Shown one piece after another: positions 1 through 64,000 of a DNA stretch of 64,000 bases. Below the pieces are notes generated by a model. That model was not told the origin of the DNA. It made no database searches and saw nothing but the letters and a program-made list of their open reading frames with translations. Positions within the stretch are counted from its first letter, which is position 1, and every line of letters begins with the position of its first letter. The position numbers and the translations under genes were made by a program. This DNA comes from Blasia pusilla. Its lineage: Eukaryota. The stretch covers positions 23,684,001 through 23,748,000 of the forward strand of contig CM114271.1 of NCBI GenBank assembly GCA_050084515.1, in the 5' to 3' direction.

Positions 1-815
1 TGATCAAGCGATCGACCACCGCGACGACGACCGCGAGATCATCCCGAGGCGGATGGATTAGCGGAGAGAGTTGTGCAGACGGTGAAGAGGGGTTTACGCA
101 AGTATGGCTTGCAGAGAGGTCACCTAGGAGATTGGGACCTCCAGTTGCCATGGTTGGCGATGGAATACAAATTCAGCAGGCAGGCATCCTTATCGTCTTT
201 TTCACCGTACTTGCTACTTTATGGCCGAGAGCCAGATTTACCTGCGGCCATTCGTCGAGATGCTGGTGAGGTGCTGAACCTTGATGACCCAGATGTATGG
301 GTGCGAGCATGTTCTCAGAGGGCTGAGTTATTTCGGAGAGTGATTCCCATGGCGTTCGAGAACTTGGCGATTGCACAACATCGGGATACGTTGAGGTATG
401 CGACTATTCGAGGTGGTGGTTATCGACCAACTATCCGGAGGTTTCATCAGGGAGATTATGTCTATTTGCAGCGACGGCACCGGCGGCGTTGGATGTGATC
501 GCAGGGCGCACTATCTTGAGAGTGCGTGACATTTTGCCATCGGGTGTTCTCTTGCTGGAGGGACGCGATGGTATGGTATGGAAGGACCATGTGCGTCATT
601 GTGCGCCATGTCACCTTCCTAACATTGATGGTACAGTAGATCCGAGCTTAGTAGTAGTTCTTGCAGGCTTGCGTTGTATGTTGTGTAGTTCTGCCCGTGA
701 TGCGGCCACGATGCTAGTCTGTGATGGGTGTTCGAGAGGATGGCATATGGCATGTTTGACGCCACCTCTCACTAGGGTTCCTCAAGAACGATGGATGTGT
801 CTTAGATGTAGATAG
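1..815 (+). pseudogene. Gypsy integrase C-terminal part with PHD finger (frameshifted)
   Basis: ADGLAERVVQTVK (DDE glutamate region) and FSPYLLLYGREP; PHD CMLC..CDGC..WHMAC..WMCLRC at 675-809; frameshift near 480. Confidence 0.85.
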
Positions 816-1768
816 AGAAGTTAGTTCTACATTCCGACTTGTGTCTATGACATGGATGACAAGGAGGCGACTAACGATGGGGCCACATGAGCACCCGGCC
901 TTCTTGCTCTTAGCGTCCGAGAGATGTATGTCATGGTAGGTAGGGATAGATGGCTATCTGGAGTTAGAGGGACCTAACCACCAGCTAGGGGGGCGATTGG
1001 AGATATTTTGGTTCTTCTTGTCTCGTTGTTTGGATGCCATGAGTTAGCATGGGATCATGCGTGTTTGTGAGTGTGTTCGGTGACAGCGATGTATGTTGTG
1101 TAGCGATGTGTATGCACACGACAGCTATCACGTCTTTAAGGATAGATCGGTGGGATCTAATAGAGCGCCTTCATGAGTAGTGGAGGACATGCCCAATAGG
1201 TCGAGGGTGACCTGCTGAGGCCCTTGGAAACCTGAGATAGCAGGTTTCCCCTTCGTTTCGGCTCATTTGGAGCTATATTGAGGAACTTACTATTTTAGGT
1301 AAGTACCATTTTTAGTATATGATCGACTTAATATTTTTGGTAAGTGACCCTTGACCTCCTACATCAGGTCAAGAGCCAAGGAGGTGACTTGGGAGAATAG
1401 GTTACTATGGAGAGAGCTTGGGAGAGGAGAGGGGTATAACTCAAGGAGAGAGAGCTTGAGAGCTCATTCTCTCTTTGTTGAACCTCTTGGCATGAGGGGG
1501 CGGAGCTATGGTACCTTGCCTTGTGAGTGTAATCCAAGCCTCTCATTAGGAGAGTGGGTTTGGTTTGACATGAGAGAGAGTGCACACCTTTGAGAACTAT
1601 GGTGTGAGATGGTGGAGAGAGAGATTGGATCTTACTTTAGATTGGAGATATTTTGGTTCTTCTTGTCTCGTTGTTTGGATGCCATGAGTTAGCATGGGAT
1701 CATGCGTGTTTGTGTGTGTGTTCGGTGACAGCGATGTATGTTGTGTAGCGACGTGTATGCGCACGACA
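1..1768 (+). mobile_element. 3' part of Ty3/Gypsy element E0 (integrase C-terminus + PHD finger, PPT, A-B-A terminal repeats); 5' part lies upstream of the window
   Basis: ORFs 73-498 and 489-815 are homologous to the integrase C-terminus of E2/E3 and end in a C4HC3 PHD finger. PPT aggggggcga 987-996; A1 997-1123; spacer gc; B 1126-1641; A2 1642-1768 ending gcacgaca. Confidence 0.9.
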
Positions 1769-2864
1769 CGGGCCTCTAGCTCACCATGTGCACGCCCTAC
1801 ATGGGCCTAGCTACAGACCACAAAACCATTGTGGGCTCTAGGGAGGGGCTTGGATGCGGGCCATAGGTACCCGAGCAACATGTCAGTCCAATGGACGGAC
1901 TTGTCCGCTTCCGTGCAACCTTGCATGACATAGTTGGTAAGTACTTAGAGTTCTATCATGTCAATGGTGTAGGGAGTAAACATGATGATTGGCTAAAATT
2001 TTATCTTGATTGGTCGGATTAGGTTGGTTACAACTCATTTGCATTGGGATCAACATTTTTAACTAAAGCCCCCTCGTTTTCAATTTCAGGTCAATTGACC
2101 TAGTCAATGGTAATCCACTAACATGTGTGCATATATTATCGAGTGTCATTGTCTCCTTGGCTTAGTGTAGGGAAATATTTCAAAGGTTAATATGAAATAG
2201 ACTTCATATGTGAAACGTGGAGAAAATGCTTACGGATAGTTTTGAAAAGCATGAAAAAATATAATGCGGATTAGGTTATTAATTTCAGATATGTAATTTT
2301 TTTAAATATTAAGTGGAACTATAAATTATTTCTATGAGAATTATTTAATTTTAGAGTCTAATATGAGAGGAAGTAATAGAAATAGATAAGATAGATTTGA
2401 AAATTCCAATGAAAAACTATTTGAAATTTAAGATATTAATGTTAGAAATCATTCACATTAATTGCTTGATTAGTCAACATGACATTTTTAAGACTTGGAA
2501 ATTCAAAACCTTTGATATGCTTAAAAGATCAAATTTGAATCATAATTTTTTTTGTCTTCAAATCATTAGTATTTAGTGGATGGATGTGCCCATCATGAAA
2601 TACTTGCAAAAATTCTTGCAAAAATTCCATATTCTAATTTTTAAAGTCTAGTAAGTGTAATTATGTTTAGAGATCTTTGCCCCAATAGTAAATTGAGATA
2701 TAATTTGCAATACTCATCAATTTTTGGGATTCTTAGCTCATTTTACAATTATGTCCTTGTTATGCTGCTTGTGCACATATACACCATCGTCATTATCCAT
2801 CTAACTTACAAATTTGGAAAGAACACTTAACCATTGAAACTAGAGAGATACTAGTGATCATATA

Positions 2865-3868
2865 TGTCGTGCACCTACTCCCCTCAAACGTCAATCTTAG
2901 AGTTGCGGAAGCGTACATTTAGTAGGACATGCTCTCATCGCCAACCTGCACCCAAAAACACTCACATAGTCTGGTTCGGGTCAAGTGGCCTTCCAACCCA
3001 TCGAGTCTTTGTCTCGACATCTCATCAAGCTCAACCTTCCCTCATTCCTAGGCTCCCAGCACGGGAAAATCTTCCGAGACTTGGGACAAACTTTCTGGTT
3101 AGTCCACACACCTAAAACGGCGTTTGCTCACCTAATAGTCCCAACTGTCCAATGGACCTCGCTCGAGCCCCCAATCGAGACCCGAAAATATGAGTCACGA
3201 GTTGGAATCCAATGAGGACCTCCGAAATCCACTCTATTGGACTTGGTTCGGGTTTTGAATCCCAACACCAAAACGCCCGATCCATTCCGTGCCCTTGAGT
3301 CGTTCCGCGGCGCCCAAAGTGGGGTTCGAGTCCCAAGCATCTTTGGAGACCTTCCCCCTTACTAGTACTTATGGGGATTCCTTGCCTCCCCCTACCTTTG
3401 GGGAAGGGCACACGGACCCCTCTTTTTGGCCCTCAACCCGGCTCCCCGTACAATTGGTTTTGGTCCATATCTCAGCCTTTGTCTGAGCATTTGCAAAGAT
3501 ATGTAGTGCGTTGGAACCAGTTGCGCAAAAGAATTCTAACGCTACCTTACTTGTCCCAAACACATCTTAGGACTAAAATTTATGGTCAAAATTACAGGCA
3601 AAAACTCCAAACGCTAGCCGTGTCCCAAGTCCGATTCTCACCCCTTGGCCACGTCTCCTCCAAAACTCGACTTCTCTTAAGTCTGGGTTCGGCATTTGGT
3701 TTCGGTTTCCTTACTCACGACATAAACGCATGAAACACTTGAAACGCTCGCCTCGCTTGTGTCTCGCACTTGTGTTTCCCTAACTCCAAAGCGCAAACCA
3801 TCCTAGCGTGAGCCTGCTAGAGTTCGGATGTTCCGCTTAGCGCTCGTTTGGTTATGAGGATCGCGACA
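2865..3868 (-). mobile_element. Solo LTR (about 1.0 kb), same family as 10121-11123 in the opposite orientation
   Basis: Starts tgtcgtg, ends cgcgaca; perfect 5-bp TSD ATATA (2860-2864 / 3869-3873); reverse-complement homology to 10121-11123; no coding capacity. Strand is only relative to the other copy. Confidence 0.85.
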
Positions 3869-4472
3869 ATATACCAAAAGATCTACAACAATTTTACAAA
3901 GGAACTTTCACGTTAGCTCATTTTGAATCTCACAATAAAATTAAATTCATTCTCATGGTAACAATACTTAGGTTACACGCAAGGATAATACTTGGGCACC
4001 TCAATATTAGTAAACGAAGAACTGAGAAAATAAACTTCAAACCCTTCTCTCCCAAGGATATATCTATTTCATTCTTCCTAAGACCTCCTCATATGACTCG
4101 TGGACACAAATTACCAACCTAACCCTAGCTTATTGTTTTGGCCATATCCTATCTCTCTTAATAATGAAATTCAACTAAGGCTTCAGATCACACCTTGCTT
4201 AGAAGAGTAAATACTAAAGGGGATTCCTATGTTATGAATGGAGGCAATGGGGCTACTCAAACCTAATAGAGTGCTTGGGAGTGTGTGACTTCATAAATAT
4301 TCATAATATTTTCCATGTTTCAAAAATATTTTCTTGTTTCCCAGATGATACATATCATGGGCAGATTACACTCTACATCTCTAAGTCCCCCCTCGACACA
4401 CAAATTTCGATGCACAACCTCTTTGGATATATTGCTTGGATATCCTTCGCTCTACTACAAACAACTAGTAGT

Positions 4473-4953
4473 TGTCACATCTGAGTAGCTGATAGGCCGA
4501 GATCTATCGTGGATAGGGCGTAGGAGCCAACGGACTATCTTGAGTGTAACTTTGTCCCACGATGTCGGATGAGGTTGAGGATAGGTCCAATGTGTCAGGA
4601 ATGTTGTTTCTCCTAACTTTCATGTCGAGGTCTTTTACAACCGGGTGACTTGTTGACCAGGTCACCCGCCCCTGGTAACCTGGGCGCGCAGGTTACCAAG
4701 GGGAAGGTTATTTTTAGGGGAAGAGCCTTTTGGCTCTTCCCAACCCTATATAAGAGAGGAAGGTGGCTTTCCTAAGCCATCTTTCTCATGTTGGGCCGTT
4801 GGAGCACCTCCCTTGTATGTGTGTGAGATAGGACTAGGGTGCTAGCGTCTGGATTCCTTGATAGCACAGGGTGGACGAGGCTCAATATGTTGATGTAGAT
4901 TGAGGAGTGGAGTTTTAGGCCGGGTGTGCCGTTTTTACTACTCTTTATTTTTA
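4473..4953 (+). repeat. E1 5' terminal repeat B1 (contains TATA box and predicted TSS)
   Basis: Direct repeat of 28801-29281; starts tgtcacat; tatataa at 4747-4753. Confidence 0.9.
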
Positions 4954-4965
4954 CATGAGAAAGAT
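4953..4965 (+). promoter_or_regulatory. Self-priming primer-binding site of E1
   Basis: acatgagaaagat is the exact reverse complement of atctttctcatgt (4779-4791), about 30 nt downstream of the TATA box; no tRNA-type TGG PBS. Confidence 0.75.
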
Positions 4966-6690
4966 ATCATGGGGCTGGTGGGAATTCGTTGTTTGCAGGT
5001 AGGCAAGCGAGTTGCCTTGGTCGGGAGCCCTTAGAGACGCGTGTGTGGCATTTGTTTATCATTTTTTGGTCAGAGGGTTTTTGCGGAAGCGCTGTCATTT
5101 TTTCACATATCTTGTTGGTGCTGATTGACGAAGGATAGTAGTAGAGCATTAGCAAAGGTTGGGCAAGAACGATCGGGTGTAACGCAGAATGACGCTGCGT
5201 TGAGAGCATGGCGCGGTCGAAAAACGGGAAGGGAAGTTTTTGTGAGACACCATAGCCGCCGTGAGGGCGGCCATGCTAGGTTGTAGCCGCACAAGCCTAG
5301 GTTAGGTCACAATGAATTAGGTCGGGGTAGATTTGTGAAGAGCCGCCGAGAAGAAAGTGTGAGTCGAAGGCCATAAGGGCCAAACAAGACCGCAAGGCAA
5401 AGGCAGGAGCCATGTGGAGTGATTATGACTCCGAGATGGTAGGATAGGTACACGAACCTCATATGTACGTGTACCCAATGGTACACATAAGGATGTGCGG
5501 CCGAGAGTAAGAGGCCTAGGAGGTACAGCCGTACGTGGTTGGGGGTTGTACTAAGTAGGTGGCCGCATCAAGCAGTAAGGAGTCGACGGAGGGGCCAGTA
5601 GGAAGGCTGCACCATAGGGACGCGGGCTCATAGGGAGCCGTGCAGGTGGCATGGCTAAGACCGGGGACGGGAGGAGGAGTGTAATGGCCGCATAGGGGGC
5701 CGCGGAGGTCCAAGACATGAGGAGTTCATGTCAGAGCCATTAAGGCTCCAAGGAGGAAGGAGTCAAGGAGGAGTACCAAGGGACTTGAGGGCAGGAACGA
5801 GAGTGCATAGGGCGCCATGCAGGTACGAGGGCCGAGTTGAGAGGGTCCGTGGATTGGGGTCTCATTGAAACCAAGGCCGGAGGTGTTGCTGGATCGGACG
5901 GAGTAAAGTGGTTACACGGTAGGGCCACGAGAACGTGGTTGCCAGGGCAGATGTGATCAGGCGCAGACGAGGTTGGGGAATGGGCAACGTGGTAGAGGTA
6001 GGGCGTACGTGGTAGGAGTGGAACCCGACCAGGGTGAGTCAGGTTACATGCTGCGTGTGGGAATGGACGGAGAGGTTTGCGCAACATGATGTTTTTGGGC
6101 GCGACAGGGCGTTGCGAGAGTTGACGATGGAGGGGCAGTGCGCATGATGCCGACAGGTTGTCCGCATCTGTTGACGGGAGGATCGACGTATTGGTCGAGG
6201 AGAGTGTTGTGTTGCGGAGGTTGTCATATCACGTGGAGGAGTGCATGTTGACGATGTAGCAGGTTGGAGGACGTGATCAGGTTACCCATTCGAGTCCCTT
6301 TTCCCGCACTTGTCGTGTGTGATTGAGAGTGCTAGGTATCGGGTAGTAGATGGTGCTAGGTGGGTGTAGTGATGGTGACGAGTGTAGATTCTGTTCATGT
6401 GTAGCATGTTGGTGGATATACGGCGGTTTCCGAGTAGGGGTCGCGTGTATGACCCGAGAGAGTGTCGCTAGGTTAGGTGAGTCAGTTGGGAGGCTCATGG
6501 TGAGCTCGAGTGTTGAGTGTGCGTGAGGCCGGGTATGTCATCACGGGATTGATGTTAGCATAGGTGAGCTAGTGAGGAGTGTGGGAGACTCTTGGTGAGT
6601 CTGAGTGCTTGAGCGGGTGAGACAGGGTTTATTATCACAGCGTTCTTCCAGGGTTCGGAAGAACGGGGTAGTGCGTGCAGTAGTAGTGGT

Positions 6691-9194
6691 GTGATACGGA
6701 GTGGAGTGAGATACCGAGGGGTTACTAGTGAGGAGCTACCTCGACATCCATCCATGGCTGGATCGTCATCACTAGACACTGGGTCTGGTGACGAGATCGC
6801 AGACAGAGACAGTAGTACTTGGCAGGAGATGGACGACATGGGCCATCGGGGCATACGTCGTTTCTCGGGTGCAGTGGGCACCATCGACTTAGATGATTTT
6901 ATCCATGAGTTCGACACGTGGTGCGACTTCCAAGAGATATGGACCCCGACACGGTTCAACCCTTTCATGGCATGAGAGTCTGAGAGAGGCATTCGCACGC
7001 ATGAGGAGGCTGATTATTGCTACGTATGGAGTGACTGAGGCGTAGTTAGTCCAGTATTGGTATGGGGTTCTAGACCAAGAACTACGGAGGAGAGTCCGAG
7101 ATGCGGTGCTGATTCACACAACGAAGCCCACATTGAAGGTGGTCTTTGAGTTGTTTGAGCCTATTGAGCTCAACATGAGTGAGGAGCAGGTAGTGACCGC
7201 TGGATTTTCTTGAGAGTCGACGGGTCCACAAGCGACGGTGACCCCACATATGCTTCAACGAGCACGAGAACCACGGGAGTGGGCCAGTGTGCCCAAAGAG
7301 CAGGGCGGGTACCGTGAGCCTATGAGGCAATGACCCATACCTACATATGTTGCCCAGTAGGGACAGATGTGGTCTTGTTGGACGTGTGGAGGAGCCCATA
7401 GGCAGAGAGACTGCCCATAGCATGGGAGAGGACCGCCAACGCCTCCGATTGCCCAGGAGCCACAGAGGATGGCCCCACCACAGCACCAATGTGACTATTG
7501 CCACAGATATGGTCACACTAGGGATAGATGTTTTGATCTTCGCCGAGGGGCACGTCCAGAGGTAGGCCGAGGGCTTGGGGGCGGTCGTCCTGGAGGAGGT
7601 CGGGGAGTTCTTCTTGGACCTGGTGGTAGAGGACCACCACCAGCCAGAGGAGATGGAGCAGGAGCACCAGAGCCGGCACTTCTCTCACGCATCGATCAGT
7701 TGGAGCAGAGGATTGCTGCCATGACGATGGTGCAGCTTAGGGAAGGCACGGGGCTGCGAGCAGCTAGTGTGACTCCAGCTTCTACCTCTTACCCTGACCC
7801 GGGTGAGGATTTCGCCAGTATGGGATTTATGTGTAGTGCAGCCTAGGTTGAGGCAACTGCAGTGGTGACTCGGGGTGCTGCGAGAGGCACCAAGCCATCG
7901 AGAGGTGGAGTTGAGATTGACCCACCAGAGGGGACCGATGGGCAGCACGCCAGGGTTCCACAGTCATTCACCTTGTCGGAGGCACTACACACACTATGGA
8001 TGGTGCCTCGACGACAAGCAGTGCCTACAGCTCAGGCACCTACGTTGACGTCACGAGGAGTTGGAGTGACAACTCCTATGCCAGCTTGAGTGGAGTCAGT
8101 GTCGACCATAGTGTTGGAGGTGGCCACCAGAGTGAGTCAGACTCCACTATTTTCCGCCATAGAGTTGGCGACGTTGGGAGTTGGACCAGTTGAGGTGTTC
8201 CGGTTGGCCGCCATGTTGTGTGAGCATGGAGAGATGATTGCTTCTTGTTCACAGGTAGTTGAGGAGGTGGTGGACTTGCCCTCAGAGCCGGTGCTCGGGA
8301 CGTTCCCCACAGAGTCATGGCATGCGGCGGCGGCAAAGTTGGTAGATATGCTAGCTCGACTGGCCATAGAGCGAGCAATGGTGACACCTAGAGTAGTGTT
8401 ACTGGATAACCGAGCTGGAGTATTTCGCTTGGTTAGTCCGACGGGGACAGTATACCACCCGCAACGCGTCCTACTTGATTTGGGAGCGCAACCCTTGATG
8501 TTAGGGAAGGCGGCGTGTTTAGCGTTGGGGTTACGAAAGGCCGACATTGAGCCTTGTCCCTTCCAGATTCAGACCTCGATTGGGGGCGTGTCACCCACGT
8601 AGTATATGACTTGACAGAAGATAGTTGTCAGAGTCCAGCCAGAGCATGAGACGGATAGTGTTATGGTGCGCACACGTGCGATTACGACACCAGTTGAGTC
8701 GTACGATGTGTTGGTGGGGAGTACAGTGTTATATCCCCGAGGATTCATCCTAGACTTATGGGAGGAGACCGTTGCTTATCGGTCAGGGTGGCCGTCAGGT
8801 GACGGCCAGATGAGTCAATTACCCGTGCAGTTTGCGGGACGAGGTGGTCGATCACGAGGCGAGTCTGTGACCACGTTTGCGGCTTTCACAGGTAGTGTTA
8901 GCTGGCCAAGAGAGTTGTTGGAGGGGAACGCACATGCGGAGGATGTCCCAATAGCGGATAGTCCCATGGAGAGACAGGCCATGGCAGGTGTCTCTTTCCA
9001 TGTTGGCGAGACCTCTTCACCATTGTGGGGTACGACTCAAGAGCTACAGAGGAGTGTCAACGACCTCGTGAGGCAGGTGTGGAGTCATGCTTTTATCCCG
9101 GAGCAGCGAGAGTCACGTGGCGATCAGGCTCTTGGAGTGGAGACGTTGACCCTATTGGATACCACACCCGTTATGTGGCAGTGCCCAAAGGAGG
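6691..9194 (+). pseudogene. E1 gag and aspartic protease (degenerate)
   Basis: GTIDLDDFIHEFDTWCD (shared with E2/E3 gag), zinc knuckle CDYCHRYGHTRDRC, RGG-rich tract, protease-like VLLDLGAQP and YDVLVG; several stops and frameshifts. Confidence 0.75.
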
Positions 9195-10120
9195 TTGTTA
9201 GGGTGTTAGATCTCTTTGGAGGGATTAGCACCGGATTGGCTGCAATATTGCAAGCGGGCATACGGGTGCATTAGTACCTTTATGTGGAGAGAGATGAGAC
9301 CGCGCGGCGAGTATCATTATGTCACGTGGGGAGATTGGTCCAGAGGTATCCTGAGTTGTTGCCGGTATCTACAGTACGGGGATATCAACACACACTACAT
9401 ACCGACATCTCTTTGGTGGGGGCGCAGGATCTGGATAGAGTTGGCGCCATTCATTTGGTGATTGCTGGATGGCCATGTCATGGTCATTCATCAGTTGGCC
9501 GAGGATTTGGATTGCAGGATCCGAGGTCAAGGATATTTTGGGAGATGCTGCGAGTAGTATGACACTTGCAAGAGAGTCAGACATGTTCTCCAACGTACAT
9601 CTTAGAGAACGTGCCGTTGTTGGGAGACACTCGTGCACGTGTGATGACGAGTGTGTATCACGTGAGGTCCTGGTTGGGACCTGCTGTGTTATTAGATGCG
9701 GCGAGAGTTGGATCACGTGCCCATCGTCCACGACTGTGGTGGACGAACCTGATACCATCAGAGGTACTGAGTCGAGCATACAATGGAGTCCAGAGAGCAC
9801 CAGATGTCACAGTGGATGCTATTTTGGGCTCAGGGCATCGATCTCATGTGGTGACACGTGATGATAGACCACCGTTGGCCATGGCCAATAGGGTGGGGGA
9901 GGTGAGGGCAACCTTACCTACGTTGGTGAGCTTCCCAGCATCCCATGCCTTTCGTCAGGGAGGGCCAGGCATGATTTGGGATGAGGTGACCGGAGCATTG
10001 GAGGAGCCTACAACAAATGAGCGTGAGCGCACCATGGGGTTCGCTACCAGTACTACGACGGTGCCAGGGATGACTGAGGCATCCCGGAGACAGGTGTTGG
10101 GGCAGGCGATAGACCTCAAC
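9195..10120 (+). pseudogene. E1 C5 cytosine DNA methyltransferase domain (DNMT3-like), interrupted at its C-end by a solo LTR
   Basis: Motif I VLDLFGGISTG, II YVERD, IV LVIAGWPC (GWPC 9467-9478), VI YILENV (ENV 9605-9613), VIII AHRPRLWWTN, IX ERERTMGF, X LGQAIDLN; two in-frame stops. Confidence 0.88.
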
Positions 10121-11123
10121 TGTCGCGACCCTCATGACCAAACAAGTGCCAAGCGGAACATCGGAACATTAGCGGGCTCACGCTAAGATGATTTGCGCGT
10201 TGGAGTTGTCTCAAAGAGGAGACAAGATACGAGACGCGAACGTGGAGTCGCGTTTCAGGTGTTATGGTCGCGACTGAGAAACCTGGACCAAACGCGGAAT
10301 GAGACTTGAAAGAAGTCGAGTCTAGGAAGTGGGTTGCCAAAAGGAAGATCCGGATTAGGAACGCCACTAGCGCTTGAGAGTTTCCAACTGTATTTATGGC
10401 CATAACTTTTAGCGCCAAGATGCGTTTGGAGCAAATAAGGGTGCGTTGGAAAGCTTATGGAGAGCCGGTCCAAATGCACGAAAGATCGCTGCAAACGCAT
10501 AAGCAGTGGCCGAGAAACGACCCAAAAACGACTGTAAGTGGAGTCGGGTTGAGGGCCACAATGAAGGGCCCGACCCTCTTTTCCCAAAGGGGAGGGGTTA
10601 TTGGAGAACCCCAGAAGTACTAGTAAGGGGGAAGGTCTCCGAGAGTGCTTGGAACCCAAACCCCACTTTGGGCGCCGCGGGGCGGCTCAAGGGCATGAAA
10701 CGGAACACGAGTTTGGGCGTTGGGTTGGAAAACCTGCACCAAGTCCATTGAGGCGATTTTAGACATCCCTCTTGGATTTCACGCCGCGACTCAATTACTT
10801 GGGTCTCGGTTCAGAACTCACACGAGGACCGTTGAACAGTTGGGATCGCTAGGCGTGCAAGTGCCGTTTCAGATCCCTGGACTAACGAGGAAGTCTGTTC
10901 CAAGTCTTGAAGGACTTGCCATGTTTTGGAAGCTAAGAACTAAGGAAGGTTGAGCTTGATGAGACGCCGAGTCGAGGACTCGGTGGGTTGGAACGCCGGT
11001 TGGCCCAGAGCCGACTAACGAGAGTGCGTGTTTGGGTGCAGATCGGCGATGAGTTCGTGACCTACTGAACGCACGCTTCCGCAACACTAAAGATTGACGT
11101 TCAACGAGAGTAGGGGCGCGACA
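10121..11123 (+). mobile_element. Solo LTR (about 1.0 kb) inserted in E1
   Basis: tgtcgcg...cgcgaca termini; 5-bp TSD tcaac/tcgac; removing it restores DLNCLTWI as in E2/E3. Confidence 0.87.
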
Positions 11124-11409
11124 TCGACTGTCTCACATGGATAGTCAAGGTATGGCTGAGCAGAGACGGATGCGAGTGTCATCCATGCCATCAAGTCCAC
11201 GATTTGGACCATTGCCTACAGGGTCTGTACAAGCATTGGTTGGGGGCGAGACGAGGAGAGATAGGCACCCATGGAATTTCTGGGACGTCGTTCAAGCACA
11301 GAGTACGAAGGCGGCTAGAGTAGCACATGTTCATTTTTTGGATGCGGAGCATGGTGTAGGAAGTCAGAGTGGAGTGGCTGTTGCGGAGGTGCCTAGGGTT
11401 GCTACATAG

Positions 11410-12014
11410 CAACCAAAGCCAGAGGTTGCGTCCTCTCCGAGTGAGGTCACGATGGAGACTTGGGAGCCTGTGATAGGTCTGAAGTTGATAGAAGGAGAGC
11501 GACGGCGAGTTCATAGGTTTCTGAGAGGGCATGTCAGTTGTTTTGCCTTCAGTATGAGAGACTTGGGTAAGCTGAAGGGTCCCGGGATACGGATTGAGTT
11601 GGCTAGTGATACGCCGATCTTTCATCGACCCTACAGGTATTCTGATATGGAGCAAGCCTTGATTCAGAGCAAGAGTGAGGACTTGTTGGAGGCAGGACTT
11701 GTGGAGTTATCACATGGGGAGTATGCATCTGCCATAGTCATGCCGGCGAAGAAGGATATGTATGGCAATTGGACGGATAGGCGGATGTGTGGAGATTATC
11801 GTCCTATCAACCGACAGACGAGGTCAGATCGGTACGCCATGCCTTCTCCTGAGGAAATCTTTGATGCGGTAGGGCATGCAAAGATCTTCAGTACTTTAGA
11901 TCTCCGTTCTGGCTATCATCAGCTTCGTATCAAGTTGGAGGACAGGGAGAAGACAACATTCTGGGGGATAGATCGGTTTGGGAGAGATTTCTTGTATCAG
12001 TGGCGGTTCCTACC
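11410..12014 (+). pseudogene. E1 reverse transcriptase, N-terminal part (continues at 21741)
   Basis: RMCGDYRPIN, FSTLDLRSGYHQ, YQWRFLP; the reading frame resumes as FGLKNA after E2. Confidence 0.9.
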
Positions 12015-13865
12015 TATCATGACCATACGGATTATGTCGTAGAGTATAGTGCTGGTAGAGGCCATTCCTTATGTAGGACCGTAGTGGCTTGGTAGAGATG
12101 CGGTTCCATACATAGGGTTGGGGGTGACTTTCCCAGTAGGGCCCGCTCTTAGGTTGGAGGATATAAGGTGGCTTGCCCTCAAAGAACAGTCAGTTCTTTG
12201 AGTTGAGCCTGTTGCGTTGGGAGTTAGCATTGGTAGTGAGTAGAGCTCTTGGCTATGGTGTTTCCCGCAAGCTTCGACCTAGATTATCCCATCGTGGAGT
12301 GGGTTTGGCTCGATTGTATGTGATTGTAAACGTGTTTTATGACAGTAGGTCTTTCACGGATTTCACTCAAAGAACTGACGTAGATCGATGGTAGCTTCGA
12401 TTGTAGATCAGTAGGATCTGGTTAGGGTTGATTGTGTACTCAGCCGTAGATGTTCGCGGCTTGTTGCCTATGTTGGAGGTGTGAATCAGGTGCGTGGTTG
12501 GTTTGGAAAGAAGCGCCTTTGCTGAGAGCTTTCCAACGCTACCTGTAGATCGCCGGATTTCGCGTCAAGGAGTTGGAAGTTATCAAGCATTGAAGATTCT
12601 GGTTCGTGTTCGGCGTTTTTTGATATGGAGAGGTTGGAGTCGGAAGCTCTGTTGAAGTTCATCCAGATCGGGTGAGACGTTCCTATTGCTACTTGTATTG
12701 TGATCTCATGTGAAGCTATCTGCTCGAGTGCGTGGAGCGTTATGGATTTCTGCGTGCATGAAACTTGGCGGAAGCGCTGCCGGATTTTGCGGTTCTAGAG
12801 GTGTATGGACAAGACAAGTTTATCTGATTTTTAGCTCGGAGTACGGAGCTCGGTTGTAGTTGAGTTTTTGTGGGGAGATAGCTATGGTGGTCAATTGAAT
12901 TCTGATCGAAACATATTTGATTTCGGTCACGTATTTGTGAAGTAATTTCTGATCGAAATTTCACGGACTAGCTCAAGGTCTGGCTATGGTGGACAACGGA
13001 TCGGAGGGGCTGGTTGGTTGGTGACTCGTTCATTGTTGGAGACGCCTATCCCATTGGGGGCGCCCTGGTTGGACCTCTCTCCATAGCGAAGCATGGCGAA
13101 GCGTGGCGAATGGGGCATGTCTCGGCGTTTTGAGGCTTCGAGGCAACTCGTGGTAGCTCGGGGCGAGTGGGCGTGAGAGGCAGAGTAAGGAGCAGGGAGC
13201 AAGCAAGCAAGCTTGCTTGCTTGGGCGTGAGGCAATTTTTGCAGGATTTAGGATTTGAGTTTTGCATAACTGGCCACCCATCTTTGGGCTATTCTGCCTG
13301 GAGGACGCTTAACTGCTGAGTTCTTAACTATGCCAGTGTACAGACTGTTGTAGCTCATTTGGTGCTGTTCGGAGAGGTGTTAGGCACTTTATGCATCTCA
13401 GGTTTTTGGTTGATGTACCTCTAGCGCATAGTACGGTGTAGCCTCTCCATGCAGATGATATTTTCAGGTGCTGCGAGTTCGACTAGCACGTCATCGACCC
13501 GCGGCGGAGTAGCTATTGCGTTAGAATTGTGTGGTGGGTTTTGTGGATTCAGAGGGCACCACATTTGGTGGATTGTGTTACCTTGGTTTCCATTTGCGAT
13601 TGGAGGGTTGTCGTTGGATTTCCTGTGTTTGGATCCCCTCCATTGTGCTTCTTGCTTGCGCGCCCATTGTTAGGGTTGACGCTGATTTCCATAGTAGTGT
13701 TACTCTGTGTGCTCCGATAGTGAGGTGGAGTGATGACCATGAGACCGTGGGAGTCTTCTTGTGGTGATGAGAGGTTAGGTTGCCTACACCCATAGCTAGT
13801 AGAGCTACAATAGTAGAGCGACATCGACGTCACTTGGTTAATTTGGTGGTGGTGCGGCATCGGCG

Positions 13866-16800
13866 TTGGTCATCACGGAGCTGTCGGGTGGTCTGGTTGG
13901 GGACCGTGGTGCGGACAGTGGTGGTTTCACACGGAGTGGATTTAGGTATCGGCTACCTTTTCCACTTCCGACGGTTGATGAAGAGGAGGACGAGGGTGTT
14001 CCAAACACCGAGTCTTCTACGTTGTTATCGAGTGTTGCAGCTCCATTGATTTGTGACATGGACGGTGGATATGGGGCCATGAAGGGCCCACGACGATACT
14101 TGGGTGCAGTGGGTACCATTGAGTTGGAGGACTTCATGCAGGAATTTGATACGTGGTGTGATATGCAGATGTTGCAGAACGCCACGTTGTTTACACCCTT
14201 CTTGGCTTGGAAGGGGTTGTTTCAGCACTTGGAAGGACCACCCATGGATGATTACCATGAGTTTAGGAAGGACCATGTTGCTGAGATTGAGGCATGGAGA
14301 CAATATTGGTCTCCAGGCTATGTGTCTATCATCCATGGTGGTATTGGTAGTAGTGCTCCTACTATGCCCCCCGGAACCGAGTGGTATGCAGTACTGAGCC
14401 GGAGTGGGGATACCTAAAGTGGAGGTACTAGTGGGGGTACTAGTGGAGGTACTAGTGCCCCACCATTTAGCTTGATTGCTGCAGAGGTTCTTCAAGAGGT
14501 TGAAGAAGAACTATCAAGGAGTGAAGACGGAGAAGTTGAGGAATCTTTAGGACTTTGAGCGAAAGGCGGTGAGAGTCTTCATGAGGCATACACGCGTATC
14601 GACGCTTGATTTCATTACCAAGGGTGTGCGAGGTTCAGCGATCCAATCAATTTTGGTATGGGATCTTGGACAGAGATTTGCGCCGTAGGGTACGTGATGC
14701 TACTCTTATGAGTGATGATTCACCCACATTGACCCATGTGTTTGCTCTATCTCGAGAAGATTGAGCTTAACATGGTGAAGGAGAGAGTGGTGACATCCGC
14801 ATTCGAGTAGGGATACAACTACTACTCGTGTTCGCCGCCCACCTCACGCCTCATAGTAGTGGTGTTGGTATTAGTAGTGGGAGTCGTGGGGGTACACGCG
14901 ACCTCAGTCAAGTCCTAGAGGGACATTTGTGTAGAGACCATTGCCTTCATTTTTGCTGCCCCCAGCAAGAAGGACGATCATGTTGGACATGTGGAGGTGA
15001 TCATGTTAGGAAGTTTTGTCCCCAAGAGGATGGGAGACGGACTTTGGAGGATGGGCCTCACTCGGCCCCAACTCAGGTGTGATCATTGCGGGAGACTAGG
15101 TCATCCTCGAGAGCGTTGCTTTGATCTTCATCCGAGTTGAGATCAGGCCGTGGCCGTGGTGGAGTAGCCGAGAGGCCGAGGTGGTAGAGGTGGTAGGGGT
15201 GGTAGAGGTGGACCGGTGGTTGGAGAGCCTACGGTGGCTACCCCTACCACTACGACGAGTCGCTATGGTGCCAGGATTGAGCAATTGGAGCAGAAGTTGG
15301 CTACTATGGTGGTATCCAAGATAGATCAGGTTCGGGAGCAGGGCTTCCACCTCTTATGGAGGGGATGATCTCTCTTATATGGCGAGTAAAGACAAGGTTG
15401 AGGCATCAGCAGCGATTTGAGAGGAGCCACTCGGCGTCGAGCCACGTGGTGCTATCAGGAGTTGGACCCACAGAGGGGTGAGGTTGGGAGCGTGCTAGGC
15501 TTCCCAGTCATTCTTGTTGTCCGAGGTGCTTAGGACTCCATCCATGGTTCCTCGCAGCCTATTGAGCCGACAGTGGGGATCGAGGCATCTATCATCGCGT
15601 GTAGTAGACACGGATGCAAAGATCCAATGCAAGATGTGCGGATGGCAACTTCAGTGTTGGGATCCCCATTGTTTTCGCCACGGAGCGATGGCTTTAGGAG
15701 TTGACTTAGCTCTTGTATTTTCAGCCAGACCACATTGTGTGAACGTGGGGTGTTATTCTTGCTACATGTGTTGAGGTGGATGAGGATGTTGCGGTGGAGT
15801 GACCCTCTATGTCGGAGTAGCATTGAGTACCAGTGCTACTTAAGCAAAGGCGGGCGGAGATGGATGCATTACCGGCCCGGCCAGCCATTGATCGTGAGAG
15901 GCTTACACTGGTGTATGTATGTTGGACAACCGGAGTGGGATCTTCCGATTTGTGAGTCCTACAGACAGGTGTATAGACCAGATAGAGTCTTGTTAGACTT
16001 AGGTGCCCAGCCTTTGATGTTGGGAAAGGCGGCATGTATTGGTTTGGGTATTCGGAGGTCGAGCTTGAGCCTTGCCCATTCCAGATTCAAACATCACTTG
16101 GAGGAGCCAATGATAGGTCTCAATTCATGACACGGGAGAAGTTTTTCAGAGTTGAGACCAGATCATGCGACCGATAGCTCCCGGTTGGGATTATCTCGGT
16201 AGTCACATCACCGAGTCGTATGATGTACTAGTTGGAGGAGGAGTATTGTACCCGATGGGTTTTCAGATGGATTCTTGGATCGAGAGGCGTCTTATAGACC
16301 AGGTTGGCGATCCGGGATGGACGTATGAGCCAAGTTCTGTGAGATTTATTTCGGGGCTCGACCAGAGGGTCTTCCCAACAAAGTGTTAGCATCCGTGGTG
16401 GTTTTAGTGGAGTAGTCACTTGGCCAGAGACTTTTTGAGGGTAATGTTTCGCTATGGATTCTCCGCGCATGAGGAGGTAGAGGAGGTCCCTATTTTTGCA
16501 GCAAATGGCATCCTCATCGTTGGATGTGCCACTTTGGAGTTCAGAGGCGGTGCACTACGGCAGAGGCCGTCGCCTAGTGCAAGAGGCTTGGTGTGAGGTC
16601 AGTTATACCTCACGAGGAAGAGGAGGCCCCACGGTGGACTCCTACTGCCTGATTAGGTTATCCCTTTGGATACTACACCCATTGTATGGCAAGATCCACG
16701 GAGGGCATTTGTGTGTTAGATCTCTTTGGTGGGATTAGCACTGGTTTGGCGGCAAGATGTTGCAGGCCGGTATTCTGTCGGCGGAGATACGTGTATGTGG

Positions 16801-17902
16801 AGCGAGATGAGACGGCCCAGAGAGTCTCATCTCGACATATTGGTCGATTGATGCGAGATATCCCGAGTTGTTGCCGCCATCGGCTATTCGTGGGTACCAG
16901 CGTGTTTTTACCATCACACATTGCATTGTTGGGGCGCAGGACCTTGAGAGGGTTGGTCCTGTGGATTTGGTGATTCTTTGGATGGCCATGTCGGGTCATC
17001 ACACGTCTTTGGTCGTGGTGAGGGATTACATGACCCTAGGTCTCGATTGTTTTGGGAGATGTTACGGGTGTTACGACATCTTCAGTTCATCGAGCACGTG
17101 CTCTAGCTTACATTCTCGAGAATGTTCCATTGTTGGGTGACACTCGGACCCGGATGATGGCGAGTGTTCATGAGGTGCGGTCTTGATTGGACCAGCGGTG
17201 TTGTTGGATGCTGCATGAGTTGGCTCACAGCGGCACATCATCCACGCTTGTGGTGGACAAACTTGTTGCCTAGGAGGTTCTACGTCGAGCATTTGATGCA
17301 AAGGCAGGGATCCTCGCTTACAATGGATAGTATCTTGATATCTTTGGCGACTTTCTCAAGTGGTGAGGGTTATTGATCGGTCACCCATGGCAGTGGTGAA
17401 CCGTGTGGGCCAGCCTAGGATGGCACTACCCATATTTGTGAGTTTTCCCGCGTCACATGCCTACAGGGAAGGTGGTCCGGGGCTTGTATGGGATTCTCAT
17501 GTGCGACAGTTGGTGGAGCCTAACGCTGATGAGAGAGAGCGTGCGATGGGATTTACTACTGGCGTGACAGCGGTTGCTTCTATTTCTGAGGCTTCACAAC
17601 GTCATGTGTTGGGTCAGGCCATGGACCTGAATTGTTTGACTTGGATTTTGAGTCTTGGTATGGCCGAGCAGCGTCGACTTCGGACTATGTCTGTGGGTCT
17701 TCCACCCCTTGTAATGAGCTCGATGGCTACCGGGACGGTAGAGGCATCGGCTAGGGGCAAGGAGAGTAGTATTTTGCATCCTTGGAGTAAATGGGATGTA
17801 ATGGTTGGGCATGTGGAGTTGGTTGCTCATGCTGGTGGAGGAGTTATTTGCTCAGATGATGGTGTAGCTAAGGGTGTATCATCTTGTGAAGGGGTTGCGT
17901 AG
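13866..17902 (+). pseudogene. E2 Gag-protease-DNMT ORF (frameshifted)
   Basis: Gag GTIELEDFMQEFDTWCD; knuckles CWTCGGDHVRKFC and CDHCGRLGHPRERC; PR VLLDLGAQP; DNMT about 16705-17650 (VLDLFGGISTG, GWPC, ENV, ERERAMGF, LGQAMDL); ends at TAG 17900-17902. Confidence 0.82.
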
Positions 17903-20900
17903 CAGCCAATGGCATCGTCCTCTCCCTCTAGTATGCCAGTGGAGGAGACTTGGGAGCCATTACTTGGGCCCAAGCTTACGGGAGGTGAGAAACGTCGCTT
18001 GACACAGTTCCTACGTGCTTATAGGAGTTGTTTTGCCTTTAGCATGAAGGAGTTGGGTTCTCTGGTTGGACCCGGTATATGGATTGATTTGGCTAGTGAT
18101 ACGCCAATCTTCCGTCGTCCCTACCGATATAGTGATATGGAGAGGGACTTGATTGAGTAGGACGTTGGACCTTTTGGAGGCTAGATTAGTGGAGTTGTTG
18201 CATGGAGAGTATGCATCGCCCACTGTCATGCTGCTAAAAAGGATATGCATGGCAACTACACGGATAGGCGGATGTGTGGAGATTACCGCCCTATCAATCG
18301 GCAAACCAAGGCCGATAGGTATGCCATGCCTACACGAGAGATCTTTGATGTGGTGGGACAGCAAAGATTTTCAGTATTTTGATCTTCGGGCAAGATACCA
18401 TCAATTGCCGATTCGGGAGAGTGACAAGGCCAAGACAACATTTTGGGGTGTCAACTCTCATGGCAAGGATTGTTTGTACCGGTGGAAATTCTTACCCTTT
18501 GGGTTGAAGAATGCACTGTCGAGTTTCAAAGAGTGATGGACGGGATCCTAGCGGTGGTTGGATTTTGTTCGGTGTTACATTGATGATATCTTGGTGTTCA
18601 AGAACACGGTGGAGGTGCATCGATACATTTGCAGATGGTGTTTGAGCGGTTGAAAGCTCATGGTCTACGTTTTCATCCAGGAAAGTGTAAGTTCTTCCAT
18701 GAGGATGTTGAGTACTTGGGTCATGTGATCTATCCAGGTGGTTTGGGAGTTCGACAAGCAAAGGTGGAGGCTATTGCACTTATTCGCGTCCGGTAGATGT
18801 GAGTAGAGTTCGAGCATTCATGGGATTGGCGAACTACTATCGGAGGTATGTGAAGGATTTAGTGCTATGGCAAAGCCTTTAAACCAATTGCTGAAATCAG
18901 ATCAAGAGTGGCACTGGGAGATGATCGGGAGAGAGCTTTGGGGAGCTTAAGGCCAGTTGGTGGCGGCGCCTATCTTGAGGAGACCTATCGAGGGCGCCCA
19001 TTTGATTACATACACACGATTGGAGTAGGTTGGGACTTGGAGCGGTGTTGACACAACATGATGATGAGCACATGGAGTTTGTGGTGGCCTATGCAAGTCG
19101 TTCGAATAATGCAAATGAGTCGCGCTATAGTTCATATGAGGGAGAGTGCTTGGCAAGAGTGTGGGATGTGGCACACTTTAGGTGTTACTTGTTTGGCACA
19201 CTGATTTACCCTTGTTATCGATCACCACCGCTCAAGTGGTTGATGGAGTCGGACAAGCTTACAGGAAGCTTGCAAGGTGGGCTCTTATCTTACATGAGTA
19301 TGACTTCGGGTGGTACATAGACCTGGAGTTGCCAACCTTGATGCTTTGATGGGTTGAGTAGGAACCCATGTACTAGCCAAGAGGATACAACTGGGGCTAG
19401 ATGGCATGGCGAGGTTGATGAGGAGATGGTGCCAGGTTGGCATGCATCCGCCTTTTTATGTTGGTTAGGGGTGGACTCTAGTATGGAGGACCACATGATA
19501 TCTTACTCTAGTCAGAGGGTAGATGGCCAACCTTCAGATCCTAAGGTTGGAGATGGTGGTACGGATGAGCGTGATATTCATGATGATGCGTTGGTGTTGG
19601 AGTTCCTACGGACCAAGAGGGTGCCGCATAGTGAGTGCCAAGGAGCGAGACCGTGTTCTTCAACGTGCTAAGAGGTATCGATTGGAGGAACACATATTCT
19701 CCGCATGTGGGAGGATGGTAGAGTACGAGTAGTGCCACATTTGGCTCGAGAGAGAGCGCATTGACAGCGACATGCCCATGAGGAGTTGGGACATTTTGGG
19801 GTAAAGCGACGTATAGCTTACTCCTTGGCAAGATTGGTGGCGTGGCATGCATACTCAGTGCAGCGAGTTGGTGTCACGTTGTATGGTTTGTGACCGGGTG
19901 AGGGCATCATTTAATGCCCCTACACCACAATTACATCCCTTGCCTATTATGGGGTTGGTTACCGTTGGAGTGTGGACTTTGCGGGACCGTTACCATTGAT
20001 GCGACATCATCGATATGTGTTGGTGATGGTGGAGCACTTCTCCAAGTGGATTGAGTTGGTGGCATTACCGGACAAGGCAAGTGAGGGAACGGCATATGCG
20101 TTTCTGGATAGAGTGCTTAGTCATTTTGGTGCACCGGTGAAGTCTTGACCACCAGTGCAGTCTGAGTTTGGTGGTGAGTTTGGTCTTGTGTGACAAGGCG
20201 TTGATTGATCATCGGACCACGTCTCGAGATCATCCGAGGCGGATGGTTTGGCTGAGCGTGTGGTTCGGGACGGTGAAGAGGGCATTGCGCAAGTATGGCC
20301 TCTGAAGGGGCATCTTGAGACCAGGATATTCGTTGCCATGGTTAGCCATGGGGTATAGGTTCAGTCGCCAAGCATCCTTGGCTTCCTTCTCACCTTATTT
20401 TCTATTATACGGCCGAGATCCGGACTTGCCGCAGCAATTGCCGGGAGTCTAGTGAGGTGGTGGACCTTGATGACCCAAAGATATGGATGAGGGTGTGTTC
20501 TCGGGCGGAGCTCTTTCGGAGAGTTATGCCAATGACCTTTGAGAATCTTGCCATTGCTCAACACAGGATACGCGGTATGGTTCGGGGTGGAGGTTATCGA
20601 CCATCGATTCGAGGTTCCATGTGGGGACTATGTCTATTTGCAGCAGATTGCCCGACAACGTTGGATGTGGCAGCAGCGCACTATTTTACGAAAGTGCGTG
20701 AGGTGTTAGCTTCGGAGTTCTCATGTTGGAGGGTCGTGATGGAGTTGTTTGGAAGGACCATGTGCGTAATTGTGCGCCATGTCATCTTCCAAATGTGGAT
20801 GGTATCTTATTGACCCAAGCTTAGCCATGATACGTGCTAGCTTGAGGTGCATGTTGTGTGGGTCTGCCGGGTAACGCCGTATGTTGGTGTGTGATCGATG

Positions 20901-20984
20901 TTCTAGGGGTTGGCATATGATGTGTTTGACTCACGTTTGGATGTTGTTCCTCTTTGGAAGGTGGGTTTGTCTCGATGTACTTAG
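17903..20984 (+). pseudogene. E2 RT-RNaseH-integrase-PHD (frameshifted)
   Basis: YIDD at about 18577; RNase H GLGAVL and YSSYEGECLA; integrase HAHEELGH and WSVDFAGP; C-terminal PHD. Confidence 0.85.
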
Positions 20985-21740
20985 GAGAGGTAGATGACTT
21001 GATCTTTGCATGATATGGATTACAGATGTGCGACTAACGATGGGGCAACCTAGCACCCGGCCTTCGATTCGGGCACCCAAGAAGGTGTATAGCATGTAGT
21101 AGATGTATAGGGCTACCGGGAGTTAGAGGAACCTAACCGCCTTGATTAGGGGCGAGTTGTGGTACACTTGCGTTTGTGGATACTCGTCTATATTATGTAT
21201 GTATGTGAGTATGGTATGTCGGCGATGTATGTTGTATGACGATGGGGATTCATGACGACAATTTGTCATGACCATACGGATTATGTCGAGAGTATAGTCT
21301 TTGGTAGAGGCCATTCCTTATGTAGGACCGTAGTGGCTTGGTAGAGATGCGGTTCCATACATAGGGTTGGGGGTTACTCACTTGGGGGTGACTTTCCCAA
21401 GAGGGGCCCGCTCTTAGGTTGGAGGATATAAGGTGGCTTGCCCTCAAAGAGAATCAGTTCTTTGAGTTGAGCCTCTATGCGTTGGGAGTTAGCCTTGGTA
21501 GTGAGTAGAGCTCTTGGCTATGGTGTTTCCCGCAAGCTTCGACCTAGATTCTCCCATCGTGGAGTGGGTTTGGCTCGATTGTATGTGATTGTAAACGTGT
21601 TTTATGACAGTAGGTCTTTCACGGATTTCAGTTGTGGTACACTTGCGTTTGTGGATACTCTCATCTATGTTATGTATGTATGTGAGTATGGTATGTCAGC
21701 GATGTATGTTGTATGACGATGGGGATTCTCACGACATACC

Positions 21741-22374
21741 ATTTGGGTTGAAGAACGCGCGTGCAGAGTTTTAGAGAGTGATGGATAGGATTCTGGCTGG
21801 CTTGGATTTTGTACGATGTTACGTAGATGATATTCTTATCTTCAGTTCCATGGTTGAGGAGCATGAGCGACACTTGGAGGAGGTGTTTCAGCGATTGCAG
21901 TTACATGGACTGAAGTTACATCTAGGCAAGTGCAGATTCTTTAAGGAGCAGATTGAGTACTTGGGATACACCATATACCCAAGTGGGTTAGGCGTTCAGA
22001 AGACGAAGGTAGAGGCTATTGCGCAGATTCCACGCCCTACAGATGTGAGTCGAGTCTGAGCATTTCTTGGACTGGCGAACTTCTATCGACGGTATGTCAA
22101 GGGTTTTAGTGCGATCGCAAAGTCTTCGACCTTGTTGACGAGACTTGACCAGGTTTGGTTGTGGGGAGATGATCAAGAGCGAGCATTTTAGGAGCTCAAG
22201 GATAGGTTGACGTCCTCACCCATTTTACAAAGACCGGTTAGGGGTCGCCCATTCCATTTACATACGGATTGGAGCATGTTGGGTCTAGGAGCAGTGCTTA
22301 CTCAGAGGGATGACAAGGAGAGGGAGTTTGTTGTGGCTTACATGAGCCAATCAAACAACATTGCAGAGGCAAAG
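21741..22374 (+). pseudogene. E1 RT C-terminal part and RNase H start
   Basis: FGLKNA, CYVDDILIFS, KCRFF..IEYLG, FLGLANFYRRYV, HTDWSMLGLGAVL. Confidence 0.88.
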
Positions 22375-25300
22375 TGTTGATCAATTCAGGACTCTAGACT
22401 GACCTTTAATTGCAGAAGAAATAGCAAGCAAGGCGATAGAACATCATGCATTTGTAAGGAATGTGATCTGCAGCAAAGAGCGGATCATAGTTGCTCTTTA
22501 AATACACAGGGCTCTCTATGTTGTCCTACCTACAACAGAAAACGTGTCCTAACATAAGAAAATGCAATTCACGTGCATGAGTGCTGAGTCACTTACAAGT
22601 GACACCTGTTCACTGACACATAAGAGGTGAGTCATAAGAATGACCTTCTTGTCCTATTATATATGCGGAGGTGGCTAGGCATGGTGTCAATAGAGGAAGG
22701 TCGCTGGTAATCAGCTACATGCTAATATCTAACACTCCCACTCAGTGACTAGCTCCATTGATAGTATCTCTATGAAACACGTGTTTCTCCCTAGTTAAAC
22801 CTTTTGTGAGAATATCTGCGACCATGTCATGGATGTCACAATCTACTACTTGTATCAAACCCTTTTGTACCATCTCCTTAATAAAATGATACTGAATGTC
22901 AATGTGTTTTGTCCTCTCACTAGATCTTGTTCTATCTAACAAAGCAATAGCACTCTAGTTATCACAATATATTACAGTCCTCCCTTGCTGATTCCCAATC
23001 TCACTTAAAAAAATTTGTAACCAAGTTGCCTTTGTGAGAGCTCTAGTTAGAGCCATGTACTATGCCTCAGTAGTGGATAGAGCAACAGATTTCTGCTTCT
23101 TGCTTCCCTAGCAGACAATTGCGTGTCCTAACAAGAAATAGAAACCAGAGGTTGATGTTCGATCATCCTGATTACCTCCCCAATCAGCATCAGAGTAACC
23201 ATACAATGGTTATATGCTGTTTTTCCTACTGTACACAAGTACTAAGTTTGCTGTCCCTTTTAGATATCTAAAAATCCTTTTCACAGCACCCCAATGGCCT
23301 GGACTTGGTTCAGCCATATATCTAGAAATCATACTCACAGCAAAAGAAATGTCAGGCCTTATACAAACCATTGCCCACGTTAGACTACCTGCTGCACTTT
23401 TATAAGGTATCTTTCTCATGAAGCTTCTTTCTTCTTCATTCCTCGGGGAATCCTTTCTTGATAGCTTCTTCCTTGATTCTACTCGTGTATCTACATGTTT
23501 GCAGTCTGACATTTTAAACTTTGCAAGTACATTGTTGACATACCTACTTTGAGATAGTCTAATCCACCCTTCCTTTCTGTTCCTAGTTACTTCCATTTGA
23601 AGGAAATGATGGATTTCTCCCATATCTGTCATTCTAAACTCCTTTTTCATTGAGTCTTTGACAGATATTAGCAGTGGTGTACATTTACTAATCAATACGG
23701 CGTCATCTACGTATAGGGCCAATTGTACAAAATATTCATGATCATTCAGGATGTAAACATTTGTATCATTATCACATCTCCGAAATCCTATTTTGATCAC
23801 AAAACTATCCATCATTTGATACCACATTCTTGATGACTGTTTAAGTCCATAAATGGACTTGTGCAGCCTACAAACTTGATCTTGGCAAGTAGGATCTGAC
23901 ACCCCCTCTTGCATCTCCATATATACTTCCTTCTCAAGTATACCATTCAGAAATGTTGTCTTTACATCCATCTGATGTACTTCAAGATCAAACTGTGCTG
24001 CCAGAGCAAGCATAACTCGGATTGAAGTTCTTTTGACTACATGTGAGAATGTCTCAGTGTAGTCCACACCATAAACTTGTGAGTAGCCTTTTGCTACCAA
24101 TCTTGCTTTGTACCTTTCAATGCTCCCATCTGCCTTGTACTTTATTTTGAAAACCCATTTACATCCCACAGCCTTTCTACCTAGTGGAAGTGAAGTGAAT
24201 GACCAAGTTTTATTCAACCTCATGGATTCGAGCTCTTGTTCCATTGCATCCTTCCAATGAACTGCTTGTTGCCCAGAGAGAGCTTCTTCATAGGTCTCGG
24301 GTTCTTCAATATTGTTATGCTTCTCTTGTTGACTCATTAACACCTGAGTCAACTTCTCTTTATCTGGATTCCTTGCGCGTGATTGCTAATGTGCTGCATC
24401 ATATTTCTCCACTTGCCTTGAAACCCTTTCAGAGCTTCTTGGTCCAGTGCTCGCTTCTGTTGGAGTTGTGTTGTTGGACTCTATTTGAACAATCTGTGGC
24501 TCCTTCTGAACTTGTTCTGGTGCAACATCAAGAAAATGGCTCTCTGTTGGAATCTCACTAGCACTCTTACTAGTACTTGGAGTGCTCATACTTGGTGTTA
24601 GTACACTTTTTCCTTTCAGTGGTAGTCGATGCTGGAGTTGGTAAGTCTCCCACTAAACTCGTTCCCCAGGACTCCGGGAACTCAAACAAGGAATCGTCCT
24701 CCTCTTTACGTAAACCAACAAATGCCATTTTGCCCTCTTGGAATTTTACATCCCTAGAAGTGGTGATGGTTTTGTCAAATTTCTTTTGCAACGTGTATCC
24801 TTTTCTTTGCTCATCATAACCAAGAAGAATACATTCTTCTGATTTTACATCTAGTTTTCTCCTTTGAGAAGAAGGAATTAGTGCAAAAGCTGTACACCCC
24901 AAAATTCTAATGTGACCAAGATCTGGAGGCTCTCTGTACCAAACCTCATATGGTGTCTTATCACCCTCCAGAGCCTTTGTTGGTGATCTGTTCTGCAAGT
25001 AGTTTGCTGTCACTATTACTTCACCCCACTAAGCCTTTTCGAGACCTGATTGTTCTAGCATTGCAAGTACAACAGATGTTAATGTTCTATTTTTTCTTTC
25101 TGCTACTCCGTTTTGCTGTGGAGTGTGAGGGACTGGAAACTGCCTTCTAATCCCATGCTCTTGACAGTGTAAATTGAAATCAATGGAAGTGTATTCTCCC
25201 CCATTATCACATCTTAACATTCTGATTTTTCTTCCTGTCTGATTTTCTACCAAGTTTTTGTACACTAAAAACTTCTGATACACTTCTGATTTCTGCTTTA

Positions 25301-27479
25301 GAAGATATATATATGTATATCTTGACAAATCATCTATAAAAGTCAAGAAATATCTAGCTCCATTGAATGTACATGTACTCATTGGTCCACAAACATCAGA
25401 ATGAATTAAGCCAAGAATATCTTCAGCTCTCTTACCACCATTAGTTGGAAATTTCTCCCTTACTTGCTTGGACTTGATGCATGTGGTACAAAGAGGAAAG
25501 TTGTCAAAGTTTACGCCCTTCACCAAATTTTGTTTTTGAAGTGCTATGAGTCTCGCTTGGCTGATGTGGCCAAGCCTCTCATGTCACAAAACAACAATAG
25601 TTGTTGCAGAGAGAGCAGTGGTCTCCTTGCAAGTGGAATCTCTGGTTGATTGCTCAGGTGTTATGGACTCACCTAGCATATACAACTTGTTCTTCGACCT
25701 GCACTTTGCTATTGGTACCCCAACTTTGTTGTTCAGGGTACAACGACGATTCTTGATTGTGACCTGTCCTCTTGCTTGATCAAATTGATCCACTGAGAAT
25801 AGATTCTTCTTCAGACCAGGGACATACAACACATCTGGGATGACAGCTTGTACTCCATCCACTAGGCTGATGCTTATTGACCCTGTTCCTTGAATTGGCT
25901 GGGTTGTGTCATCTCCCAAATACACCACGTGTTGCTGATCTGTATTACAAGCTCGGAAAGTGGTGAATGTGTTGAGGTCGTGAGCCATGTGTTGAGTGGC
26001 TCCAGTGTCCACATACCAAGCTGTATCTGGACTATTTGAGGCAGTCAGAGCTGTTACATAAAGTTCAGTTCCAACATTATTACTCTGATGTAGCTTCTGC
26101 AATCTCTTAGGACAATTCTTCAATATGTGTCCTAATTGCTTACAATAGAAACAGCGAATTGATGTGATCGGAAGCTTCTTCATGTAGCTTCCTCTTCCTT
26201 GATTGAATCTTTGATTACCACCTATATAGAGTGTTGTTGATGACTCAACAATCCCATCCATATTCTTCATATGAGTTTCTTCTTGCAACAATTGAGGAAT
26301 GAGAGTTGTCATGGTCAAATTGGGCTGGACCCGAATAGAAATAAAAAACTTCAGTAACTTTGAGGCATGCTTCAGATCGGATCTAAAACCTTCTCTTCTT
26401 CATCGAGGACGGCCCCAGCAGGTTGTCGGTGATCGAGAATGGATGTCAAGCGATGAATGTGTTTTAGTACACTTTCATCCCTCTCATCTTGATTGTTGAC
26501 AACTAATCTTTTAGATACATTTGTGTTACCTGGTCCTTTTGCTCGAAAAGATCGGTCATTCTTTTCCAAGCATCATCAAATGTCGAGCGACCACTCGAGA
26601 GAGAATTGATTGTTCTCTAGCGAGTTTGCAATGATAGAGGAGACAAGACTATCTTTCTTGATCCATAGAGTCGCTGCAGAGGTTCTAGGGGTTTCCTTTC
26701 GCTCCCTATGCCATCTCCATAAGTGCTTGATCTGAGAACCAATATCATTCTCTATTTCAGACTTGAAAATAAGTTCCATCAAACTTAGGAATATCTCAAG
26801 CTCTAAGATGAGCCATTACTAGTTGACAAGATTCACCTGGTTTTCCTCTCAATTTCTACGCCCTCAATTGGAGTAAGATTTCAAGCACATGAAAGCACAC
26901 CCACTTTGGGTGCTCGCTTGATATCTCTTGCCGACCTGCTTGTCCTTCTATAGAAACACAATGCTTCTTGGACACTTTTCTAAGACAGAATCGATCGGCA
27001 CTCTTCTCATGATCGGTCACGGGTCCTCTATGGACTCATCATCAGAGATATTCTTAAACCTTACTCCTAAGTTCTACCACATACCACCCAGTATGTACGG
27101 AGGATCCTTACTCCTATCCTGCCTATGGCTCTGATACCATGTTGATTAATTCAGGACTCTAGACTGACCTTTAATTGCAGAAGAAATAGCAAGCAAGGCA
27201 ATAGAACAAGACGCATCTGTAAGGAATGTGATCTACAACAAAGAGCAGATCATAGCTGCTCTTTAAATACACAGAGCCCTCTATGTTGCCCTACCTACAA
27301 CAGAAAACGTGTCCTAACAGAAGAGTGCTGAGTCACTAACAAGTGACACTGCTCACTTTGACACATAAGAGGTGAGTCATAAGAATGACCTGCCTGTCCT
27401 ATTATATCTACGGAGGTGGCTAGGCATGGTGTCAATAGAGGAAGGTCGCTCGTAATCAGCTACATGTTGATATCTAACA
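22375..27479 (-). mobile_element. Ty1/Copia LTR retrotransposon inserted in the RNase H of E1
   Basis: LTRs 27140-27479 (5') and 22375-22734 (3'), TG..CA. tRNA-iMet PBS tggtatcagagc (complement at 27128-27139); PPT next to 22735; TSD caaag/cgaag; gag-PR-IN-RT-RH order. Confidence 0.95.
22742..26318 (-). pseudogene. Copia gag-pol polyprotein (disrupted)
   Basis: Knuckle CFYCKQLGHILKNC; PR WYVDTGAT; IN IHSDVCGP, LRCDNGGEY, PQQNGVAERKNR; RT KARLVAKGYSQ, QMDVKT, LYVDD; RH RTKHIDIQYH, ADILTK; in-frame stops. Confidence 0.92.
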
Positions 27480-27484
27480 CGAAG

Positions 27485-28584
27485 TACATCTCCTACGAGG
27501 GAGAGTGCTTGGCTGCAGTGTGGGCCGTGGCACATTTCAGGTGCTATTTATTCGGCAACCCTTTCACACTTATTAGTGATCATCAGCCGTTGAGGTGGTT
27601 GATGGAGTCCGACAAGCTTACGGGAAAGCTTGCCAGGTGGGCTCTATTACTACAGGAGTATGAGTTTGAGGTGTTTCATAGGCCAGGTCGGTTGAACCAG
27701 GATGCGGATGGGTTGAGTCGTAACCCATGTCCGAGTCAGAGAGACGACACACGAGCTTGATGGCACGGAGAGAGTGATGAGGAGATGGTGGCCGGTTGGC
27801 ATGCATCTGCCTATCTTTGTTGGTTGATTATGGCAAGTCAGCCATAGGTGATGACTCTAGTGGTGGGGTTGGATGATGAGTCTTTCGATCCAAAGTTTAG
27901 TGAGGAGGCAACAGGTGGTTGTGATATCCATGACGACGTGGAGGTTGTGGAGTTCTTGCGCACTGGCGTCATAGCGCGTACAGTGAGTGTTAGGGAGCGA
28001 GATTGGATCCTACAGAGAGCCAGGAGGTTCAAGTGGGAGGGGACTCACATTTTGCGGGTATGGGGAGATGGTAGGATACGAGTGGTACCTCATTCTTCCC
28101 AGCGAGCATATGTAGTGCGACATGCCCATGAGGAGTTGGGACATTTTGGAGTAAAGCGTACTTACAGCTTACTCAAGGTTCAGTATTGGTGGCGCGGCAT
28201 GCATACTGGGGTACAACAGTTTGTGGCCAGATGTATGGTATGGCGGCACCCACAACGCTAGATGTCACTGCATGGCACACAATCCTACGTGTGCACGAGG
28301 TATTATTGACCGGAGTCCTCATGTTGGAGGGACGGGATGGTATGGTTTGGAAGGATTATGTGCGCAATTGTGCACCATGTCATCTTTCGAACGTAGATGG
28401 GACGGTGGATCCGAGCTTGGTAGTGGTACCTGCAAGCTTGAGGTGTATGTTGTACGGATCTGCGAGGGGTGCAGCCACCATGTTGGTATGTGTTGGTTGT
28501 TCTCGAGGGTGGCATATGTCATGTCTGACCCCCCCTCTTGATGTGGTTCCCACGGGATGATGGATGTGTCCGAGATGTGTATAG
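27485..28584 (+). pseudogene. E1 RNase H end, integrase zinc finger and PHD; integrase catalytic core deleted
   Basis: YEGECLAAVWAVAHFR, SDHQPL, ADGLSR, HAHEELGH..CMV, then joined directly to APTTLDV..PHD. Confidence 0.82.
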
Positions 28585-28661
28585 GGTAATAGGTCATGTC
28601 AGAGAGATGTGATATTTTCTATCTGGAGTTGGGGGGATCCAACTGCCAGCTAGGGGGGCGG

Positions 28662-29418
28662 TTGTGTGATCTCCATGTATATGTATGAGTTGATTTTTGT
28701 ACATGTGTAGATCGACCCATGTGTGGGGAAGATCGGTGTTCTGTGGTGTAGATGTGACCAACGATGTATGTTGTGTAGCGATATGTATGCGCACGAGAAC
28801 TATCACATCTGAGTAGCCGATAGGCCGAGATCTATCGTGGATAGGGCGTAGGAGCCAACGGACTATCTTGAGTGTAACTTTGTCCCACGGTGTTGGATGA
28901 GGTTGAGGATAGGTCCAATGTGTCAGGAACGTTGTTTCTGCTAACTTTCATGTTGAGGTCTTTTACAACCGGGTGACTTGTTGACCACGTCACCCGCCCC
29001 TGGTAACCTGTGCGTGCAAGTTACCAACGGGAGGGCTATTTTTAGGGGAAGATCCTTTTGGCTCTTCCCAACCCTATTTAAGAGAGGAAGGTGGCTTTCC
29101 TAGGCCATCTTTCTCATGTTAGGCCGTTGGAGCACCTCCCTTGTATGTGTGTGAGATAGGACTAGGGTGCTAGCGTCCGGATTCTTTGATAGCACAGGTT
29201 GGACGAGGCTCGATATGTCGATGTAGATTGAGGAGTGGAGTTTTAGGCCGGGTGTGCCATTTTTACTACTCTTTATTTTTATTGTGTGATCTCCATGTAT
29301 ATGTATGAGTTGATTTTTGTACATATGTGGATCGACCCATGTGTGGGGAAGATCGATGTTGTGTGGTGTAGATGTGACCAGCGATGTATGTTGTGTAGCA
29401 ATATGTATGCGCACGACA
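28662..29418 (+). repeat. E1 3' terminal repeat block A1-B2-A2
   Basis: A (137 bp) at 28662-28798 and 29282-29418 flanks B2 28801-29281, which repeats 4473-4953. Confidence 0.9.
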
Positions 29419-32400
29419 TAGTTTTCATGTGTGAACATTTTTGCAAAACACGAGTTCTCATGAGTGTATACATAAGGTTTACAACTTTGTGAGTCATTTA
29501 GTTCTCGTGTATACACACGAGAACTTGTGTATGCTTCTTAACCCTATGATCTTATTTTTTATTTTAATGTAATTTTGTTGTATATAGAAAAATTGGCACC
29601 AACTCTATTTACTTGGAGAATTATTCTACAATCACCAATGCATATGTAACTTATATCATTATCAACATGAGGCCAAGGTTAAGGAATGTAAAACACTCTA
29701 TGCATGTGTATTTTTTCTTCAAATGCCAAACTTCTTGGAAATGACTATTTCATATTTTTTCAGTGTTAATTTTTTTTAATTACACGGGCTAGTATAGAAG
29801 TAAGATTATTTTTTTACGAAAACAAAATTTGAAAGTCAAAACTCTTATACATTATCCAAACCTTATGATCAATAATAAATAGAATTTTAAGAGGGGAAGG
29901 GGATTGCGTGATGGTGGTACTCTATCACACAATGAACATAAATAAAGAGTATTGTATATTTGTCACTTGATACATGTACCCTTTGGGGACCATGAAATTC
30001 ATCAAATATATTTGCTTCATTGAACCAAAATCTCCAAGATAAAGCATAAAAAATGATTCCTTGGATATTCATTGTGGATAATTTTTCTTGGTCGAAAAGT
30101 AATTTGGAAATAATTTTCAAGTGAAGGGTTTAGGTTTGACCAAGCTTGTGTTTCATCGTAATTAGCATGGGACAACAGTCTTGTAATCCTTCAAGTTTCT
30201 TGTTTTAACATGATTCCCTCATGTCTAGCTCCATATGTTGCCCCTTATCTATCTTGGACAATATAACAACTTCTATTCACAAAATAATTCTCTTAGTTCA
30301 AATTTATAAAGTTTAAAATGAAAATCATCCTTGTTCCAATGAGGTGAAAGTATCAAAAGGCAGAAATAAAAATATCATACAATCTTGAAAAAAAACTATG
30401 CTTTTGGCAACATTTGTCCAAACTAATCATAAAGTATGGGGGAAAGATATTTTGATGAGTTAATTTAATAATTTAACTTAAAACATAAAGAAATAGGGAA
30501 GTTTGCGGTTAATCTTTCCTCATATGATTCCATTTTTTCTAATTTTAGTAAAAATTAATCAAGTGTGTTTTCTATATGATAGTTTTAGTTAGTTGAATGT
30601 GAAATGATCTGAATAAATTTAGGCATAATAGAAAAATTTATTGGTCATTTTTACATGTTTATTTACATTTTGAGGAGAGCCCATAATCTTTATTTTAGCA
30701 GAATAATAAAATATTATTCTTGAATTAAAATTTGATCTTTCTAATTCTTTGAAAACTCTTTTTGTGAACTCTTTTTTCTTATTTTGATTTGATTTTCCTA
30801 TGAATATTGAGGAGGAGGAAAATTTCATAGAAAATCCAAGAGAAAATTCCAAACAAGAAGGGATGGAGAGGAAAAATAATTCAAAATCTATTTTATTATT
30901 GGAAAGTACCCCTTCATTTTGCAACTCCTCTCTTTTTGACACTTCATACTTTCAACCGATAGGATTGCTCGTCTTTTGAGCCAATAGAATGGTTCAAAAC
31001 TCATTTAAAGTGAGACTTGCGAATTTGGAGAGTTACTCATGGGAGGTAATTTAAAGCCCTGCATCGCATGGGCCTAGACTCATATAAGCTATGCCATGTT
31101 AGTTGTAGAGAGTCGAGAGTATATGTCCAATGTATCTCAAGACGTTGGGTATTGACATCGTAGGTTGAGAGTGATGTACTAAGGAGAATGGTAACCCATG
31201 TTGTGGTAGTACGTTGTACGAACATGACAACAACTAAAAATGAATCTATGGCACCCTTTTCTAATTCTAAAAAAGGAAAGGAAATTTTTTGATAAAAAAT
31301 TAACAAAGAAAATTGGACTGAAGGAGATGAAAAGATTTTGGGAAGAAATAATCAATAAATCTTTTTGGGGGGGATTTTTGATACAATAGATATCTCCTAA
31401 GAGCTAACCCTAGAAAACTAAGACCCCTTTATTGATATACTTCTAAGAGCTAACAATATCTTTATTATTAGGAGAGGATTGCATTCCACTTTTCAGTGCT
31501 CTTGGAGCATGAAATGTTCCATGCTTAGTACAAATTTAGTTTTCTTTCATAAGGATATATTCCCATGATAATATGGCCATGGTTGCATCGCCTCCTTGTT
31601 TCGACATTCAAAACATGTTTTACTTATGTTTTCATCCAGATTCTATTGTAATAACTCATTTCGATGTCACTTCAATCTTTATAACTATATATTTTTCACT
31701 TCAAGGGCTATCCTTTGATGCGCGTGGCCTAAAACTTAGAGTGTATTAGGATCCAAAGATAGTGCTTGGTCCTTCATTTAAACTTTAATCTCCACAATCA
31801 AGATCCATCTGCTCCATTCTTTGTGAGTAAAAAATTGCTAGAAATTTCCAAAGGAAGCCACTCTAAGTAATTACGTGTCCTTCATAATGCCTTAGAGGTG
31901 TGTCTAGATTGAATTATCTCCACTAGTTTGAATGTTCAAATCTATATTATTAGTGGAGAGTACCCTTTTAATTTTGCAAACTCATATCATCTTGACACTT
32001 GGCACTTTTAGCCAATAGGATCATTCGTCTTTTGAGCCAATAAGTTTGTTTACAATTAATTTAAAATGATATTTGAAAATTTGAGAATTAATATGAAAGG
32101 TAATTTAAACTTGTGCATAGCACATGCTTACACTAATACCCTCTGTATTCATGAATGAGGAGGATATAAAATCCTATTTATGTTTGAAGCGAAGAATTAT
32201 AGAAATACATCAAAAAATAAGGACTAACTCCATGAATCATGTGATCTTGGCCATAGCCATGAAAAGATCATCAATGCAGGCTTCATAAATGCATCACCAA
32301 TTTTGCTTATAATCCAAGACAAAATTTTTGAAGTCATGAAGAAAAACTTTCCACAAATTTGGGCAGTCGAAATTAAATTGCACATGCCCATGGGAGCTAC

Positions 32401-35400
32401 CCATCGAGGGAGGGTAGGTTGCATCTTCCAAACCCAACTAGAGAATGAAAAAGCAAGAAAGAGCATCATATTAAGGCCACTCAAAGGATCCCTTACTAGC
32501 AATACCTCATGTGCGATGTTTGGGCATAAGTACCTACCTTCCATGTTTCTCCATTTTACAATACCGTTAAATAAGATCCCAAGTCCATGCAAATGTTTTT
32601 ATAGCGGCTCTACCATATCTCTTTGAGGCTTTGACATCTCTAAAATATATCGTATGTCTCCTCTAACCCTGATAGGTTAGCCAATATTAAAACACCAACG
32701 TTAATAGAAATTCTAGAGAAGGTCCAATCTTACATAAACAAACTACCATGCACATATAATCTATACTATTATGGGAGAGTGCTCTTATAGGGGTGCCATC
32801 CCTCTTGGTGACACATGTCCTTTTCGACCAAGAGTTGATTGACATGCGTAGCTAGCCCAAGCATTTAAGCTCCTTTTTTAGTGGCAGAGAGAGTGGATGG
32901 ATTGAACGCGTTAGGATAATGATTGTGAAATGCCATAGCCTTATCTTTCACCTTGCTAAGCATGGGCAACAACTATTTCATTCTAATTTTAACAAGTATG
33001 AACTCTTTATTTCCTAAGGGACCTTCCTTTCTCAAGAAGGGCATCACTTCTTTGGAGGAGAAGTACAACCCCTCTCTTCATATTATGATATGAATTATTC
33101 ATAAATTTTAAACAAAGAAATTCCACACATGTTAGTTTCATTCAGATATGGAAATATTTTACTTATTTAAAATTACATGGATGATTTTGTTTTTTGGGAC
33201 GAATAACCGTAACGGGCACCTCATCTTCCACACCCTCTTGCTCCAGTTACCGCCACACACGACTGAATACGTCCGAAGAGCCCGTCTCACCGTAGGGCTG
33301 TTTTGAGCAACCCTATTAGGCACGCTTTGGGGGGAGCATGATGGTTTTGGGATCCACCCACCGGAGCGCTTCGGCGGACCATCGTGGATTTCATGCAGTT
33401 CCAGCCGCAGATGATCGTCGGACGTCATTTATGATGGCCCTGGAGTTTAGGGTTTCGTAAGCGGCATGGTTTTGTGTGGAGGTCATCATTATCGAAGTCT
33501 TACCGTGTTGTGTGTTTCTGGACTGTACGTCGCTTGTGACAGTATTGCTGAATGGCAGGCCAGAGCCGAGCTGACACGACCTGACCTGACCTGACCTGAC
33601 CGGTGACAACTCGGCCGTCTGCAATACCCGGTCAGCCTGTATTTGGCCAGAATCGCCAGAAAACGTAACGTATCGGAAATACCGCTTCACGTTTCTAACT
33701 TTCCCCTATAGGGTTCCCGCAGCGCCGTGGCAGGTTCTAAGGTCGCAACGGTGCGATATCGGGCTGCGAATATCCCAGCGCGACGCGCGAAGCTCGAGGA
33801 ACCGCTTTGGCTTCGTCGGCAGCAAGCGGTTACTGAGAGGGGGCCAGTTCGGCCAAGAACTCAGTGTGAAGATTTGTGCGGCCGTGATACCAGTACAGTA
33901 TTGATCAGAGTAGAGTGGCCGCGGGCCAGGTCGGCCTAAACCATGCCGGAGATGTGAGGTTTCGCAGGCGCCCGATTGGATCGGGCAGCTTTTCCCCGCA
34001 GCGACACCAGGGAATAATGGCGTCTCCGAAGCATCGGGAAACCCTTCGGTCCTCCGCGTCTACCCGTCAACCCGTCAAAGCTCGTGGCTGCTCGTCACGT
34101 CATGCACGCTCAGCATTCGCCTCCGCGCTGACAGTTTCGGAATTTAGAATATCGTAAACATTGTGTGGGTTGTCTACAGTGGTTTTGGTTCCCCATTCCA
34201 GGGTAACCCGCACCAGACCCGAGATGACGTGAGGTCAGGGCCGGTCGCCATGGCGACCATAGCAGCCTCGGAGCGGTTTCAGCAACACGAGCCATGCCAT
34301 GGTCCGTGCCGGAACAGCGGGCGACGGATGTGTATGTGCTGGGGAGAGAAGTGGCATTAGCTGGCTTCCACGATGGTCAGAGGAGGATACCGAACGAGGC
34401 GCGAGAGTGGACTCGTGGAGTAGGCAGACTATCTGGGGTTTTGTTTTTTCCTCGCGGGATGGGCCGGCTCGTGTCCGGGGAACAGGACTGGGCGCCGCGG
34501 CTTTGCGGAGTTAGCTCGAAGGAATTTTGGCCTCGGCCTGGCAGAGGAATGAGTTTGACTTCGGGTGGAGAACGCGGGGGCGTGTGCGCGAGGGTGATGG
34601 GAATTTCCGCCCTCTGCATGAGGGCTCTCTCTCTCTCTATATATATCCGGATATGTTGGTGCCGCCTCGTCATCCCTTCCCCGGAGAAACGAGGACTCTT
34701 CTCACGCTTTCTCCGCTATCCTGTATGTCATGCTTTGTTGTTTCGAGCAACGGAGTCAAGCTCACTGTGACCGACCGCAGATTTTGTAAGGTGTGGTGCA
34801 TGTCCCGGGTCACAGTACCGAACCCTAAACGCCAGCTTTAGCGGCTTTGGTGGGAGCCGGATCCTACACTGGATAGGGGAACGAACAGGGGCCGATGCCG
34901 GGCAGGCACGGCGAGCGTGGTGGGGGGGAAGAAGATCTGGCGGGAGTTTCCGATCGAGCAGGCTCGGAAGCAGCACACACCATGGTTCATCGATCAGTCG
35001 TGCGTGACATGACATAGTCGGGAGTCTCGGGACGGGCGACGGCCCTGTTGGGTGGGCACTGGGCGGTGGAAAGGTGACACCTTGCACGATGGAGTGTGCA
35101 ATCGAACTGCGGCGCTGGCCCGAAAGGGAGGGAGACGAGGGTTAGAAGGGGGCGCTGTTTAACCAATTGTCGTCCATTCATCAGACAAAAATTCATCCCA
35201 AAACTTTGGGCAGGGAATCTGTGAGCGGGGGTGCACTTACTTACGCATGCGGGAGAGGGCCACCACCGCGGCGCCCCGAGCTTCGTCTGGGAGCTCGTGG
35301 CCCAGATTTCACGCGGCCGGTGAAGCGAAGGTGTAATCGGTCGGTTCAGCGGGATCAGAATGTCGTTTGGGCTGTCCTGCGATCAATCACTCGAAACAGG

Positions 35401-35484
35401 CATACGGAGCCCCGATCCGTGCATGAGCTATCAGCGAGCAGGGGTTTGACCAACGCAAGAGCGAACGGTGGTTACTGGGCAGAT

Positions 35485-38400
35485 ATGATAGAGGAAGATG
35501 AAGAGAGCCCTTTGCCCCTTGAAACGAACACTGCGCACGTCACCGACATTCCAGAAAATGTTCGGGACCGTCGTAATCATCCCGCGCTCGAACGGGCTCA
35601 GATTGCACTCAAGGAGCAACTTTTGGCCAGAAAGCAGGACTTGGAAGATAGGATATATGAGCAGGGCACTTTCCTCAAGAGAGCTACCAACAGGAGAGAA
35701 GAGGCCGGCGTGGTCCTGTATGGCATGCAGAAGGCCTTGGCCGGTCTTCACTTAGCCCTCCACAAAGATGCCGAGGAGCTCGCTGCGGCCGCTGAAGCTC
35801 AATCTAAGGTTGACATAGGGCTTAGTGGCTTCGCAATCTTCTGTCTTTGAAAGTTGGGGTGCGAAAATCGATGTCGTTGTCAGGGTTCTATAGAATGCTA
35901 AACCAATGTTTCGATGCTCATCGGTGATCGAACGGAAACAGCCTTTGGACAGTTCACAGTAATGTAGCCAATGTCGAGTTTGTGAGGAGGCACTGGTTCA
36001 GAGCTAGAGAGTTTGTGAAGCTTTTTTGTTTCTGACCAGTAAGCCCTCGACGATTTGTGTGGGACACCCGGGGCAGGCAAAAGAAGAATTGTACCGAACG
36101 ACTCAAACGCACACTGAAAAGTCGAGAGGAATGGTGAAGCTAAGAGACAAACTGGAACAGACCCGCGTCGAATTGGATGATCTCTTGAACAGCTTGAAGC
36201 TGGTAGAGCGCCACAACGAACAGATAAAGAGTGAAATAGCGGTGAACAGACGAGCTACGTATGCTGCCGAGGAGTCCATGTCGGCAGCAGAGAGGACTAA
36301 GAAAGAGCAAGACTTGCGGATCGGGCTAATGCAGAGCCGACTGAAGCATCAGTACGAGAAACAGGCTTTGCTCAGAGCTCAACTTGCAGGTTGGTTTGTC
36401 CGTGTCCTATTCCTTCCAGTTTCCGTATCTTTCATTAGTTCGTCTCGTCTGTTTCGAACCCTGTTCATTCTCCCGTATTAATTCTGCCCAATACTCTCTC
36501 TTGCAGTTTTTGGCCCCAAGCGGTTGGTTTAAAAAAAAGATTGTAACCTGTTCGTGTGCCTTGCGCCTATGCTGGCTCTACACATTCTCCCGGTAGTAGT
36601 AGTCACCACCACGGGATGCGGGTATATCTCGGAAGGTTTGCAGTCATCTGTCAAAGCTCCGCTGAAATTCATCGTTCGCTTGACTCTATCAGTTTTTGTT
36701 GTATCTTCGACGCTCGAACAGGGTGCGGAAATGGAAGTCAAAATAGTTCCTAGGGACCTCTCTTGGCTTTCAGCATTCTATGGACATTCTAATGCGGGGA
36801 ACTGGAACAGTTCAGGAAAGAGAGACAAAGCTTGCGAACGTAGCTCTTTCTGAAGCTGGAACGGAGATGGAGAGCATCACTGCCGAAAAGAAGCAAGTGA
36901 CGATACAGTGGCAGTCTTCACTTCTAGTGCTGTCACGATGTGACGAAGCTCTACAGGTTGCACACCAGATGAGCATCCCAAGATGTCGACGATTTACTCT
37001 GTTAGGTTGTGAATGTCCATCATAATATGCCCTTTAACTCATACATCAGCGAACTTCACGAATTGTACCTGGGATTGGAAAAACGCGCAAGAGGACCAGT
37101 AATCACCAGAATCGATCATCTCGTGGGTTTCTCCCGGCCCTACTTCGAATTACTCACATCTAGAGGCTGTGTGTCCCACATGGCAAGCAAATATTCAATG
37201 ATCAGTCCTCCAGGGCATCGATCGAGTGGTTGAATGCCATGTGGGGTGCTCAGGCTCAAGATGTCTTGTACATGCCGGAGAAGGGAGTTTGAAGTGGAGA
37301 CTGTGTGTCAGGACATCGAGGATTTGCCAGCACTCACCAATGTAGACAGAAAGTTGTGCATAGTGGTCTTTTTCTTGCGTAGTTCGTTTTTGAAAGCTCT
37401 CAAGAGTGTCGTGTACTTCAGCTAATGACCAAAGTTACGAAGCTGAAATGAGAAATGATAAGTTTTGGATGCGGGAGCTTGATTCGTATATAGCCAAGAA
37501 GGGTCATAGCTCGTAGTAAAAGCGTGGTAGCGAGATATAATAACACATGATTACAGGAAGAGAAAGTTCAGATTAGATAGGGGCTGCTTGAATTGAACAG
37601 AACACGGTGCATGAACGGTTAACAGTGCTTCACAGATCAAATGATGTTTTCTGCAAAAGGCATGGTCGAGTTGTGAGTGACTTCCATTCCAAAAGAGGCT
37701 TTCCAGGTCATTCTTTTTGGGATGAAGGGACTTTATCCACTGCTGCCTGTCACGTAGATCCGAGTTGCCTACTCTTCATAAATGTTCGCCCCGTACTGGG
37801 CACGCTAAAGTTCCATGTTTCGTAAAAGCAACAACAGTGTGTTTGAAAGGAGCTACTTTACCACGACTTCCATGTCAGCTGATCTTATAATATAATGTGG
37901 TGCATGACATTGCAAGGGAGGATACAACGGTTACTTCGTGTCGATCGATGCTTAATTTTGAATCATCTTACTGCTCGCGCGCAGGGGTTAATGGATGCTA
38001 TAGCAAATCAGAAGGAACAAGAGAGAGCGGTGGAAGTGGAGAAAGAATCCTACAAGAACGCTATTCGTAAGGAGCAGGAGATCTCCGAGAAGCAGAAAGC
38101 AATTTTGAGGAAAATTGATAGGGAAATGAAGTTAGTACAGAAGCAGATGCAGGCTGCAATTGCCAAGCGCCTTGCACTGGTTGAACAGTACAGGAAACTT
38201 GTGGTAGCTCTTGAGCAGATCGACGCAGCTGTGAAGGCCATTAAAGTGCAAGTAGTGCACCTGGAAACTTTGATAAAGGTGACTAGTCTTCGGATCTCCA
38301 CCTCTCTTCCTCCCTCCCTCCTGCACCCATCCCAGTCCCTAGCTCCGTGCAACAAGAGCTAGTTTCCATGGTAGCAAGGGTACGACAAGCGCTCCTCCAT

Positions 38401-41400
38401 CCCTCGCTGCAAAGCCCATGATCCCTTCGTGGCATTGGGACTGACTCTGGAACGACGGCTGACAGATGATCGATGTTGGGTTTCTTCCTTTGGGTGGCTA
38501 GATACACTCGCAGCTGCTGTCAGTCCCCCAGTTTAGTACCCTGCATGGATGAGGGTGTCAGCAGATTCCGGTGGCCAAACCTTGGCCACCGTCTCGAGCC
38601 AGGTGGTAAATCCTGCATAAGACGAGGATGAACCTCGTCATCTTCCCATCGGCATCTTCGGTTGCTCTCACTCGCAGACCCAGCATTGATTTTGGACCAA
38701 CTCCTTGGAGAGATTTCTTGGGCTACTTCTACCCCGTCTCTTTTCCAGTGAGCACTTATGAGCGCGTAGAGTCGTTGGTCAACATTGGGTCAAACCCATA
38801 GAAGCTTCCCTTCTATGGCCAAGCGAAGCGCCTGCATAAGAATGAGCACGCATTAACCCATTCCTCATTTTGAATCCCTATTCTCCTCGTGTGGCCTCAC
38901 TCGCAGGCCCTACCACCATTGTTTTTAGACCAACTTCTCGGTGGCAACTTTCGAGCGGCCCTTCTCCTCACTTTCACATTGAGGTAGCATAGGCAGGCAC
39001 GTAGACCGCTCGCTCAACAGCATGTCTAACCCCTACAGCTTTCCTTCTATGTTCAAGCGATAAGAATGAGCATTAATTCCTCATTTCCCTGTCGTCCTCG
39101 CCTGACCTCACTCACAGATCGTTCTACACCAACTTCTCCGTCACCTCTCGTGCGGCATTTCCTTCTTTTCAGTGATGTCATACAGCCATGCAGGTAGAAT
39201 CGTAGAGCGATTGCTCAACAGCTTGTCGAACTCGAACAGCTTCCCTTCTGTGCCGTCTATTCTCTACACCCCCCGTGCGGCCACTGCCGCAGGCCCAACT
39301 AAGAGTGTTTCTGTCCTACTTCTTGGTGACGCCTTTCGTGCGGCTTTTCCTACTTTTAATGAGGTCATACGGACATGCACGCAGGCAGCGCGATTGCTCA
39401 ACAGTTTGTCGAACCCCATAGTGCCTTCCCTTCTATGTCCAAGCGATAAGAATGAGCACCGAGCCATCATTTCCCTGTTCTCCTCGTCTGGCGTCATTCG
39501 CAGGCCCTAGCTGGATTGTTTCGGACCGACTTCTTGGTGATACCTCCCTCCCGTGCGGCTTTTCTTCATTTTTATGTTGAGAGGCCATAGAGGTAGGTAG
39601 AGCGATTGCTCAACAGTTCGTCAAATCCATGGAGCCTTCCTTTATATGCTCTAGCGAAAAGCATGCACAAATTGAATATCCCAGGTTGCACCTGATTCGA
39701 TGCGCTAAACTTTCAGCAGCCCAACGTGCGCATCCGGTAGCTTTCGTGAGACCCCTAGCTGATCTCCAAAATGCAAGTCCTTAGTTGTCTGTTGTACCCG
39801 TTTGTAGAATGGTTGAGGTCTACAGTTTGGCGCAACCTAGTAAACCTGAAACTGAGTAAATCTGGGAAGAAGTGGGTGAGGGTATGACTTGAATTTGACG
39901 ATTCACTTTCTCAGGTGCAAGAGAGAGAGATTGTGCGACAAAGTGAAGGTACGCATGAACTTGAGACGAAGATTCTGGAGAACTTGGTAGAGCACATATC
40001 CCTTGAGAAGAAGGGGGCTCAAAATATCTTGCATTCGATCGCGGGACTTCGTCAGCTGGCGAAGAAGGAAGATATGATAGCCACAGAAATCGAGTTTGAT
40101 CTTGCACGAATCCGAGTTGATGTTTTGTCTGTACGTGCCTATAATGAGAACTGCAAACTGGCGATGGAAGCTGTGAATAAGGAGGTCGACGAGAAGCTCC
40201 TCCACATCAGTAAGATACAGGCAGAGATCAGGAAGAGACACGCGGAAGTGGAGATGAAGACTAAGGAGATCGACAGACTCAACAAGACATGTTTCAAACT
40301 GACATCGAATATGCAAATTGGGGACCAGACTCCATGGGACCATATAATGACCAATATCAAGTACGAAATTCAGAAGATCGTAAGATCCTCTAGTGAGAAG
40401 CAGAAACGATGGCTACTGATGCAGACGGCTTTGATCAATCTCGTCACACAGACTAATGACTTATCGGAGAAGTATCAGAAGAAGGATGCCGAGAGACTGG
40501 TGTTCACCAAAAGGAAACAAAGAGTCGATACGCAACGAGATGCGATCAAGAAGTGCATTCAAGATCTCGATAAGAAAGTGCACTCAAAGAGGGGAGTTAT
40601 ATTGAGGTACTCTACTACAACCCAAATCTCCCCCAAACTCTCCTCTCCATGAGGGTGGATTGCCCTCAAACCTTGTTACCTTATATGTGTTCATTCAACA
40701 AGGTTGAGGCGCTTTTGGCACACTTACGAGACCTATATTCATTAGTTTTTGCTAGTACCCACTAATTTTGCACCAGATCTGCTTTCACTTGCCCAATTTT
40801 GAAACCAACTCAACACTATGTTCATGATTCGACTTTCCGTTGTATTAATTTGAATTCTCTCTTGCCGAACTGCTACTAAATGATGGTGCTCAGTTTAGAC
40901 AGATTTTGGCAAAAAAATCAATGACGTCCTCCTAATCTTTGAGACTTGTAAATTTTTTAATGGAGCTGATCCACCACTCGGGACACACTTTTTTGGGATC
41001 GTCGAGGGTTTAGGGAAACACATAAACCTGAACGCTCTCATAGAATGAGAAGGTCGAAATGCTATGCCAAGATGTGTGGATTAAACCGTGTGAGAAAGAA
41101 GAGAAATGTTGCTCGTGATGTTGTAGGCTGAATGACATGGTGGCCAAAAACGCAACTTTGGAGGAGATGTTGCAGAAAGAAAATGCGAACTTACAGAGTA
41201 GCAACTATGCGCACCTCAAGGAATTGGGGCGGGATCTTGTGAGATTGGAGGAGCAGATTGGGCAGTCAACAAATGAAAAGTCTTACGCTCTCAAACATCT
41301 CGATGAGTTGGAGCACCATGCAATGCTTTGGAAGTATAAGATTTCCTTCGAAATTCAAACGCAAGTGAGAAGCCACTCACCATTTTGCCATTCCTGTCAG

Positions 41401-43365
41401 CCTCCTGGCAACGCTTTTGACTGCTATGGCAAACCCGACAAGCCCATCATTCCAACCTGAGTTGAACTGGCACTGTCCTGCACTTGTGGCCCTAATTCTG
41501 GGTAGATGCATACAAATGGCGGTGTGTGGATTTTGACTTTGCTAGAGCAGCGCTACCACAATGTCTATCCACCATCGACCAGAGCCATCACTTCCCTCAG
41601 CGGTTGAGATGAGGCTCTCTATGATCTATCTCGTTGCGAGGACAAAAGTGGATTCCGTTTCCTATCGAAACAACTAATGTGCACCTACATTCCTTGTCCA
41701 GTGTGAGGGTCGTAGTCAGTTTAGGAGGAGTTAGTCGCCTGCTTAACCGCATTCAGCTGCTACAAAACCTGTCCAGGATCAACGAAATCTCACACTAAGC
41801 TGCTGAGGTCCTACACATGTTCTTGGTCTTTGCTGAGGTAAGAGAGCGCGGTGCGTTGTGTGCAGGCACAGATCGATCCACATGTTGGTCGTGCGACAAT
41901 TACAGCACTCAAGAAACGATGTGATCGACTGCGTCTGACAATTGATGGTCTGTCAGTGGTTCGAGAAAAGTTGATCCAAGAACTTGAGAGTCGGGTGGCA
42001 AACCGCAAAACAATTGATACAAAAATAAAGGTTACTGCTGGATACGTGCAACTAGATCGGTCACTGAAAGTTTAGCCATAGTTAAGAGCGGACGAGAGGG
42101 TAGTTATCATTCCGGCTCGCCTCTCATCTGTGATTGCGACAGCTTTTTCTTCTATGCTCGGTTCCCACTGATTAGTCACATCTCACCTTTCCTTGACTAC
42201 TGTTGCCGAAGTGCTCAGTATCCATCTACTCTCGTACCCCTTCCGAAACCTCCGTTCTCCACATCTCCAGTGCTGATCCACCATTTGCACTTCTCTTCTT
42301 CCCAAATTGACCACGGATCAGTTCGATTCGGCACTTGCATCGAGCGTTTCGCTTGGGCTGAATCATGTTATTTTCACTAGATACACGCATCTCGTGTGAG
42401 TACTTGTCCACATGGGACGGCTTCTATCGCGTGATTTGCAAGTATGTTGAACAGATCAGTACGTATGTAAGGTGTTTCTCTGCTTGTTCTTAGTCTACAT
42501 TAACGAAAGGGATTGTCAGATTTTGCTGATCTGCCGGTTAACGTAATCGCAGGCAATGAGCCAAAGGAAAGGGGTGGATGGACCCGCCAGTCTCGAAGCC
42601 AACCTTTTGAAAGGCTGCAAAGAACTTAAGAGAGCCACCACAGAGACAGACAAAACCAGCATCCGCATCGACGGCCAACTCGAAGCGTACGAAGTAAAAA
42701 GAAAGCAATTAGCTTCCGAAGTGGACCGTCTCACCGATGTCATTCAATCAATAGTGAAGGAGCAGGAAGTTTTGAGGTTTTCGTATCATCAAAACTTAAT
42801 GCCATGAGAACGCAGAGTGGGACGTATCTTAATTAACGTGTGCAACTAGATTGGTCACTGAAAGTTTAGCCATAGTTAAGAGCGGACTAGAGGCTAGTTA
42901 TCATTCCAGCTCGTCTCTCATCTGTGATTGCGACAGCATTTTCTTCTATGCTCGGTTCCCACTGATTAGTCACATTACACCTTTGGCACAGGCCAAGATG
43001 AATTGAGCTAAGATCTGACCTTTCGTCACATTACCGAATACGAAAGTTACTATTACACCTTCACGTTTGGGGGCATGTGCAGGAACCAATTGAGAGACAC
43101 AAACTATCACAGATCGTTGCAGCTCATGGCCACAGCCTTGCAACAGCGCTTGTGTAAGAGGTACGAAGAAGTGAGGGCAGACAGGTGGACAGTGAAGTTG
43201 AAGACCACGTTAGAAAATGAACTGACTGAGTCGCAACGAAAGTGCAACGATTTGGTTGGGGTAGTGAGGTTGATGATGGAACGACTTCCAGAGGTGGTAC
43301 CGAAATTAGATATGATGGAAGCACAGTTGTCATTTGTTATCAAAAAATCAACTTTCACGTACTAA
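35485..43365 (+). CDS. CCDC40: Coiled-coil domain-containing protein 40 (axonemal ruler component, FAP172-like), multi-exon
   Basis: GT-AG exons 35485-35808, 36077-36389, 36811-36956, 37985-38278, 39915-40606, 41127-41364, 41866-42030, 42553-42776 and 43083-43365 join in frame. Motifs HPALERAQIAL, REEAGVVLYGMQ, IAVNRRATYAAEE and KKEQDL match my recollection of CCDC40. The start may lie in an upstream exon (AG just before the ATG). Confidence 0.78.
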
Positions 43366-43809
43366 ATAAGACTCCGATAAAAGAAGTGTCCCAGACGTGG
43401 AGTTCACTTGACAAAAACTACTACTGTGGATGGTTTCCAAAGAGGAGCCTATCTCACATTTATGAAGGGAGTGTAGGATTACGTGAGAGGTACGAAGAGT
43501 GAGGGCAGACAGATGGACAGTGAAGTTGAAAACCACGTTAGAAAATAAACTGACAGAGTCGCAACGAAAGTTCAGCGATTTAGTTGTAGTGATGTTGATG
43601 ATGGCACGACTTCCAGAGGTGGTCCCGAAATTAGATATGATGGAAGCACAGTTGTCCTTTGTTAGAAAAAAATCAACTTTCACGTACTAAATAAGACTCC
43701 ACTAAAAGAAGTGAGACCCAGACGTGGAGATCACTTGACAAAAACTACTGCTGTGGATGGTTTTCATAGAGGAGCCTATCTTACATTTATGAAGGGAGTG
43801 TAGGATTAC
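43154..43809 (+). repeat. Tandem duplication (about 328 bp x2) of the CCDC40 last-exon 3' part plus 3' UTR
   Basis: 43154-43482 is repeated at 43483-43809; ORF 43499-43690 repeats RADRWTVKLK..STFTY. Confidence 0.9.
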
Positions 43810-44632
43810 AAGTACTGGTTTAAAGACCAACTTTTCAATGCGTTTCTAATTTGGTGACACATCCAAACTGGTAATTGAGTTTTGGGTAGAAGAATTATGG
43901 TGGCACTTGGGTAGTTGTACCGACATTTCGATCACTACCATGCCTTACCTCATTTTGAGAAGTCAAAGATATCTGCTGAAAATGAAATGTTAAATACAAT
44001 TCGTTCCCAAATAATCCTCACTATTCTACCCATGAAGCTCTTCCATGAAACCACCACTGGCGCTACATTTAGATACTAACCACGGATCCTGGTGGGGAAT
44101 ATGACATGTCTCCCAAGATAGTGTTCACAAATCGAGAAGGTTTTTTCAGTCAATCTATGCATCAACGGAAGTTCAAAACTCGTACTTAGGGTCTTTCCTT
44201 TCACCCCTTCTTCGGAAAATAAACGACTAATATTCACGTTCAAGACAGTGCAAGCAGAATTTTCTAACGCAGATTTTTGTTGGAATGCTATGTCCAGGTC
44301 ATCTTTCGGCACATTCCCGCACATACATCTAGACACACATAAAATAAGGGAACATGACTTGCACGTCTATCATGTCACCTGTCAATGCCACATTTGTTCT
44401 TTCTCAACAGGAAAATACAAATAACTCGACTGTCCCGTCAAGGGGTTCATAGAAATTGATGACACTCGGTCCACAATTGTGAACTTGGATCGATCTCTTT
44501 CAGCATTCGCTGTGAGTGCTACACCAGGGCCAGAAGAACACTATGAGCTCTTAAGTGAGGACAAAAATTTCAAGGCAGGTATTTAAAGCAGCCTGGAATA
44601 GAAGGAGTGGGCGCCATCTTGGAACGAGCAAC

Positions 44633-45753
44633 CTAGTCGAAAAGCGAGAAACCCATGTCCTGCACACAAATTAACCAGAACACGACTTAGTCTCCCATCA
44701 AGTAAGAGACTACGGGATATGGATATTAAGTTCCTCTTTGATGTTTCAATCAATATGTGCAAAACTTCGGAGGTGATTTAGAGAGCAGATGGTAATGCGG
44801 GTGGATCGCACAGGTTTCTGCAACTTTAGGGTTTAGTATCGAATCGGAGAGTTTCTGCCCACAACTCCCCGTGGACAACTTAAAGTTGAAACTAAATTAT
44901 GACAGCCAGGCCTCATACACCAGGAACTAGAAGTCAGTGGTACATTGCCCCGCAATCTGGTCGAATTTGCATATCCAAGCTGGAGATGAGCACAAATCGA
45001 GACTACGGGATGGGCACATCAGTCCTATCCATAAGTTAGACCAGATAACTAGACATCTCTAGCGCGTTGACGCTAGAGATGTCTAGCCTGTGCAAGTCAA
45101 ACGCTTGCAACTCACACATTAAAACACAGCAGAGTACCATTCCCAAATACAAATTAAGAGAACGCAGTAACTTACGTCGTCAGACTCTTCCTTGGGTTCT
45201 TCCTTCTTTTCCTCTTCCTTGGCTGCCTCTGCCGCTGGAGCAGCGCCGCCGCCGCCTCCACCAGAAGAGACGACAACGCCACCGCCACCTCCTGAGGGAA
45301 CTGAAGCGAACTTCTCCTTACCGTTGGCGATGACTTCAGTGATATCCTTTCCCTCGAGCTCCTTCAACAGGAAGTTAATCTTGACATCATCGGCCTCAGC
45401 CCCCACTGCACCGTTTTACGTGTTAGCATCCTCGTCTCACCATTTGGATTCCATGCGTTATTCAAAGCACAGACTCAATCGATTTCTGGAAATCATTCTA
45501 GGACTAAAACCAATGACCGTCGCTTGCTTCTAAGGCTGCACTCACTCACAATCAGACTTTGAGGAAACCTAGTGCACAACCATACCGGCTCGGACAGGCG
45601 TGCCGCACCCAAAAACAACATCGACGGAGATCCAGAGGAAGACGGTTAAATGACTCCGAAAATACCTGAGGCGAAGATGGCCTTGATGTCCTTGGCGGAA
45701 GGGGAAGGGTTTCCGCCCAAAAGCGCCAAGAGGTAAGCAGCAACCACCTTCAT
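44633..45753 (-). CDS. RPLP2: 60S acidic ribosomal protein P2 (114 aa, 3 coding exons)
   Basis: Exons 45753-45666, 45405-45176 and 44659-44633 give [15 protein letters not shown]...[14 protein letters not shown]...[21 protein letters not shown]. Confidence 0.95.
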
Positions 45754-45928
45754 TTTCGCCGATGGAAACAGGAATTCAAGAGATGCACTCGCGAGCGGCT
45801 CCAGACAAGCACGACGTCGGATGCGAAAGAGTGAGAGAGAGCCTGCGTTTCGCACAAGAGGAGGAGAAAAGGACGATCTTCTGCCCTGAAACACCACAAA
45901 ACTCGAAAGAGGGAGGCTATCGGCCGCC

Positions 45929-45937
45929 AAACCCTAA
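45929..45937 (+). promoter_or_regulatory. Telo-box (AAACCCTAA) upstream of the P2 gene
   Basis: Exact motif about 180 bp upstream of the ATG; typical of plant ribosomal protein promoters and 5' UTRs. Confidence 0.55.
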
Positions 45938-46459
45938 CAGGCATAACGACGGGCAACCACTGAACTTTGTGAGTGTCGACTCCCAACGGACGGCGCTGGC
46001 GACGGGGCAGTCTTAGGCCGTAGGCTATTGAACGGTATCTGGGTCGATCTATTGTGGCGAGACCTACGCCGTTATACGGCCGCGGGATCTCATCGACGGC
46101 GCCCTCGACGGCGGGCACAGAAATGTTCAGTTCGGTTGTACAGAGCGCCACGCGCGCAGTTAAGGGATTCTTGAAGCCGACGCAGTTATGGCGCGGCAGC
46201 AAGGGAGTTCAACTCGCGTGGTGGAGTTCACGGCTGAGGATGGGACAATCGCCGCTTTTAGCTCTTCCGGTTATTTTGCTTCTCACAAAATTAGCACGAC
46301 GGGTGGTTCAAATCGTCGTAGACGACTCCCGTAAGACTCTTTACGGCCATCCGTAAATCTAAAAAGGGAGCCTCATGAGGTCTTTGGGGATATAGCGATT
46401 TCCAACACAAAGGGAGACATGGTGTGCTTTCCAATTTGATATATCAAGCTTCTTATTTA

Positions 46460-47522
46460 CTAGTAAGGTGAATAAAAAAGGGTTTGAATATTTTTTGTTA
46501 GTGTATAGTCTATGAAAGTGTTAAATTTTTTTCTTATTGTTTATAGTATGTGAAACATTTTCTTGTTATCCAATTGTGAATGTTTTTTTGGGCCAATTAT
46601 CATGTGCCAAACAGAATGGTGTTTACAAATAAAAAAGCACTCTTCAAAAAAAATCTAGATTTTAAAATAAACTAGTAAGGTGTCCGTGCGATGCCCAGAA
46701 AATAAAAAAGTGTTTGAAGAGTTAGTGTATACTCCGTGAAGGGAAGAGATAAATGATGCTGAACATAAATTCAAAATTTTTTTCTTGCTGCCCGTAGTAT
46801 GTGAAACATTTTATCGTTGCCCAGTTGTCACGTGTCAAGGAGAGAGGTGTTTGCAAATCAAGAAGGCACTCTCCCATAATAATATAGATAAGGTGCACAT
46901 GCCATGCAAGGGAAATAAAAAGTGTTTGAAGAGCTAGTGTATAGCTCGTGGAAAGAAAAAAAAATTACACATAAATTCAAAATTTTTTCTTGCTGCCCAT
47001 AACATGTGAAACATTTTCTTGTTGCCTAGTTGCCACGTGTCAAGCAGAGAGGTGTTTGCAAATCAAGAAGGTACTCTCCCATAATAATATATAAATAAGA
47101 TGCTCGTGCGATGCACGGGAAATAAAAAAGTGTTTGAAGAGCTAGTGTATAGCCCGTGAAGGGAAAAGATTAATAATATTGCACATAAATCTAAAAAATG
47201 TTTCTTGCTGCCCAAAACATGTGTAACATTTCTTGTTGCCCAGTTGTCATGTGTCAAGCAGAGAGGCGTTTGCAAATCAAGAAGGCACTCTCCCATAATA
47301 ATATAGAAAAGGTGCTTGTGTGATGCACGGGAAAAAGAAGAAGTTTGAAGAGCTAGTATATAGCCCGTGAAGGGAAAAGATTAATGATATTGCACATAAA
47401 TTCAAATTTTTTTTCTTGTTGCCCATTACATGTGAAACATTTTCTTGCTGCCCAATTGCCACGTGTCAAGTAGAGAGGTGTTCGCAAATCAAGAAGGCAC
47501 TCTCCCATAATAATATAGATAA
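46460..47522. repeat. Tandem repeat, about 210-bp unit, 4 well-conserved copies plus 1 diverged
   Basis: Recurring aaataaaaaagtgtttgaagagctagtgtata, tgtgaaacattttcttgttgcc and gcaaatcaagaaggcactctcccataataatata at about 210-bp spacing. Confidence 0.85.
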
Positions 47523-50500
47523 AAATCATATAATTACGAGAATACCAGATGTGGCCTTTAATGAGGATAGAAGCCCAGTATAGCTAGTCAAGTGTGAGCC
47601 TTAGGCCATAGCAAGTTTTATGGCAAAAGTTGTTCTACGAGTTGTTTTAGGGCAAAGGTTGACCTATTCTATAAGCTCTTCCATCCCATATGGTCATTGT
47701 AAATATGGGCCCCAAAAGTAGTGGGTATATGAATGGATGGTTGTCCTTGAGCCCTCCACATAACATCAAAGCTTCCATTTTCAACAAAAAGATGTTGGTT
47801 TGGTAGCAATTGACATTTTCGTGTTGCTATCAACCCTTTGCCTCGCATCGTAGCGGCTTTCGATGGGTTCCATCATATAAGGCCCTTGGGGGGATTGTAA
47901 ACCCAAGCTGATCTTGTGCCCAGGGGTCCGAGGAAATTTCTTTTTCATGAGAATTGGTACATTTCTGGACAATACAAAAGAGAACGGTAAATTTTAGAAA
48001 TTTCTTGATTCCAAGCGGCTATTTGGATACAAATACAAAGGAGAGTTCGAGTATTATGTCTGTTTTTGGCCGGTGATTGAAAAATTGATTCGGCAATTTT
48101 AAAATTCTTCCGGCTAGCTCAACATGTAATCCCGATTCTCCCCGTAAATTTCTCATGCCCATCTTTTTGCATCTTATAGTAAGTTATGATCATGAAATAC
48201 TTGCTTATGCAAAAATGATTAATTTTGTGCTCATGCCATGTGCCGCACGAATAGAACCCTCTCAAGCTTACAAAAATTGATAAATCTATGTTATAATTGG
48301 GGCCCTCACATGCACGATAAGAAAAATAGTAAAAAGTTTGCAATTTTGTCCCTTATGCACAGTTGATATTTTGAGAAGGGAAAAAATTTGAATGGAAGAA
48401 GGAAATGCTTTCACTAATTAAGATTAACTAATGATTTGATTAGTAGGCGTTATGTTGGTGGGAGAAGTGAGTGGAGGGGGAGGAGTAGATATTGTTCAAA
48501 CTTTTATGGAAGGATAGAATTATTGAGGGGAGTGGGGTATTATTTAAATTTTGATTCAAGAGTGGATTTATTTAAAAGAGTGGAATGTTATTAATCCTTT
48601 AATATTTAAGGAAATAGAAATTATGCTTGAAGGATGGGGACATGCGAAGGGTGTTTCACGGGTGCATTGACGGGACGTGGGGACAAGTTGGCAGGGGTGC
48701 ACAAAGTGGTCGGGACTTGGCAAGTTGGCAGAGGACGCGAGATGCGTGAAAAATGCTTAGACAAGTGTACAAACACCAACTTTGTTTGGATGAAACCTTG
48801 AACACGTATGGCGTTGTTGGAGAGTTTTAAATTCCCTAACCCTTGGTCTAATGCCCAATGCACACAAAAAATTCTTATTAAAAATTTCCCGATTTTGAAA
48901 ATAAGAATAAATAAGAGGAGAAAATCTTTGGCCCAAAAAGAATCTAAATTTATTTTAAAATAAAATTGATATGGCATCCATAGTTTACATTCAACGGTTA
49001 GTAAAATGGAAAAATACTTATATTCCAAAAAACTACAACATAATTTACTAAATTTTCATTTAGCATATGTTTAAGAACGCTACAAATAAAACTTCATCTT
49101 AAGAAAGTTTGAAAGACACTTTGCATGAATTAATTTTGAGAATCGCATTCAAAAAATCTTGTATTTTAAGTTTAACGTGTTTAGGGTTAGGATTATTCTA
49201 ACCAATTTTAAATTCCAAAGTACATGGTTAATTTTGGATTTTGGAAATAAACACATGGTGTCCATAGAAAATTTTCAATTAAATTTTCTTAACTCTTTAA
49301 TAATAATCATAAAAATAAAGATAATATTTTAATTTCCCAAAAATTCAAGAAAAATTATCATATTCAAAAATTATAATTCTATAATATTAAAAAATATAAA
49401 TAAGAAAATAAGAAAATGGTAAAGTTTTAATAAAAAAATTGGACTAATTTTAGGATTCTTGAAGACAAAACTAACAAGGACTAGGAGGGAGATTTTATCA
49501 AAATCTTGAATTTCAGAATTTAGGAAAAAATAAAAACTTCTACAATTTTTTGGGAATGGCTCTATTAGCATTTTGAAGGCACACATAAGGAATTTTATTG
49601 CATGCGTGAGCTCTTAAGGAAGCACTAGTCTAATGGCTCCGACTAATTCACCAAATGGGGGGGAGGATGGCCCCCCCACACACACATATTGTCATGACCA
49701 TACGGATTATGTCGTAGAGTATAGTGTGCTAGTAGAGGACATTCCTTATGTAGGACCGTAGTGGCTTGGTAGAGATGCGGTTCCATACATAGGGTTGGGG
49801 TTACTCGGTTGGGGTGAGTTTCCCAGAGGGGCCCACTCTTAGGTTGGAGGATATAAGGTGGAGTGCACTCAAAGAAACGTCGAGTTCTTTGAGTTGAGCC
49901 TGCTATGCGTTGGGAGTTAGCCTTGGTAGTGAGTAGAGCTCTTGGTTATGGTGTTTCCAAGCTTCGACCTGGATTCTCCCCATCGTGGAGTGGGTTTGGC
50001 TCGATTGTATGTGATTATAAACGTGTTTTATGACATGAGGTCTTTCACGGATTTCACTCAAAGAACTGGAGTAGATCGATGGTAGCCGATTGTAGATCAA
50101 TGGGGATCTGGTTAGGGCTGATTGTGTACTCAGCCGTGGATGTTCGTGGCTTGTGGCCTATGTTGGAGGTGTGAATCTGGTGCGCGGTTGGTTGGGAAAG
50201 AAGCGCCTTTTGAGAGCTTTCCAACGCGCTGTAGATCGCGGATTTCGTCAAGAGAGTTGGAAGTTATCAAGCATTGAAGATTCGGTCGTGTTCGGCCGCT
50301 TTTTCGATGTGGAGAGCTTGGAGTGCGGAAGGCTGTGTTGAAGTTCATCCAGATCGGGTGAGAGGTTCTGTTGCTACTGTATTGTGATCTCCGTGAATCT
50401 ATATCGCTTTCGAGTGTGTGGAGCGTTGCGGATTTCTGCGTGCATGAAACTTGGCGGAAGCGCTGTCGGATTTGCGATTCTGGACAACAAGTTTGTTTGA

Positions 50501-51523
50501 TTTTTAGCTCAGAGTACAGAGCTCGGTTGTAGCTGATTTTTTGTGGAGGGATAGCTATGGTGGTCAATAGATATACGTGACCGAAACAGATTTGATTTCG
50601 GTCACGTATTTGTGAAGTAATTTCTGATCGAAATTTCGCGGACTAGCTCGAGGTCTGGCTATGGTGGAGAGCGGATCGGAGGGGCTAGTTGGTTGGTGAC
50701 TCGTTCATTTTTGGAGACGCCTATCCCATTGGGGGCGCCCTGGTTGGACCTTTCTCCATAGCAAAGCATGGCGAAGCGTGGCGAACGGGGCATGTCTCGA
50801 GCATTTCTCGGCGTTTTGAGGCTTCGAGGCAACTCGTGGTAGCTCGGGACGAGTGGGCGTGAGAGGCGGAGTAAGGAGCAAGGAGCAAGCAAGCAAGCTT
50901 GCTTGCTTGGGCGTGAGGCAATTTTTGCAGGATTTGGGATTTGAGTTTTGCATAATCTGGTCACCATCTTTGGGCTATTTCGCTGGAGGACGCTTAAGCG
51001 CCGAGTTCTTAACTATGCCAATGTGTCTGCATGTTGTAGCTCATTTGGTCTTTGTTCGGAGATGTGTTAGGCGCTTTATGCATCTCAGGTTTTTGGTTGA
51101 TGTACCTCTAGCGCATAGTACGGTGTAGCCTCTCCATGCAGGTGATATTTTCAGGTCTTTGGCGTTACTAGCACGTCATCGACCCTTGGCGGAGTAGCTA
51201 TTGCGTTAGAATTGTGTGGTGGGTTTTGTGGATTCAGAGGGCACCACGTTTGGTGGATTGTGTTACCTTGATTTCCATTTGCGATTGGAGGGTTGTCGTT
51301 GGATTTCTGTGTTTGGATCCCCTCCATCGTGCTTTTGCTTGGCGCCCATTGTTAGGGTTGACGCTGATTTCGAGTAGTGTTACTCCTATGTGCTACCGGT
51401 AGTGAGGTGGAGGGATGACGAGTAGATTGTGGGAGACTTCTTGTGGTGATGACAAGTTAGGTTGCCTACACCCATAGCTAGTAGAGCTAGAATAGTATAG
51501 CGACATCGGCGTCACTTGGTAAT

Positions 51524-54500
51524 TTGGTGGTGGTGCGGCATCGGCGTTGGTCATCACGGAGTGTCGGGTGGTCTGCGGTTGGGGACCGTGGTGCGGATAG
51601 TGGTGGTTTCACACGGAGTGGATTTAGGTATCGGCTACCTTTTCCACTTCCGACGGTTGATGAAGAGGAGGACGAGGGTGTTCCAAACACCGAGTCTTCT
51701 ACGTTGTTATCGAGTGTTGCGGCTCCATTGATTTGGGACATGGACGGTGGATATGGGGTCATGAAGGGCCCACGGACGATACTCGGGTGCAAAGTGGGTA
51801 CCATTGAGTTGGAGGACTTCATGCGGGAGTTTGATACGTGGTGTGATATGTAGATGTTGCGAACGCCACGTTGTTTACACCCTTCTTGGCTTGGAAGGGT
51901 TGTTTCAAAGACTTGGAAGGACCACCCATGGATGATTACCATGAGTTTAGGAAGGACCATGTTTTTGAGATTGAGGCATGGAGACAATATTGGTCTCAGG
52001 CTATGTGTCTATCACCCATGGTGGTATTGGTAGTAGTGCTCCTACTATGCCGGCCGGCCCGGCGAGTGAGGTGCAGGCGAGCGAGGTGGGGTACGAGTGG
52101 AGGAGTGGGGGTACGGTGGAGGTACTAGTGGGGGTACTAGTGGAGGTACTAGTGCCCCACCATCGTTTAGCCGAGTTGCAGAGTTCTTCAAGAGGTTGAA
52201 GAAGAACTATCAAGGAGTGAAGACGGAGAAGTTGAGGAATCTTCAGGACTTTGAGCGAAAAGGCGGTGAGAGTCTTCGTGAGGCATACACACAGCGTATC
52301 GGACGCTTGATTTCATTACCAGGGTGTGGCGAGGATCAGCGATCCGATTTTGGTATGGGATCTTGGGCAGAGATTTGCGCCGTAGGGTAGGGTGCGTGAT
52401 GCTACTCTTATGAGTGATGATTCACCCACATTGACCCATGTGTTTGCTCTATCCGAGAAGATTGAGCTTAACATGGTGAAGGAGAGAGTGGTGACATCCG
52501 CATTCAGTAGGGGATACAACTACTACTTCTCGTGTTCAGCCGCCCACCTCACGATCTCGTAGTAGTGGTGGTGGTAGTAGTAGTGGGAGTCGTGGGGGTA
52601 CACGCGACCTCGATCAAGTCCTAGAGGGACATTTGTGCAGAGACCATTGCCTTCATTTGCTGCCCCTTGTGAAGGACAATCATGTTGGACATGTGGAGGT
52701 GATCATGTTAGGAAGTTTTGTCCCCAAGAGGATGGGAGACGGACTTTGGAGGATGGGCCTCGATCGGCCCCAACTCGGTGTGATCATTGCGGGAGACTAG
52801 GTCATCCTCGAGAGCGTTGCTTTGATCTTCATCCGAGTTGAGATCAGGCCGTGGCCGTGGTGGAGTAGCTCCGAGAGGCCGAGGTGGTAGAGGTGGTAGG
52901 GGTGGTAGAGGTGGACCCGGTGGTTGGAGAGCCTACGGTGGCTACCCCTACCACTACGACAATCACTATGGCTGCCAGATTGAGCTTGATTGGAGTAGAA
53001 GTTGGCTACTATGGGCTGGTATCCAACATAGATCAGGTTCGGGAGCAAGGGCTTCCACCTCTTATGGAGGGGATGATCTCTCTTATATGGCGAGTGCAAA
53101 GGCCTGAGGTTGAGGCATCAGTGCGATTATGAGAGGAGCCACTCGGCGTAGAGCCACGTGGTGCTCTTGTGAGTTGGACCCAGAGGGGTGAGGCGGGAGG
53201 CGAGGCTAGGCTTCCCAGTCATTCTTGTTGTCGAGGTGCTTAGGACTCCATCCATGGTTCCTATCAGCCTATTGAGCCGACATGGGGGACCGAGGCATCT
53301 ACAAGCGTGTAGTAGACACGGATGCAAAGCATCAATGCAAGATTGCGGATGGCAACCGGTGTTGGGATCCCCATTGTTTTCGCCACGGAGCGATGGCTTT
53401 AGGAGTTGACTTAGCTCTGTATTTCAGTTAGCGACCACGTTGTGTGAACGTGGGGATATTCTTGCTACGCGTGTTGAGGTGGATGAGGGTGTTGCGGTGG
53501 AGCGACCCTCTATGTCGAGTAGTATTGAGTACGGTGCTACTTGGCGGCGGCGGCGAAGATGGATGCATTACCCGGCCCGCGCCACCATTGATCGTGAGAG
53601 GCTTACACTGGTGTATGTATGTTGGACAACCGGAGTGGGATCTTCCGATTGGTGAGTCCCTACAGGGCAGGTGTATAGACCAGATAGAGTCTTGTTAGAC
53701 TCGGTGCCCAACCTTGATGTTGGGAAAGGCGGCATGTATTGGTTTGGGTATTCGGAGGTCGAGCTTGAGCCTTGCCCATTCCAGATTCAAACATCACTTG
53801 GAGGAGCCAATGATAGGTCTCAATTCATGACACGGGAGAAGTTTTTCTGTCTGTTGAGACCAGATCATGCGACCGATAGCTCCCGGTTGGGAGTATCTGC
53901 GGTAGTCACATCGGCCGAGTCGTATGATGTACTAGTTGGAGGAGCGATATTGTACCCGATGGGTTTTCAGATGGATTCTTTGGGTCGAGACAAAGATCTT
54001 ATAGACCAGGTTGGATCCGGGATGGACGTATGAGCCAAGTTCTGTGAGATTTATTTGTGGGGCTCGACCAGGAGGGTCTTCCCCAACAAAGATGTTAGCA
54101 TCGTGGGCTGGTTTTAGTGGAGTAGTCACTTGGCCAGGAGACTTTTGGAGGGTAATGTTTACGCTATGGATTCTCCTGCGCATGAGGAGGAAGAGGAGGT
54201 CCCTATTTTTGCAGCAAGTGGCATCCTCATCGTTGGATGTGCAACTTTGGAGTTCAGCGGTGCACTACGGCGGGAGGCGTCGCCTAGTGAGAGGCTTGGT
54301 GTGAGGTGTTATACCTCACGAGGAAGAGGAGGCCCCACGGCGGACTCCTACTTCTGGCTTGATTAGGTTATCCCTTTGGATACTACACCCATTGTATGGC
54401 GTATCCGCCGGAGGGCATTTGTGTGTTAGATCTCTTTGGTGGGATTAGCACTTTGGTTTGGCTGCGATGTTGCAGGCGGTATTCTGTCTTGGAGATACGT

Positions 54501-55613
54501 GTATGTGGAGCGAGATGAGACGGCCCGAGAGAGTCTCATCCCGACATATTGGTCGATTGATGCAGAGGTATCTGAGTTGTTGCCGCCATCGGCTATTCGT
54601 GGGTACCGGCGTGCTTTACCATCACACATTGCATCGTTGGGCGCAGGACCTTGAGAGAATTGGTCCTGTGGATTTGGTGATTCTTTGGATGGCCATGTCG
54701 TGGTCATACACACGTCTTTGGTCGGGTGAGGGATTACATGACCCTAGGTCTCGATTGTTTTGGGAGATGTTACGGGTGTTACGACATCTTCAGGTTCATC
54801 AGGCACGTGCTCTAGCTTACATTCTGGAGAATGTTCCATTGTTGGGTGACACTCGGACCCGGATGATGGCGAGTGTTCATGAGGTGCGCTCTTGGATTGG
54901 ACCAGCGGTGTTGTTGGATGCAGCGCGAGTTGGCTCGCGTGCACATCGTCCACGCTTGTGGTGGACAAACTTGTTGCCTAGGGAGGTTCTACGTCGAGCA
55001 TATGATGCAGTGTAGCGGGATCCTCGCCTTACAGTGGATAGTATCTTGGATACTGGGCAACTTTCCCAAGTGGTGAGGGTTATTGATCGGTCACCCATGG
55101 CAGTGGTGAACCGTGTGGGCCAACCTAGGATGGCACTACCCACATTTGTGAGTTTTCCTCGTCACAAGCCTACCAGGGAAGGTGGTCCGGGGCTTGTATG
55201 GGATTCTCATGTGCGACAGTTGGTGGAGCCTAACGCTGATGAGAGAGAGCGTGCGATGGGATTTGCATTGGTGTGACAAAGCGGTTGCTTCTATTTACGA
55301 GGCTTCACGACGTCATGTGTTGGGTCAGGCCATGGACCTGAATTGTTTGACTTGGATTTTGAGTCTTGGTATGGCCGAGCAGCGTCGACTTCGGACTATG
55401 TCTGTGGGTCTTCCACCCCTTGTAATGAGCTCGATGGCTACCGGGATGGTAGAGGCATCGGCTGGGGGCGAGGAGAGTAGTATTTTGCATCCTTGGAGTA
55501 AATGGGATGTAATGGCTGGGCATGTGGAGTTGGTTGCTCATGCTGGTGGAGGAGTTATTTGCTCAGATGATGGTGTAGCTAAGGGTGTATCATCTTGTGA
55601 GGGGGTTGCGTAG
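51524..55613 (+). pseudogene. E3 Gag-protease-DNMT ORF (frameshifted in this assembly)
   Basis: Gag and two CCHC-type knuckles; PR VLLD; DNMT about 54415-55365 with GWPC at 54687-54698, YILENVP, AHRPRLWWTN, ERERAMGF, LGQAMDL; ends at TAG 55611-55613. Confidence 0.85.
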
Positions 55614-58600
55614 CAGCCAATGGCATCGTCCTCTCCCTCTAGTATGCCAGTGGAGGAGACTTGGGAGCCATTACTTGGGCCCAAGCTTACGGGAGGTGAG
55701 AAACGATGCTTGACACAGTTCCTACGTGCTTATAGGAGTTGTTTTGCCTTTAGCATGAAGGAGTTGGGTTCTCTGGTTGGACCCAGTATACGGATTGATT
55801 TGGCTAGTGATACGCCAATCTTCCGTCGTCCCTATCGATATAGTGATATGGAAAGGGACTTGATTCAGAGTAGGACGTTGGACCTTTTGGAGGCTGGATT
55901 AGTGGAGTTGTCGTATGGAGAGTATGCATCAGCCACTATCATGCCTGCTAAAAAGGATATGCATGGCAACTACACGGATAGGCGGATGTGTGGAGATTAC
56001 CGTCCTATCAATCGGCAAACCAAGGCCGATAGGTATGCCATGCCTACACCTGAGGAGATCTTTGATGTGGTGGGACAGCAAATATTTTCAGTACTTTGGA
56101 TCTTGGCGGGCAGATACCATCAATTGCCGATTCGGGAGAGTGACAAGGCCAAGAAAGATTTTGGGGTGTCAACTCTCATGGCAAGGATTGTTTGTACCAG
56201 TGGAAATTCTTACCCTTTGGGTTGAAGAATGCACCTGCCGAGTTTCAAAGAGTGATGGACAGGATCCTAGCAGGGTTGGATTTTGTTTGGTGTTACATTT
56301 TTGATATCTTGGTGTTCAGTAACACGGTGGAGGAGCATCAGATACATTTGCAGATGGTGTTTGAGCGGTTGAAAGCTCATTGTCTACGTTTGCATCCAGG
56401 AAAGTGTAAGTTCTTCCATGAGGATGTTGAGTACTTGGGTCATGTGATCTATCCAGGTGGTTTGGGAGTTCAGCAAGCAAAGGTGGAGGCTATTGCACTT
56501 ATTCCGCGTCCGATAGATGTGAGTAGAGTTCGAGCATTCATGGGATTGGCAAACTACTATCGGAGGTATGTGAAGGGATTTAGTGCTATGGCAAAGCCTT
56601 TGAACCAATTGCTGAAATCAGATCAAGAGTGGCATTGGGGAGATGATCAGGAGAGAGCTTTTGTGGAGCTTAAGGCCCAGTTGGTGGCGGCGCCTATCTT
56701 GAGGAGACCTATCAGAGGGCGCCCATTTCAGATTACACTCGATTGGAGTAGTTTGGGACTTGGAGCGGTGTTGACACAACATGATGATGAGCACATGGAG
56801 TTTGTGGTGGCCTATGCAAGTCGTTTGAATAATGCAATGGAGTCGCGCTATAGCTCATATGAGGGAGAGTGCTTGGCAAGAGTGTGGGTGTGGCACACTT
56901 TAGGTGTTACTTGTTTGGCACACAGTTTACCCTTGTTACTGATCACCAGCCGCTCAAGTGGTTGATGGAGTCGGACAAGCTTACAGGGAAGCTTGCACGG
57001 TGGGCTCTTATCTTACGGGAGTATGACTTCCAGGTGGTACATAGACCTGGAGTTGCCAACCTTGATCTTTGATGGGTTGAGTAGGAATCCATGTACTAGC
57101 CAAGAGGATACAATCGGGGCTAGATGGCATGGCGAGGTTGATGAGGAGATGGTGCCAGGTTGGCATGCATCCGCCTTTTTATGTTGGTTAGGGGTGGACT
57201 CTAGTATGGAGGACCACATAATATCTTACTCTAGTCGAGGGTAGATGGCCGGCCTTGAGATCCTAAGGTTGGAGATGGTGGTACGGATCAGCGTGATATT
57301 CATGATGATGCGTTGGTGTTGGAGTTCCTACTGACCAAGAGGGTGCCAGGCATAGTGAGTGCCAAGGAGCGAGACCGTGTTCTTCAACGTGCTAAGAGGT
57401 ATCGATTGAGGGAACACATATTCTCGCGTGTGGGAGGATGGTAGAGTACGAGTAGTGCCACATTTGGCTCAGAGAGAGCGCATTGTGCGACATGCCCATG
57501 AGGAGTTGGGACATTTTGGGGTAAAGCGTACGTATAGCTTACTCCTTGGCCAATATTGGTGGCGTGGCATGCATACTCAGTGCAGCTGATTGGTGTCACG
57601 TTGTATGGTTTGTGACCGGGTGAGGGCATCATTTAATGCCCCTACACCACAATTACACCCCTTGCCTATTATGGGGTTGGGTTACCGTTGGAGTGTGGAC
57701 TTTGCGGGACCGTTACCGTTGGTATGCGACATCATCGATATGTGTTGGTGATGGTGGAGCACTTCTCCAAGTGGATTGAGTTGGTGGCATTACCGGACAA
57801 GGCAAGTGAGGAACGGCGTATGCGTTTGGATAGAGTGCTTAGTCATTTTGGTGCACCGGTGAAGTCTTGACCGACCAGTCTGAGTTTCAGTGGTGAGTTT
57901 CAGGTCTTGTGTGACAAGGCGTTGATTGATCATCGGACCACGTCTCGAGATCATCCAGAGGCGGATGGTTTGGCTGAGCGTGTGGTTCAGACGGTGAAGA
58001 GGGCATTGCGCAAGTATGGCCTACAAAAGGGGCATCTTGGAGATTGGGATATTCAGTTGCCATGGTTAGCCATGGGGTATAGGTTCAGTCGCCAAGCATC
58101 CTTGGCTTCCTTCTCACCTTATTTTCTGTTATACGGCCGAGATCCAGACTTGCCAGCAGCAATTCGTCGGGAGTCTAGTGAGGTGGTGAACCTTGATGAC
58201 CCAGAGATGTGGATGAGGGTGTGTTCTCAGCGGGCGGAGCTCTTTCGGAGAGTTATGCCAACAACCTTTGAGAATCTTGCCATTGCTCAACATAGGGATA
58301 CGTTGCGGTATGCAACCATTCGGGGTGGAGGTTATCGACCATCGATTCGTAGGTTCCATGTGGGGGACTATGTCTATTTGCAGCAGATTGCACCGACAAC
58401 GTTGGATGTGATGGCAGGCCGCACTATTTTACGAGTGCGTGAGGTGTTAGCTTCTGGAGTTCTCATGTTGGAGGGTCGTGATGGAGTTGTTTGGAAGGAC
58501 CATGTGCGTAATTGTGCGCCATGTCATCTTCCAAATGTGGATGGTACTGTTGACCCAAGCTTAGCCATGATACGTGCTAGCTTGAGGTGCATGTTGTGTG

Positions 58601-58728
58601 GGTCTGCTGGTAACGCAGCCCGTATGTTGGTGTGTGATCGGTGTTCTAGGGGTTGGCACATGATGTGTTTGACTCCACGTTTGGATGTTGTTCCTATTGG
58701 AAGGTGGGTTTGTCCTCGATGTACTTAG
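55614..58728 (+). pseudogene. E3 RT-RNaseH-integrase-PHD
   Basis: RMCGDYRPIN, PFGLKNAPAEFQ, YIFD (YIDD in E2), RNase H, HHCC finger, WSVDFAGP, ADGLAERVVQTVK, PHD 58588-58722, stop 58726-58728. Confidence 0.88.
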
Positions 58729-58899
58729 GAGAGGTAGATGACTTGATCTTTGCATGATATGGATTACAGATGTGCGACTAACGATGGGGCAACCTAGCAC
58801 CCGGCCTTCTGATTCGAGCACCCAAGAAGGTGTATAGCATGTAGTAGATGTATAGGGCTACCTGGGAGTTAGAGGACCTAACCGCCGATTAGGGGGCGA

Positions 58900-59478
58900 G
58901 TTGTGGTACACTTGCGTTTGTGGATACTCTCGTCTATGTTATGTACGTATGTGAGTATGGTATGTCAACGATGTATGTTGTATGACGATGTGGATTCGCA
59001 CGACAGCTGTCATGACCATACGGATTATGTCGTAGAGTATAGTGTGCTAGTAGAGGACATTCCTTATGTAGGACCGTAGTGGCTTGGTAGAGATGCGGTT
59101 CCATACATAGGGTTGGGGTTACTAGTTGGGGTGAGTTTCCCAGTAGGGCCCGCTCTTAGGTTGGAGGATATAAGGTGGAGTGCACTCAAAGAACAGTCAG
59201 TTCTTTGAGTTGAGCCTGTTGCGTTGGGAGTTAGCCTTGGTAGTGAGTAGAGCTCTTGGCTATGGTGTTTCCCGCAAGCTTCGACCTGGATTCTCCCATC
59301 GTGGAGTGGGTTTGGCTCGATTGTATGTGATTATAAACGTGTTTTATGACAGTAGGTCTTTCACGGATTTCAGTTGTGGTACACTTGCGTTTGTGGATAC
59401 TCTCGTCTATGTTATGTACGTATGCGAGTATGGTATGTCAGCGATGTATGTTGTATGACGATGTGGATTCGCACGACA
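58900..59478 (+). repeat. E3 3' terminal repeat block A1-B2-A2
   Basis: A (106 bp) at 58900-59005 and 59373-59478; B2 59008-59372 repeats 49690-50056. Confidence 0.93.
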
Positions 59479-60880
59479 ATATCCTTCTATAGGACGGACA
59501 TAAGTTCATGGACATGTCCGCGGATACATGTTTTATCCATATGCAACCTTGATATTCTATATCTTGAATCAGTTGAAAATGTTGGATTTCTAACTTGATG
59601 TTTTCCATAAAGACTAGTAATTTGGATTCCATTTGATGCACTAGATTAGATGGGCGGAAATAAAAATTGGTAGCTAAAGTACTTTATGAAATTCATTGGG
59701 TATTGTTATTAGATAGCTTTGACCATGGAGGTGTGATAAAAAAGATACTTATACTACTTGTGTGCTTATGCACAAATCTGTATCACAATAGAAATTTTAC
59801 TTGAAAGTTTGTTCGTAGGGTTTTTATGGCAAACCCAAAATAAAGCCCTAAACCAAGTCCATGCTTTTGGAGACCAAACATAATTTTGTTGTTTAATATA
59901 TAAGAAACGAATGCAAATAATAATATAGATAAATTTCCAATTTCAAGAATATACTAATTTTTTTCCTTCCCAACCAACCTTGAAGACTAAATTTCTTTTG
60001 CAGAATTTTGTAAAGATGTAATGGAGAGAATAATGGAGGGATACTTAGGGAAATCTGTAAAAATCTAAAAATAAACTCGAGATAAAAAATAACAAACATG
60101 ATGAATATTTTTGTGTTTGCTTCTTATCATTTTCATTCTGTCACCTTCCCGAATGCATGTTACTGCATTCCTTCATTATATTCGAGGTTTATTTTTATGA
60201 TGAAGTGGATTTGGAGGCTTAAGATATTTCAAACATCCAGAATAGATTTAGCCTATAAATTAATTCAATAATGAAACCTATATATTTCTTTTCCTTTTCC
60301 ATTTTCCCCTTTTCTTAGGATCAAGCAAAGCCTGCATGCATGGGAAGCTTGTATTGACCTGTGGATCAGTAATCATATTATTAGCGACTAATTTCGCGCG
60401 ATCATGCTATTTTCGCTCTATTAGCGTAATCTGATCCTCGCCGCCCACGGATCATCGTGGGAAGCCTCGTTCGTTGGCTGCGGACTATGGAAGTGCTGCG
60501 AAAGCGGAGCAGTCACGGAATAGGACGACAGTTCAACTCTCGGGGCCTTCGCCGCGTCCTCATCCTGTCTGAGGACTGTTCATGTCCATCGCCGCTGGAG
60601 CATGTGCGGACGTCGTTGCAGTGGTGGTAGTCGGGAGGATTTGATGGACGAATGGGCGGACTCACTGGTGTACGAGCTGTGAGAATTGGAGGTAGAGAAT
60701 GGCTGATGACTCCGCTGCACTGCGAAGTATTGCACTCCGAATTATAGTGGAAGAGCCGATGTGAAGGCGATTCTCGAGACTGTCACTCGCGCAATTCGGA
60801 AGCGCGATTTCTCGCCGTGTTTCGTGAATTCGATTTCCAGCCTTTGCGGTGACAGTTTATGCACGGTTACGGGAGAAGCT

Positions 60881-63800
60881 ATGGCCGATTTCGAAAGCAG
60901 TGGATATAAAGATGGAGTTTATCATAGTTTGCAACCGCCATTCCCGATGCCCGATGAAACTTACTTGGACTGGGCGACCTTCGTTTTCGGCGGTGATTGG
61001 GGCTCTGATCGCGTGGTTCTAGTCGATGCTCACAGCGGACAGAGTTTGACATTTGGAGAGCTGAAAAGGAGAGTGTACTCTGTGGCTGCGGGCCTCGCCC
61101 AAGTTGGAGTGAAGCAGGGTGATACAGTGTTGCTTGCAGCTCCCAACTCGATCCACTACCCTGTTTTTTTATTTGGAATTATATCCTTAGGAGCTATCGT
61201 CACGACTGCAAATACGACGAACACCGTCATGGAATTCGAGAGGCAGGTTAAGGACTCCAATTCTCGTTTTGCGGTCACAGTTCCGGAGTTGGTGGGGAAA
61301 TTGTCGCAGCTAAAGCTACCCCTGATCTTGATTGATGGTTCTGAACGTAAGGCAGTTACGAATGCTCATCCAATTGCTTACATGTCCCATCTTTTGAAAA
61401 CAGATCCTATCAAGGCTCCAAAAGTAAAAATCAAGCAGACTGATGCTGCAGTCTTGATGTATTCGTCTGGAACAACCGGTCTCAGCAAAGGCGTGCTTCT
61501 CTCTCACAGTAGCTTTATATCTTCAGCACTTCAACGACAAAGCGCGTCTACCGCTGATGCTAACGAGCAAGCTGTTCTCTGTGGTGTAGTTCCCTTCTTT
61601 CATATAATGGGACTGACCGTAGTTTTGGGATACCAAATATGGTCGCGCAATAAAGTAATCGTATTCGCCAGATATGATCTCACGGAGTTGCTTAAGTGTG
61701 TCGAACACTACAAGATAACGATTCTTCCAGTGGTTCCCCCAATTTTGATCGCCCTGACGAAGAGTCCACTCGTGAACGATTATGATGTCAGTTCCATCAA
61801 GGTCATTGTGTTTGGAGCAGCTCCTGCTGGGAAGGAGCTGGTAGTAGAGTGCGCTGAGAGATTCAAAGGCGTTTATCTTATACAGGTGCATACCGACATC
61901 GCTCCTGCAATTACTCACACTGCGTCTTGATTTCTTCTTACACATGGAGAGTTGGCAAACAAACCTACTGGCTGTGAGGGGTCGGTGGACTGGGGCATTT
62001 CATTCTGGCATATGGCTAAGGTCGTTTTGGTCCCGAATCTACGTCTTGGACGATCCAATCCTTGTTGATACCGCATCCACTACTTTTCAGTCGTAATGCT
62101 AATTGGTTAGGCTCATTTGCAGGGCTATGGTTTGACAGAGTCCACTGGCACCGCAACCGTAGTTGATTTGGTTGATTCAGAATATTCGTATGTCAACGGG
62201 TCTTGTGGGAAGTTATGCGGGCGGATTCAAGCCAAGATAGTCGACCTAGACTCTGGGAGGCCGCTGCCCCCCAATCAAAGGGGAGAAATATGGTTGCGTG
62301 GACCGAACATTATGACAGGTGATGCATATGATCTCTGTTGTGGATGTGGTGGGGGTTTTGCATTCCTGAATTGTCACTTGTTTTGTCCTTGGAGGGTAAA
62401 GTGATAGATCTTGCTACTCACCGTAAGTGTTACAATTGAAACTTGGTGATAGTCACTTCGAATTTTGTTTGTCTATTCCGTCCCACTTCAGAATACTTGA
62501 ACAATGCGAAGGCAACAGCAGATACTCTGGATAAGGAAGGTTGGCTGCATACGGGAGACTTAGGCTATTTCGACGAGAGGGGATTTCTGTATATTGCTGA
62601 CAGAATCAAAGAGTTGATAAAGTACAATGCATATCAGGTAAGAACTCTCATTAGCCATTGGAGGACATTCTCCAAAGACTCATTCGCTAATTTTGTGTCA
62701 ACGCAGAAAATCCTACGGCTGATGCGAATGCATCAACAAACAGATGCCTTCTATTGTCTATGAAGACCCAAAGGCCAAAGGACAGCAAGAGCTTGCAAAC
62801 AGCTCAACCTAGACAGTTTCTGAAGAGGGTTTCGTGTGTTTCTTTCTGTCTTATCGGTCGTACTCCTTTTCCTGCAGACTTCGTACTGAATATAGTGCTC
62901 GACTCTCTGACTTGTCATTTTAGTTCTATGATTGATATTCCTACAGCATTCTCTGTCTAGTTTCGCTCAAGGGGAGAGCAGTTGTAGTGATGACATAGTG
63001 GAGTTTCCTCTGTGCAGATCGCTCCTGCAGAGTTGGAGTCTATTCTTCTCTCACATCCCCACGTTTTGGATGCAGCTGTCGTACCGTAAGTGGTCCTTGT
63101 TCTATTCTTTCGAGAAATAGTTGCTTAGATATGCAACTTTGGATACCACTGGCTTATACTAGAAAACAACCATTCAGGAAGATGTTTGAATTTATGGTTG
63201 CTTTCCAGGTTTCCGGATGAGTTGGCGGGAGAGATACCTCTGGCTTTCATAGTGAGGCGTCCGAATCATGCCCTGAATGAGGATACTGCTTTGAAATTTG
63301 TTGCTGAAAGGGTGAGTTTCCTGCAAAGCCTTGTCAATCTGCTTTTTTGGAGAACTTTCCATGCCGTCTATTGCAAATGTTGTACCACCTCACATTCGGT
63401 GGGGTTGGTTTTAGGGAGTGCAAAGGTCATTTGAGAAATATGATACATGAGAAGACCATGTTAAGCTAAAACCTAGTGGCAACTGAATCTTTTTACTGAG
63501 TTGTGCTCCCTTCAAGGTTTAACCAGATCTCTGGCTTATCAAGGTTCAGAGTAGTCAAAGTAAGACCCATTGGGGAGTTCCTTCTTGCATTCTGAGCCAC
63601 GGTCTGATGATTCTTAGGCTAGGATGTGTATGATTTATGTTAATATTCCCGAGTCACAAAACCTTGAAGGTGCGTCATGGCTCCATGCTACAAAAACTTG
63701 AAGGTTCCGAAATTACTACTTGACTTCCTGCATGGTCAAGGACTATGTACTTCCAAACACTGGCAGAGAATTCAAGCGAGTTGTTTCTGTGACATGGACC

Positions 63801-64000
63801 AGAAGTATGTGTTATAATTTCTGGATCTATGCCACGCTTGGTGAATTGTTGAAAGACCATACGCCGGTGCACTCTCATCTGGTGGTCTCTTGTGTGGTAG
63901 GTGGCCCCGTTCAAGAAGATTAGGAGAGTTATCTTCGTGGACAGTATTCCCAAGAGTGCTGCAGGGAAAACCCTTCGACGAGAGTTAATCACGATGTTGC
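60881..64000 (+). CDS. 4-coumarate:CoA ligase-like acyl-CoA synthetase (AMP-binding family), truncated by the window end
   Basis: Exons 60881-61885, 62123-62318, 62492-62637, 63018-63085, 63209-63311 and 63901->64000. Motifs [26 protein letters not shown] (Box II variant), [25 protein letters not shown]. Confidence 0.92.

Follow-up and report, generated by a model that had tools for sequence, protein, structure and literature searches.

The Tf1 mRNA's first 11 bases pair with the primer binding site (PBS) of that element, and the RNase H cut falls between bases 11 and 12, according to two reports (PMC7175516, PMC4600332). The retrotransposons of the liverwort Blasia pusilla that are described here resemble Tf1 and Tf2 of Schizosaccharomyces pombe and Tj1 of S. 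japonicus in that a PBS, putative here, adjoins the 5' LTR and is complementary to the predicted start of the element's own mRNA. The three yeast elements use no tRNA, and the 11-bp pairing in Tf1 compares with a predicted duplex of 12-15 bp in the present elements. Unlike Tf1, Tf2 and Tj1, these have an integrase that ends in a PHD finger and not in a chromodomain, relatives whose pol includes a DNMT domain, and ends of the form A...B-A-B instead of two plain LTRs.

A survey of plant elements (Neumann et al. 2019, PMC6317226) predicted self-priming for 12% of those covered, these being Tcn1-clade chromoviruses of mosses and club-mosses and Copia elements of the TAR lineage. The mechanism considered here is therefore not new. 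Like Tcn1 and TAR, as that text presents them, our elements are plant LTR retrotransposons that lack a tRNA-type PBS and for which self-priming is predicted; unlike the Tcn1 chromoviruses and TAR Copia elements, they form part of a lineage without a chromodomain and their repeats are split. Neither Marchantia nor PHD occurs as a term in the survey. Within the main texts of the literature searched, we found no statement on self-priming in this lineage or in liverworts, and the one liverwort match (PMC2864245) deals with Tcn1 elements.

The set of DNMT, RT, RNase H and integrase is shared with KnitGypsy-Dnmt3 (de Mendoza et al. 2018, PMC5890265), and the relatives of our elements include proteins from Klebsormidium. 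In a figure legend of that paper, the repeat arrangement of KnitGypsy-Dnmt3 is called 'the same as that of a DIRS retrotransposon', and the order A - body - B-A-B is common to it and to the present elements, although the copies analyzed here are decayed and retain only a remnant of the DNMT. The term 'primer binding' does not occur in the main text, which does not address the mode of priming. The split-repeat arrangement is thus already in print (PMC5890265), while a link between it and the PBS, the PPT and the target duplications was not found in the text of that paper. The same repeat order, A1, body, B1-A2-B2, is given for PAT-like DIRS elements, Ngaro and Viper in a further report (PMC4157794). 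Those elements carry a tyrosine recombinase, unlike the elements here, which have a DDE integrase (seen in relatives) and 4-bp target duplications. TOC1 of Chlamydomonas has split direct repeats as well, in the order A1-B1-A2-B2. We regard the split-repeat context, in which PBS and PPT boundaries occur in an integrase element, as more unusual than the mode of priming.

Elements and split repeats

The window, by which we mean the whole stretch of 64,000 nt analyzed, is eukaryotic repeat DNA with LTR retrotransposons nested in one another. Element E1 (4473-29418, plus strand) encloses E2 (12015-21736, plus strand) and a minus-strand Copia element with LTRs at 22375-22735 and 27140-27480. Also on the plus strand are E3 (49690-59478) and a further element, E0, of which the window contains the 3' end (995-1768). 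E2 and E3 are 92% identical across 9.9 kb. The order A1, body, B1-A2-B2 is found in all four of the elements E0 to E3, with exactly two B copies in each.

In E2, the 5' repeat A1 (12015..12365) runs from TATCATGACC to GGATTTCA, with the initial TG mutated to TA, and has 92% identity with the 3' repeat A2 (21264..21630). B1 (21156..21260) ends with CATGACGACA, is separated from A2 by the 3 nt ATT and is 93.5% identical to B2 (21631..21736), which forms the right terminus, ending in CACGACA. In E3, A1 (49690..50056) runs from TGTCATGACC to GGATTTCA and is 95.4% identical to A2 at 59008-59372, and B1 (58900..59005) is 98.1% identical to B2 (59373..59478), again the right terminus. The corresponding values in E1 are 95.0% between A1 (4473..4953, from TGTCACATC to TTATTTTTA) and A2 (28801-29281), and 94.9% between B1 (28662..28798) and B2 (29282..29418), the right terminus, which ends with GCGCACGACA. 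The E0 segment consists of B1 (995-1123), the dinucleotide GC, A2 (1126-1639) and B2 (1640-1768), the two B copies having 97.7% identity. All of these repeat segments are given for the plus strand.

Purine tracts adjoin B1, namely AGGGGCGA at 21148..21155 in E2 (a putative PPT), AGGGGGCGA at 58891-58899 in E3 and AGGGGGGCGG at 28652-28661 in E1, all on the plus strand. In 4 of 4 window elements and in 9 of 11 related loci, B1 follows immediately on a G-rich purine tract. Target site duplications (TSDs) of 4 bp, one copy adjoining A1 on its left and the other adjoining B2 on its right, are present in E1 (TAGT, 4469-72 and 29419-22), E2 (TACC, 12011-14 and 21737-40) and E3 (ATAT, 49686-89 and 59479-82).

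Relatives of the window elements were gathered as 80 loci from metagenome contigs by means of a pattern scan and RT-RNase H alignment. Group 1 (L002, L005, L006, L011, L012, L022, L028) comprises C-to-T-decayed copies of the E2/E3 family, and group 2 (L027, L044, L045, L047, L056, L073, L074) is a separate family with about 47% identity (about 45-51%) in the RT-RNase H query region. By the criteria applied for the B pair, split direct repeats are present in 18 of the 46 loci that extend at least 2.9 kb past the RT match and in 3 shorter loci, and the order A-B-A...B was seen in none of the 80. In eight loci examined for TSDs, 25 of 32 positions match (perfect in L011 and L056, 3 of 4 in five loci, 2 of 4 in L073), and the TSD of L047 is also perfect. 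Further copies of the family, in Logan contigs from four runs, share these B|A and A|B joints.

The copies in the window have decayed, and ORFs of at least 250 aa number only four across its whole length. The translated pieces of E3 comprise RT and RNase H domains (Pfam RVT_1 and RT_RNaseH in 56144-56965) and, after an integrase remnant, a PHD finger (PF00628 in ORF 57871-58728), which is found in relatives as well. The best match of the E3 RT-RNase H piece is from Marchantia polymorpha, with 83% identity, followed by proteins of Calypogeia, Klebsormidium and Closterium, and the closest solved structure is the Ty3 RT (4ol8, E 1.5e-37). Relatives encode DNMT (PF00145, in P0001, P0006, P0018, P0019 and P0046), RT, RNase H, an rve integrase (PF00665) and PHD, in the order DNMT-RT-RH-IN-PHD in P0018. 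What is left of the DNMT in the window is a motif-level remnant in 54449-55015, without a Pfam match. Neither the pieces from the window nor the precomputed Pfam lists for their relatives contain a tyrosine recombinase domain, whereas an rve integrase is present in the relatives. The elements are of the Ty3/Gypsy type, with RT-RNase H followed by a DDE integrase and an RT closest to that of Ty3. Because their relatives share its domains, they are assigned to the streptophyte Gypsy-DNMT3/PHD lineage, known from Klebsormidium (PMC5890265). No chromodomain (PF00385) was found among the close matches P0001-P0059. The comparison with the Tf1/sushi group drawn in the original prediction holds only for the predicted mechanism; in place of a chromodomain, the C-terminus of the integrase has a PHD finger.

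Complementarity between the 5' repeat and the sequence after it

Within the three window elements that have a 5' repeat, which represent two LTR families, 12-15 bases counted from the last base of that repeat are perfectly complementary to a site inside it (site S). Site S of E2, the predicted transcript start (12189..12203, GTCAGTTCTTTGAGT), is the exact reverse complement of 12365-12379 over 15 of 15 bases. That of E3 (49883..49894, AGTTCTTTGAGT) is the reverse complement of 50056-50067 over 12 of 12 bases, and that of E1 (4779..4791, ATCTTTCTCATGT) of 4953-4965 over 13 of 13, the E1 sequence being different from that of E2 and E3. All three pairs had been proposed in the original prediction, and each proved exact. 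The first base of the PBS as originally drawn is the last base of the repeat, so that the PBS proper starts at 12366, 50057 and 4954. The putative self-primer binding sites, on the plus strand as are the sites S, are then CTCAAAGAACTGAC at 12366..12379 in E2, where it adjoins A1, CTCAAAGAACT at 50057..50067 in E3 and CATGAGAAAGAT at 4954..4965 in E1. For a chance control, the reverse complement of the 12-mer at each position of the window was sought in the 480 nt upstream. This was found at 19 of 63,508 positions, 7 of which belong to the three PBS sites, and with such a background the pairing is not attributable to chance.

The original prediction placed the partner site about 30 nt downstream of the TATA box, and this spacing is borne out. 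Counted from the first T of the TATA box, the core of the site lies at +30 in E2, +31 in E3 and +32 in E1. The E2 box (TATAA, 12162..12166) is 27 nt before the full site and 30 nt before the core shared with E3, AGTTCTTTGAGT, while the boxes of E3 (49852) and E1 (4747) are 31 nt and 32 nt before site S; all three are on the plus strand. The 3' repeat of E0 has a TATA at 1435 and, 31 nt later, a predicted site S, ATTCTCTCTTTG, at 1466-1477. By hand count on the sequence, the core is also located 30-32 nt past the TATA in the E2-like loci and in group 2. The core begins in every case with an A after C or T (a Y|A step). An A preceded by a pyrimidine has the look of a plant initiator. The core site is thus predicted to sit where the transcript would be expected to begin, at TATA +30 to +32 and on a Y|A step. 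Because the pairing in E2 extends 3 nt upstream of this step, the start in that element cannot be placed to the base. In the E0 family a PBS resembling CAAAGAGAGAAT is predicted, and the spacing rule on which this prediction builds is obeyed in the E0 3' repeat; when the 80 loci were searched by blastn with the repeats of E0 and E1, no 5' end or LTR of the E0 family was found.

Outside the window, the group 2 repeat ends with GCAATTCA and is followed by ATTCTAGAAAAACT(A), which pairs with AGTTTTTCTAGAAT, a site that starts 31-32 nt after GTATAAAAGG. The pairing is perfect over 15-16 nt in L045 and L047, while in L056 and L074 it covers 14 nt with one mismatch. Altogether 15 elements with a 5' repeat were compared, three from the window and 12 from the loci, with L011 and L012 being one locus in two samples. 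In 12 of the 15 the best 18-nt complement is found at the same relative place, 121-182 nt before the end of the repeat in all 12 and 24-32 nt after a TATA motif in 11; in the remaining one, L022, no TATA was recognised. The other three elements lack a convincing pair, the best match being elsewhere in L005 and L006 and reaching only 11 of 18 in L073. Two loci that were read by eye, L002 and L028, have a decayed or deleted site. All five of these non-fitting loci are old, C-to-T-rich copies.

Aligned from the end of the repeat and read manually, the three PBS types CATGAGAAAGAT, CTCAAAGAACT(GAC) and ATTCTAGAAAAACT differ at 10 of the first 12 positions. The covariation between families noted in the original prediction is complete between E1 and E2/E3 and is repeated in the third, independently sampled family. 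Three unlike PBS types, each matched by its own LTR, are evidence against a shared host primer.

Leader RNAs that begin at the predicted start and extend slightly beyond the PBS are predicted to adopt minimum free energy folds that are closed by a stem between the 5' end and the PBS. The fold of the E2 leader (12189-12385) has a z of -3.30, with 1 of 200 shuffles folding as well, and that of E1 (4779-4972) a z of -3.36, with 0 of 200. For a third leader the z is -4.64, and again 0 of 200 shuffles fold as well.

A TGG-type PBS is missing from these elements, as had been claimed, since none of the 17 PBS regions that were read begins with TGG. The neighbouring Copia, in contrast, does have a TGG-type PBS, TGGTATCAGAGCC, directly after its 5' LTR, and we take this to be the usual tRNA-type site. 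Neither the window nor the 80 loci (862 kb) contain a tRNA gene that ARAGORN detected, and Rfam gave no match in the window.

Probable self-priming and alternative roles of the duplex

The complementarity that abuts the end of the LTR, the partner site spaced from the TATA box, the covariation, the folds and the absence of TGG support tRNA-independent self-priming in silico. Judging from these sequence features, minus-strand DNA synthesis in these elements probably starts by self-priming of the Tf1 type. The transcript would begin about 31 nt past the TATA box, on the A of a Y|A step, and its first 12-15 bases would fold back and pair with the sequence directly after the 5' repeat. Cleavage of the RNA behind these bases, carried out in Tf1 by the RNase H of the RT, would then leave a short RNA primer, the extension of which would copy U5 and R.

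One alternative is that the duplex serves an unusual form of replication behind the A...B-A-B ends and does not prime the minus strand. Such ends imply that later steps are non-canonical, and the role of the duplex could for this reason differ from that in Tf1. The split direct repeats, seen in 4 of 4 window elements and 18 of 46 loci, are in keeping with this alternative, as is their arrangement, which is that of DIRS elements according to a figure legend in de Mendoza et al. 2018 (PMC5890265). The complementarity is also present in the minus-strand DNA. The 3' end of that DNA, with its PBS-like sequence, might loop back onto the PBS copy and so prime the plus strand. However, the strong purine tract at the start of B1 in all families would already provide a plus-strand primer, and the fixed distance from the TATA box fits the 5' end of an RNA, whereas a fold-back of DNA needs no such distance. 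In another variant, suggested by analogy with the repeat-bridged replication proposed for DIRS/PAT-type elements, the duplex might hold the ends together for the formation of a circle or junction. On balance, we consider an alternative of this kind unlikely.

It is likewise improbable that the pairing is a structural panhandle of the leader, acting in packaging, dimerisation or translation control, while a host RNA, for instance a fragment from within a tRNA, primes at the same place or close to it. Leaders of retroelements are highly structured. Half-tRNA primers without TGG are known in plant Copia lineages (PMC6317226). Against this, three unrelated PBS types would demand three host primers, each matching the start of the element that it primes, and the duplex begins at the exact base where the repeat ends. 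Nor is there a conserved TGG-type site downstream; the TGGTAGC located at about +26 in E2 and E3 is absent from the related loci. Finally, an origin of the pairing by chance or as a by-product of local palindromes in the LTR is effectively refuted, for although the site in the E2 family is the 3' arm of a hairpin within the LTR, where the bases at 12179-12188, CTCAAAGAAC, match the start of the PBS exactly, E1 and group 2 retain the PBS pairing without such an internal hairpin, the background rate of 12-mer complementarity is 3 in 10,000 positions, and the geometry is repeated in 12 of 15 elements.

Permuted ends and their implications

If self-priming of the Tf1 type is adopted for the first step, the ends of the elements still have to be accounted for, because A...B-A-B ends mean that replication departs from the textbook scheme. 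The A repeat starts with TGTCAYG and the B segment ends with CACGACA, an inverted pair with 2-3 nt between its members at the B1|A2 joint. A2 stops exactly at the base that precedes the PBS, where it is joined to B2, and this point is therefore marked as a start of DNA synthesis. Since the purine tract precedes B1 and the PBS follows A1, the A2|B2 joint corresponds to a fusion of U5 to U3. It would look like the head-to-tail joint of ordinary LTR units [B-A], with integrase using an internal B|A site. Within elements the identity of B1 to B2 is 93.5-98.1%, compared with only 56-67% between families, which indicates that B2 is kept identical to B1 in each lineage. We also considered the B segment as a possible far-upstream polyadenylation element of the UGUA-rich kind.

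Cleavage of palindromic LTR-LTR junctions by integrase is reported to have retroviral precedent (PMC1180852, PMC1905944). A symmetric two-LTR circle opened at random at the B|A palindrome is insufficient as an explanation in that form, because it predicts the order A-B-A...B about equally often and none was seen in the 80 loci or in the window, where each element has exactly two B copies. As a tentative proposal, Tf1-type self-priming may be combined with circularly permuted integration. Reverse transcription would define the [B-A] unit, from the purine tract to the PBS, and integrase would take as ends the internal palindromic site made up of the B end (CACGACA), 2-3 nt and the A start (TGTCAYG). 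Each insertion would then have the structure A - body - B-A-B with a 4-bp duplication, and the U5-to-U3 fusion at A2|B2 would be remade in every cycle.

Reverse transcription is rarely started by self-priming, and the known range of this mode would be widened to the DNMT/PHD Gypsy elements of liverworts and charophytes. For annotation, the rule of a TATA box followed after about 31 nt by a site that mirrors the PBS may be useful where PBS finders based on tRNA fail. The PBS and the purine tract set the replication boundaries of the split repeats, and these boundaries make the oddity of DIRS repeats with Gypsy domains testable, that is, how an element with an integrase yields permuted ends. The permuted A...B-A-B ends, which the original prediction did not connect with the PBS, in turn constrain how the remainder of replication must proceed. 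If permuted integration is true, it needs a step that is unknown in integrase-bearing retrotransposons, which may be the opening of a junction-bearing circle at one particular copy of the site or the extension of the right end on the B segment of the left end. It would then explain the DIRS-like repeat order of these elements without a tyrosine recombinase.

Split repeats at the 3' ends

All four Gypsy elements in the window (E0, represented by its 3' end only, E1, and the two members of one family, E2 and E3) end in the order B1-A2-B2. This arrangement occupies positions 995-1768 in E0 and, with the purine tract included, 28652-29418 in E1, 21148-21736 in E2 and 58891-59478 in E3. In each of the four, B1 is directly preceded by the purine tract, and only 2-3 nt separate its terminal CA from the TG with which A2 starts. 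Target duplications of 4 bp are located at the start of A1 and the end of B2; the joint between A2 and B2 is a fusion of the U5 end to the U3 start. One copy of group 2, a separate Gypsy family found in metagenome contigs (locus L047), carries a B2 of just 29 nt (13007-13035 of that locus), which corresponds to the final part of B and abuts A2. The target duplication with this short B2 is a perfect 4-bp CCAC. Either a later deletion shortened B2, or the joint between A and B was made at a different point.

The predicted transcript start

CTCAAAGAAC lies at the end of U3 in the E2 family and matches exactly the first bases of the putative self-primer binding site (PBS) that follows A1. Together with the complement of the PBS in the repeat, it can be folded into a 10-bp hairpin spanning the predicted transcript start (12179-12203 in E2 and 59185-59210 in the 3' repeat of E3). 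E0 has a similar PBS-like stretch upstream of its predicted site, the two together spanning 1441-1477, and none is present there in E1 or group 2. The Copia element nested in E1 (22375-27480, reverse strand; RVT_2 at 23210-24352) has a tRNA-type PBS, TGGTATCAGAGCC, immediately after its 5' LTR.

Coding remnants and repeats

A C5-DNA methyltransferase remnant with an ENV-type motif in its translation is located 5' of RT in E3 (54449-55015, forward strand). This remnant gave no Pfam match, and relatives contain PF00145 at the equivalent place. At 60761-61930 on the forward strand, a 389-aa open frame matches the AMP-binding enzyme family (PF00501, E 8e-57) and probably represents a gene of the host, or one of its exons. 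Tandem repeats are found at two places: the one at 46666-47590 has a period of about 211 nt, with several copies 68-86% alike, and the one at 43154-43809 is a 329-nt unit present twice, head to tail (91.5%). An inverted pair of about 1 kb with 74% identity (2864-3868 and 10121-11124) flanks the 5' part of E1.

The conserved end of B

B closes with a stretch of 36-37 nt (GATGTATGTTGTRT...GCACGACA) that is conserved across families, while the rest of A and B is unalignable between them. These ends lie at 1088-1123 and 1733-1768 (E0), 28763-28798 and 29383-29418 (E1), 21224-21260 and 21701-21736 (E2), and 58970-59005 and 59443-59478 (E3). Searched without mismatches, GATGTATGTTGTRT occurs exactly eight times in the window, two in each element; allowing a single mismatch adds a ninth occurrence at 673. 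The conserved segment is likely an integrase-binding end.

Follow-up and report, generated by a model that had tools for sequence, protein, structure and literature searches.

The complete Ty3/gypsy elements in the window, by which we mean the whole 64,000-nucleotide stretch of Blasia pusilla DNA analysed here, are circular permutations of the cDNA predicted from their own priming signals. Each is inserted as B-internal-A-NN-B-A within a 4 bp target-site duplication (TSD), where reverse transcription should yield A-NN-B at both ends. We favour, at a probability of roughly 0.6, an explanation of these permuted copies in which self-primed reverse transcription would produce A-NN-B LTRs, the cDNA ends would be joined head to tail and integrase would insert the product from an att site internal to the LTR.

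All four window elements (E0, E1, E2 and E3) end in A-NN-B-A at the 3' side, and the three complete ones (E1, E2 and E3) begin with B and carry no A there, as the original prediction described (Table 1). In E3 the two copies of B are 95% identical and those of A 98%, A2 starts with the same base at which A1 starts after the polypurine tract (PPT), and the outer 7-mers are inverted (TGTCATG at the start, CACGACA at the end). B1 of E3 would comprise R, U5 and the downstream part of U3, and A1 the upstream part of U3. The pol of E0 and E1 is just 70-80% identical to that of E3 and their B parts give no blastn match to E3 B; the layout is therefore common to three diverged families. Placement of contigs from four sequencing runs on positions 49400-59800 (258,999, 94, 436 and 4,333 contigs) shows that the E3 family has many copies. 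None of the 20 runs listed as containing part of E3 was RNA, and 28 pattern matches among viral contigs included no relative.

Table 1. Positions of the element features in the window.
Feature	Position	Strand	Remarks
E3 left TSD	49686-49689	+	ATAT
E3 B1	49690-50056	+	367 nt; begins TGTCATG, the integrase end
E3 TATA-like gatataagg	49850-49858	+	inside B1
E3 stretch complementary to primer site	49883-49894	+	inside B1
E3 self-priming primer site (PBS), predicted	50056-50067	+	12 nt complementary to 49883-49894 in B, offset -1
E3 DNMT3-like pol region, degenerate	54320-55586	+	tblastn with the L026 ORF as query, 58-68% identity
E3 RT + RNase H ORF fragment	56144-56965	+	RVT_1 4.5e-21, RT_RNaseH_2 1.8e-22
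E3 integrase + C-terminal PHD finger	57490-58728	+	HHCC and D,D,E read by eye across frameshifts
E3 PHD finger	58588-58722	+	PHD 2.3e-10
E3 polypurine tract	58887-58898	+	gattagggggcg; adjoins A1
E3 A1	58899-59005	+	107 nt; last bases CACGACA
E3 internal att palindrome	58999-59014	+	CACGACA-GC-TGTCATG; spacer 'gc' = 59006-59007
E3 B2	59008-59372	+	repeat of B1
E3 A2	59372-59478	+	1 nt common to B2 end; ends CACGACA
E3 right TSD	59479-59482	+	ATAT
E2	12015-21736	+	sits within RT of E1
E2 TSD	12011-12014 and 21737-21740		TACC
E2 B1	12015-12365	+	first 7 bases TATCATG
E2 PBS	12365-12379	+	
E2 A1	21155-21260	+	followed by spacer 'att'
E2 B2	21264-21630	+	
E2 A2	21630-21736	+	
E1	4473-29418	+	broken up by E2 and a Copia-like element
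E1 B1	4473-4953	+	
E1 PBS	4954-4965	+	complementary to 4779-4790, 32 nt past TATATAA at 4747
E1 A1	28662-28798	+	followed by spacer 'ac'
E1 B2	28801-29281	+	
E1 A2	29282-29418	+	
E0, 3' part only	1-1768	+	cut by window start; integrase-PHD, PPT, then A-NN-B-A
E0 first A	995-1123	+	followed by spacer 'gc'
E0 B	1126-1639	+	
E0 last A	1640-1768	+	

Several observations support the start of B and the end of A as the insertion boundaries. Exact TSDs, of the 4-5 bp expected of Ty3/gypsy, adjoin them in E1 (TAGT on either side), E2 and E3, and removal in silico of E2 together with one TACC restores the host RT in frame (GRDFLYQWRFLPFGLKNARAEF), both as predicted. When end structures and TSDs were tabulated with 80 related metagenome loci, both ends could be seen in 11 elements, and the TSD was exact in nine of these (E1, E2, E3, L003, L005, L011, L038, L045 and L074); L049 matched at three of four bases, and L056 had none.

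The original prediction also placed an att-like palindrome inside the reverse-transcription LTR. The joints that it quoted (cacgaca-gc-tgtcatg, cacgaca-gc-tatcacg, cacgaga-ac-tatcaca and, in E2, CGACA-ATT-TGTCATG with a 3-nt spacer) are all present, and a motif of the CACGACA-NN-TGTCATG type with a 2-nt spacer recurs in every one of the 24 metagenome loci that have an A-NN-B-A end. The spacer is GC or its transition products GT, AC and AT, and AA in L045. The two predicted integrase recognition ends sit back to back inside this LTR, not at its termini. Equal LTRs with TG..CA termini at both ends, as expected of Ty3/gypsy, were not found; TG and CA lie inside A-NN-B.

Two signals delimit the LTR. 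In 22 of 22 elements tabulated, A2 starts within 0-3 nt of the point at which A1 starts after the G run. At the other border, nine of 12 elements carry 10-17 nt of exact complement to the interior of B, starting -3 to +2 from the B end, and such complementarity occurred in 0-3 of 2000 internal control windows per element; for the E3 primer site, 9 nt were reached in 0 of 2000. The target in B lies 27-32 nt downstream of the TATA box, and three families have three different primer and target sequences, i.e. the two covary. Complementarity is 8 nt or less in L005, L056 and L074 (three of the 12), and in L049 it is displaced 14 nt further on. These data support a predicted self-priming site of the Tf1 type adjoining B, with a transcript start that we infer from the target position. 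A tRNA-type site was dropped in its favour, as by eye no TGG directly follows B. Because a G-rich PPT adjoins A and the self-priming site adjoins B, reverse transcription should build the LTR A-NN-B; the predicted placement of PPT, primer site and LTR is supported, with self-priming in place of a tRNA site. An LTR of B+A with a truncated 5' copy was rejected, since the primer site adjoins B and the PPT adjoins A. We also rejected a second PPT or primer site at the palindrome, which would yield B-internal-A or an LTR of A only.

The window elements belong to a streptophyte Ty3/gypsy lineage and are dead; all copies examined are broken by stops or frameshifts. The pol order of the lineage is protease, DNMT3-like methyltransferase, RT, RNase H, DDE integrase and PHD finger. 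L038 contains gag-asp_proteas (weak), RVT_1, RT_RNaseH_2, Integrase_H2C2 and rve, and the pol order of Ty3/gypsy with an rve (DDE) integrase is found in both E3 and L038. Relatives of the E3 ORF carry rve, Integrase_H2C2 and PHD (Pfam), and the D,D,E-bearing columns are kept across 24 aligned relatives. The integrase C-terminus has a PHD finger and not the chromodomain of a Chromovirus. DNA_methylase (PF00145) was detected in L038 (2e-09) and L026 (7e-09), which places a C-5 cytosine methyltransferase domain inside pol. E1, E2 and E3 have a region homologous to the L026 DNMT ORF (tblastn); it is degenerate in the window, and Pfam detected no methyltransferase domain in the E3 ORFs. Phage_integrase (PF00589) was absent from 19 of 19 E3 ORFs of at least 100 aa, from 12 of 12 L038 ORFs of at least 90 aa and from the Pfam lists of the 120 relatives listed, in agreement with the claim of a DDE integrase and no tyrosine recombinase. 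Among the matches listed for the E3 integrase-PHD ORF, the best named ones are from liverworts (Marchantia, 87%; Calypogeia), and a Klebsormidium protein (54%) is included.

We propose that the RNA starts about 30 nt past the TATA box inside B, and that, as in Tf1, its first 10-17 nt would fold back on the site adjoining B to prime minus-strand synthesis. Plus-strand synthesis would begin at the G-rich PPT adjoining A. The full cDNA would read A-NN-B-internal-A-NN-B, its A-NN-B joints copied from RNA, and each insertion would form its own B/A joint by head-to-tail joining of the right and left cDNA termini. In the upstream LTR, integrase would nick each strand of the 2-nt-spaced palindrome just after CA, which would leave two ends with a recessed CA-3'OH and a 2-nt 5' overhang, a normal integration substrate. 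The integrases of PFV and HIV-1 are described as making internal cuts in the palindromic LTR-LTR junction (PMC1180852, PMC1905944). Host end joining is the most likely agent of the predicted joining of the termini, either as a 2-LTR circle or by closure after the cut.

Counts among the 80 related metagenome loci were reduced to distinct copies. The 24 loci with an A-NN-B-A end represent 17 distinct insertions, which rules out chance and assembly artefact, and the layout is retained between families whose integrases are only about 50% identical. Where the 3' end is visible, 21 of 22 distinct A-NN-B copies continue into A; unrelated sequence follows B in L075/L077. A second form, B-internal-A, which stops after the first A and is new here, makes up 22 of the 39 distinct copies. 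These copies have no 3' B and so cannot give a complete RNA. They might arise through use of the CA end of the downstream LTR, either with cuts in both LTRs or on a one-LTR molecule, or else through a subsequent A x A deletion. That they are mere decay products of the permuted form, through A1 x A2 recombination, we regard as possible though doubtful. The direct repeats (107-185 nt, 290-514 nt apart) are able to recombine, and the TSDs of L003 and L005 are intact, as expected after deletion. However, the A-only share is high for such short repeats, the two forms intermingle on the tree, and terminal branch lengths are equal (median 0.047 for B-internal-A versus 0.049 for permuted copies, Mann-Whitney P 0.31, n = 13 and 15, L077 included among the 15), a weak test by which B-internal-A copies are not older. 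Since about half of the relatives thus have this form, without terminal redundancy, and are not older, the circle model of the original prediction covers the permuted form but needs a second route for the B-internal-A copies.

The same model meets a further difficulty. A ligated circle has two identical sites and predicts that a mirror form, B-A-NN-B-internal-A, should be just as frequent as the observed one. The mirror form was found at none of 13 distinct 5' ends, a small sample in which only four (L003, L005, L056 and the second element in L046) are informative, and the model as written leaves this unexplained. The asymmetry would follow if the internal att site and the head-to-tail joint are retained but no ligated circle is formed, which we consider rather unlikely. 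Integrase might cut the palindrome of the upstream LTR, which would be double-stranded first after the second strand transfer, and hold both new ends, with end joining sealing the free start of A and the free end of B while integration proceeds or afterwards. Alternatively, the plus strand, once at the right terminus, might jump end to end onto the completed minus strand at its 3' end and copy A from there. Such a route would account for the sole use of the TG end of the upstream LTR. Indeed, A-NN precedes none of the 13 distinct 5' B copies that are followed by a primer site, so that no canonical 5' A-NN-B was seen, and all three A-only copies with both ends visible are B-internal-A; joint overlaps of 1-2 nt are compatible with end joining and template jumping alike. 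However, the asymmetry is based on the four informative copies, mirror copies could collapse to B-internal-A through B x B recombination, and the sequence does not set the order of the supposed steps.

Head-to-tail joining is a part of the circle model that the data support. The B/A joint varies from -22 to +2 nt between copies. Within a single family, six loci have 1 nt of primer site at the end of B, one has 2 nt, five have 3 nt and one has 5 nt, with one complex joint besides. About 22 nt of B are gone at the joint of L008, which retains 2-3 nt of PPT, and the joint of L074 is without 2 nt that are present in its own B1. Joint type differs among close relatives and does not cluster on the tree (six changes, 6.9 in shuffles, P 0.29). 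These patterns support the view that the joint behaves as cDNA termini joined anew at each insertion. It is highly improbable that reverse transcription alone yields permuted linear DNA, with the RNA reading from B2 into A2 and the joint inherited. A poly(A) site inside A2 would be compatible with the present data, as is the fidelity of the layout across divergent families. However, the start of A2 coincides with the PPT border and the end of B2 with the primer border, which are the two points of DNA strand initiation; no strand-transfer scheme was found that puts A after B; and an inherited joint fits neither the lack of clustering nor L074. Rolling-circle synthesis on a one-LTR form was also discarded, as it would yield B-PBS and not B/A. 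Misassembled or rearranged ordinary LTR elements (LTR = B, or A+B at both ends), or DIRS/PAT/Ngaro-type elements with a tyrosine recombinase, whose split direct repeats have the same layout in PAT and Ngaro (PMC4157794), are extremely improbable, given the four window copies and 17 distinct copies in independent assemblies, TSDs that follow the B start and A end, and an rve integrase with Phage_integrase absent from the ORFs scanned. Whether a green algal and bryophyte DDE-integrase clade must pass through a head-to-tail join of cDNA ends, after which an ordinary retroviral-type integrase would open the neighbouring 2-nt-spaced CA-NN-TG palindrome in the LTR, we judge to be evenly balanced.

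If internal-att integration of joined cDNA is true, an ordinary integrase works from an internal palindrome. LTR-LTR junction DNA is usually considered a dead end; it, or the joined cDNA ends, would then be a productive intermediate, which is relevant to the long-standing debate over retroviral 2-LTR circles. Split direct repeats would be no hallmark of tyrosine recombinases, a DIRS-like layout being possible without one, and split-LTR Gypsy elements would plausibly represent an intermediate stage between Gypsy-like ancestors and DIRS, PAT and Ngaro, with a bearing on the origin of DIRS-like elements. LTR-finding programs look for a pair of equal LTRs that end in TG..CA, with a PPT beside the 3' LTR and the TSD outside. 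They will mis-bound the split-LTR clade, calling B as the LTR and missing the TSD.

The supposition that no such Gypsy element had been described did not hold: the split-repeat layout is already in print, in the legend to Fig. 4c of de Mendoza et al. (2018, PMC5890265), which gives KnitGypsy-Dnmt3 of Klebsormidium nitens a DIRS repeat structure and Gypsy-typical domains. By that description it resembles the window elements in its Gypsy pol with a DNMT3-type methyltransferase (the DNMT region is shared by the window elements and L026/L038) and in the repeat order X-coding-Y-X-Y, seen in window elements and metagenome loci alike. It differs in host, the best named matches of the window ORF being the liverworts. 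The passages of PMC5890265 considered here name no TSD, att site or PBS/PPT assignment for KnitGypsy-Dnmt3 and offer no mechanism. Nor did we find, in the papers searched, a mechanism for Gypsy elements of split-repeat layout.

PAT, Ngaro, VIPER and TOC1 likewise have split direct repeats, in the order A1-B1A2B2, and a transcript begun inside the first repeat likewise retains all information. They encode a tyrosine recombinase and are not known to make a TSD, whereas the window lineage has a DDE integrase, TG..CA ends and 4 bp TSDs. Tf1/sushi and Tcn1 elements differ from the window lineage in their canonical LTRs, whose termini carry the att ends, and in having a chromodomain in place of the PHD finger. 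With Tf1/sushi and the plant Tcn1 chromoviruses the window lineage would share a primer site directly after U5 that is complementary to the start of the element's own RNA, as described for such self-priming elements by Neumann et al. (2019, PMC6317226).

The window lineage has its palindrome within the LTR, with a 2-nt spacer, and use of this site would permute the element. The LTR-LTR junction palindrome of PFV and HIV-1 has a 4-nt spacer. At the 2-LTR circle junction of these viruses the palindrome is the LTR-LTR junction itself, and integrase is reported to cut it internally and free 3'-processed ends (Delelis et al., 2005; 2007), as that of the window lineage would; in the viruses the cleavage restores normal linear DNA and is a side route.

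Gypsy-7a_cRei of Chlamydomonas reinhardtii is a Gypsy element with a PHD finger, and its legend mentions 'LTR subparts' and states that the last 8 bp of the right LTR are missing from the left one (Craig et al., 2022, PMC9940879). Such an 8 bp difference would be expected of a very short A, a lead taken from the wording of the legend only. The window copies are dead, whereas Gypsy-7a_cRei is active in laboratory strains, with 86 new insertions reported (PMC9940879); it may share the design of the window elements and, if so, would make the proposed mechanism testable at the bench.

The split-repeat anatomy of the original prediction is confirmed and recurs across a clade. E1, E2 and E3, three of the window's four Gypsy elements, have the permuted order B-internal-A-NN-B-A (A and B are the repeat parts, numbered by copy; NN is the spacer between them). 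Exact 4-bp target-site duplications (TSDs) flank E3 (ATAT) and E2 (TACC), both checked by script, and E1 (read from the sequence). Excision of E2 with one TACC leaves GRDFLYQWRFLPFGLKNARAEF, reading frame intact, as had been claimed. The outer left 7-mer is TGTCATG (TATCATG in E2, TGTCACA in E1) and the outer right one CACGACA. Since pol of E0 and E1 is only 70–80% identical to that of E3, and their B parts gave no blastn alignment with B of E3, the layout is common to three diverged families. On the coding strand the elements show a strong G>C (skew 0.2–0.3) and T>A bias that the surrounding DNA lacks. E1 carries two nested insertions: E2 and, within its RNase H region, an element of Ty1/copia type (RVT_2, rve, gag_pre-integrs, zf-CCHC, Pol_BBD). 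The only host-like gene seen in the window is an AMP-binding enzyme frame.

Coordinates of features in the window and in related metagenome loci (L-numbers)
Feature	Position	Remark
E0		incomplete at window start; 3' end A-gc-B-A
E1	4473–29418	repeat order as in E3
E1 TSD	4469–4472, 29419–29422	TAGT
E2	12015–21736	repeat order as in E3
E3 B1	49690–50056	followed by internal region
E3 A1	58899–59005	followed by 'gc'
E3 B2	59008–59372	
E3 A2	59372–59478	
PBS-like second copy, just upstream of PBS-complementary stretch	49865–49895	E3 B1
DNMT region, E1	9059–10123	degenerate
DNMT region, E2	16614–17875	degenerate
DNMT region, E3	54320–55586	degenerate
DNMT region, L038	6593–9133	recognised by Pfam
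DNMT region, L026	6374–7720	recognised by Pfam
G>C, T>A bias	4001–22000, 50001–60000	Gypsy coding strand
Ty1/copia-type element	~22341–27489	minus strand
Its LTRs	22375–22735, 27140–27480	roughly 360 bp
Direct-repeat array	46666–47590	spacing ~210 bp
AMP-binding frame	60710–61930	plus strand; 406 aa; 9e-57
L049 duplication of B end	1663–1680	17 nt; also L048, L053
L076 open frame	10295–11195	>900 nt, past PHD finger
A-NN-B stop at B terminus	L075 2284, L077 3985	then unrelated sequence

ORF fragments of E3 match RVT_1, RT_RNaseH_2 and PHD; in the frames between them the HHCC and D,D,E motifs of an integrase, interrupted by frameshifts, were recognised by eye, and stops are abundant in all window copies. 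The better preserved relative L038 encodes, in one frame with three stops, a weak aspartyl protease, DNA_methylase (2e-09), RVT_1, RNase H, Integrase_H2C2, rve and PHD. At E ≤ 1e-10 the integrase-PHD ORF matches 243 longer relatives; of those with a name, the best come from Marchantia polymorpha (87%) and Calypogeia fissa and the next, at 45–55%, from Klebsormidium, Haematococcus, Volvox, Pleodorina, Tetrabaena and Chromochloris. Among the 120 of these that were listed, the Pfam lists contain rve, Integrase_H2C2, PHD and in some DNA_methylase, but no Phage_integrase. A tyrosine recombinase, a finding that would have spoken against the original prediction, was likewise absent from all 19 E3 ORFs of at least 100 aa and all 12 L038 ORFs of at least 90 aa. 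Between protease and RT lies a DNMT3-like region, a C-5 cytosine DNA methyltransferase. The window elements belong to the Gypsy-DNMT3 lineage, as new members.

The predicted placement of the reverse-transcription start sites is also supported. In every copy a G-rich polypurine tract (PPT) stops at the first base of A, and the bases directly 3' of B1, which do not form a tRNA-type primer site, can pair with a segment of B itself. The complementarity is exact over 10–17 nt, starting −3 to +2 from the B end, in 9 of 12 elements; in the control, 2000 internal windows drawn at random per element, between 0 and 3 windows reached 10 nt. In L049 a short duplication precedes the site, which is displaced by 14 nt, and L005, L056 and L074 reach at most 8 nt (a thirteenth entry, for the second L046 element, gave 8 nt with an invalid control). 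The pairing sequences are family-specific (CTCAAAGAAC..., CATGAGAAAGAT, TCTAGAAAAACT), each with its own complement, and hence covary. This pairing is the signature of Tf1-type self-priming, predicted for Tcn1 and Tf1/sushi elements (Neumann et al., 2019, PMC6317226). A TATA box lies 27–32 nt before the complement (by eye for E2 and E3). With the PPT adjoining A and the self-priming site adjoining B, the LTR expected from reverse transcription is A-NN-B, in which B would comprise promoter, R and U5, and A the upstream part of U3. The PBS-like second copy inside B, CTCAAAGAA, also occurs in B2 and E2 but was not seen in E1; it could form a hairpin with the PBS-complementary stretch at the putative RNA start.

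Metagenome contigs were scanned with an alignment of 24 integrase-PHD sequences, giving 80 loci (48–90% identity), which were classed by matches to A and B references from two families, distinctness being judged by the 3' flank. Twenty-four loci (17 distinct insertions) end A-NN-B-A and 25 (22 distinct) directly after the first A, the A-only form. Three (2 distinct) have A-NN-B only: L026 is cut by the contig end, and L075 and L077, the same insertion, are the sole copy stopping exactly at the B terminus; integrase-independent capture of a cDNA end, or rearrangement at a later time, may account for it. One locus (L019, 1 distinct) has an internal deletion but retains B|A, two have a partial A, and 25 match none of the references, being other families or having their 3' end outside the contig. 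L076 has a different 3' architecture, with no PPT or palindrome found within 1500 nt. The inner joint is CA-NN-TG between both 7-mers in all 24 A-NN-B-A loci; the spacers GC, GT, AC, AT and, in L045, AA fit GC and its transitions. Distant families carry perfect or near-perfect palindromes 110–190 nt past the PPT (CGTGACA-GC-TGTCACG in L041, CCCGACA-GC-TGTCGGG in L057, CACGGCA-GC-TGCCATG in L071 and L080). When every B copy of loci and window was classified by its flanks, A-NN stood in front of 0 of the 13 distinct copies that precede the PBS, and of the 22 distinct A-NN-B copies whose 3' end is visible, 21 continue into A. A predominance of ordinary AB-internal-AB elements, which would have refuted the original prediction, is thus not what the copies show. 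TSDs also flank the relatives L011 (AAGG), L038 (GGTC), L045 (ATGT), L074 (AAAG), L049 (GCAT/ACAT), L003 (TGTT) and L005 (TACA); none was found for L056.

A2 starts where A1 starts after the PPT, and B2 ends where the primer site starts. These borders are the two predicted start points of DNA strands, so B|A would be a fusion of the right and left cDNA termini. In the L045-type family the B end, TTC, is followed by 3 (AAT; 5 distinct loci), 1 (6), 2 (1) or 5 (1) nt of the primer site, with one further complex joint. The L074 joint is 2 nt shorter than its own B1, and L008 has lost ~22 nt of B and retained 2–3 nt of the PPT; L049 has a complex joint in which A is missing its first 5 nt. Such a spectrum would be expected if primers were removed to varying extents and the cDNA termini were then end-joined. 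On the copy tree, which is poorly resolved, joint type shows no clustering beyond that of shuffled labels, changing 6 times against a mean of 6.9 (P = 0.29). The variability supports a B|A joint formed anew at each insertion; by contrast, the templated A-NN-B joint is constant at 2 nt.

If both strands of CA-NN-TG were nicked after CA, the nicks would be offset by 2 bp, and the break would therefore produce two ends with a recessed CA-3'OH and a 5' overhang of 2 nt, the usual 3'-processed substrate in established integrase chemistry. Internal cutting of a palindromic LTR-LTR junction is described for PFV and HIV-1 integrases (PMC1180852, PMC1905944). From the att palindrome, TSDs, self-priming, fresh joint, B-internal-A form and absent mirror form, we give this permuted integration a probability of about 0.6; the ligated 2-LTR circle within it is a proposal. 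Such a circle would contain two identical palindromes, and cutting at the other would give the mirror form, B-A-NN-B-internal-A, which occurs at 0 of 13 distinct 5' ends. Nine of these are on copies whose A-NN-B-A end was known beforehand, which leaves four that are informative: L003, L005 and L056, A-only with both ends visible and all plain B-internal-A, and L046, represented by its 5' end. The simple circle model thus explains neither the missing mirror form nor the B-internal-A copies, which are about as common as the permuted form. An asymmetric route would account for the former: speculatively, integrase cuts the upstream LTR, completed first, and the free ends are closed later, or the late-finishing plus strand jumps end to end. 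B-internal-A copies may arise by cuts in both LTRs of linear DNA, in a one-LTR circle or a circular reverse-transcription intermediate, by fast B x B recombination collapsing mirror forms, or by A x A deletion. Both forms are interspersed on the tree, with terminal branches of equal length (the median is 0.047 for B-internal-A, n = 13, and 0.049 for the permuted form, n = 15 with L077 counted; P = 0.31). B-internal-A copies thus have little of the look of slow decay products, although the test is weak.

Elements of the PAT, Ngaro and VIPER groups carry a tyrosine recombinase and are defined by split direct repeats (PMC4157794). The original prediction knew of no Gypsy description, yet the DIRS-like repeats of the Gypsy-DNMT3 lineage are already published, noted once in the Fig. 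4c legend of de Mendoza et al. (2018, PMC5890265), whose section 9 gives no TSD, att site or mechanism. The passages of a 2026 preprint naming the lineage 'streptophytes (Gypsy-DNMT3)' do not discuss repeats. No explanation of such elements was found in the literature outside subscription journals, supplements and Repbase; as far as searched, the internal att palindrome, TSDs, self-priming, fresh joint, B-internal-A form and missing mirror form are new. In the active, PHD-bearing Gypsy-7a_cRei the right LTR ends in 8 bp that the left one does not have (Craig et al., 2022, PMC9940879); judged by this description, the element could share the design, its A being very short.

What the first reader, a model, noticed from the sequence alone, without database searches (positions are those of the whole stretch)
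54415..55365. DNMT3-like cytosine methyltransferase embedded in a land-plant Gypsy polyprotein
Seen in sequence: between protease and RT, E1 (9195-10120), E2 (about 16705-17650) and E3 carry C5-MTase motifs in unpermuted order: I DLFGGISTG, II YVERD, IV GWPC (catalytic Cys), VI ENV, VIII AHRPRLWWTN, IX ERERAMGF, X LGQAMD. These resemble DNMT3 (LSLFDGIATG, GGSPC, AHRARYFWGN, EMERVFGF) more than the circularly permuted plant DRM enzymes. The motifs are conserved between two families with very different LTRs, which suggests purifying selection. Established: DNMT-carrying retrotransposons have been reported in dinoflagellates and a charophyte alga; a multi-family occurrence in an apparent land plant would extend this. 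Inference: the element may methylate its own cDNA inside the particle.
Basis: partly seen in the sequence, partly recalled or inferred. Interest (0 to 1): 0.9.

Follow-up and report, generated by a model that had tools for sequence, protein, structure and literature searches.

The report
Retrotransposons carrying a DNMT3-type DNA methyltransferase
Three decayed jumping genes in this window carry their own DNA-methylating enzyme domain; they belong to a green-lineage retrotransposon family so far described only in one alga, which also turns up in liverworts and mosses.

Summary
E1 (9164-10123), E2 (16675-17641) and E3 (54385-55352) each encode an unpermuted C5 cytosine methyltransferase domain with motifs I, II, IV, VI, VIII, IX and X. 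Pfam PF00145 scores above its cut-off. The best sequence and fold matches are DNMT3A/B/C, not DRM.

All three copies are defective. E1 has 2 stops, a 1-kb insert after motif X and nested elements. E2 and E3 each have 10 frame breaks and 1 stop.

At family level the domain is constrained. dN/dS is 0.16-0.17 between the window's two families, and 0.13 between unbroken metagenome copies.

New anatomy found here:
- The elements end in split direct repeats (A ... B-A-B), with TG..CA ends and 4-bp target duplications.
- The DNMT lies in a Gag-protease-DNMT ORF. That ORF ends at a conserved UAG in the plant-virus read-through context CARYYA, just before RT-RNaseH-integrase.
- The integrase ends in a PHD finger.

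Close relatives are named in Marchantia, Calypogeia, Riccia, Sphagnum and Closterium. A second arrangement (RT-RH-DNMT-INT-PHD) occurs in Scenedesmus.

The closest described thing is KnitGypsy-Dnmt3 of Klebsormidium, so this is a new member of a known kind. Its function, possibly methylation of the element's own cDNA, remains an inference.

The parts
49690..59478 (+). E3, a full-length element (9.8 kb) flanked by the 4-bp target duplication ATAT
49690..50056 (+). E3 repeat A1 (5' terminal repeat, starts TGTCATG)
   Evidence: 2.8% substitutions and 6 indel events against A2
51740..52841 (+). E3 gag with two CCHC knuckles; 7 frame breaks in the first 215 guide residues
53331..54235 (+). E3 protease region (DSG-type in relatives); 10 frame breaks
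   Evidence: Pfam Asp_protease_2 hit on relative P0138
54385..55352 (+). E3 DNMT3-type C5 methyltransferase domain, motifs I-X in unpermuted order; 10 frame breaks and 1 stop (55013)
55611..55619 (+). E3 in-frame TAG followed by CAGCCA (type I read-through context UAG-CARYYA); it separates Gag-PR-DNMT from RT-RH-INT-PHD
55662..57050 (+). E3 reverse transcriptase and RNase H; no break in 55662-56848
   Evidence: Pfam RVT_1, RT_RNaseH and RT_RNaseH_2
57422..58587 (+). E3 integrase (H2C2 zinc domain 57467-57628, then the core)
   Evidence: Pfam Integrase_H2C2 1.2e-15; tblastn to P0142
58588..58722 (+). E3 PHD finger at the integrase C-terminus
   Evidence: Pfam PF00628 E=2.3e-10
58899..59478 (+). 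E3 3' terminal block: B1 (58899-59005), A2 (59008-59372), B2 (59372-59478); ends ...CACGACA
   Evidence: B1/B2 are 98% identical over 107 nt
12015..21736 (+). E2, same family as E3 (92% over 9.9 kb), inserted into the RT of E1 with target duplication TACC. A1 12015-12365, B1 21155-21251, A2 21266-21630, B2 21630-21736
16675..17641 (+). E2 DNMT domain; 10 frame breaks and 1 stop
17900..17908 (+). E2 TAG CAGCCA at the DNMT|RT boundary
4473..29418 (+). E1, a second family, target duplication TAGT. A1 4475-4953, B1 28662-28796, A2 28803-29281, B2 29282-29416. Interrupted by E2, by a Copia element (22375-27480, minus strand) and by a 1-kb insert (10121-11124). The integrase core is missing.
9164..10123 (+). 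E1 DNMT domain; single frame, 2 stops (9272, 9560); cut off by the 1-kb insert right after motif X
11407..11415 (+). E1 TAG CAACCA at the DNMT|RT boundary
28471..28578 (+). E1 PHD finger
   Evidence: Pfam PF00628 E=9.8e-9
34..1143 (+). 3' part (integrase C-terminus and PHD finger at 675-809) of a fourth related element, cut by the window start
   Evidence: Pfam PHD 3.7e-11

Best explanation
The window holds three dead copies, from two families, of a green-lineage Ty3/Gypsy-type retrotransposon lineage that carries a captured DNMT3-type cytosine-5 DNA methyltransferase.

Anatomy, shown in the sequence:
- 5' repeat A.
- ORF1: Gag (CCHC), protease, DNMT.
- An in-frame UAG in the CARYYA read-through context.
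- ORF2: RT, RNase H, integrase, PHD finger.
- 3' block B-A-B.
- TG..CA ends and 4-bp target duplications.

Proposed working (inferred): most ribosomes stop at the UAG, so Gag-PR-DNMT is made in excess over the read-through product that adds RT, RNase H and integrase. The DNMT would therefore be packaged with Gag in the particle. There, or in the pre-integration complex, it would use S-adenosylmethionine to methylate the newly made double-stranded cDNA, so that new copies arrive already methylated. The PHD finger on the integrase would read a histone H3 tail state and bias where the cDNA integrates, as chromodomains do in chromoviruses.

I put the identity and the architecture at about 0.9, and the cDNA self-methylation mechanism at about 0.4. 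The three copies in the window cannot do any of this as they read.
For: MTase identity: Pfam PF00145 above its cut-off. PDB sequence hits are led by DNMT3A/B/C. The model has pLDDT 93.7, and every listed Foldseek match through rank 47 is DNMT3A/B/C. The catalytic Cys, the ENV Glu and the R-x-R of motif VIII are invariant or nearly so in 40 aligned relatives.

TE context: 4-bp target duplications for 3 of 3 elements. E2's excision restores the RT reading WRFLP|FGLKNA of E1. RVT_1, RNase H, Integrase_H2C2 and PHD Pfam hits fall in the expected order.

Selection on the DNMT domain: dN/dS is 0.164-0.171 between E1 and E2/E3 (dS about 1.7-1.9, saturated). It is 0.128 between metagenome copies L051 and L052 at dS 0.26, and 0.118 for L051-L054.

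UAG boundary: the in-frame TAG followed by CARYYA is at the same place in 3 of 3 window elements and in L051 and L054. 34 of 62 RT starts in metagenome loci have TAG or TAA followed by CAA/CAG and two pyrimidines at a fixed 34-42 codons upstream; the other 28 have a nearer stop that hides the site. The motif definition comes from PMC5382211 (passages).

Intact relative: L051 has ORF1 of 1369 aa (CCHC, DSGA, WPC, ENV, HRPRWIWTN), then TAG, then ORF2 of 1047 aa (YIDD ... PHD). Marchantia models P0124 and P0127 start at the gag Met and end shortly after the DNMT.

Living family in the host: the family is very abundant in DNA runs of the best-holding organism (104,716 contigs laid for X1). At 7 of E3's frame breaks, and at its stop, most or all of the X9 depth differs from the window.
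Against: No activity is shown for any member. The Klebsormidium homologue gave no methylation in yeast, a result its authors call inconclusive (PMC5890265).

All three window copies are broken. The Gln after the catalytic Cys, nearly invariant in the family (PCQ), is His in E1 and Arg in E2/E3.

Read-through is inferred from sequence context only. 29 of the 34 metagenome sites read CAACCC rather than a strict CARYYA. The motif alone is not rare: 6 in the window against 3.5 expected.

Only 5 of 80 metagenome loci have a full-length DNMT match without a stop.

dS between the window's families is saturated, and my frame-aware alignment favours amino-acid matches, which may lower dN somewhat.

I could not root the tree with canonical DNMT3 or DRM, or with Klebsormidium sequences.
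Confidence: 0.8

Rival explanations
1. The family is only a fossil in this genome. The DNMT once served the element, but no copy is active now, and the domain has no present effect on the host.
For: All 3 copies in the window are broken. Terminal-repeat divergence of 2.8-4.8% points to old insertions. Most metagenome relatives carry 1-10 in-frame stops in the domain.
Against: The contigs of other runs do not share E3's breaks at 7 places or its stop, and the family is very high-copy. Intact two-ORF relatives exist (L051), as do full-length Marchantia ORF1 models. Part of the E2/E3 indel load may be assembly error: there are 193 indel events against 519 substitutions between E2 and E3, but 0 indels in the 614 nt of E1's repeat pairs.
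Confidence: 0.3
2. The domain is kept for something other than methylating the element's own cDNA. It might act in trans on host or rival-TE DNA, methylate RNA, or damp the element's own activity to spare the host.
For: Its place in ORF1 means it can be made without RT or integrase. The authors of the Klebsormidium and Symbiodinium work raise all these options (PMC5890265 discussion).
Against: The fold and the small target-recognition region match the DNA enzymes DNMT3A/B/C, while DNMT2-type tRNA enzymes score far lower (2.6e-5 against 1.5e-26). Nothing in the sequence separates cis from trans action.
Confidence: 0.25
3. The domain is a catalytically dead structural module (a pseudo-enzyme), kept for binding DNA or SAM.
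For: A dead DNMT-like fold between RNase H and integrase of a diatom Gypsy element was noted earlier in this scan (e1-2850094; not checked here). PCQ is altered in the window copies.
Against: Across 40 relatives the catalytic Cys is invariant. The ENV Glu, the motif VIII Arg residues and the Gly of motif I are kept in 90% or more.
Confidence: 0.07
4. It is an artefact: a host DNMT3 gene fragment lying by chance beside TE sequence, or a mis-assembly.
For: None beyond the unusual indel load of E2/E3.
Against: The domain has the same position and frame relation to protease and RT in 3 window copies, in dozens of metagenome loci and in named proteins of several genera. The elements are bounded by target duplications.
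Confidence: 0.01

Closest known systems
KnitGypsy-Dnmt3 of Klebsormidium nitens (de Mendoza et al. 2018, PMC5890265; sections 9-11 read)
   Same: An unpermuted DNMT3-type domain inside the coding region of a Gypsy-type element, with key residues conserved and Ka/Ks<0.2. The paper's Fig. 4c legend says the repeats are arranged as in DIRS elements while the domains are Gypsy-like. That fits the A ... B-A-B ends seen here in 3 of 3 elements.
   Different: The host differs: the relatives here are bryophytes and Closterium. I retrieved no Klebsormidium sequence (no such name), so common descent is inferred, not shown. I do not know whether the alga's element has the UAG boundary, the PR-DNMT-RT order or the PHD finger. 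The figures and supplements were not available to me.
SymbioDIRS-Dnmt3 and SymbioLINE-Dnmt of Symbiodinium (same paper)
   Same: A retroelement-borne C5 methyltransferase under purifying selection. SymbioDIRS-Dnmt3 methylated CG de novo in yeast.
   Different: These are other element classes (DIRS with tyrosine recombinase, LINE) and an independent capture according to the authors. The elements here have a DDE-type integrase zinc domain and target duplications.
Canonical DNMT3A/B/C (solved structures) and plant DNMT3
   Same: Fold (TM 0.72/0.81 to 6f57_D), motif order and a small target-recognition region.
   Different: About 20-23% identity. The family has PCQ where DNMT3A has PCN. No PWWP or ADD domain is present; instead a PHD finger sits far away on the integrase. 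The domain is intronless and lies inside a TE.
Plant DRM2 (domains rearranged methyltransferase)
   Same: A distant DNMT3-related catalytic core.
   Different: DRM is circularly permuted, so only motifs I-V align, to the C-terminal part of DRM2 (query 11-132 to chain 228-343). Its scores are much weaker.
Chromoviruses (Gypsy elements with a chromodomain on the integrase); recalled, not searched
   Same: A chromatin-reader module fused to the integrase C-terminus.
Type I stop-codon read-through of tobamoviruses (UAG-CARYYA; PMC5382211, passages); Gag-Pol read-through of murine leukaemia virus and protease in the gag ORF of avian retroviruses (both recalled)
   Same: An in-frame UAG with CARYYA just upstream of the polymerase part.
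   Different: Not tested here. In these elements the protease and the DNMT lie upstream of the stop.

Membership tests
C5 cytosine methyltransferase (Pfam PF00145) | Profile match above the curated cut-off | tested here: met
   E1: 33.5 bits against a cut-off of 22, E=4.1e-8. The largest E3 ORF piece alone gets no hit because of its frame breaks.
C5 cytosine methyltransferase (Pfam PF00145) | Motif I (FxGxG), IV (PC), VI (ENV), VIII (RxR), IX and X present, with the catalytic Cys | tested here: met
   Present in E1, E2 and E3, though interrupted by stops or frame breaks. Conserved in 40 relatives.
DNMT3 subfamily | Closest in sequence and fold to DNMT3 catalytic domains, with unpermuted motif order | tested here: met
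   DNMT3A/B/C fill every listed Foldseek row through rank 47.
DNMT3 subfamily | Placement inside the DNMT3 clade in a tree rooted with DNMT1, DRM and bacterial enzymes | not tested
   No canonical DNMT3 or DRM sequences could be obtained. The tree holds TE-borne domains only.
DNMT3 subfamily | N-terminal chromatin readers (PWWP, ADD) of the canonical enzymes | tested here: not met
   Pfam finds none in relatives P0124 or P0138 or in the window pieces. A PHD finger is on the integrase instead.
DRM | Circular permutation (motifs VI-X before I-V) | tested here: not met
   The order is I, II, IV, VI, VIII, IX, X.
Ty3/Gypsy (Metaviridae-type) LTR retrotransposon | Order PR-RT-RH-INT, a DDE-type integrase, TG..CA ends and short target duplications | tested here: met
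   The rve core is seen in relatives, and an integrase-core stretch aligns at 47-50% in E3.
Ty3/Gypsy (Metaviridae-type) LTR retrotransposon | Two identical long terminal repeats | tested here: not met
   The ends are A ... B-A-B in 3 of 3 window elements and in L077 and L078.
DIRS-like elements | Tyrosine recombinase instead of an integrase; no target duplication | tested here: not met
   Integrase_H2C2 and 4-bp duplications are present. Only the repeat layout resembles DIRS or Ngaro elements (layout recalled).
KnitGypsy-Dnmt3 lineage | DNMT3 domain in a Gypsy coding region with a DIRS-like repeat layout | tested here: met
   set against the text and legend read.
KnitGypsy-Dnmt3 lineage | Sequence monophyly with the Klebsormidium copies | not testable with these tools
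   No Klebsormidium member was returned by any search. Supplements are closed.
Type I programmed read-through | UAG followed by CARYYA | tested here: met
   E1 TAG CAACCA; E2 and E3 TAG CAGCCA; L051 TAG CAGTTA; L054 TAG CAATCA.
Type I programmed read-through | Measured read-through | not testable with these tools
   Needs a reporter assay or proteomics.

The most novel reading that the evidence does not exclude
An ancient lineage of Gypsy-type elements across the green lineage carries a complete epigenetic kit: a DNMT3 writer made at Gag level upstream of a leaky UAG, a PHD reader on the integrase, and DIRS-like split repeats. It has two domain orders that track the DNMT tree: PR-DNMT-RT in Closterium and bryophytes, and RT-RH-DNMT-INT in chlorophytes. 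It may still be active in liverworts, including the model Marchantia polymorpha, where it could pre-methylate its own cDNA and contribute to host TE methylation. None of the six searches aimed at land-plant or bryophyte reports found this reported.
Probability: 0.3. Interest if true: 0.75.

Novelty: new member of a known kind. Interest (0 to 1): 0.55.

Why it matters
DNA methylation is the host's main weapon against transposons, so a transposon that brings its own de novo methyltransferase is a paradox. It has been studied in only two algal groups, and the streptophyte case gave no clear activity result.

Finding the same kind of element in bryophyte-type genomes moves the question into a tractable land-plant model. 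Apparently intact Gag-PR-DNMT ORFs are annotated as hypothetical proteins in Marchantia polymorpha.

The extra anatomy gives concrete, testable ideas about dosage, packaging and targeting: the DNMT upstream of a conserved UAG-CARYYA, the PHD finger on the integrase, and the split direct repeats combined with an integrase.

It also warns annotators that 'DNMT3' gene counts in bryophyte and algal genomes are inflated by TE copies.

Tried and rejected
- Own genome: none is held, so copy number and intact copies in the host could not be counted directly.
- Earlier findings by place: nothing on this genome.
- Rfam on the whole window: no match at gathering scores.
- Pfam on exon-like ORFs of the host gene at 35-43 kb: only sub-threshold hits, so no taxon came from it.
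A part of the natural Marchantia protein gave only generic DNA-methylase clusters.
- Looking for Klebsormidium members: three word-index searches, the exhaustive representative search and two cluster look-ups gave no such name. The link to KnitGypsy-Dnmt3 therefore rests on shared architecture.
- Canonical DNMT3 and DRM outgroups could not be brought in, so the tree is unrooted (midpoint) and cannot tell one capture from two.
- Sequencing runs: no listed holder is on record as RNA. X11 and X13 are only guessed to be RNA. Their contigs cover 53997-55296 at roughly 95%, but this does not show transcription.
- Split-repeat scan: only 2 of 33 metagenome loci of 9 kb or more showed the full B-A-B signature at my thresholds. 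Six further loci had a far repeat pair without a detectable B pair.
- Literature: searches for Marchantia/DNMT3/retrotransposon/Gypsy, retrotransposon-encoded/bryophyte, MpDNMT3, KnitGypsy, Gypsy-DNMT3, liverwort with methyltransferase domain, and DNMT3/retrotransposon/bryophytes/charophyte found no description in land plants. Two papers by the same group speak of 'streptophytes' in general (PMC12344493; bioRxiv 10.64898/2026.05.21.726589).
- I considered a host DNMT3 pseudogene or a mis-assembly and rejected both (see rivals).
Full report
**1. Observation**

The stretch 54415-55365 (E3), and its counterparts in E1 and E2, do encode a C5 cytosine methyltransferase domain.

E1 is the cleanest copy.
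- Window 9167-10123 is one frame with two in-frame stops.
- It reads DLFGGISTG, YLYVERDE, AGWPC, ILENVP, AHRPRLWWTN, ERERTMGF and LGQAIDLNC, in that order.
- Pfam PF00145 scores 33.5 bits against a cut-off of 22.

A frame-aware alignment to the Marchantia relative P0124 gives:

| Copy | Span | Frame breaks | Stops | Identity to guide |
|---|---|---|---|---|
| E1 | 9164-10129 | 0 | 2 | 65.5% |
| E2 | 16675-17641 | 10 | 1 | 72% |
| E3 | 54385-55352 | 10 | 1 | 76% |

In E2 and E3 they are scattered over three frames.

**2. Kind of methyltransferase**

- phmmer of E1 against PDB sequences lists DNMT3A, 3B and 3C first (2.1e-11 to 2.5e-7). DRM2 comes only at 4.4e-3, and only over motifs I-V, which in DRM2 lie at the C-terminal end.
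- A profile of 40 relatives gives DNMT3A 1.5e-26, DNMT3C 2.7e-24, DNMT3B 1.2e-23, tobacco DRM 4.5e-16, DRM2 1e-12, M.HhaI 2e-9 and DNMT2 2.6e-5.
- An AlphaFold model of the E1 domain, built with that alignment, has mean pLDDT 93.7 and pTM 0.91.
- Every match that Foldseek lists in the PDB, through rank 47, is DNMT3A/B/C. The best is 6f57_D: E=9.4e-19, TM 0.72/0.81, 22% identity.
- The family has PCQ after the catalytic loop, where DNMT3A has PCN. In the window this Gln is His (E1) or Arg (E2, E3).

**3. The elements**

Self-comparison and end inspection define three elements:
- E3: 49690-59478, target duplication ATAT.
- E2: 12015-21736, target duplication TACC. It is 92% identical to E3 over 9.9 kb.
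- E1: 4473-29418, target duplication TAGT.

E2 sits inside the RT of E1. Removing it restores the reading WRFLP|FGLKNA.

E1 carries further damage:
- a minus-strand Copia element at 22375-27480;
- a 1-kb insert at 10121-11124, directly after motif X;
- loss of its integrase core.

None of the three elements has plain LTRs. Each has a 5' repeat A and a 3' block B-A-B. B1/B2 identity is 98% over 107 nt in E3, 95% in E2 and 95.6% over 135 nt in E1. The B1-A2 junction looks like the two element ends joined, with 2-4 extra letters between them.

The same layout is seen in metagenome loci L077 and L078, which is 2 of 33 loci of 9 kb or more.

The published legend for the Klebsormidium DNMT elements says their repeats are laid out as in DIRS elements while the domains are Gypsy-like. 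Here the integrase zinc domain, the TG..CA ends and the 4-bp duplications show integrase-type insertion.

**4. Coding layout**

Pfam and tblastn give this order: Gag with CCHC, protease, DNMT, RT, RNase H, integrase, PHD finger.

Between DNMT and RT there is one in-frame TAG in all three copies, and it is followed by CARYYA:

| Copy | Position | Sequence |
|---|---|---|
| E1 | 11407 | TAG CAACCA |
| E2 | 17900 | TAG CAGCCA |
| E3 | 55611 | TAG CAGCCA |
| L051 | - | TAG CAGTTA |
| L054 | - | TAG CAATCA |

L051 and L054 are distant metagenome relatives. UAG-CARYYA is the type I read-through signal of plant viruses (PMC5382211, passages).

In metagenome loci, 34 of 62 RT starts have TAG or TAA, then CAA or CAG and two pyrimidines, at a fixed 34-42 codons upstream. 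The other 28 have a nearer stop, so the site is not scored for them.

The motif by itself is not rare: 6 in the window against 3.5 expected. Its weight comes from the conserved place.

L051 is intact:
- ORF1, 1369 aa, with CCHC, DSGA, WPC, ENV and HRPRWIWTN;
- TAG;
- ORF2, 1047 aa, with YIDD through to the PHD finger.

The Marchantia models P0124 and P0127 run from the gag Met to just past the DNMT. So the DNMT belongs to the upstream Gag-PR ORF.

**5. Selection and decay**

dN/dS (NG86):

| Region | Pair | dN/dS |
|---|---|---|
| DNMT | E1-E2 | 0.171 |
| DNMT | E1-E3 | 0.164 |
| DNMT | E2-E3 | 0.61 |
| RT, N-terminal part | E1 vs E2/E3 | 0.155-0.195 |
| RT C-terminal part / RNase H | E1 vs E2/E3 | 0.084-0.105 |
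| Protease | E1-E3 | 0.18 |
| DNMT | L051-L052 (dS 0.26) | 0.128 |
| DNMT | L051-L054 | 0.118 |
| ORF2 | L051-L054 | 0.059 |

dS for E1 against E2/E3 is 1.7-1.9, which is saturated. The E2-E3 value is what two decaying copies of one family should give. L051, L052 and L054 have no stop in the DNMT match.

E2 and E3 differ by 519 substitutions and 193 indel events, 171 of them of 1-2 nt. The repeat pairs of E1 have 0 indels in 614 nt, and E1's gag-PR-DNMT stretch aligns to P0124 as a single-frame tblastn segment over about 3.1 kb. The indel load of E2 and E3 may therefore be partly assembly error in a very high-copy family.

Contigs of other runs laid on 53300-57300 support this:
- 104,716 contigs were laid for X1 and 1,717 for X9.
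- At 7 of E3's frame breaks (near 53607, 53760, 54041, 54142, 54400, 54527 and 54685), a one-letter difference is carried by most or all of the X9 depth at 6 of them, and by about a third at 53760.
- At the stop at 55013, all of the X9, X11 and X13 depth differs from the window.

These lesions are therefore private to this copy, or to this assembly.

**6. Relatives and range**

- The word-index search gave 148 proteins at E<=1e-3.
- The 'longer' search gave 27, of which 17 are named Marchantia polymorpha. The others include Calypogeia fissa, Sphagnum troendelagicum, S. fallax and Closterium.
- M. paleacea, Riccia sorocarpa and S. tenellum appear.
- The exhaustive search of 1.84 billion representatives found 2767 hits at E<=1e-3, 703 at 1e-10 and 207 at 1e-30.
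- Domain order falls into two types. PR-DNMT-RT(-RH-INT) covers the window, the bryophytes and Closterium. RT-RH-DNMT-INT-PHD includes a 'pol' protein of Scenedesmus sp. PABB004.
- In a FastTree of 186 domains, one split with SH-like support 0.973 puts all 38 tips of the first type on one side and all 83 of the second type on the other. A further 65 tips have no flanking domain to type them.
- E2/E3 and E1 fall in the clade that holds the named liverwort and moss sequences, though that clade's own support is low at 0.24.
A bryophyte is my inference.

**7. Comparison with what is known, and novelty**

The closest described system is KnitGypsy-Dnmt3 (PMC5890265). It shares the DNMT3 type, the Gypsy domains, the odd repeat layout and the purifying selection. 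Its yeast assay was inconclusive.

Later papers from the same group refer to 'streptophytes (Gypsy-DNMT3)' without naming land plants in the text I could read.

Seven searches found no description in bryophytes. Supplements were closed and may hold more.

I therefore rate this as a new member of a known kind. Three added features may or may not be shared with the algal element: the UAG-CARYYA boundary, the PHD finger and the integrase-type ends on a split-repeat element.

**8. Mechanism**

Shown: the domain's identity, its conservation, and its place in ORF1 upstream of a conserved UAG.

Inferred:
- leaky termination sets the ratio of Gag-PR-DNMT to the full product;
- the DNMT is packaged with Gag;
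- it methylates the new cDNA;
- the PHD finger guides integration.

The copies in this window are relics and cannot act as read.

Noticed in passing
window 4473-29418, 12015-21736, 49690-59478; L077, L078: The elements end in split direct repeats (A ... B-A-B) yet have an integrase, TG..CA ends and 4-bp target duplications. The internal B-A junction looks like the element's two ends joined, with 2-4 extra letters. This combines a DIRS/Ngaro-like repeat layout with integrase-type insertion.
   Followed up: partly
window 11407-11415, 17900-17908, 55611-55619; L051, L054 and 34 of 62 metagenome RT starts: A conserved in-frame UAG in the type I read-through context (CARYYA, or CAACCC) lies between DNMT and RT. 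Protease and DNMT are therefore on the Gag side of the stop.
   Followed up: yes
window 58588-58722 (E3), 28471-28578 (E1), 675-809 (fourth element): There is a PHD finger at the C-terminus of the integrase, where chromoviruses carry a chromodomain. It is also present in the chlorophyte-type relatives.
   Followed up: partly
window 12015-21736 compared with 49690-59478: E2 and E3 differ by 193 indel events (171 of 1-2 nt) against 519 substitutions, while E1's repeat pairs have no indels. E3's RT (55662-56848) has no break, although gag, protease and DNMT have 7-10 each. This may be assembly error in a very high-copy family, or uneven decay.
   Followed up: partly
window 22375-27480 (-): A Ty1/Copia element (gag CCHC, DTGA protease, integrase, YVDD RT) is nested in E1. 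Its LTRs differ by 8.2%, more than the 4.8% of the E1 repeats that it must postdate.
   Followed up: partly
window 2864-3868 and 10121-11124: A 1-kb repeat is present twice in inverted orientation (73% identity). The second copy is inserted right after motif X of E1's DNMT. Its nature is unknown.
   Followed up: no
window 9476-9478 (E1), about 54699 (E3), about 16992 (E2): The Gln after the catalytic Pro-Cys is nearly invariant in the family. It is His in E1 and Arg in both E2 and E3.
   Followed up: no
window 35146-43365 (+): There are exon-like ORFs of a long coiled-coil host protein. Pfam gave only sub-threshold hits (CENP-N, HAUS-augmin3).
   Followed up: partly
window 46471-47522 and 43154-43809: There are tandem or dispersed direct repeats: units of about 200-430 nt at 73-86% identity, and a 330-nt tandem pair at 91.5%.
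   Followed up: no
80 metagenome loci L001-L080: Most relatives keep the DNMT in one frame but carry 1-10 in-frame stops. In 9 loci TAA replaces TAG at the boundary site. This pattern suggests transition-driven decay.
   Followed up: partly
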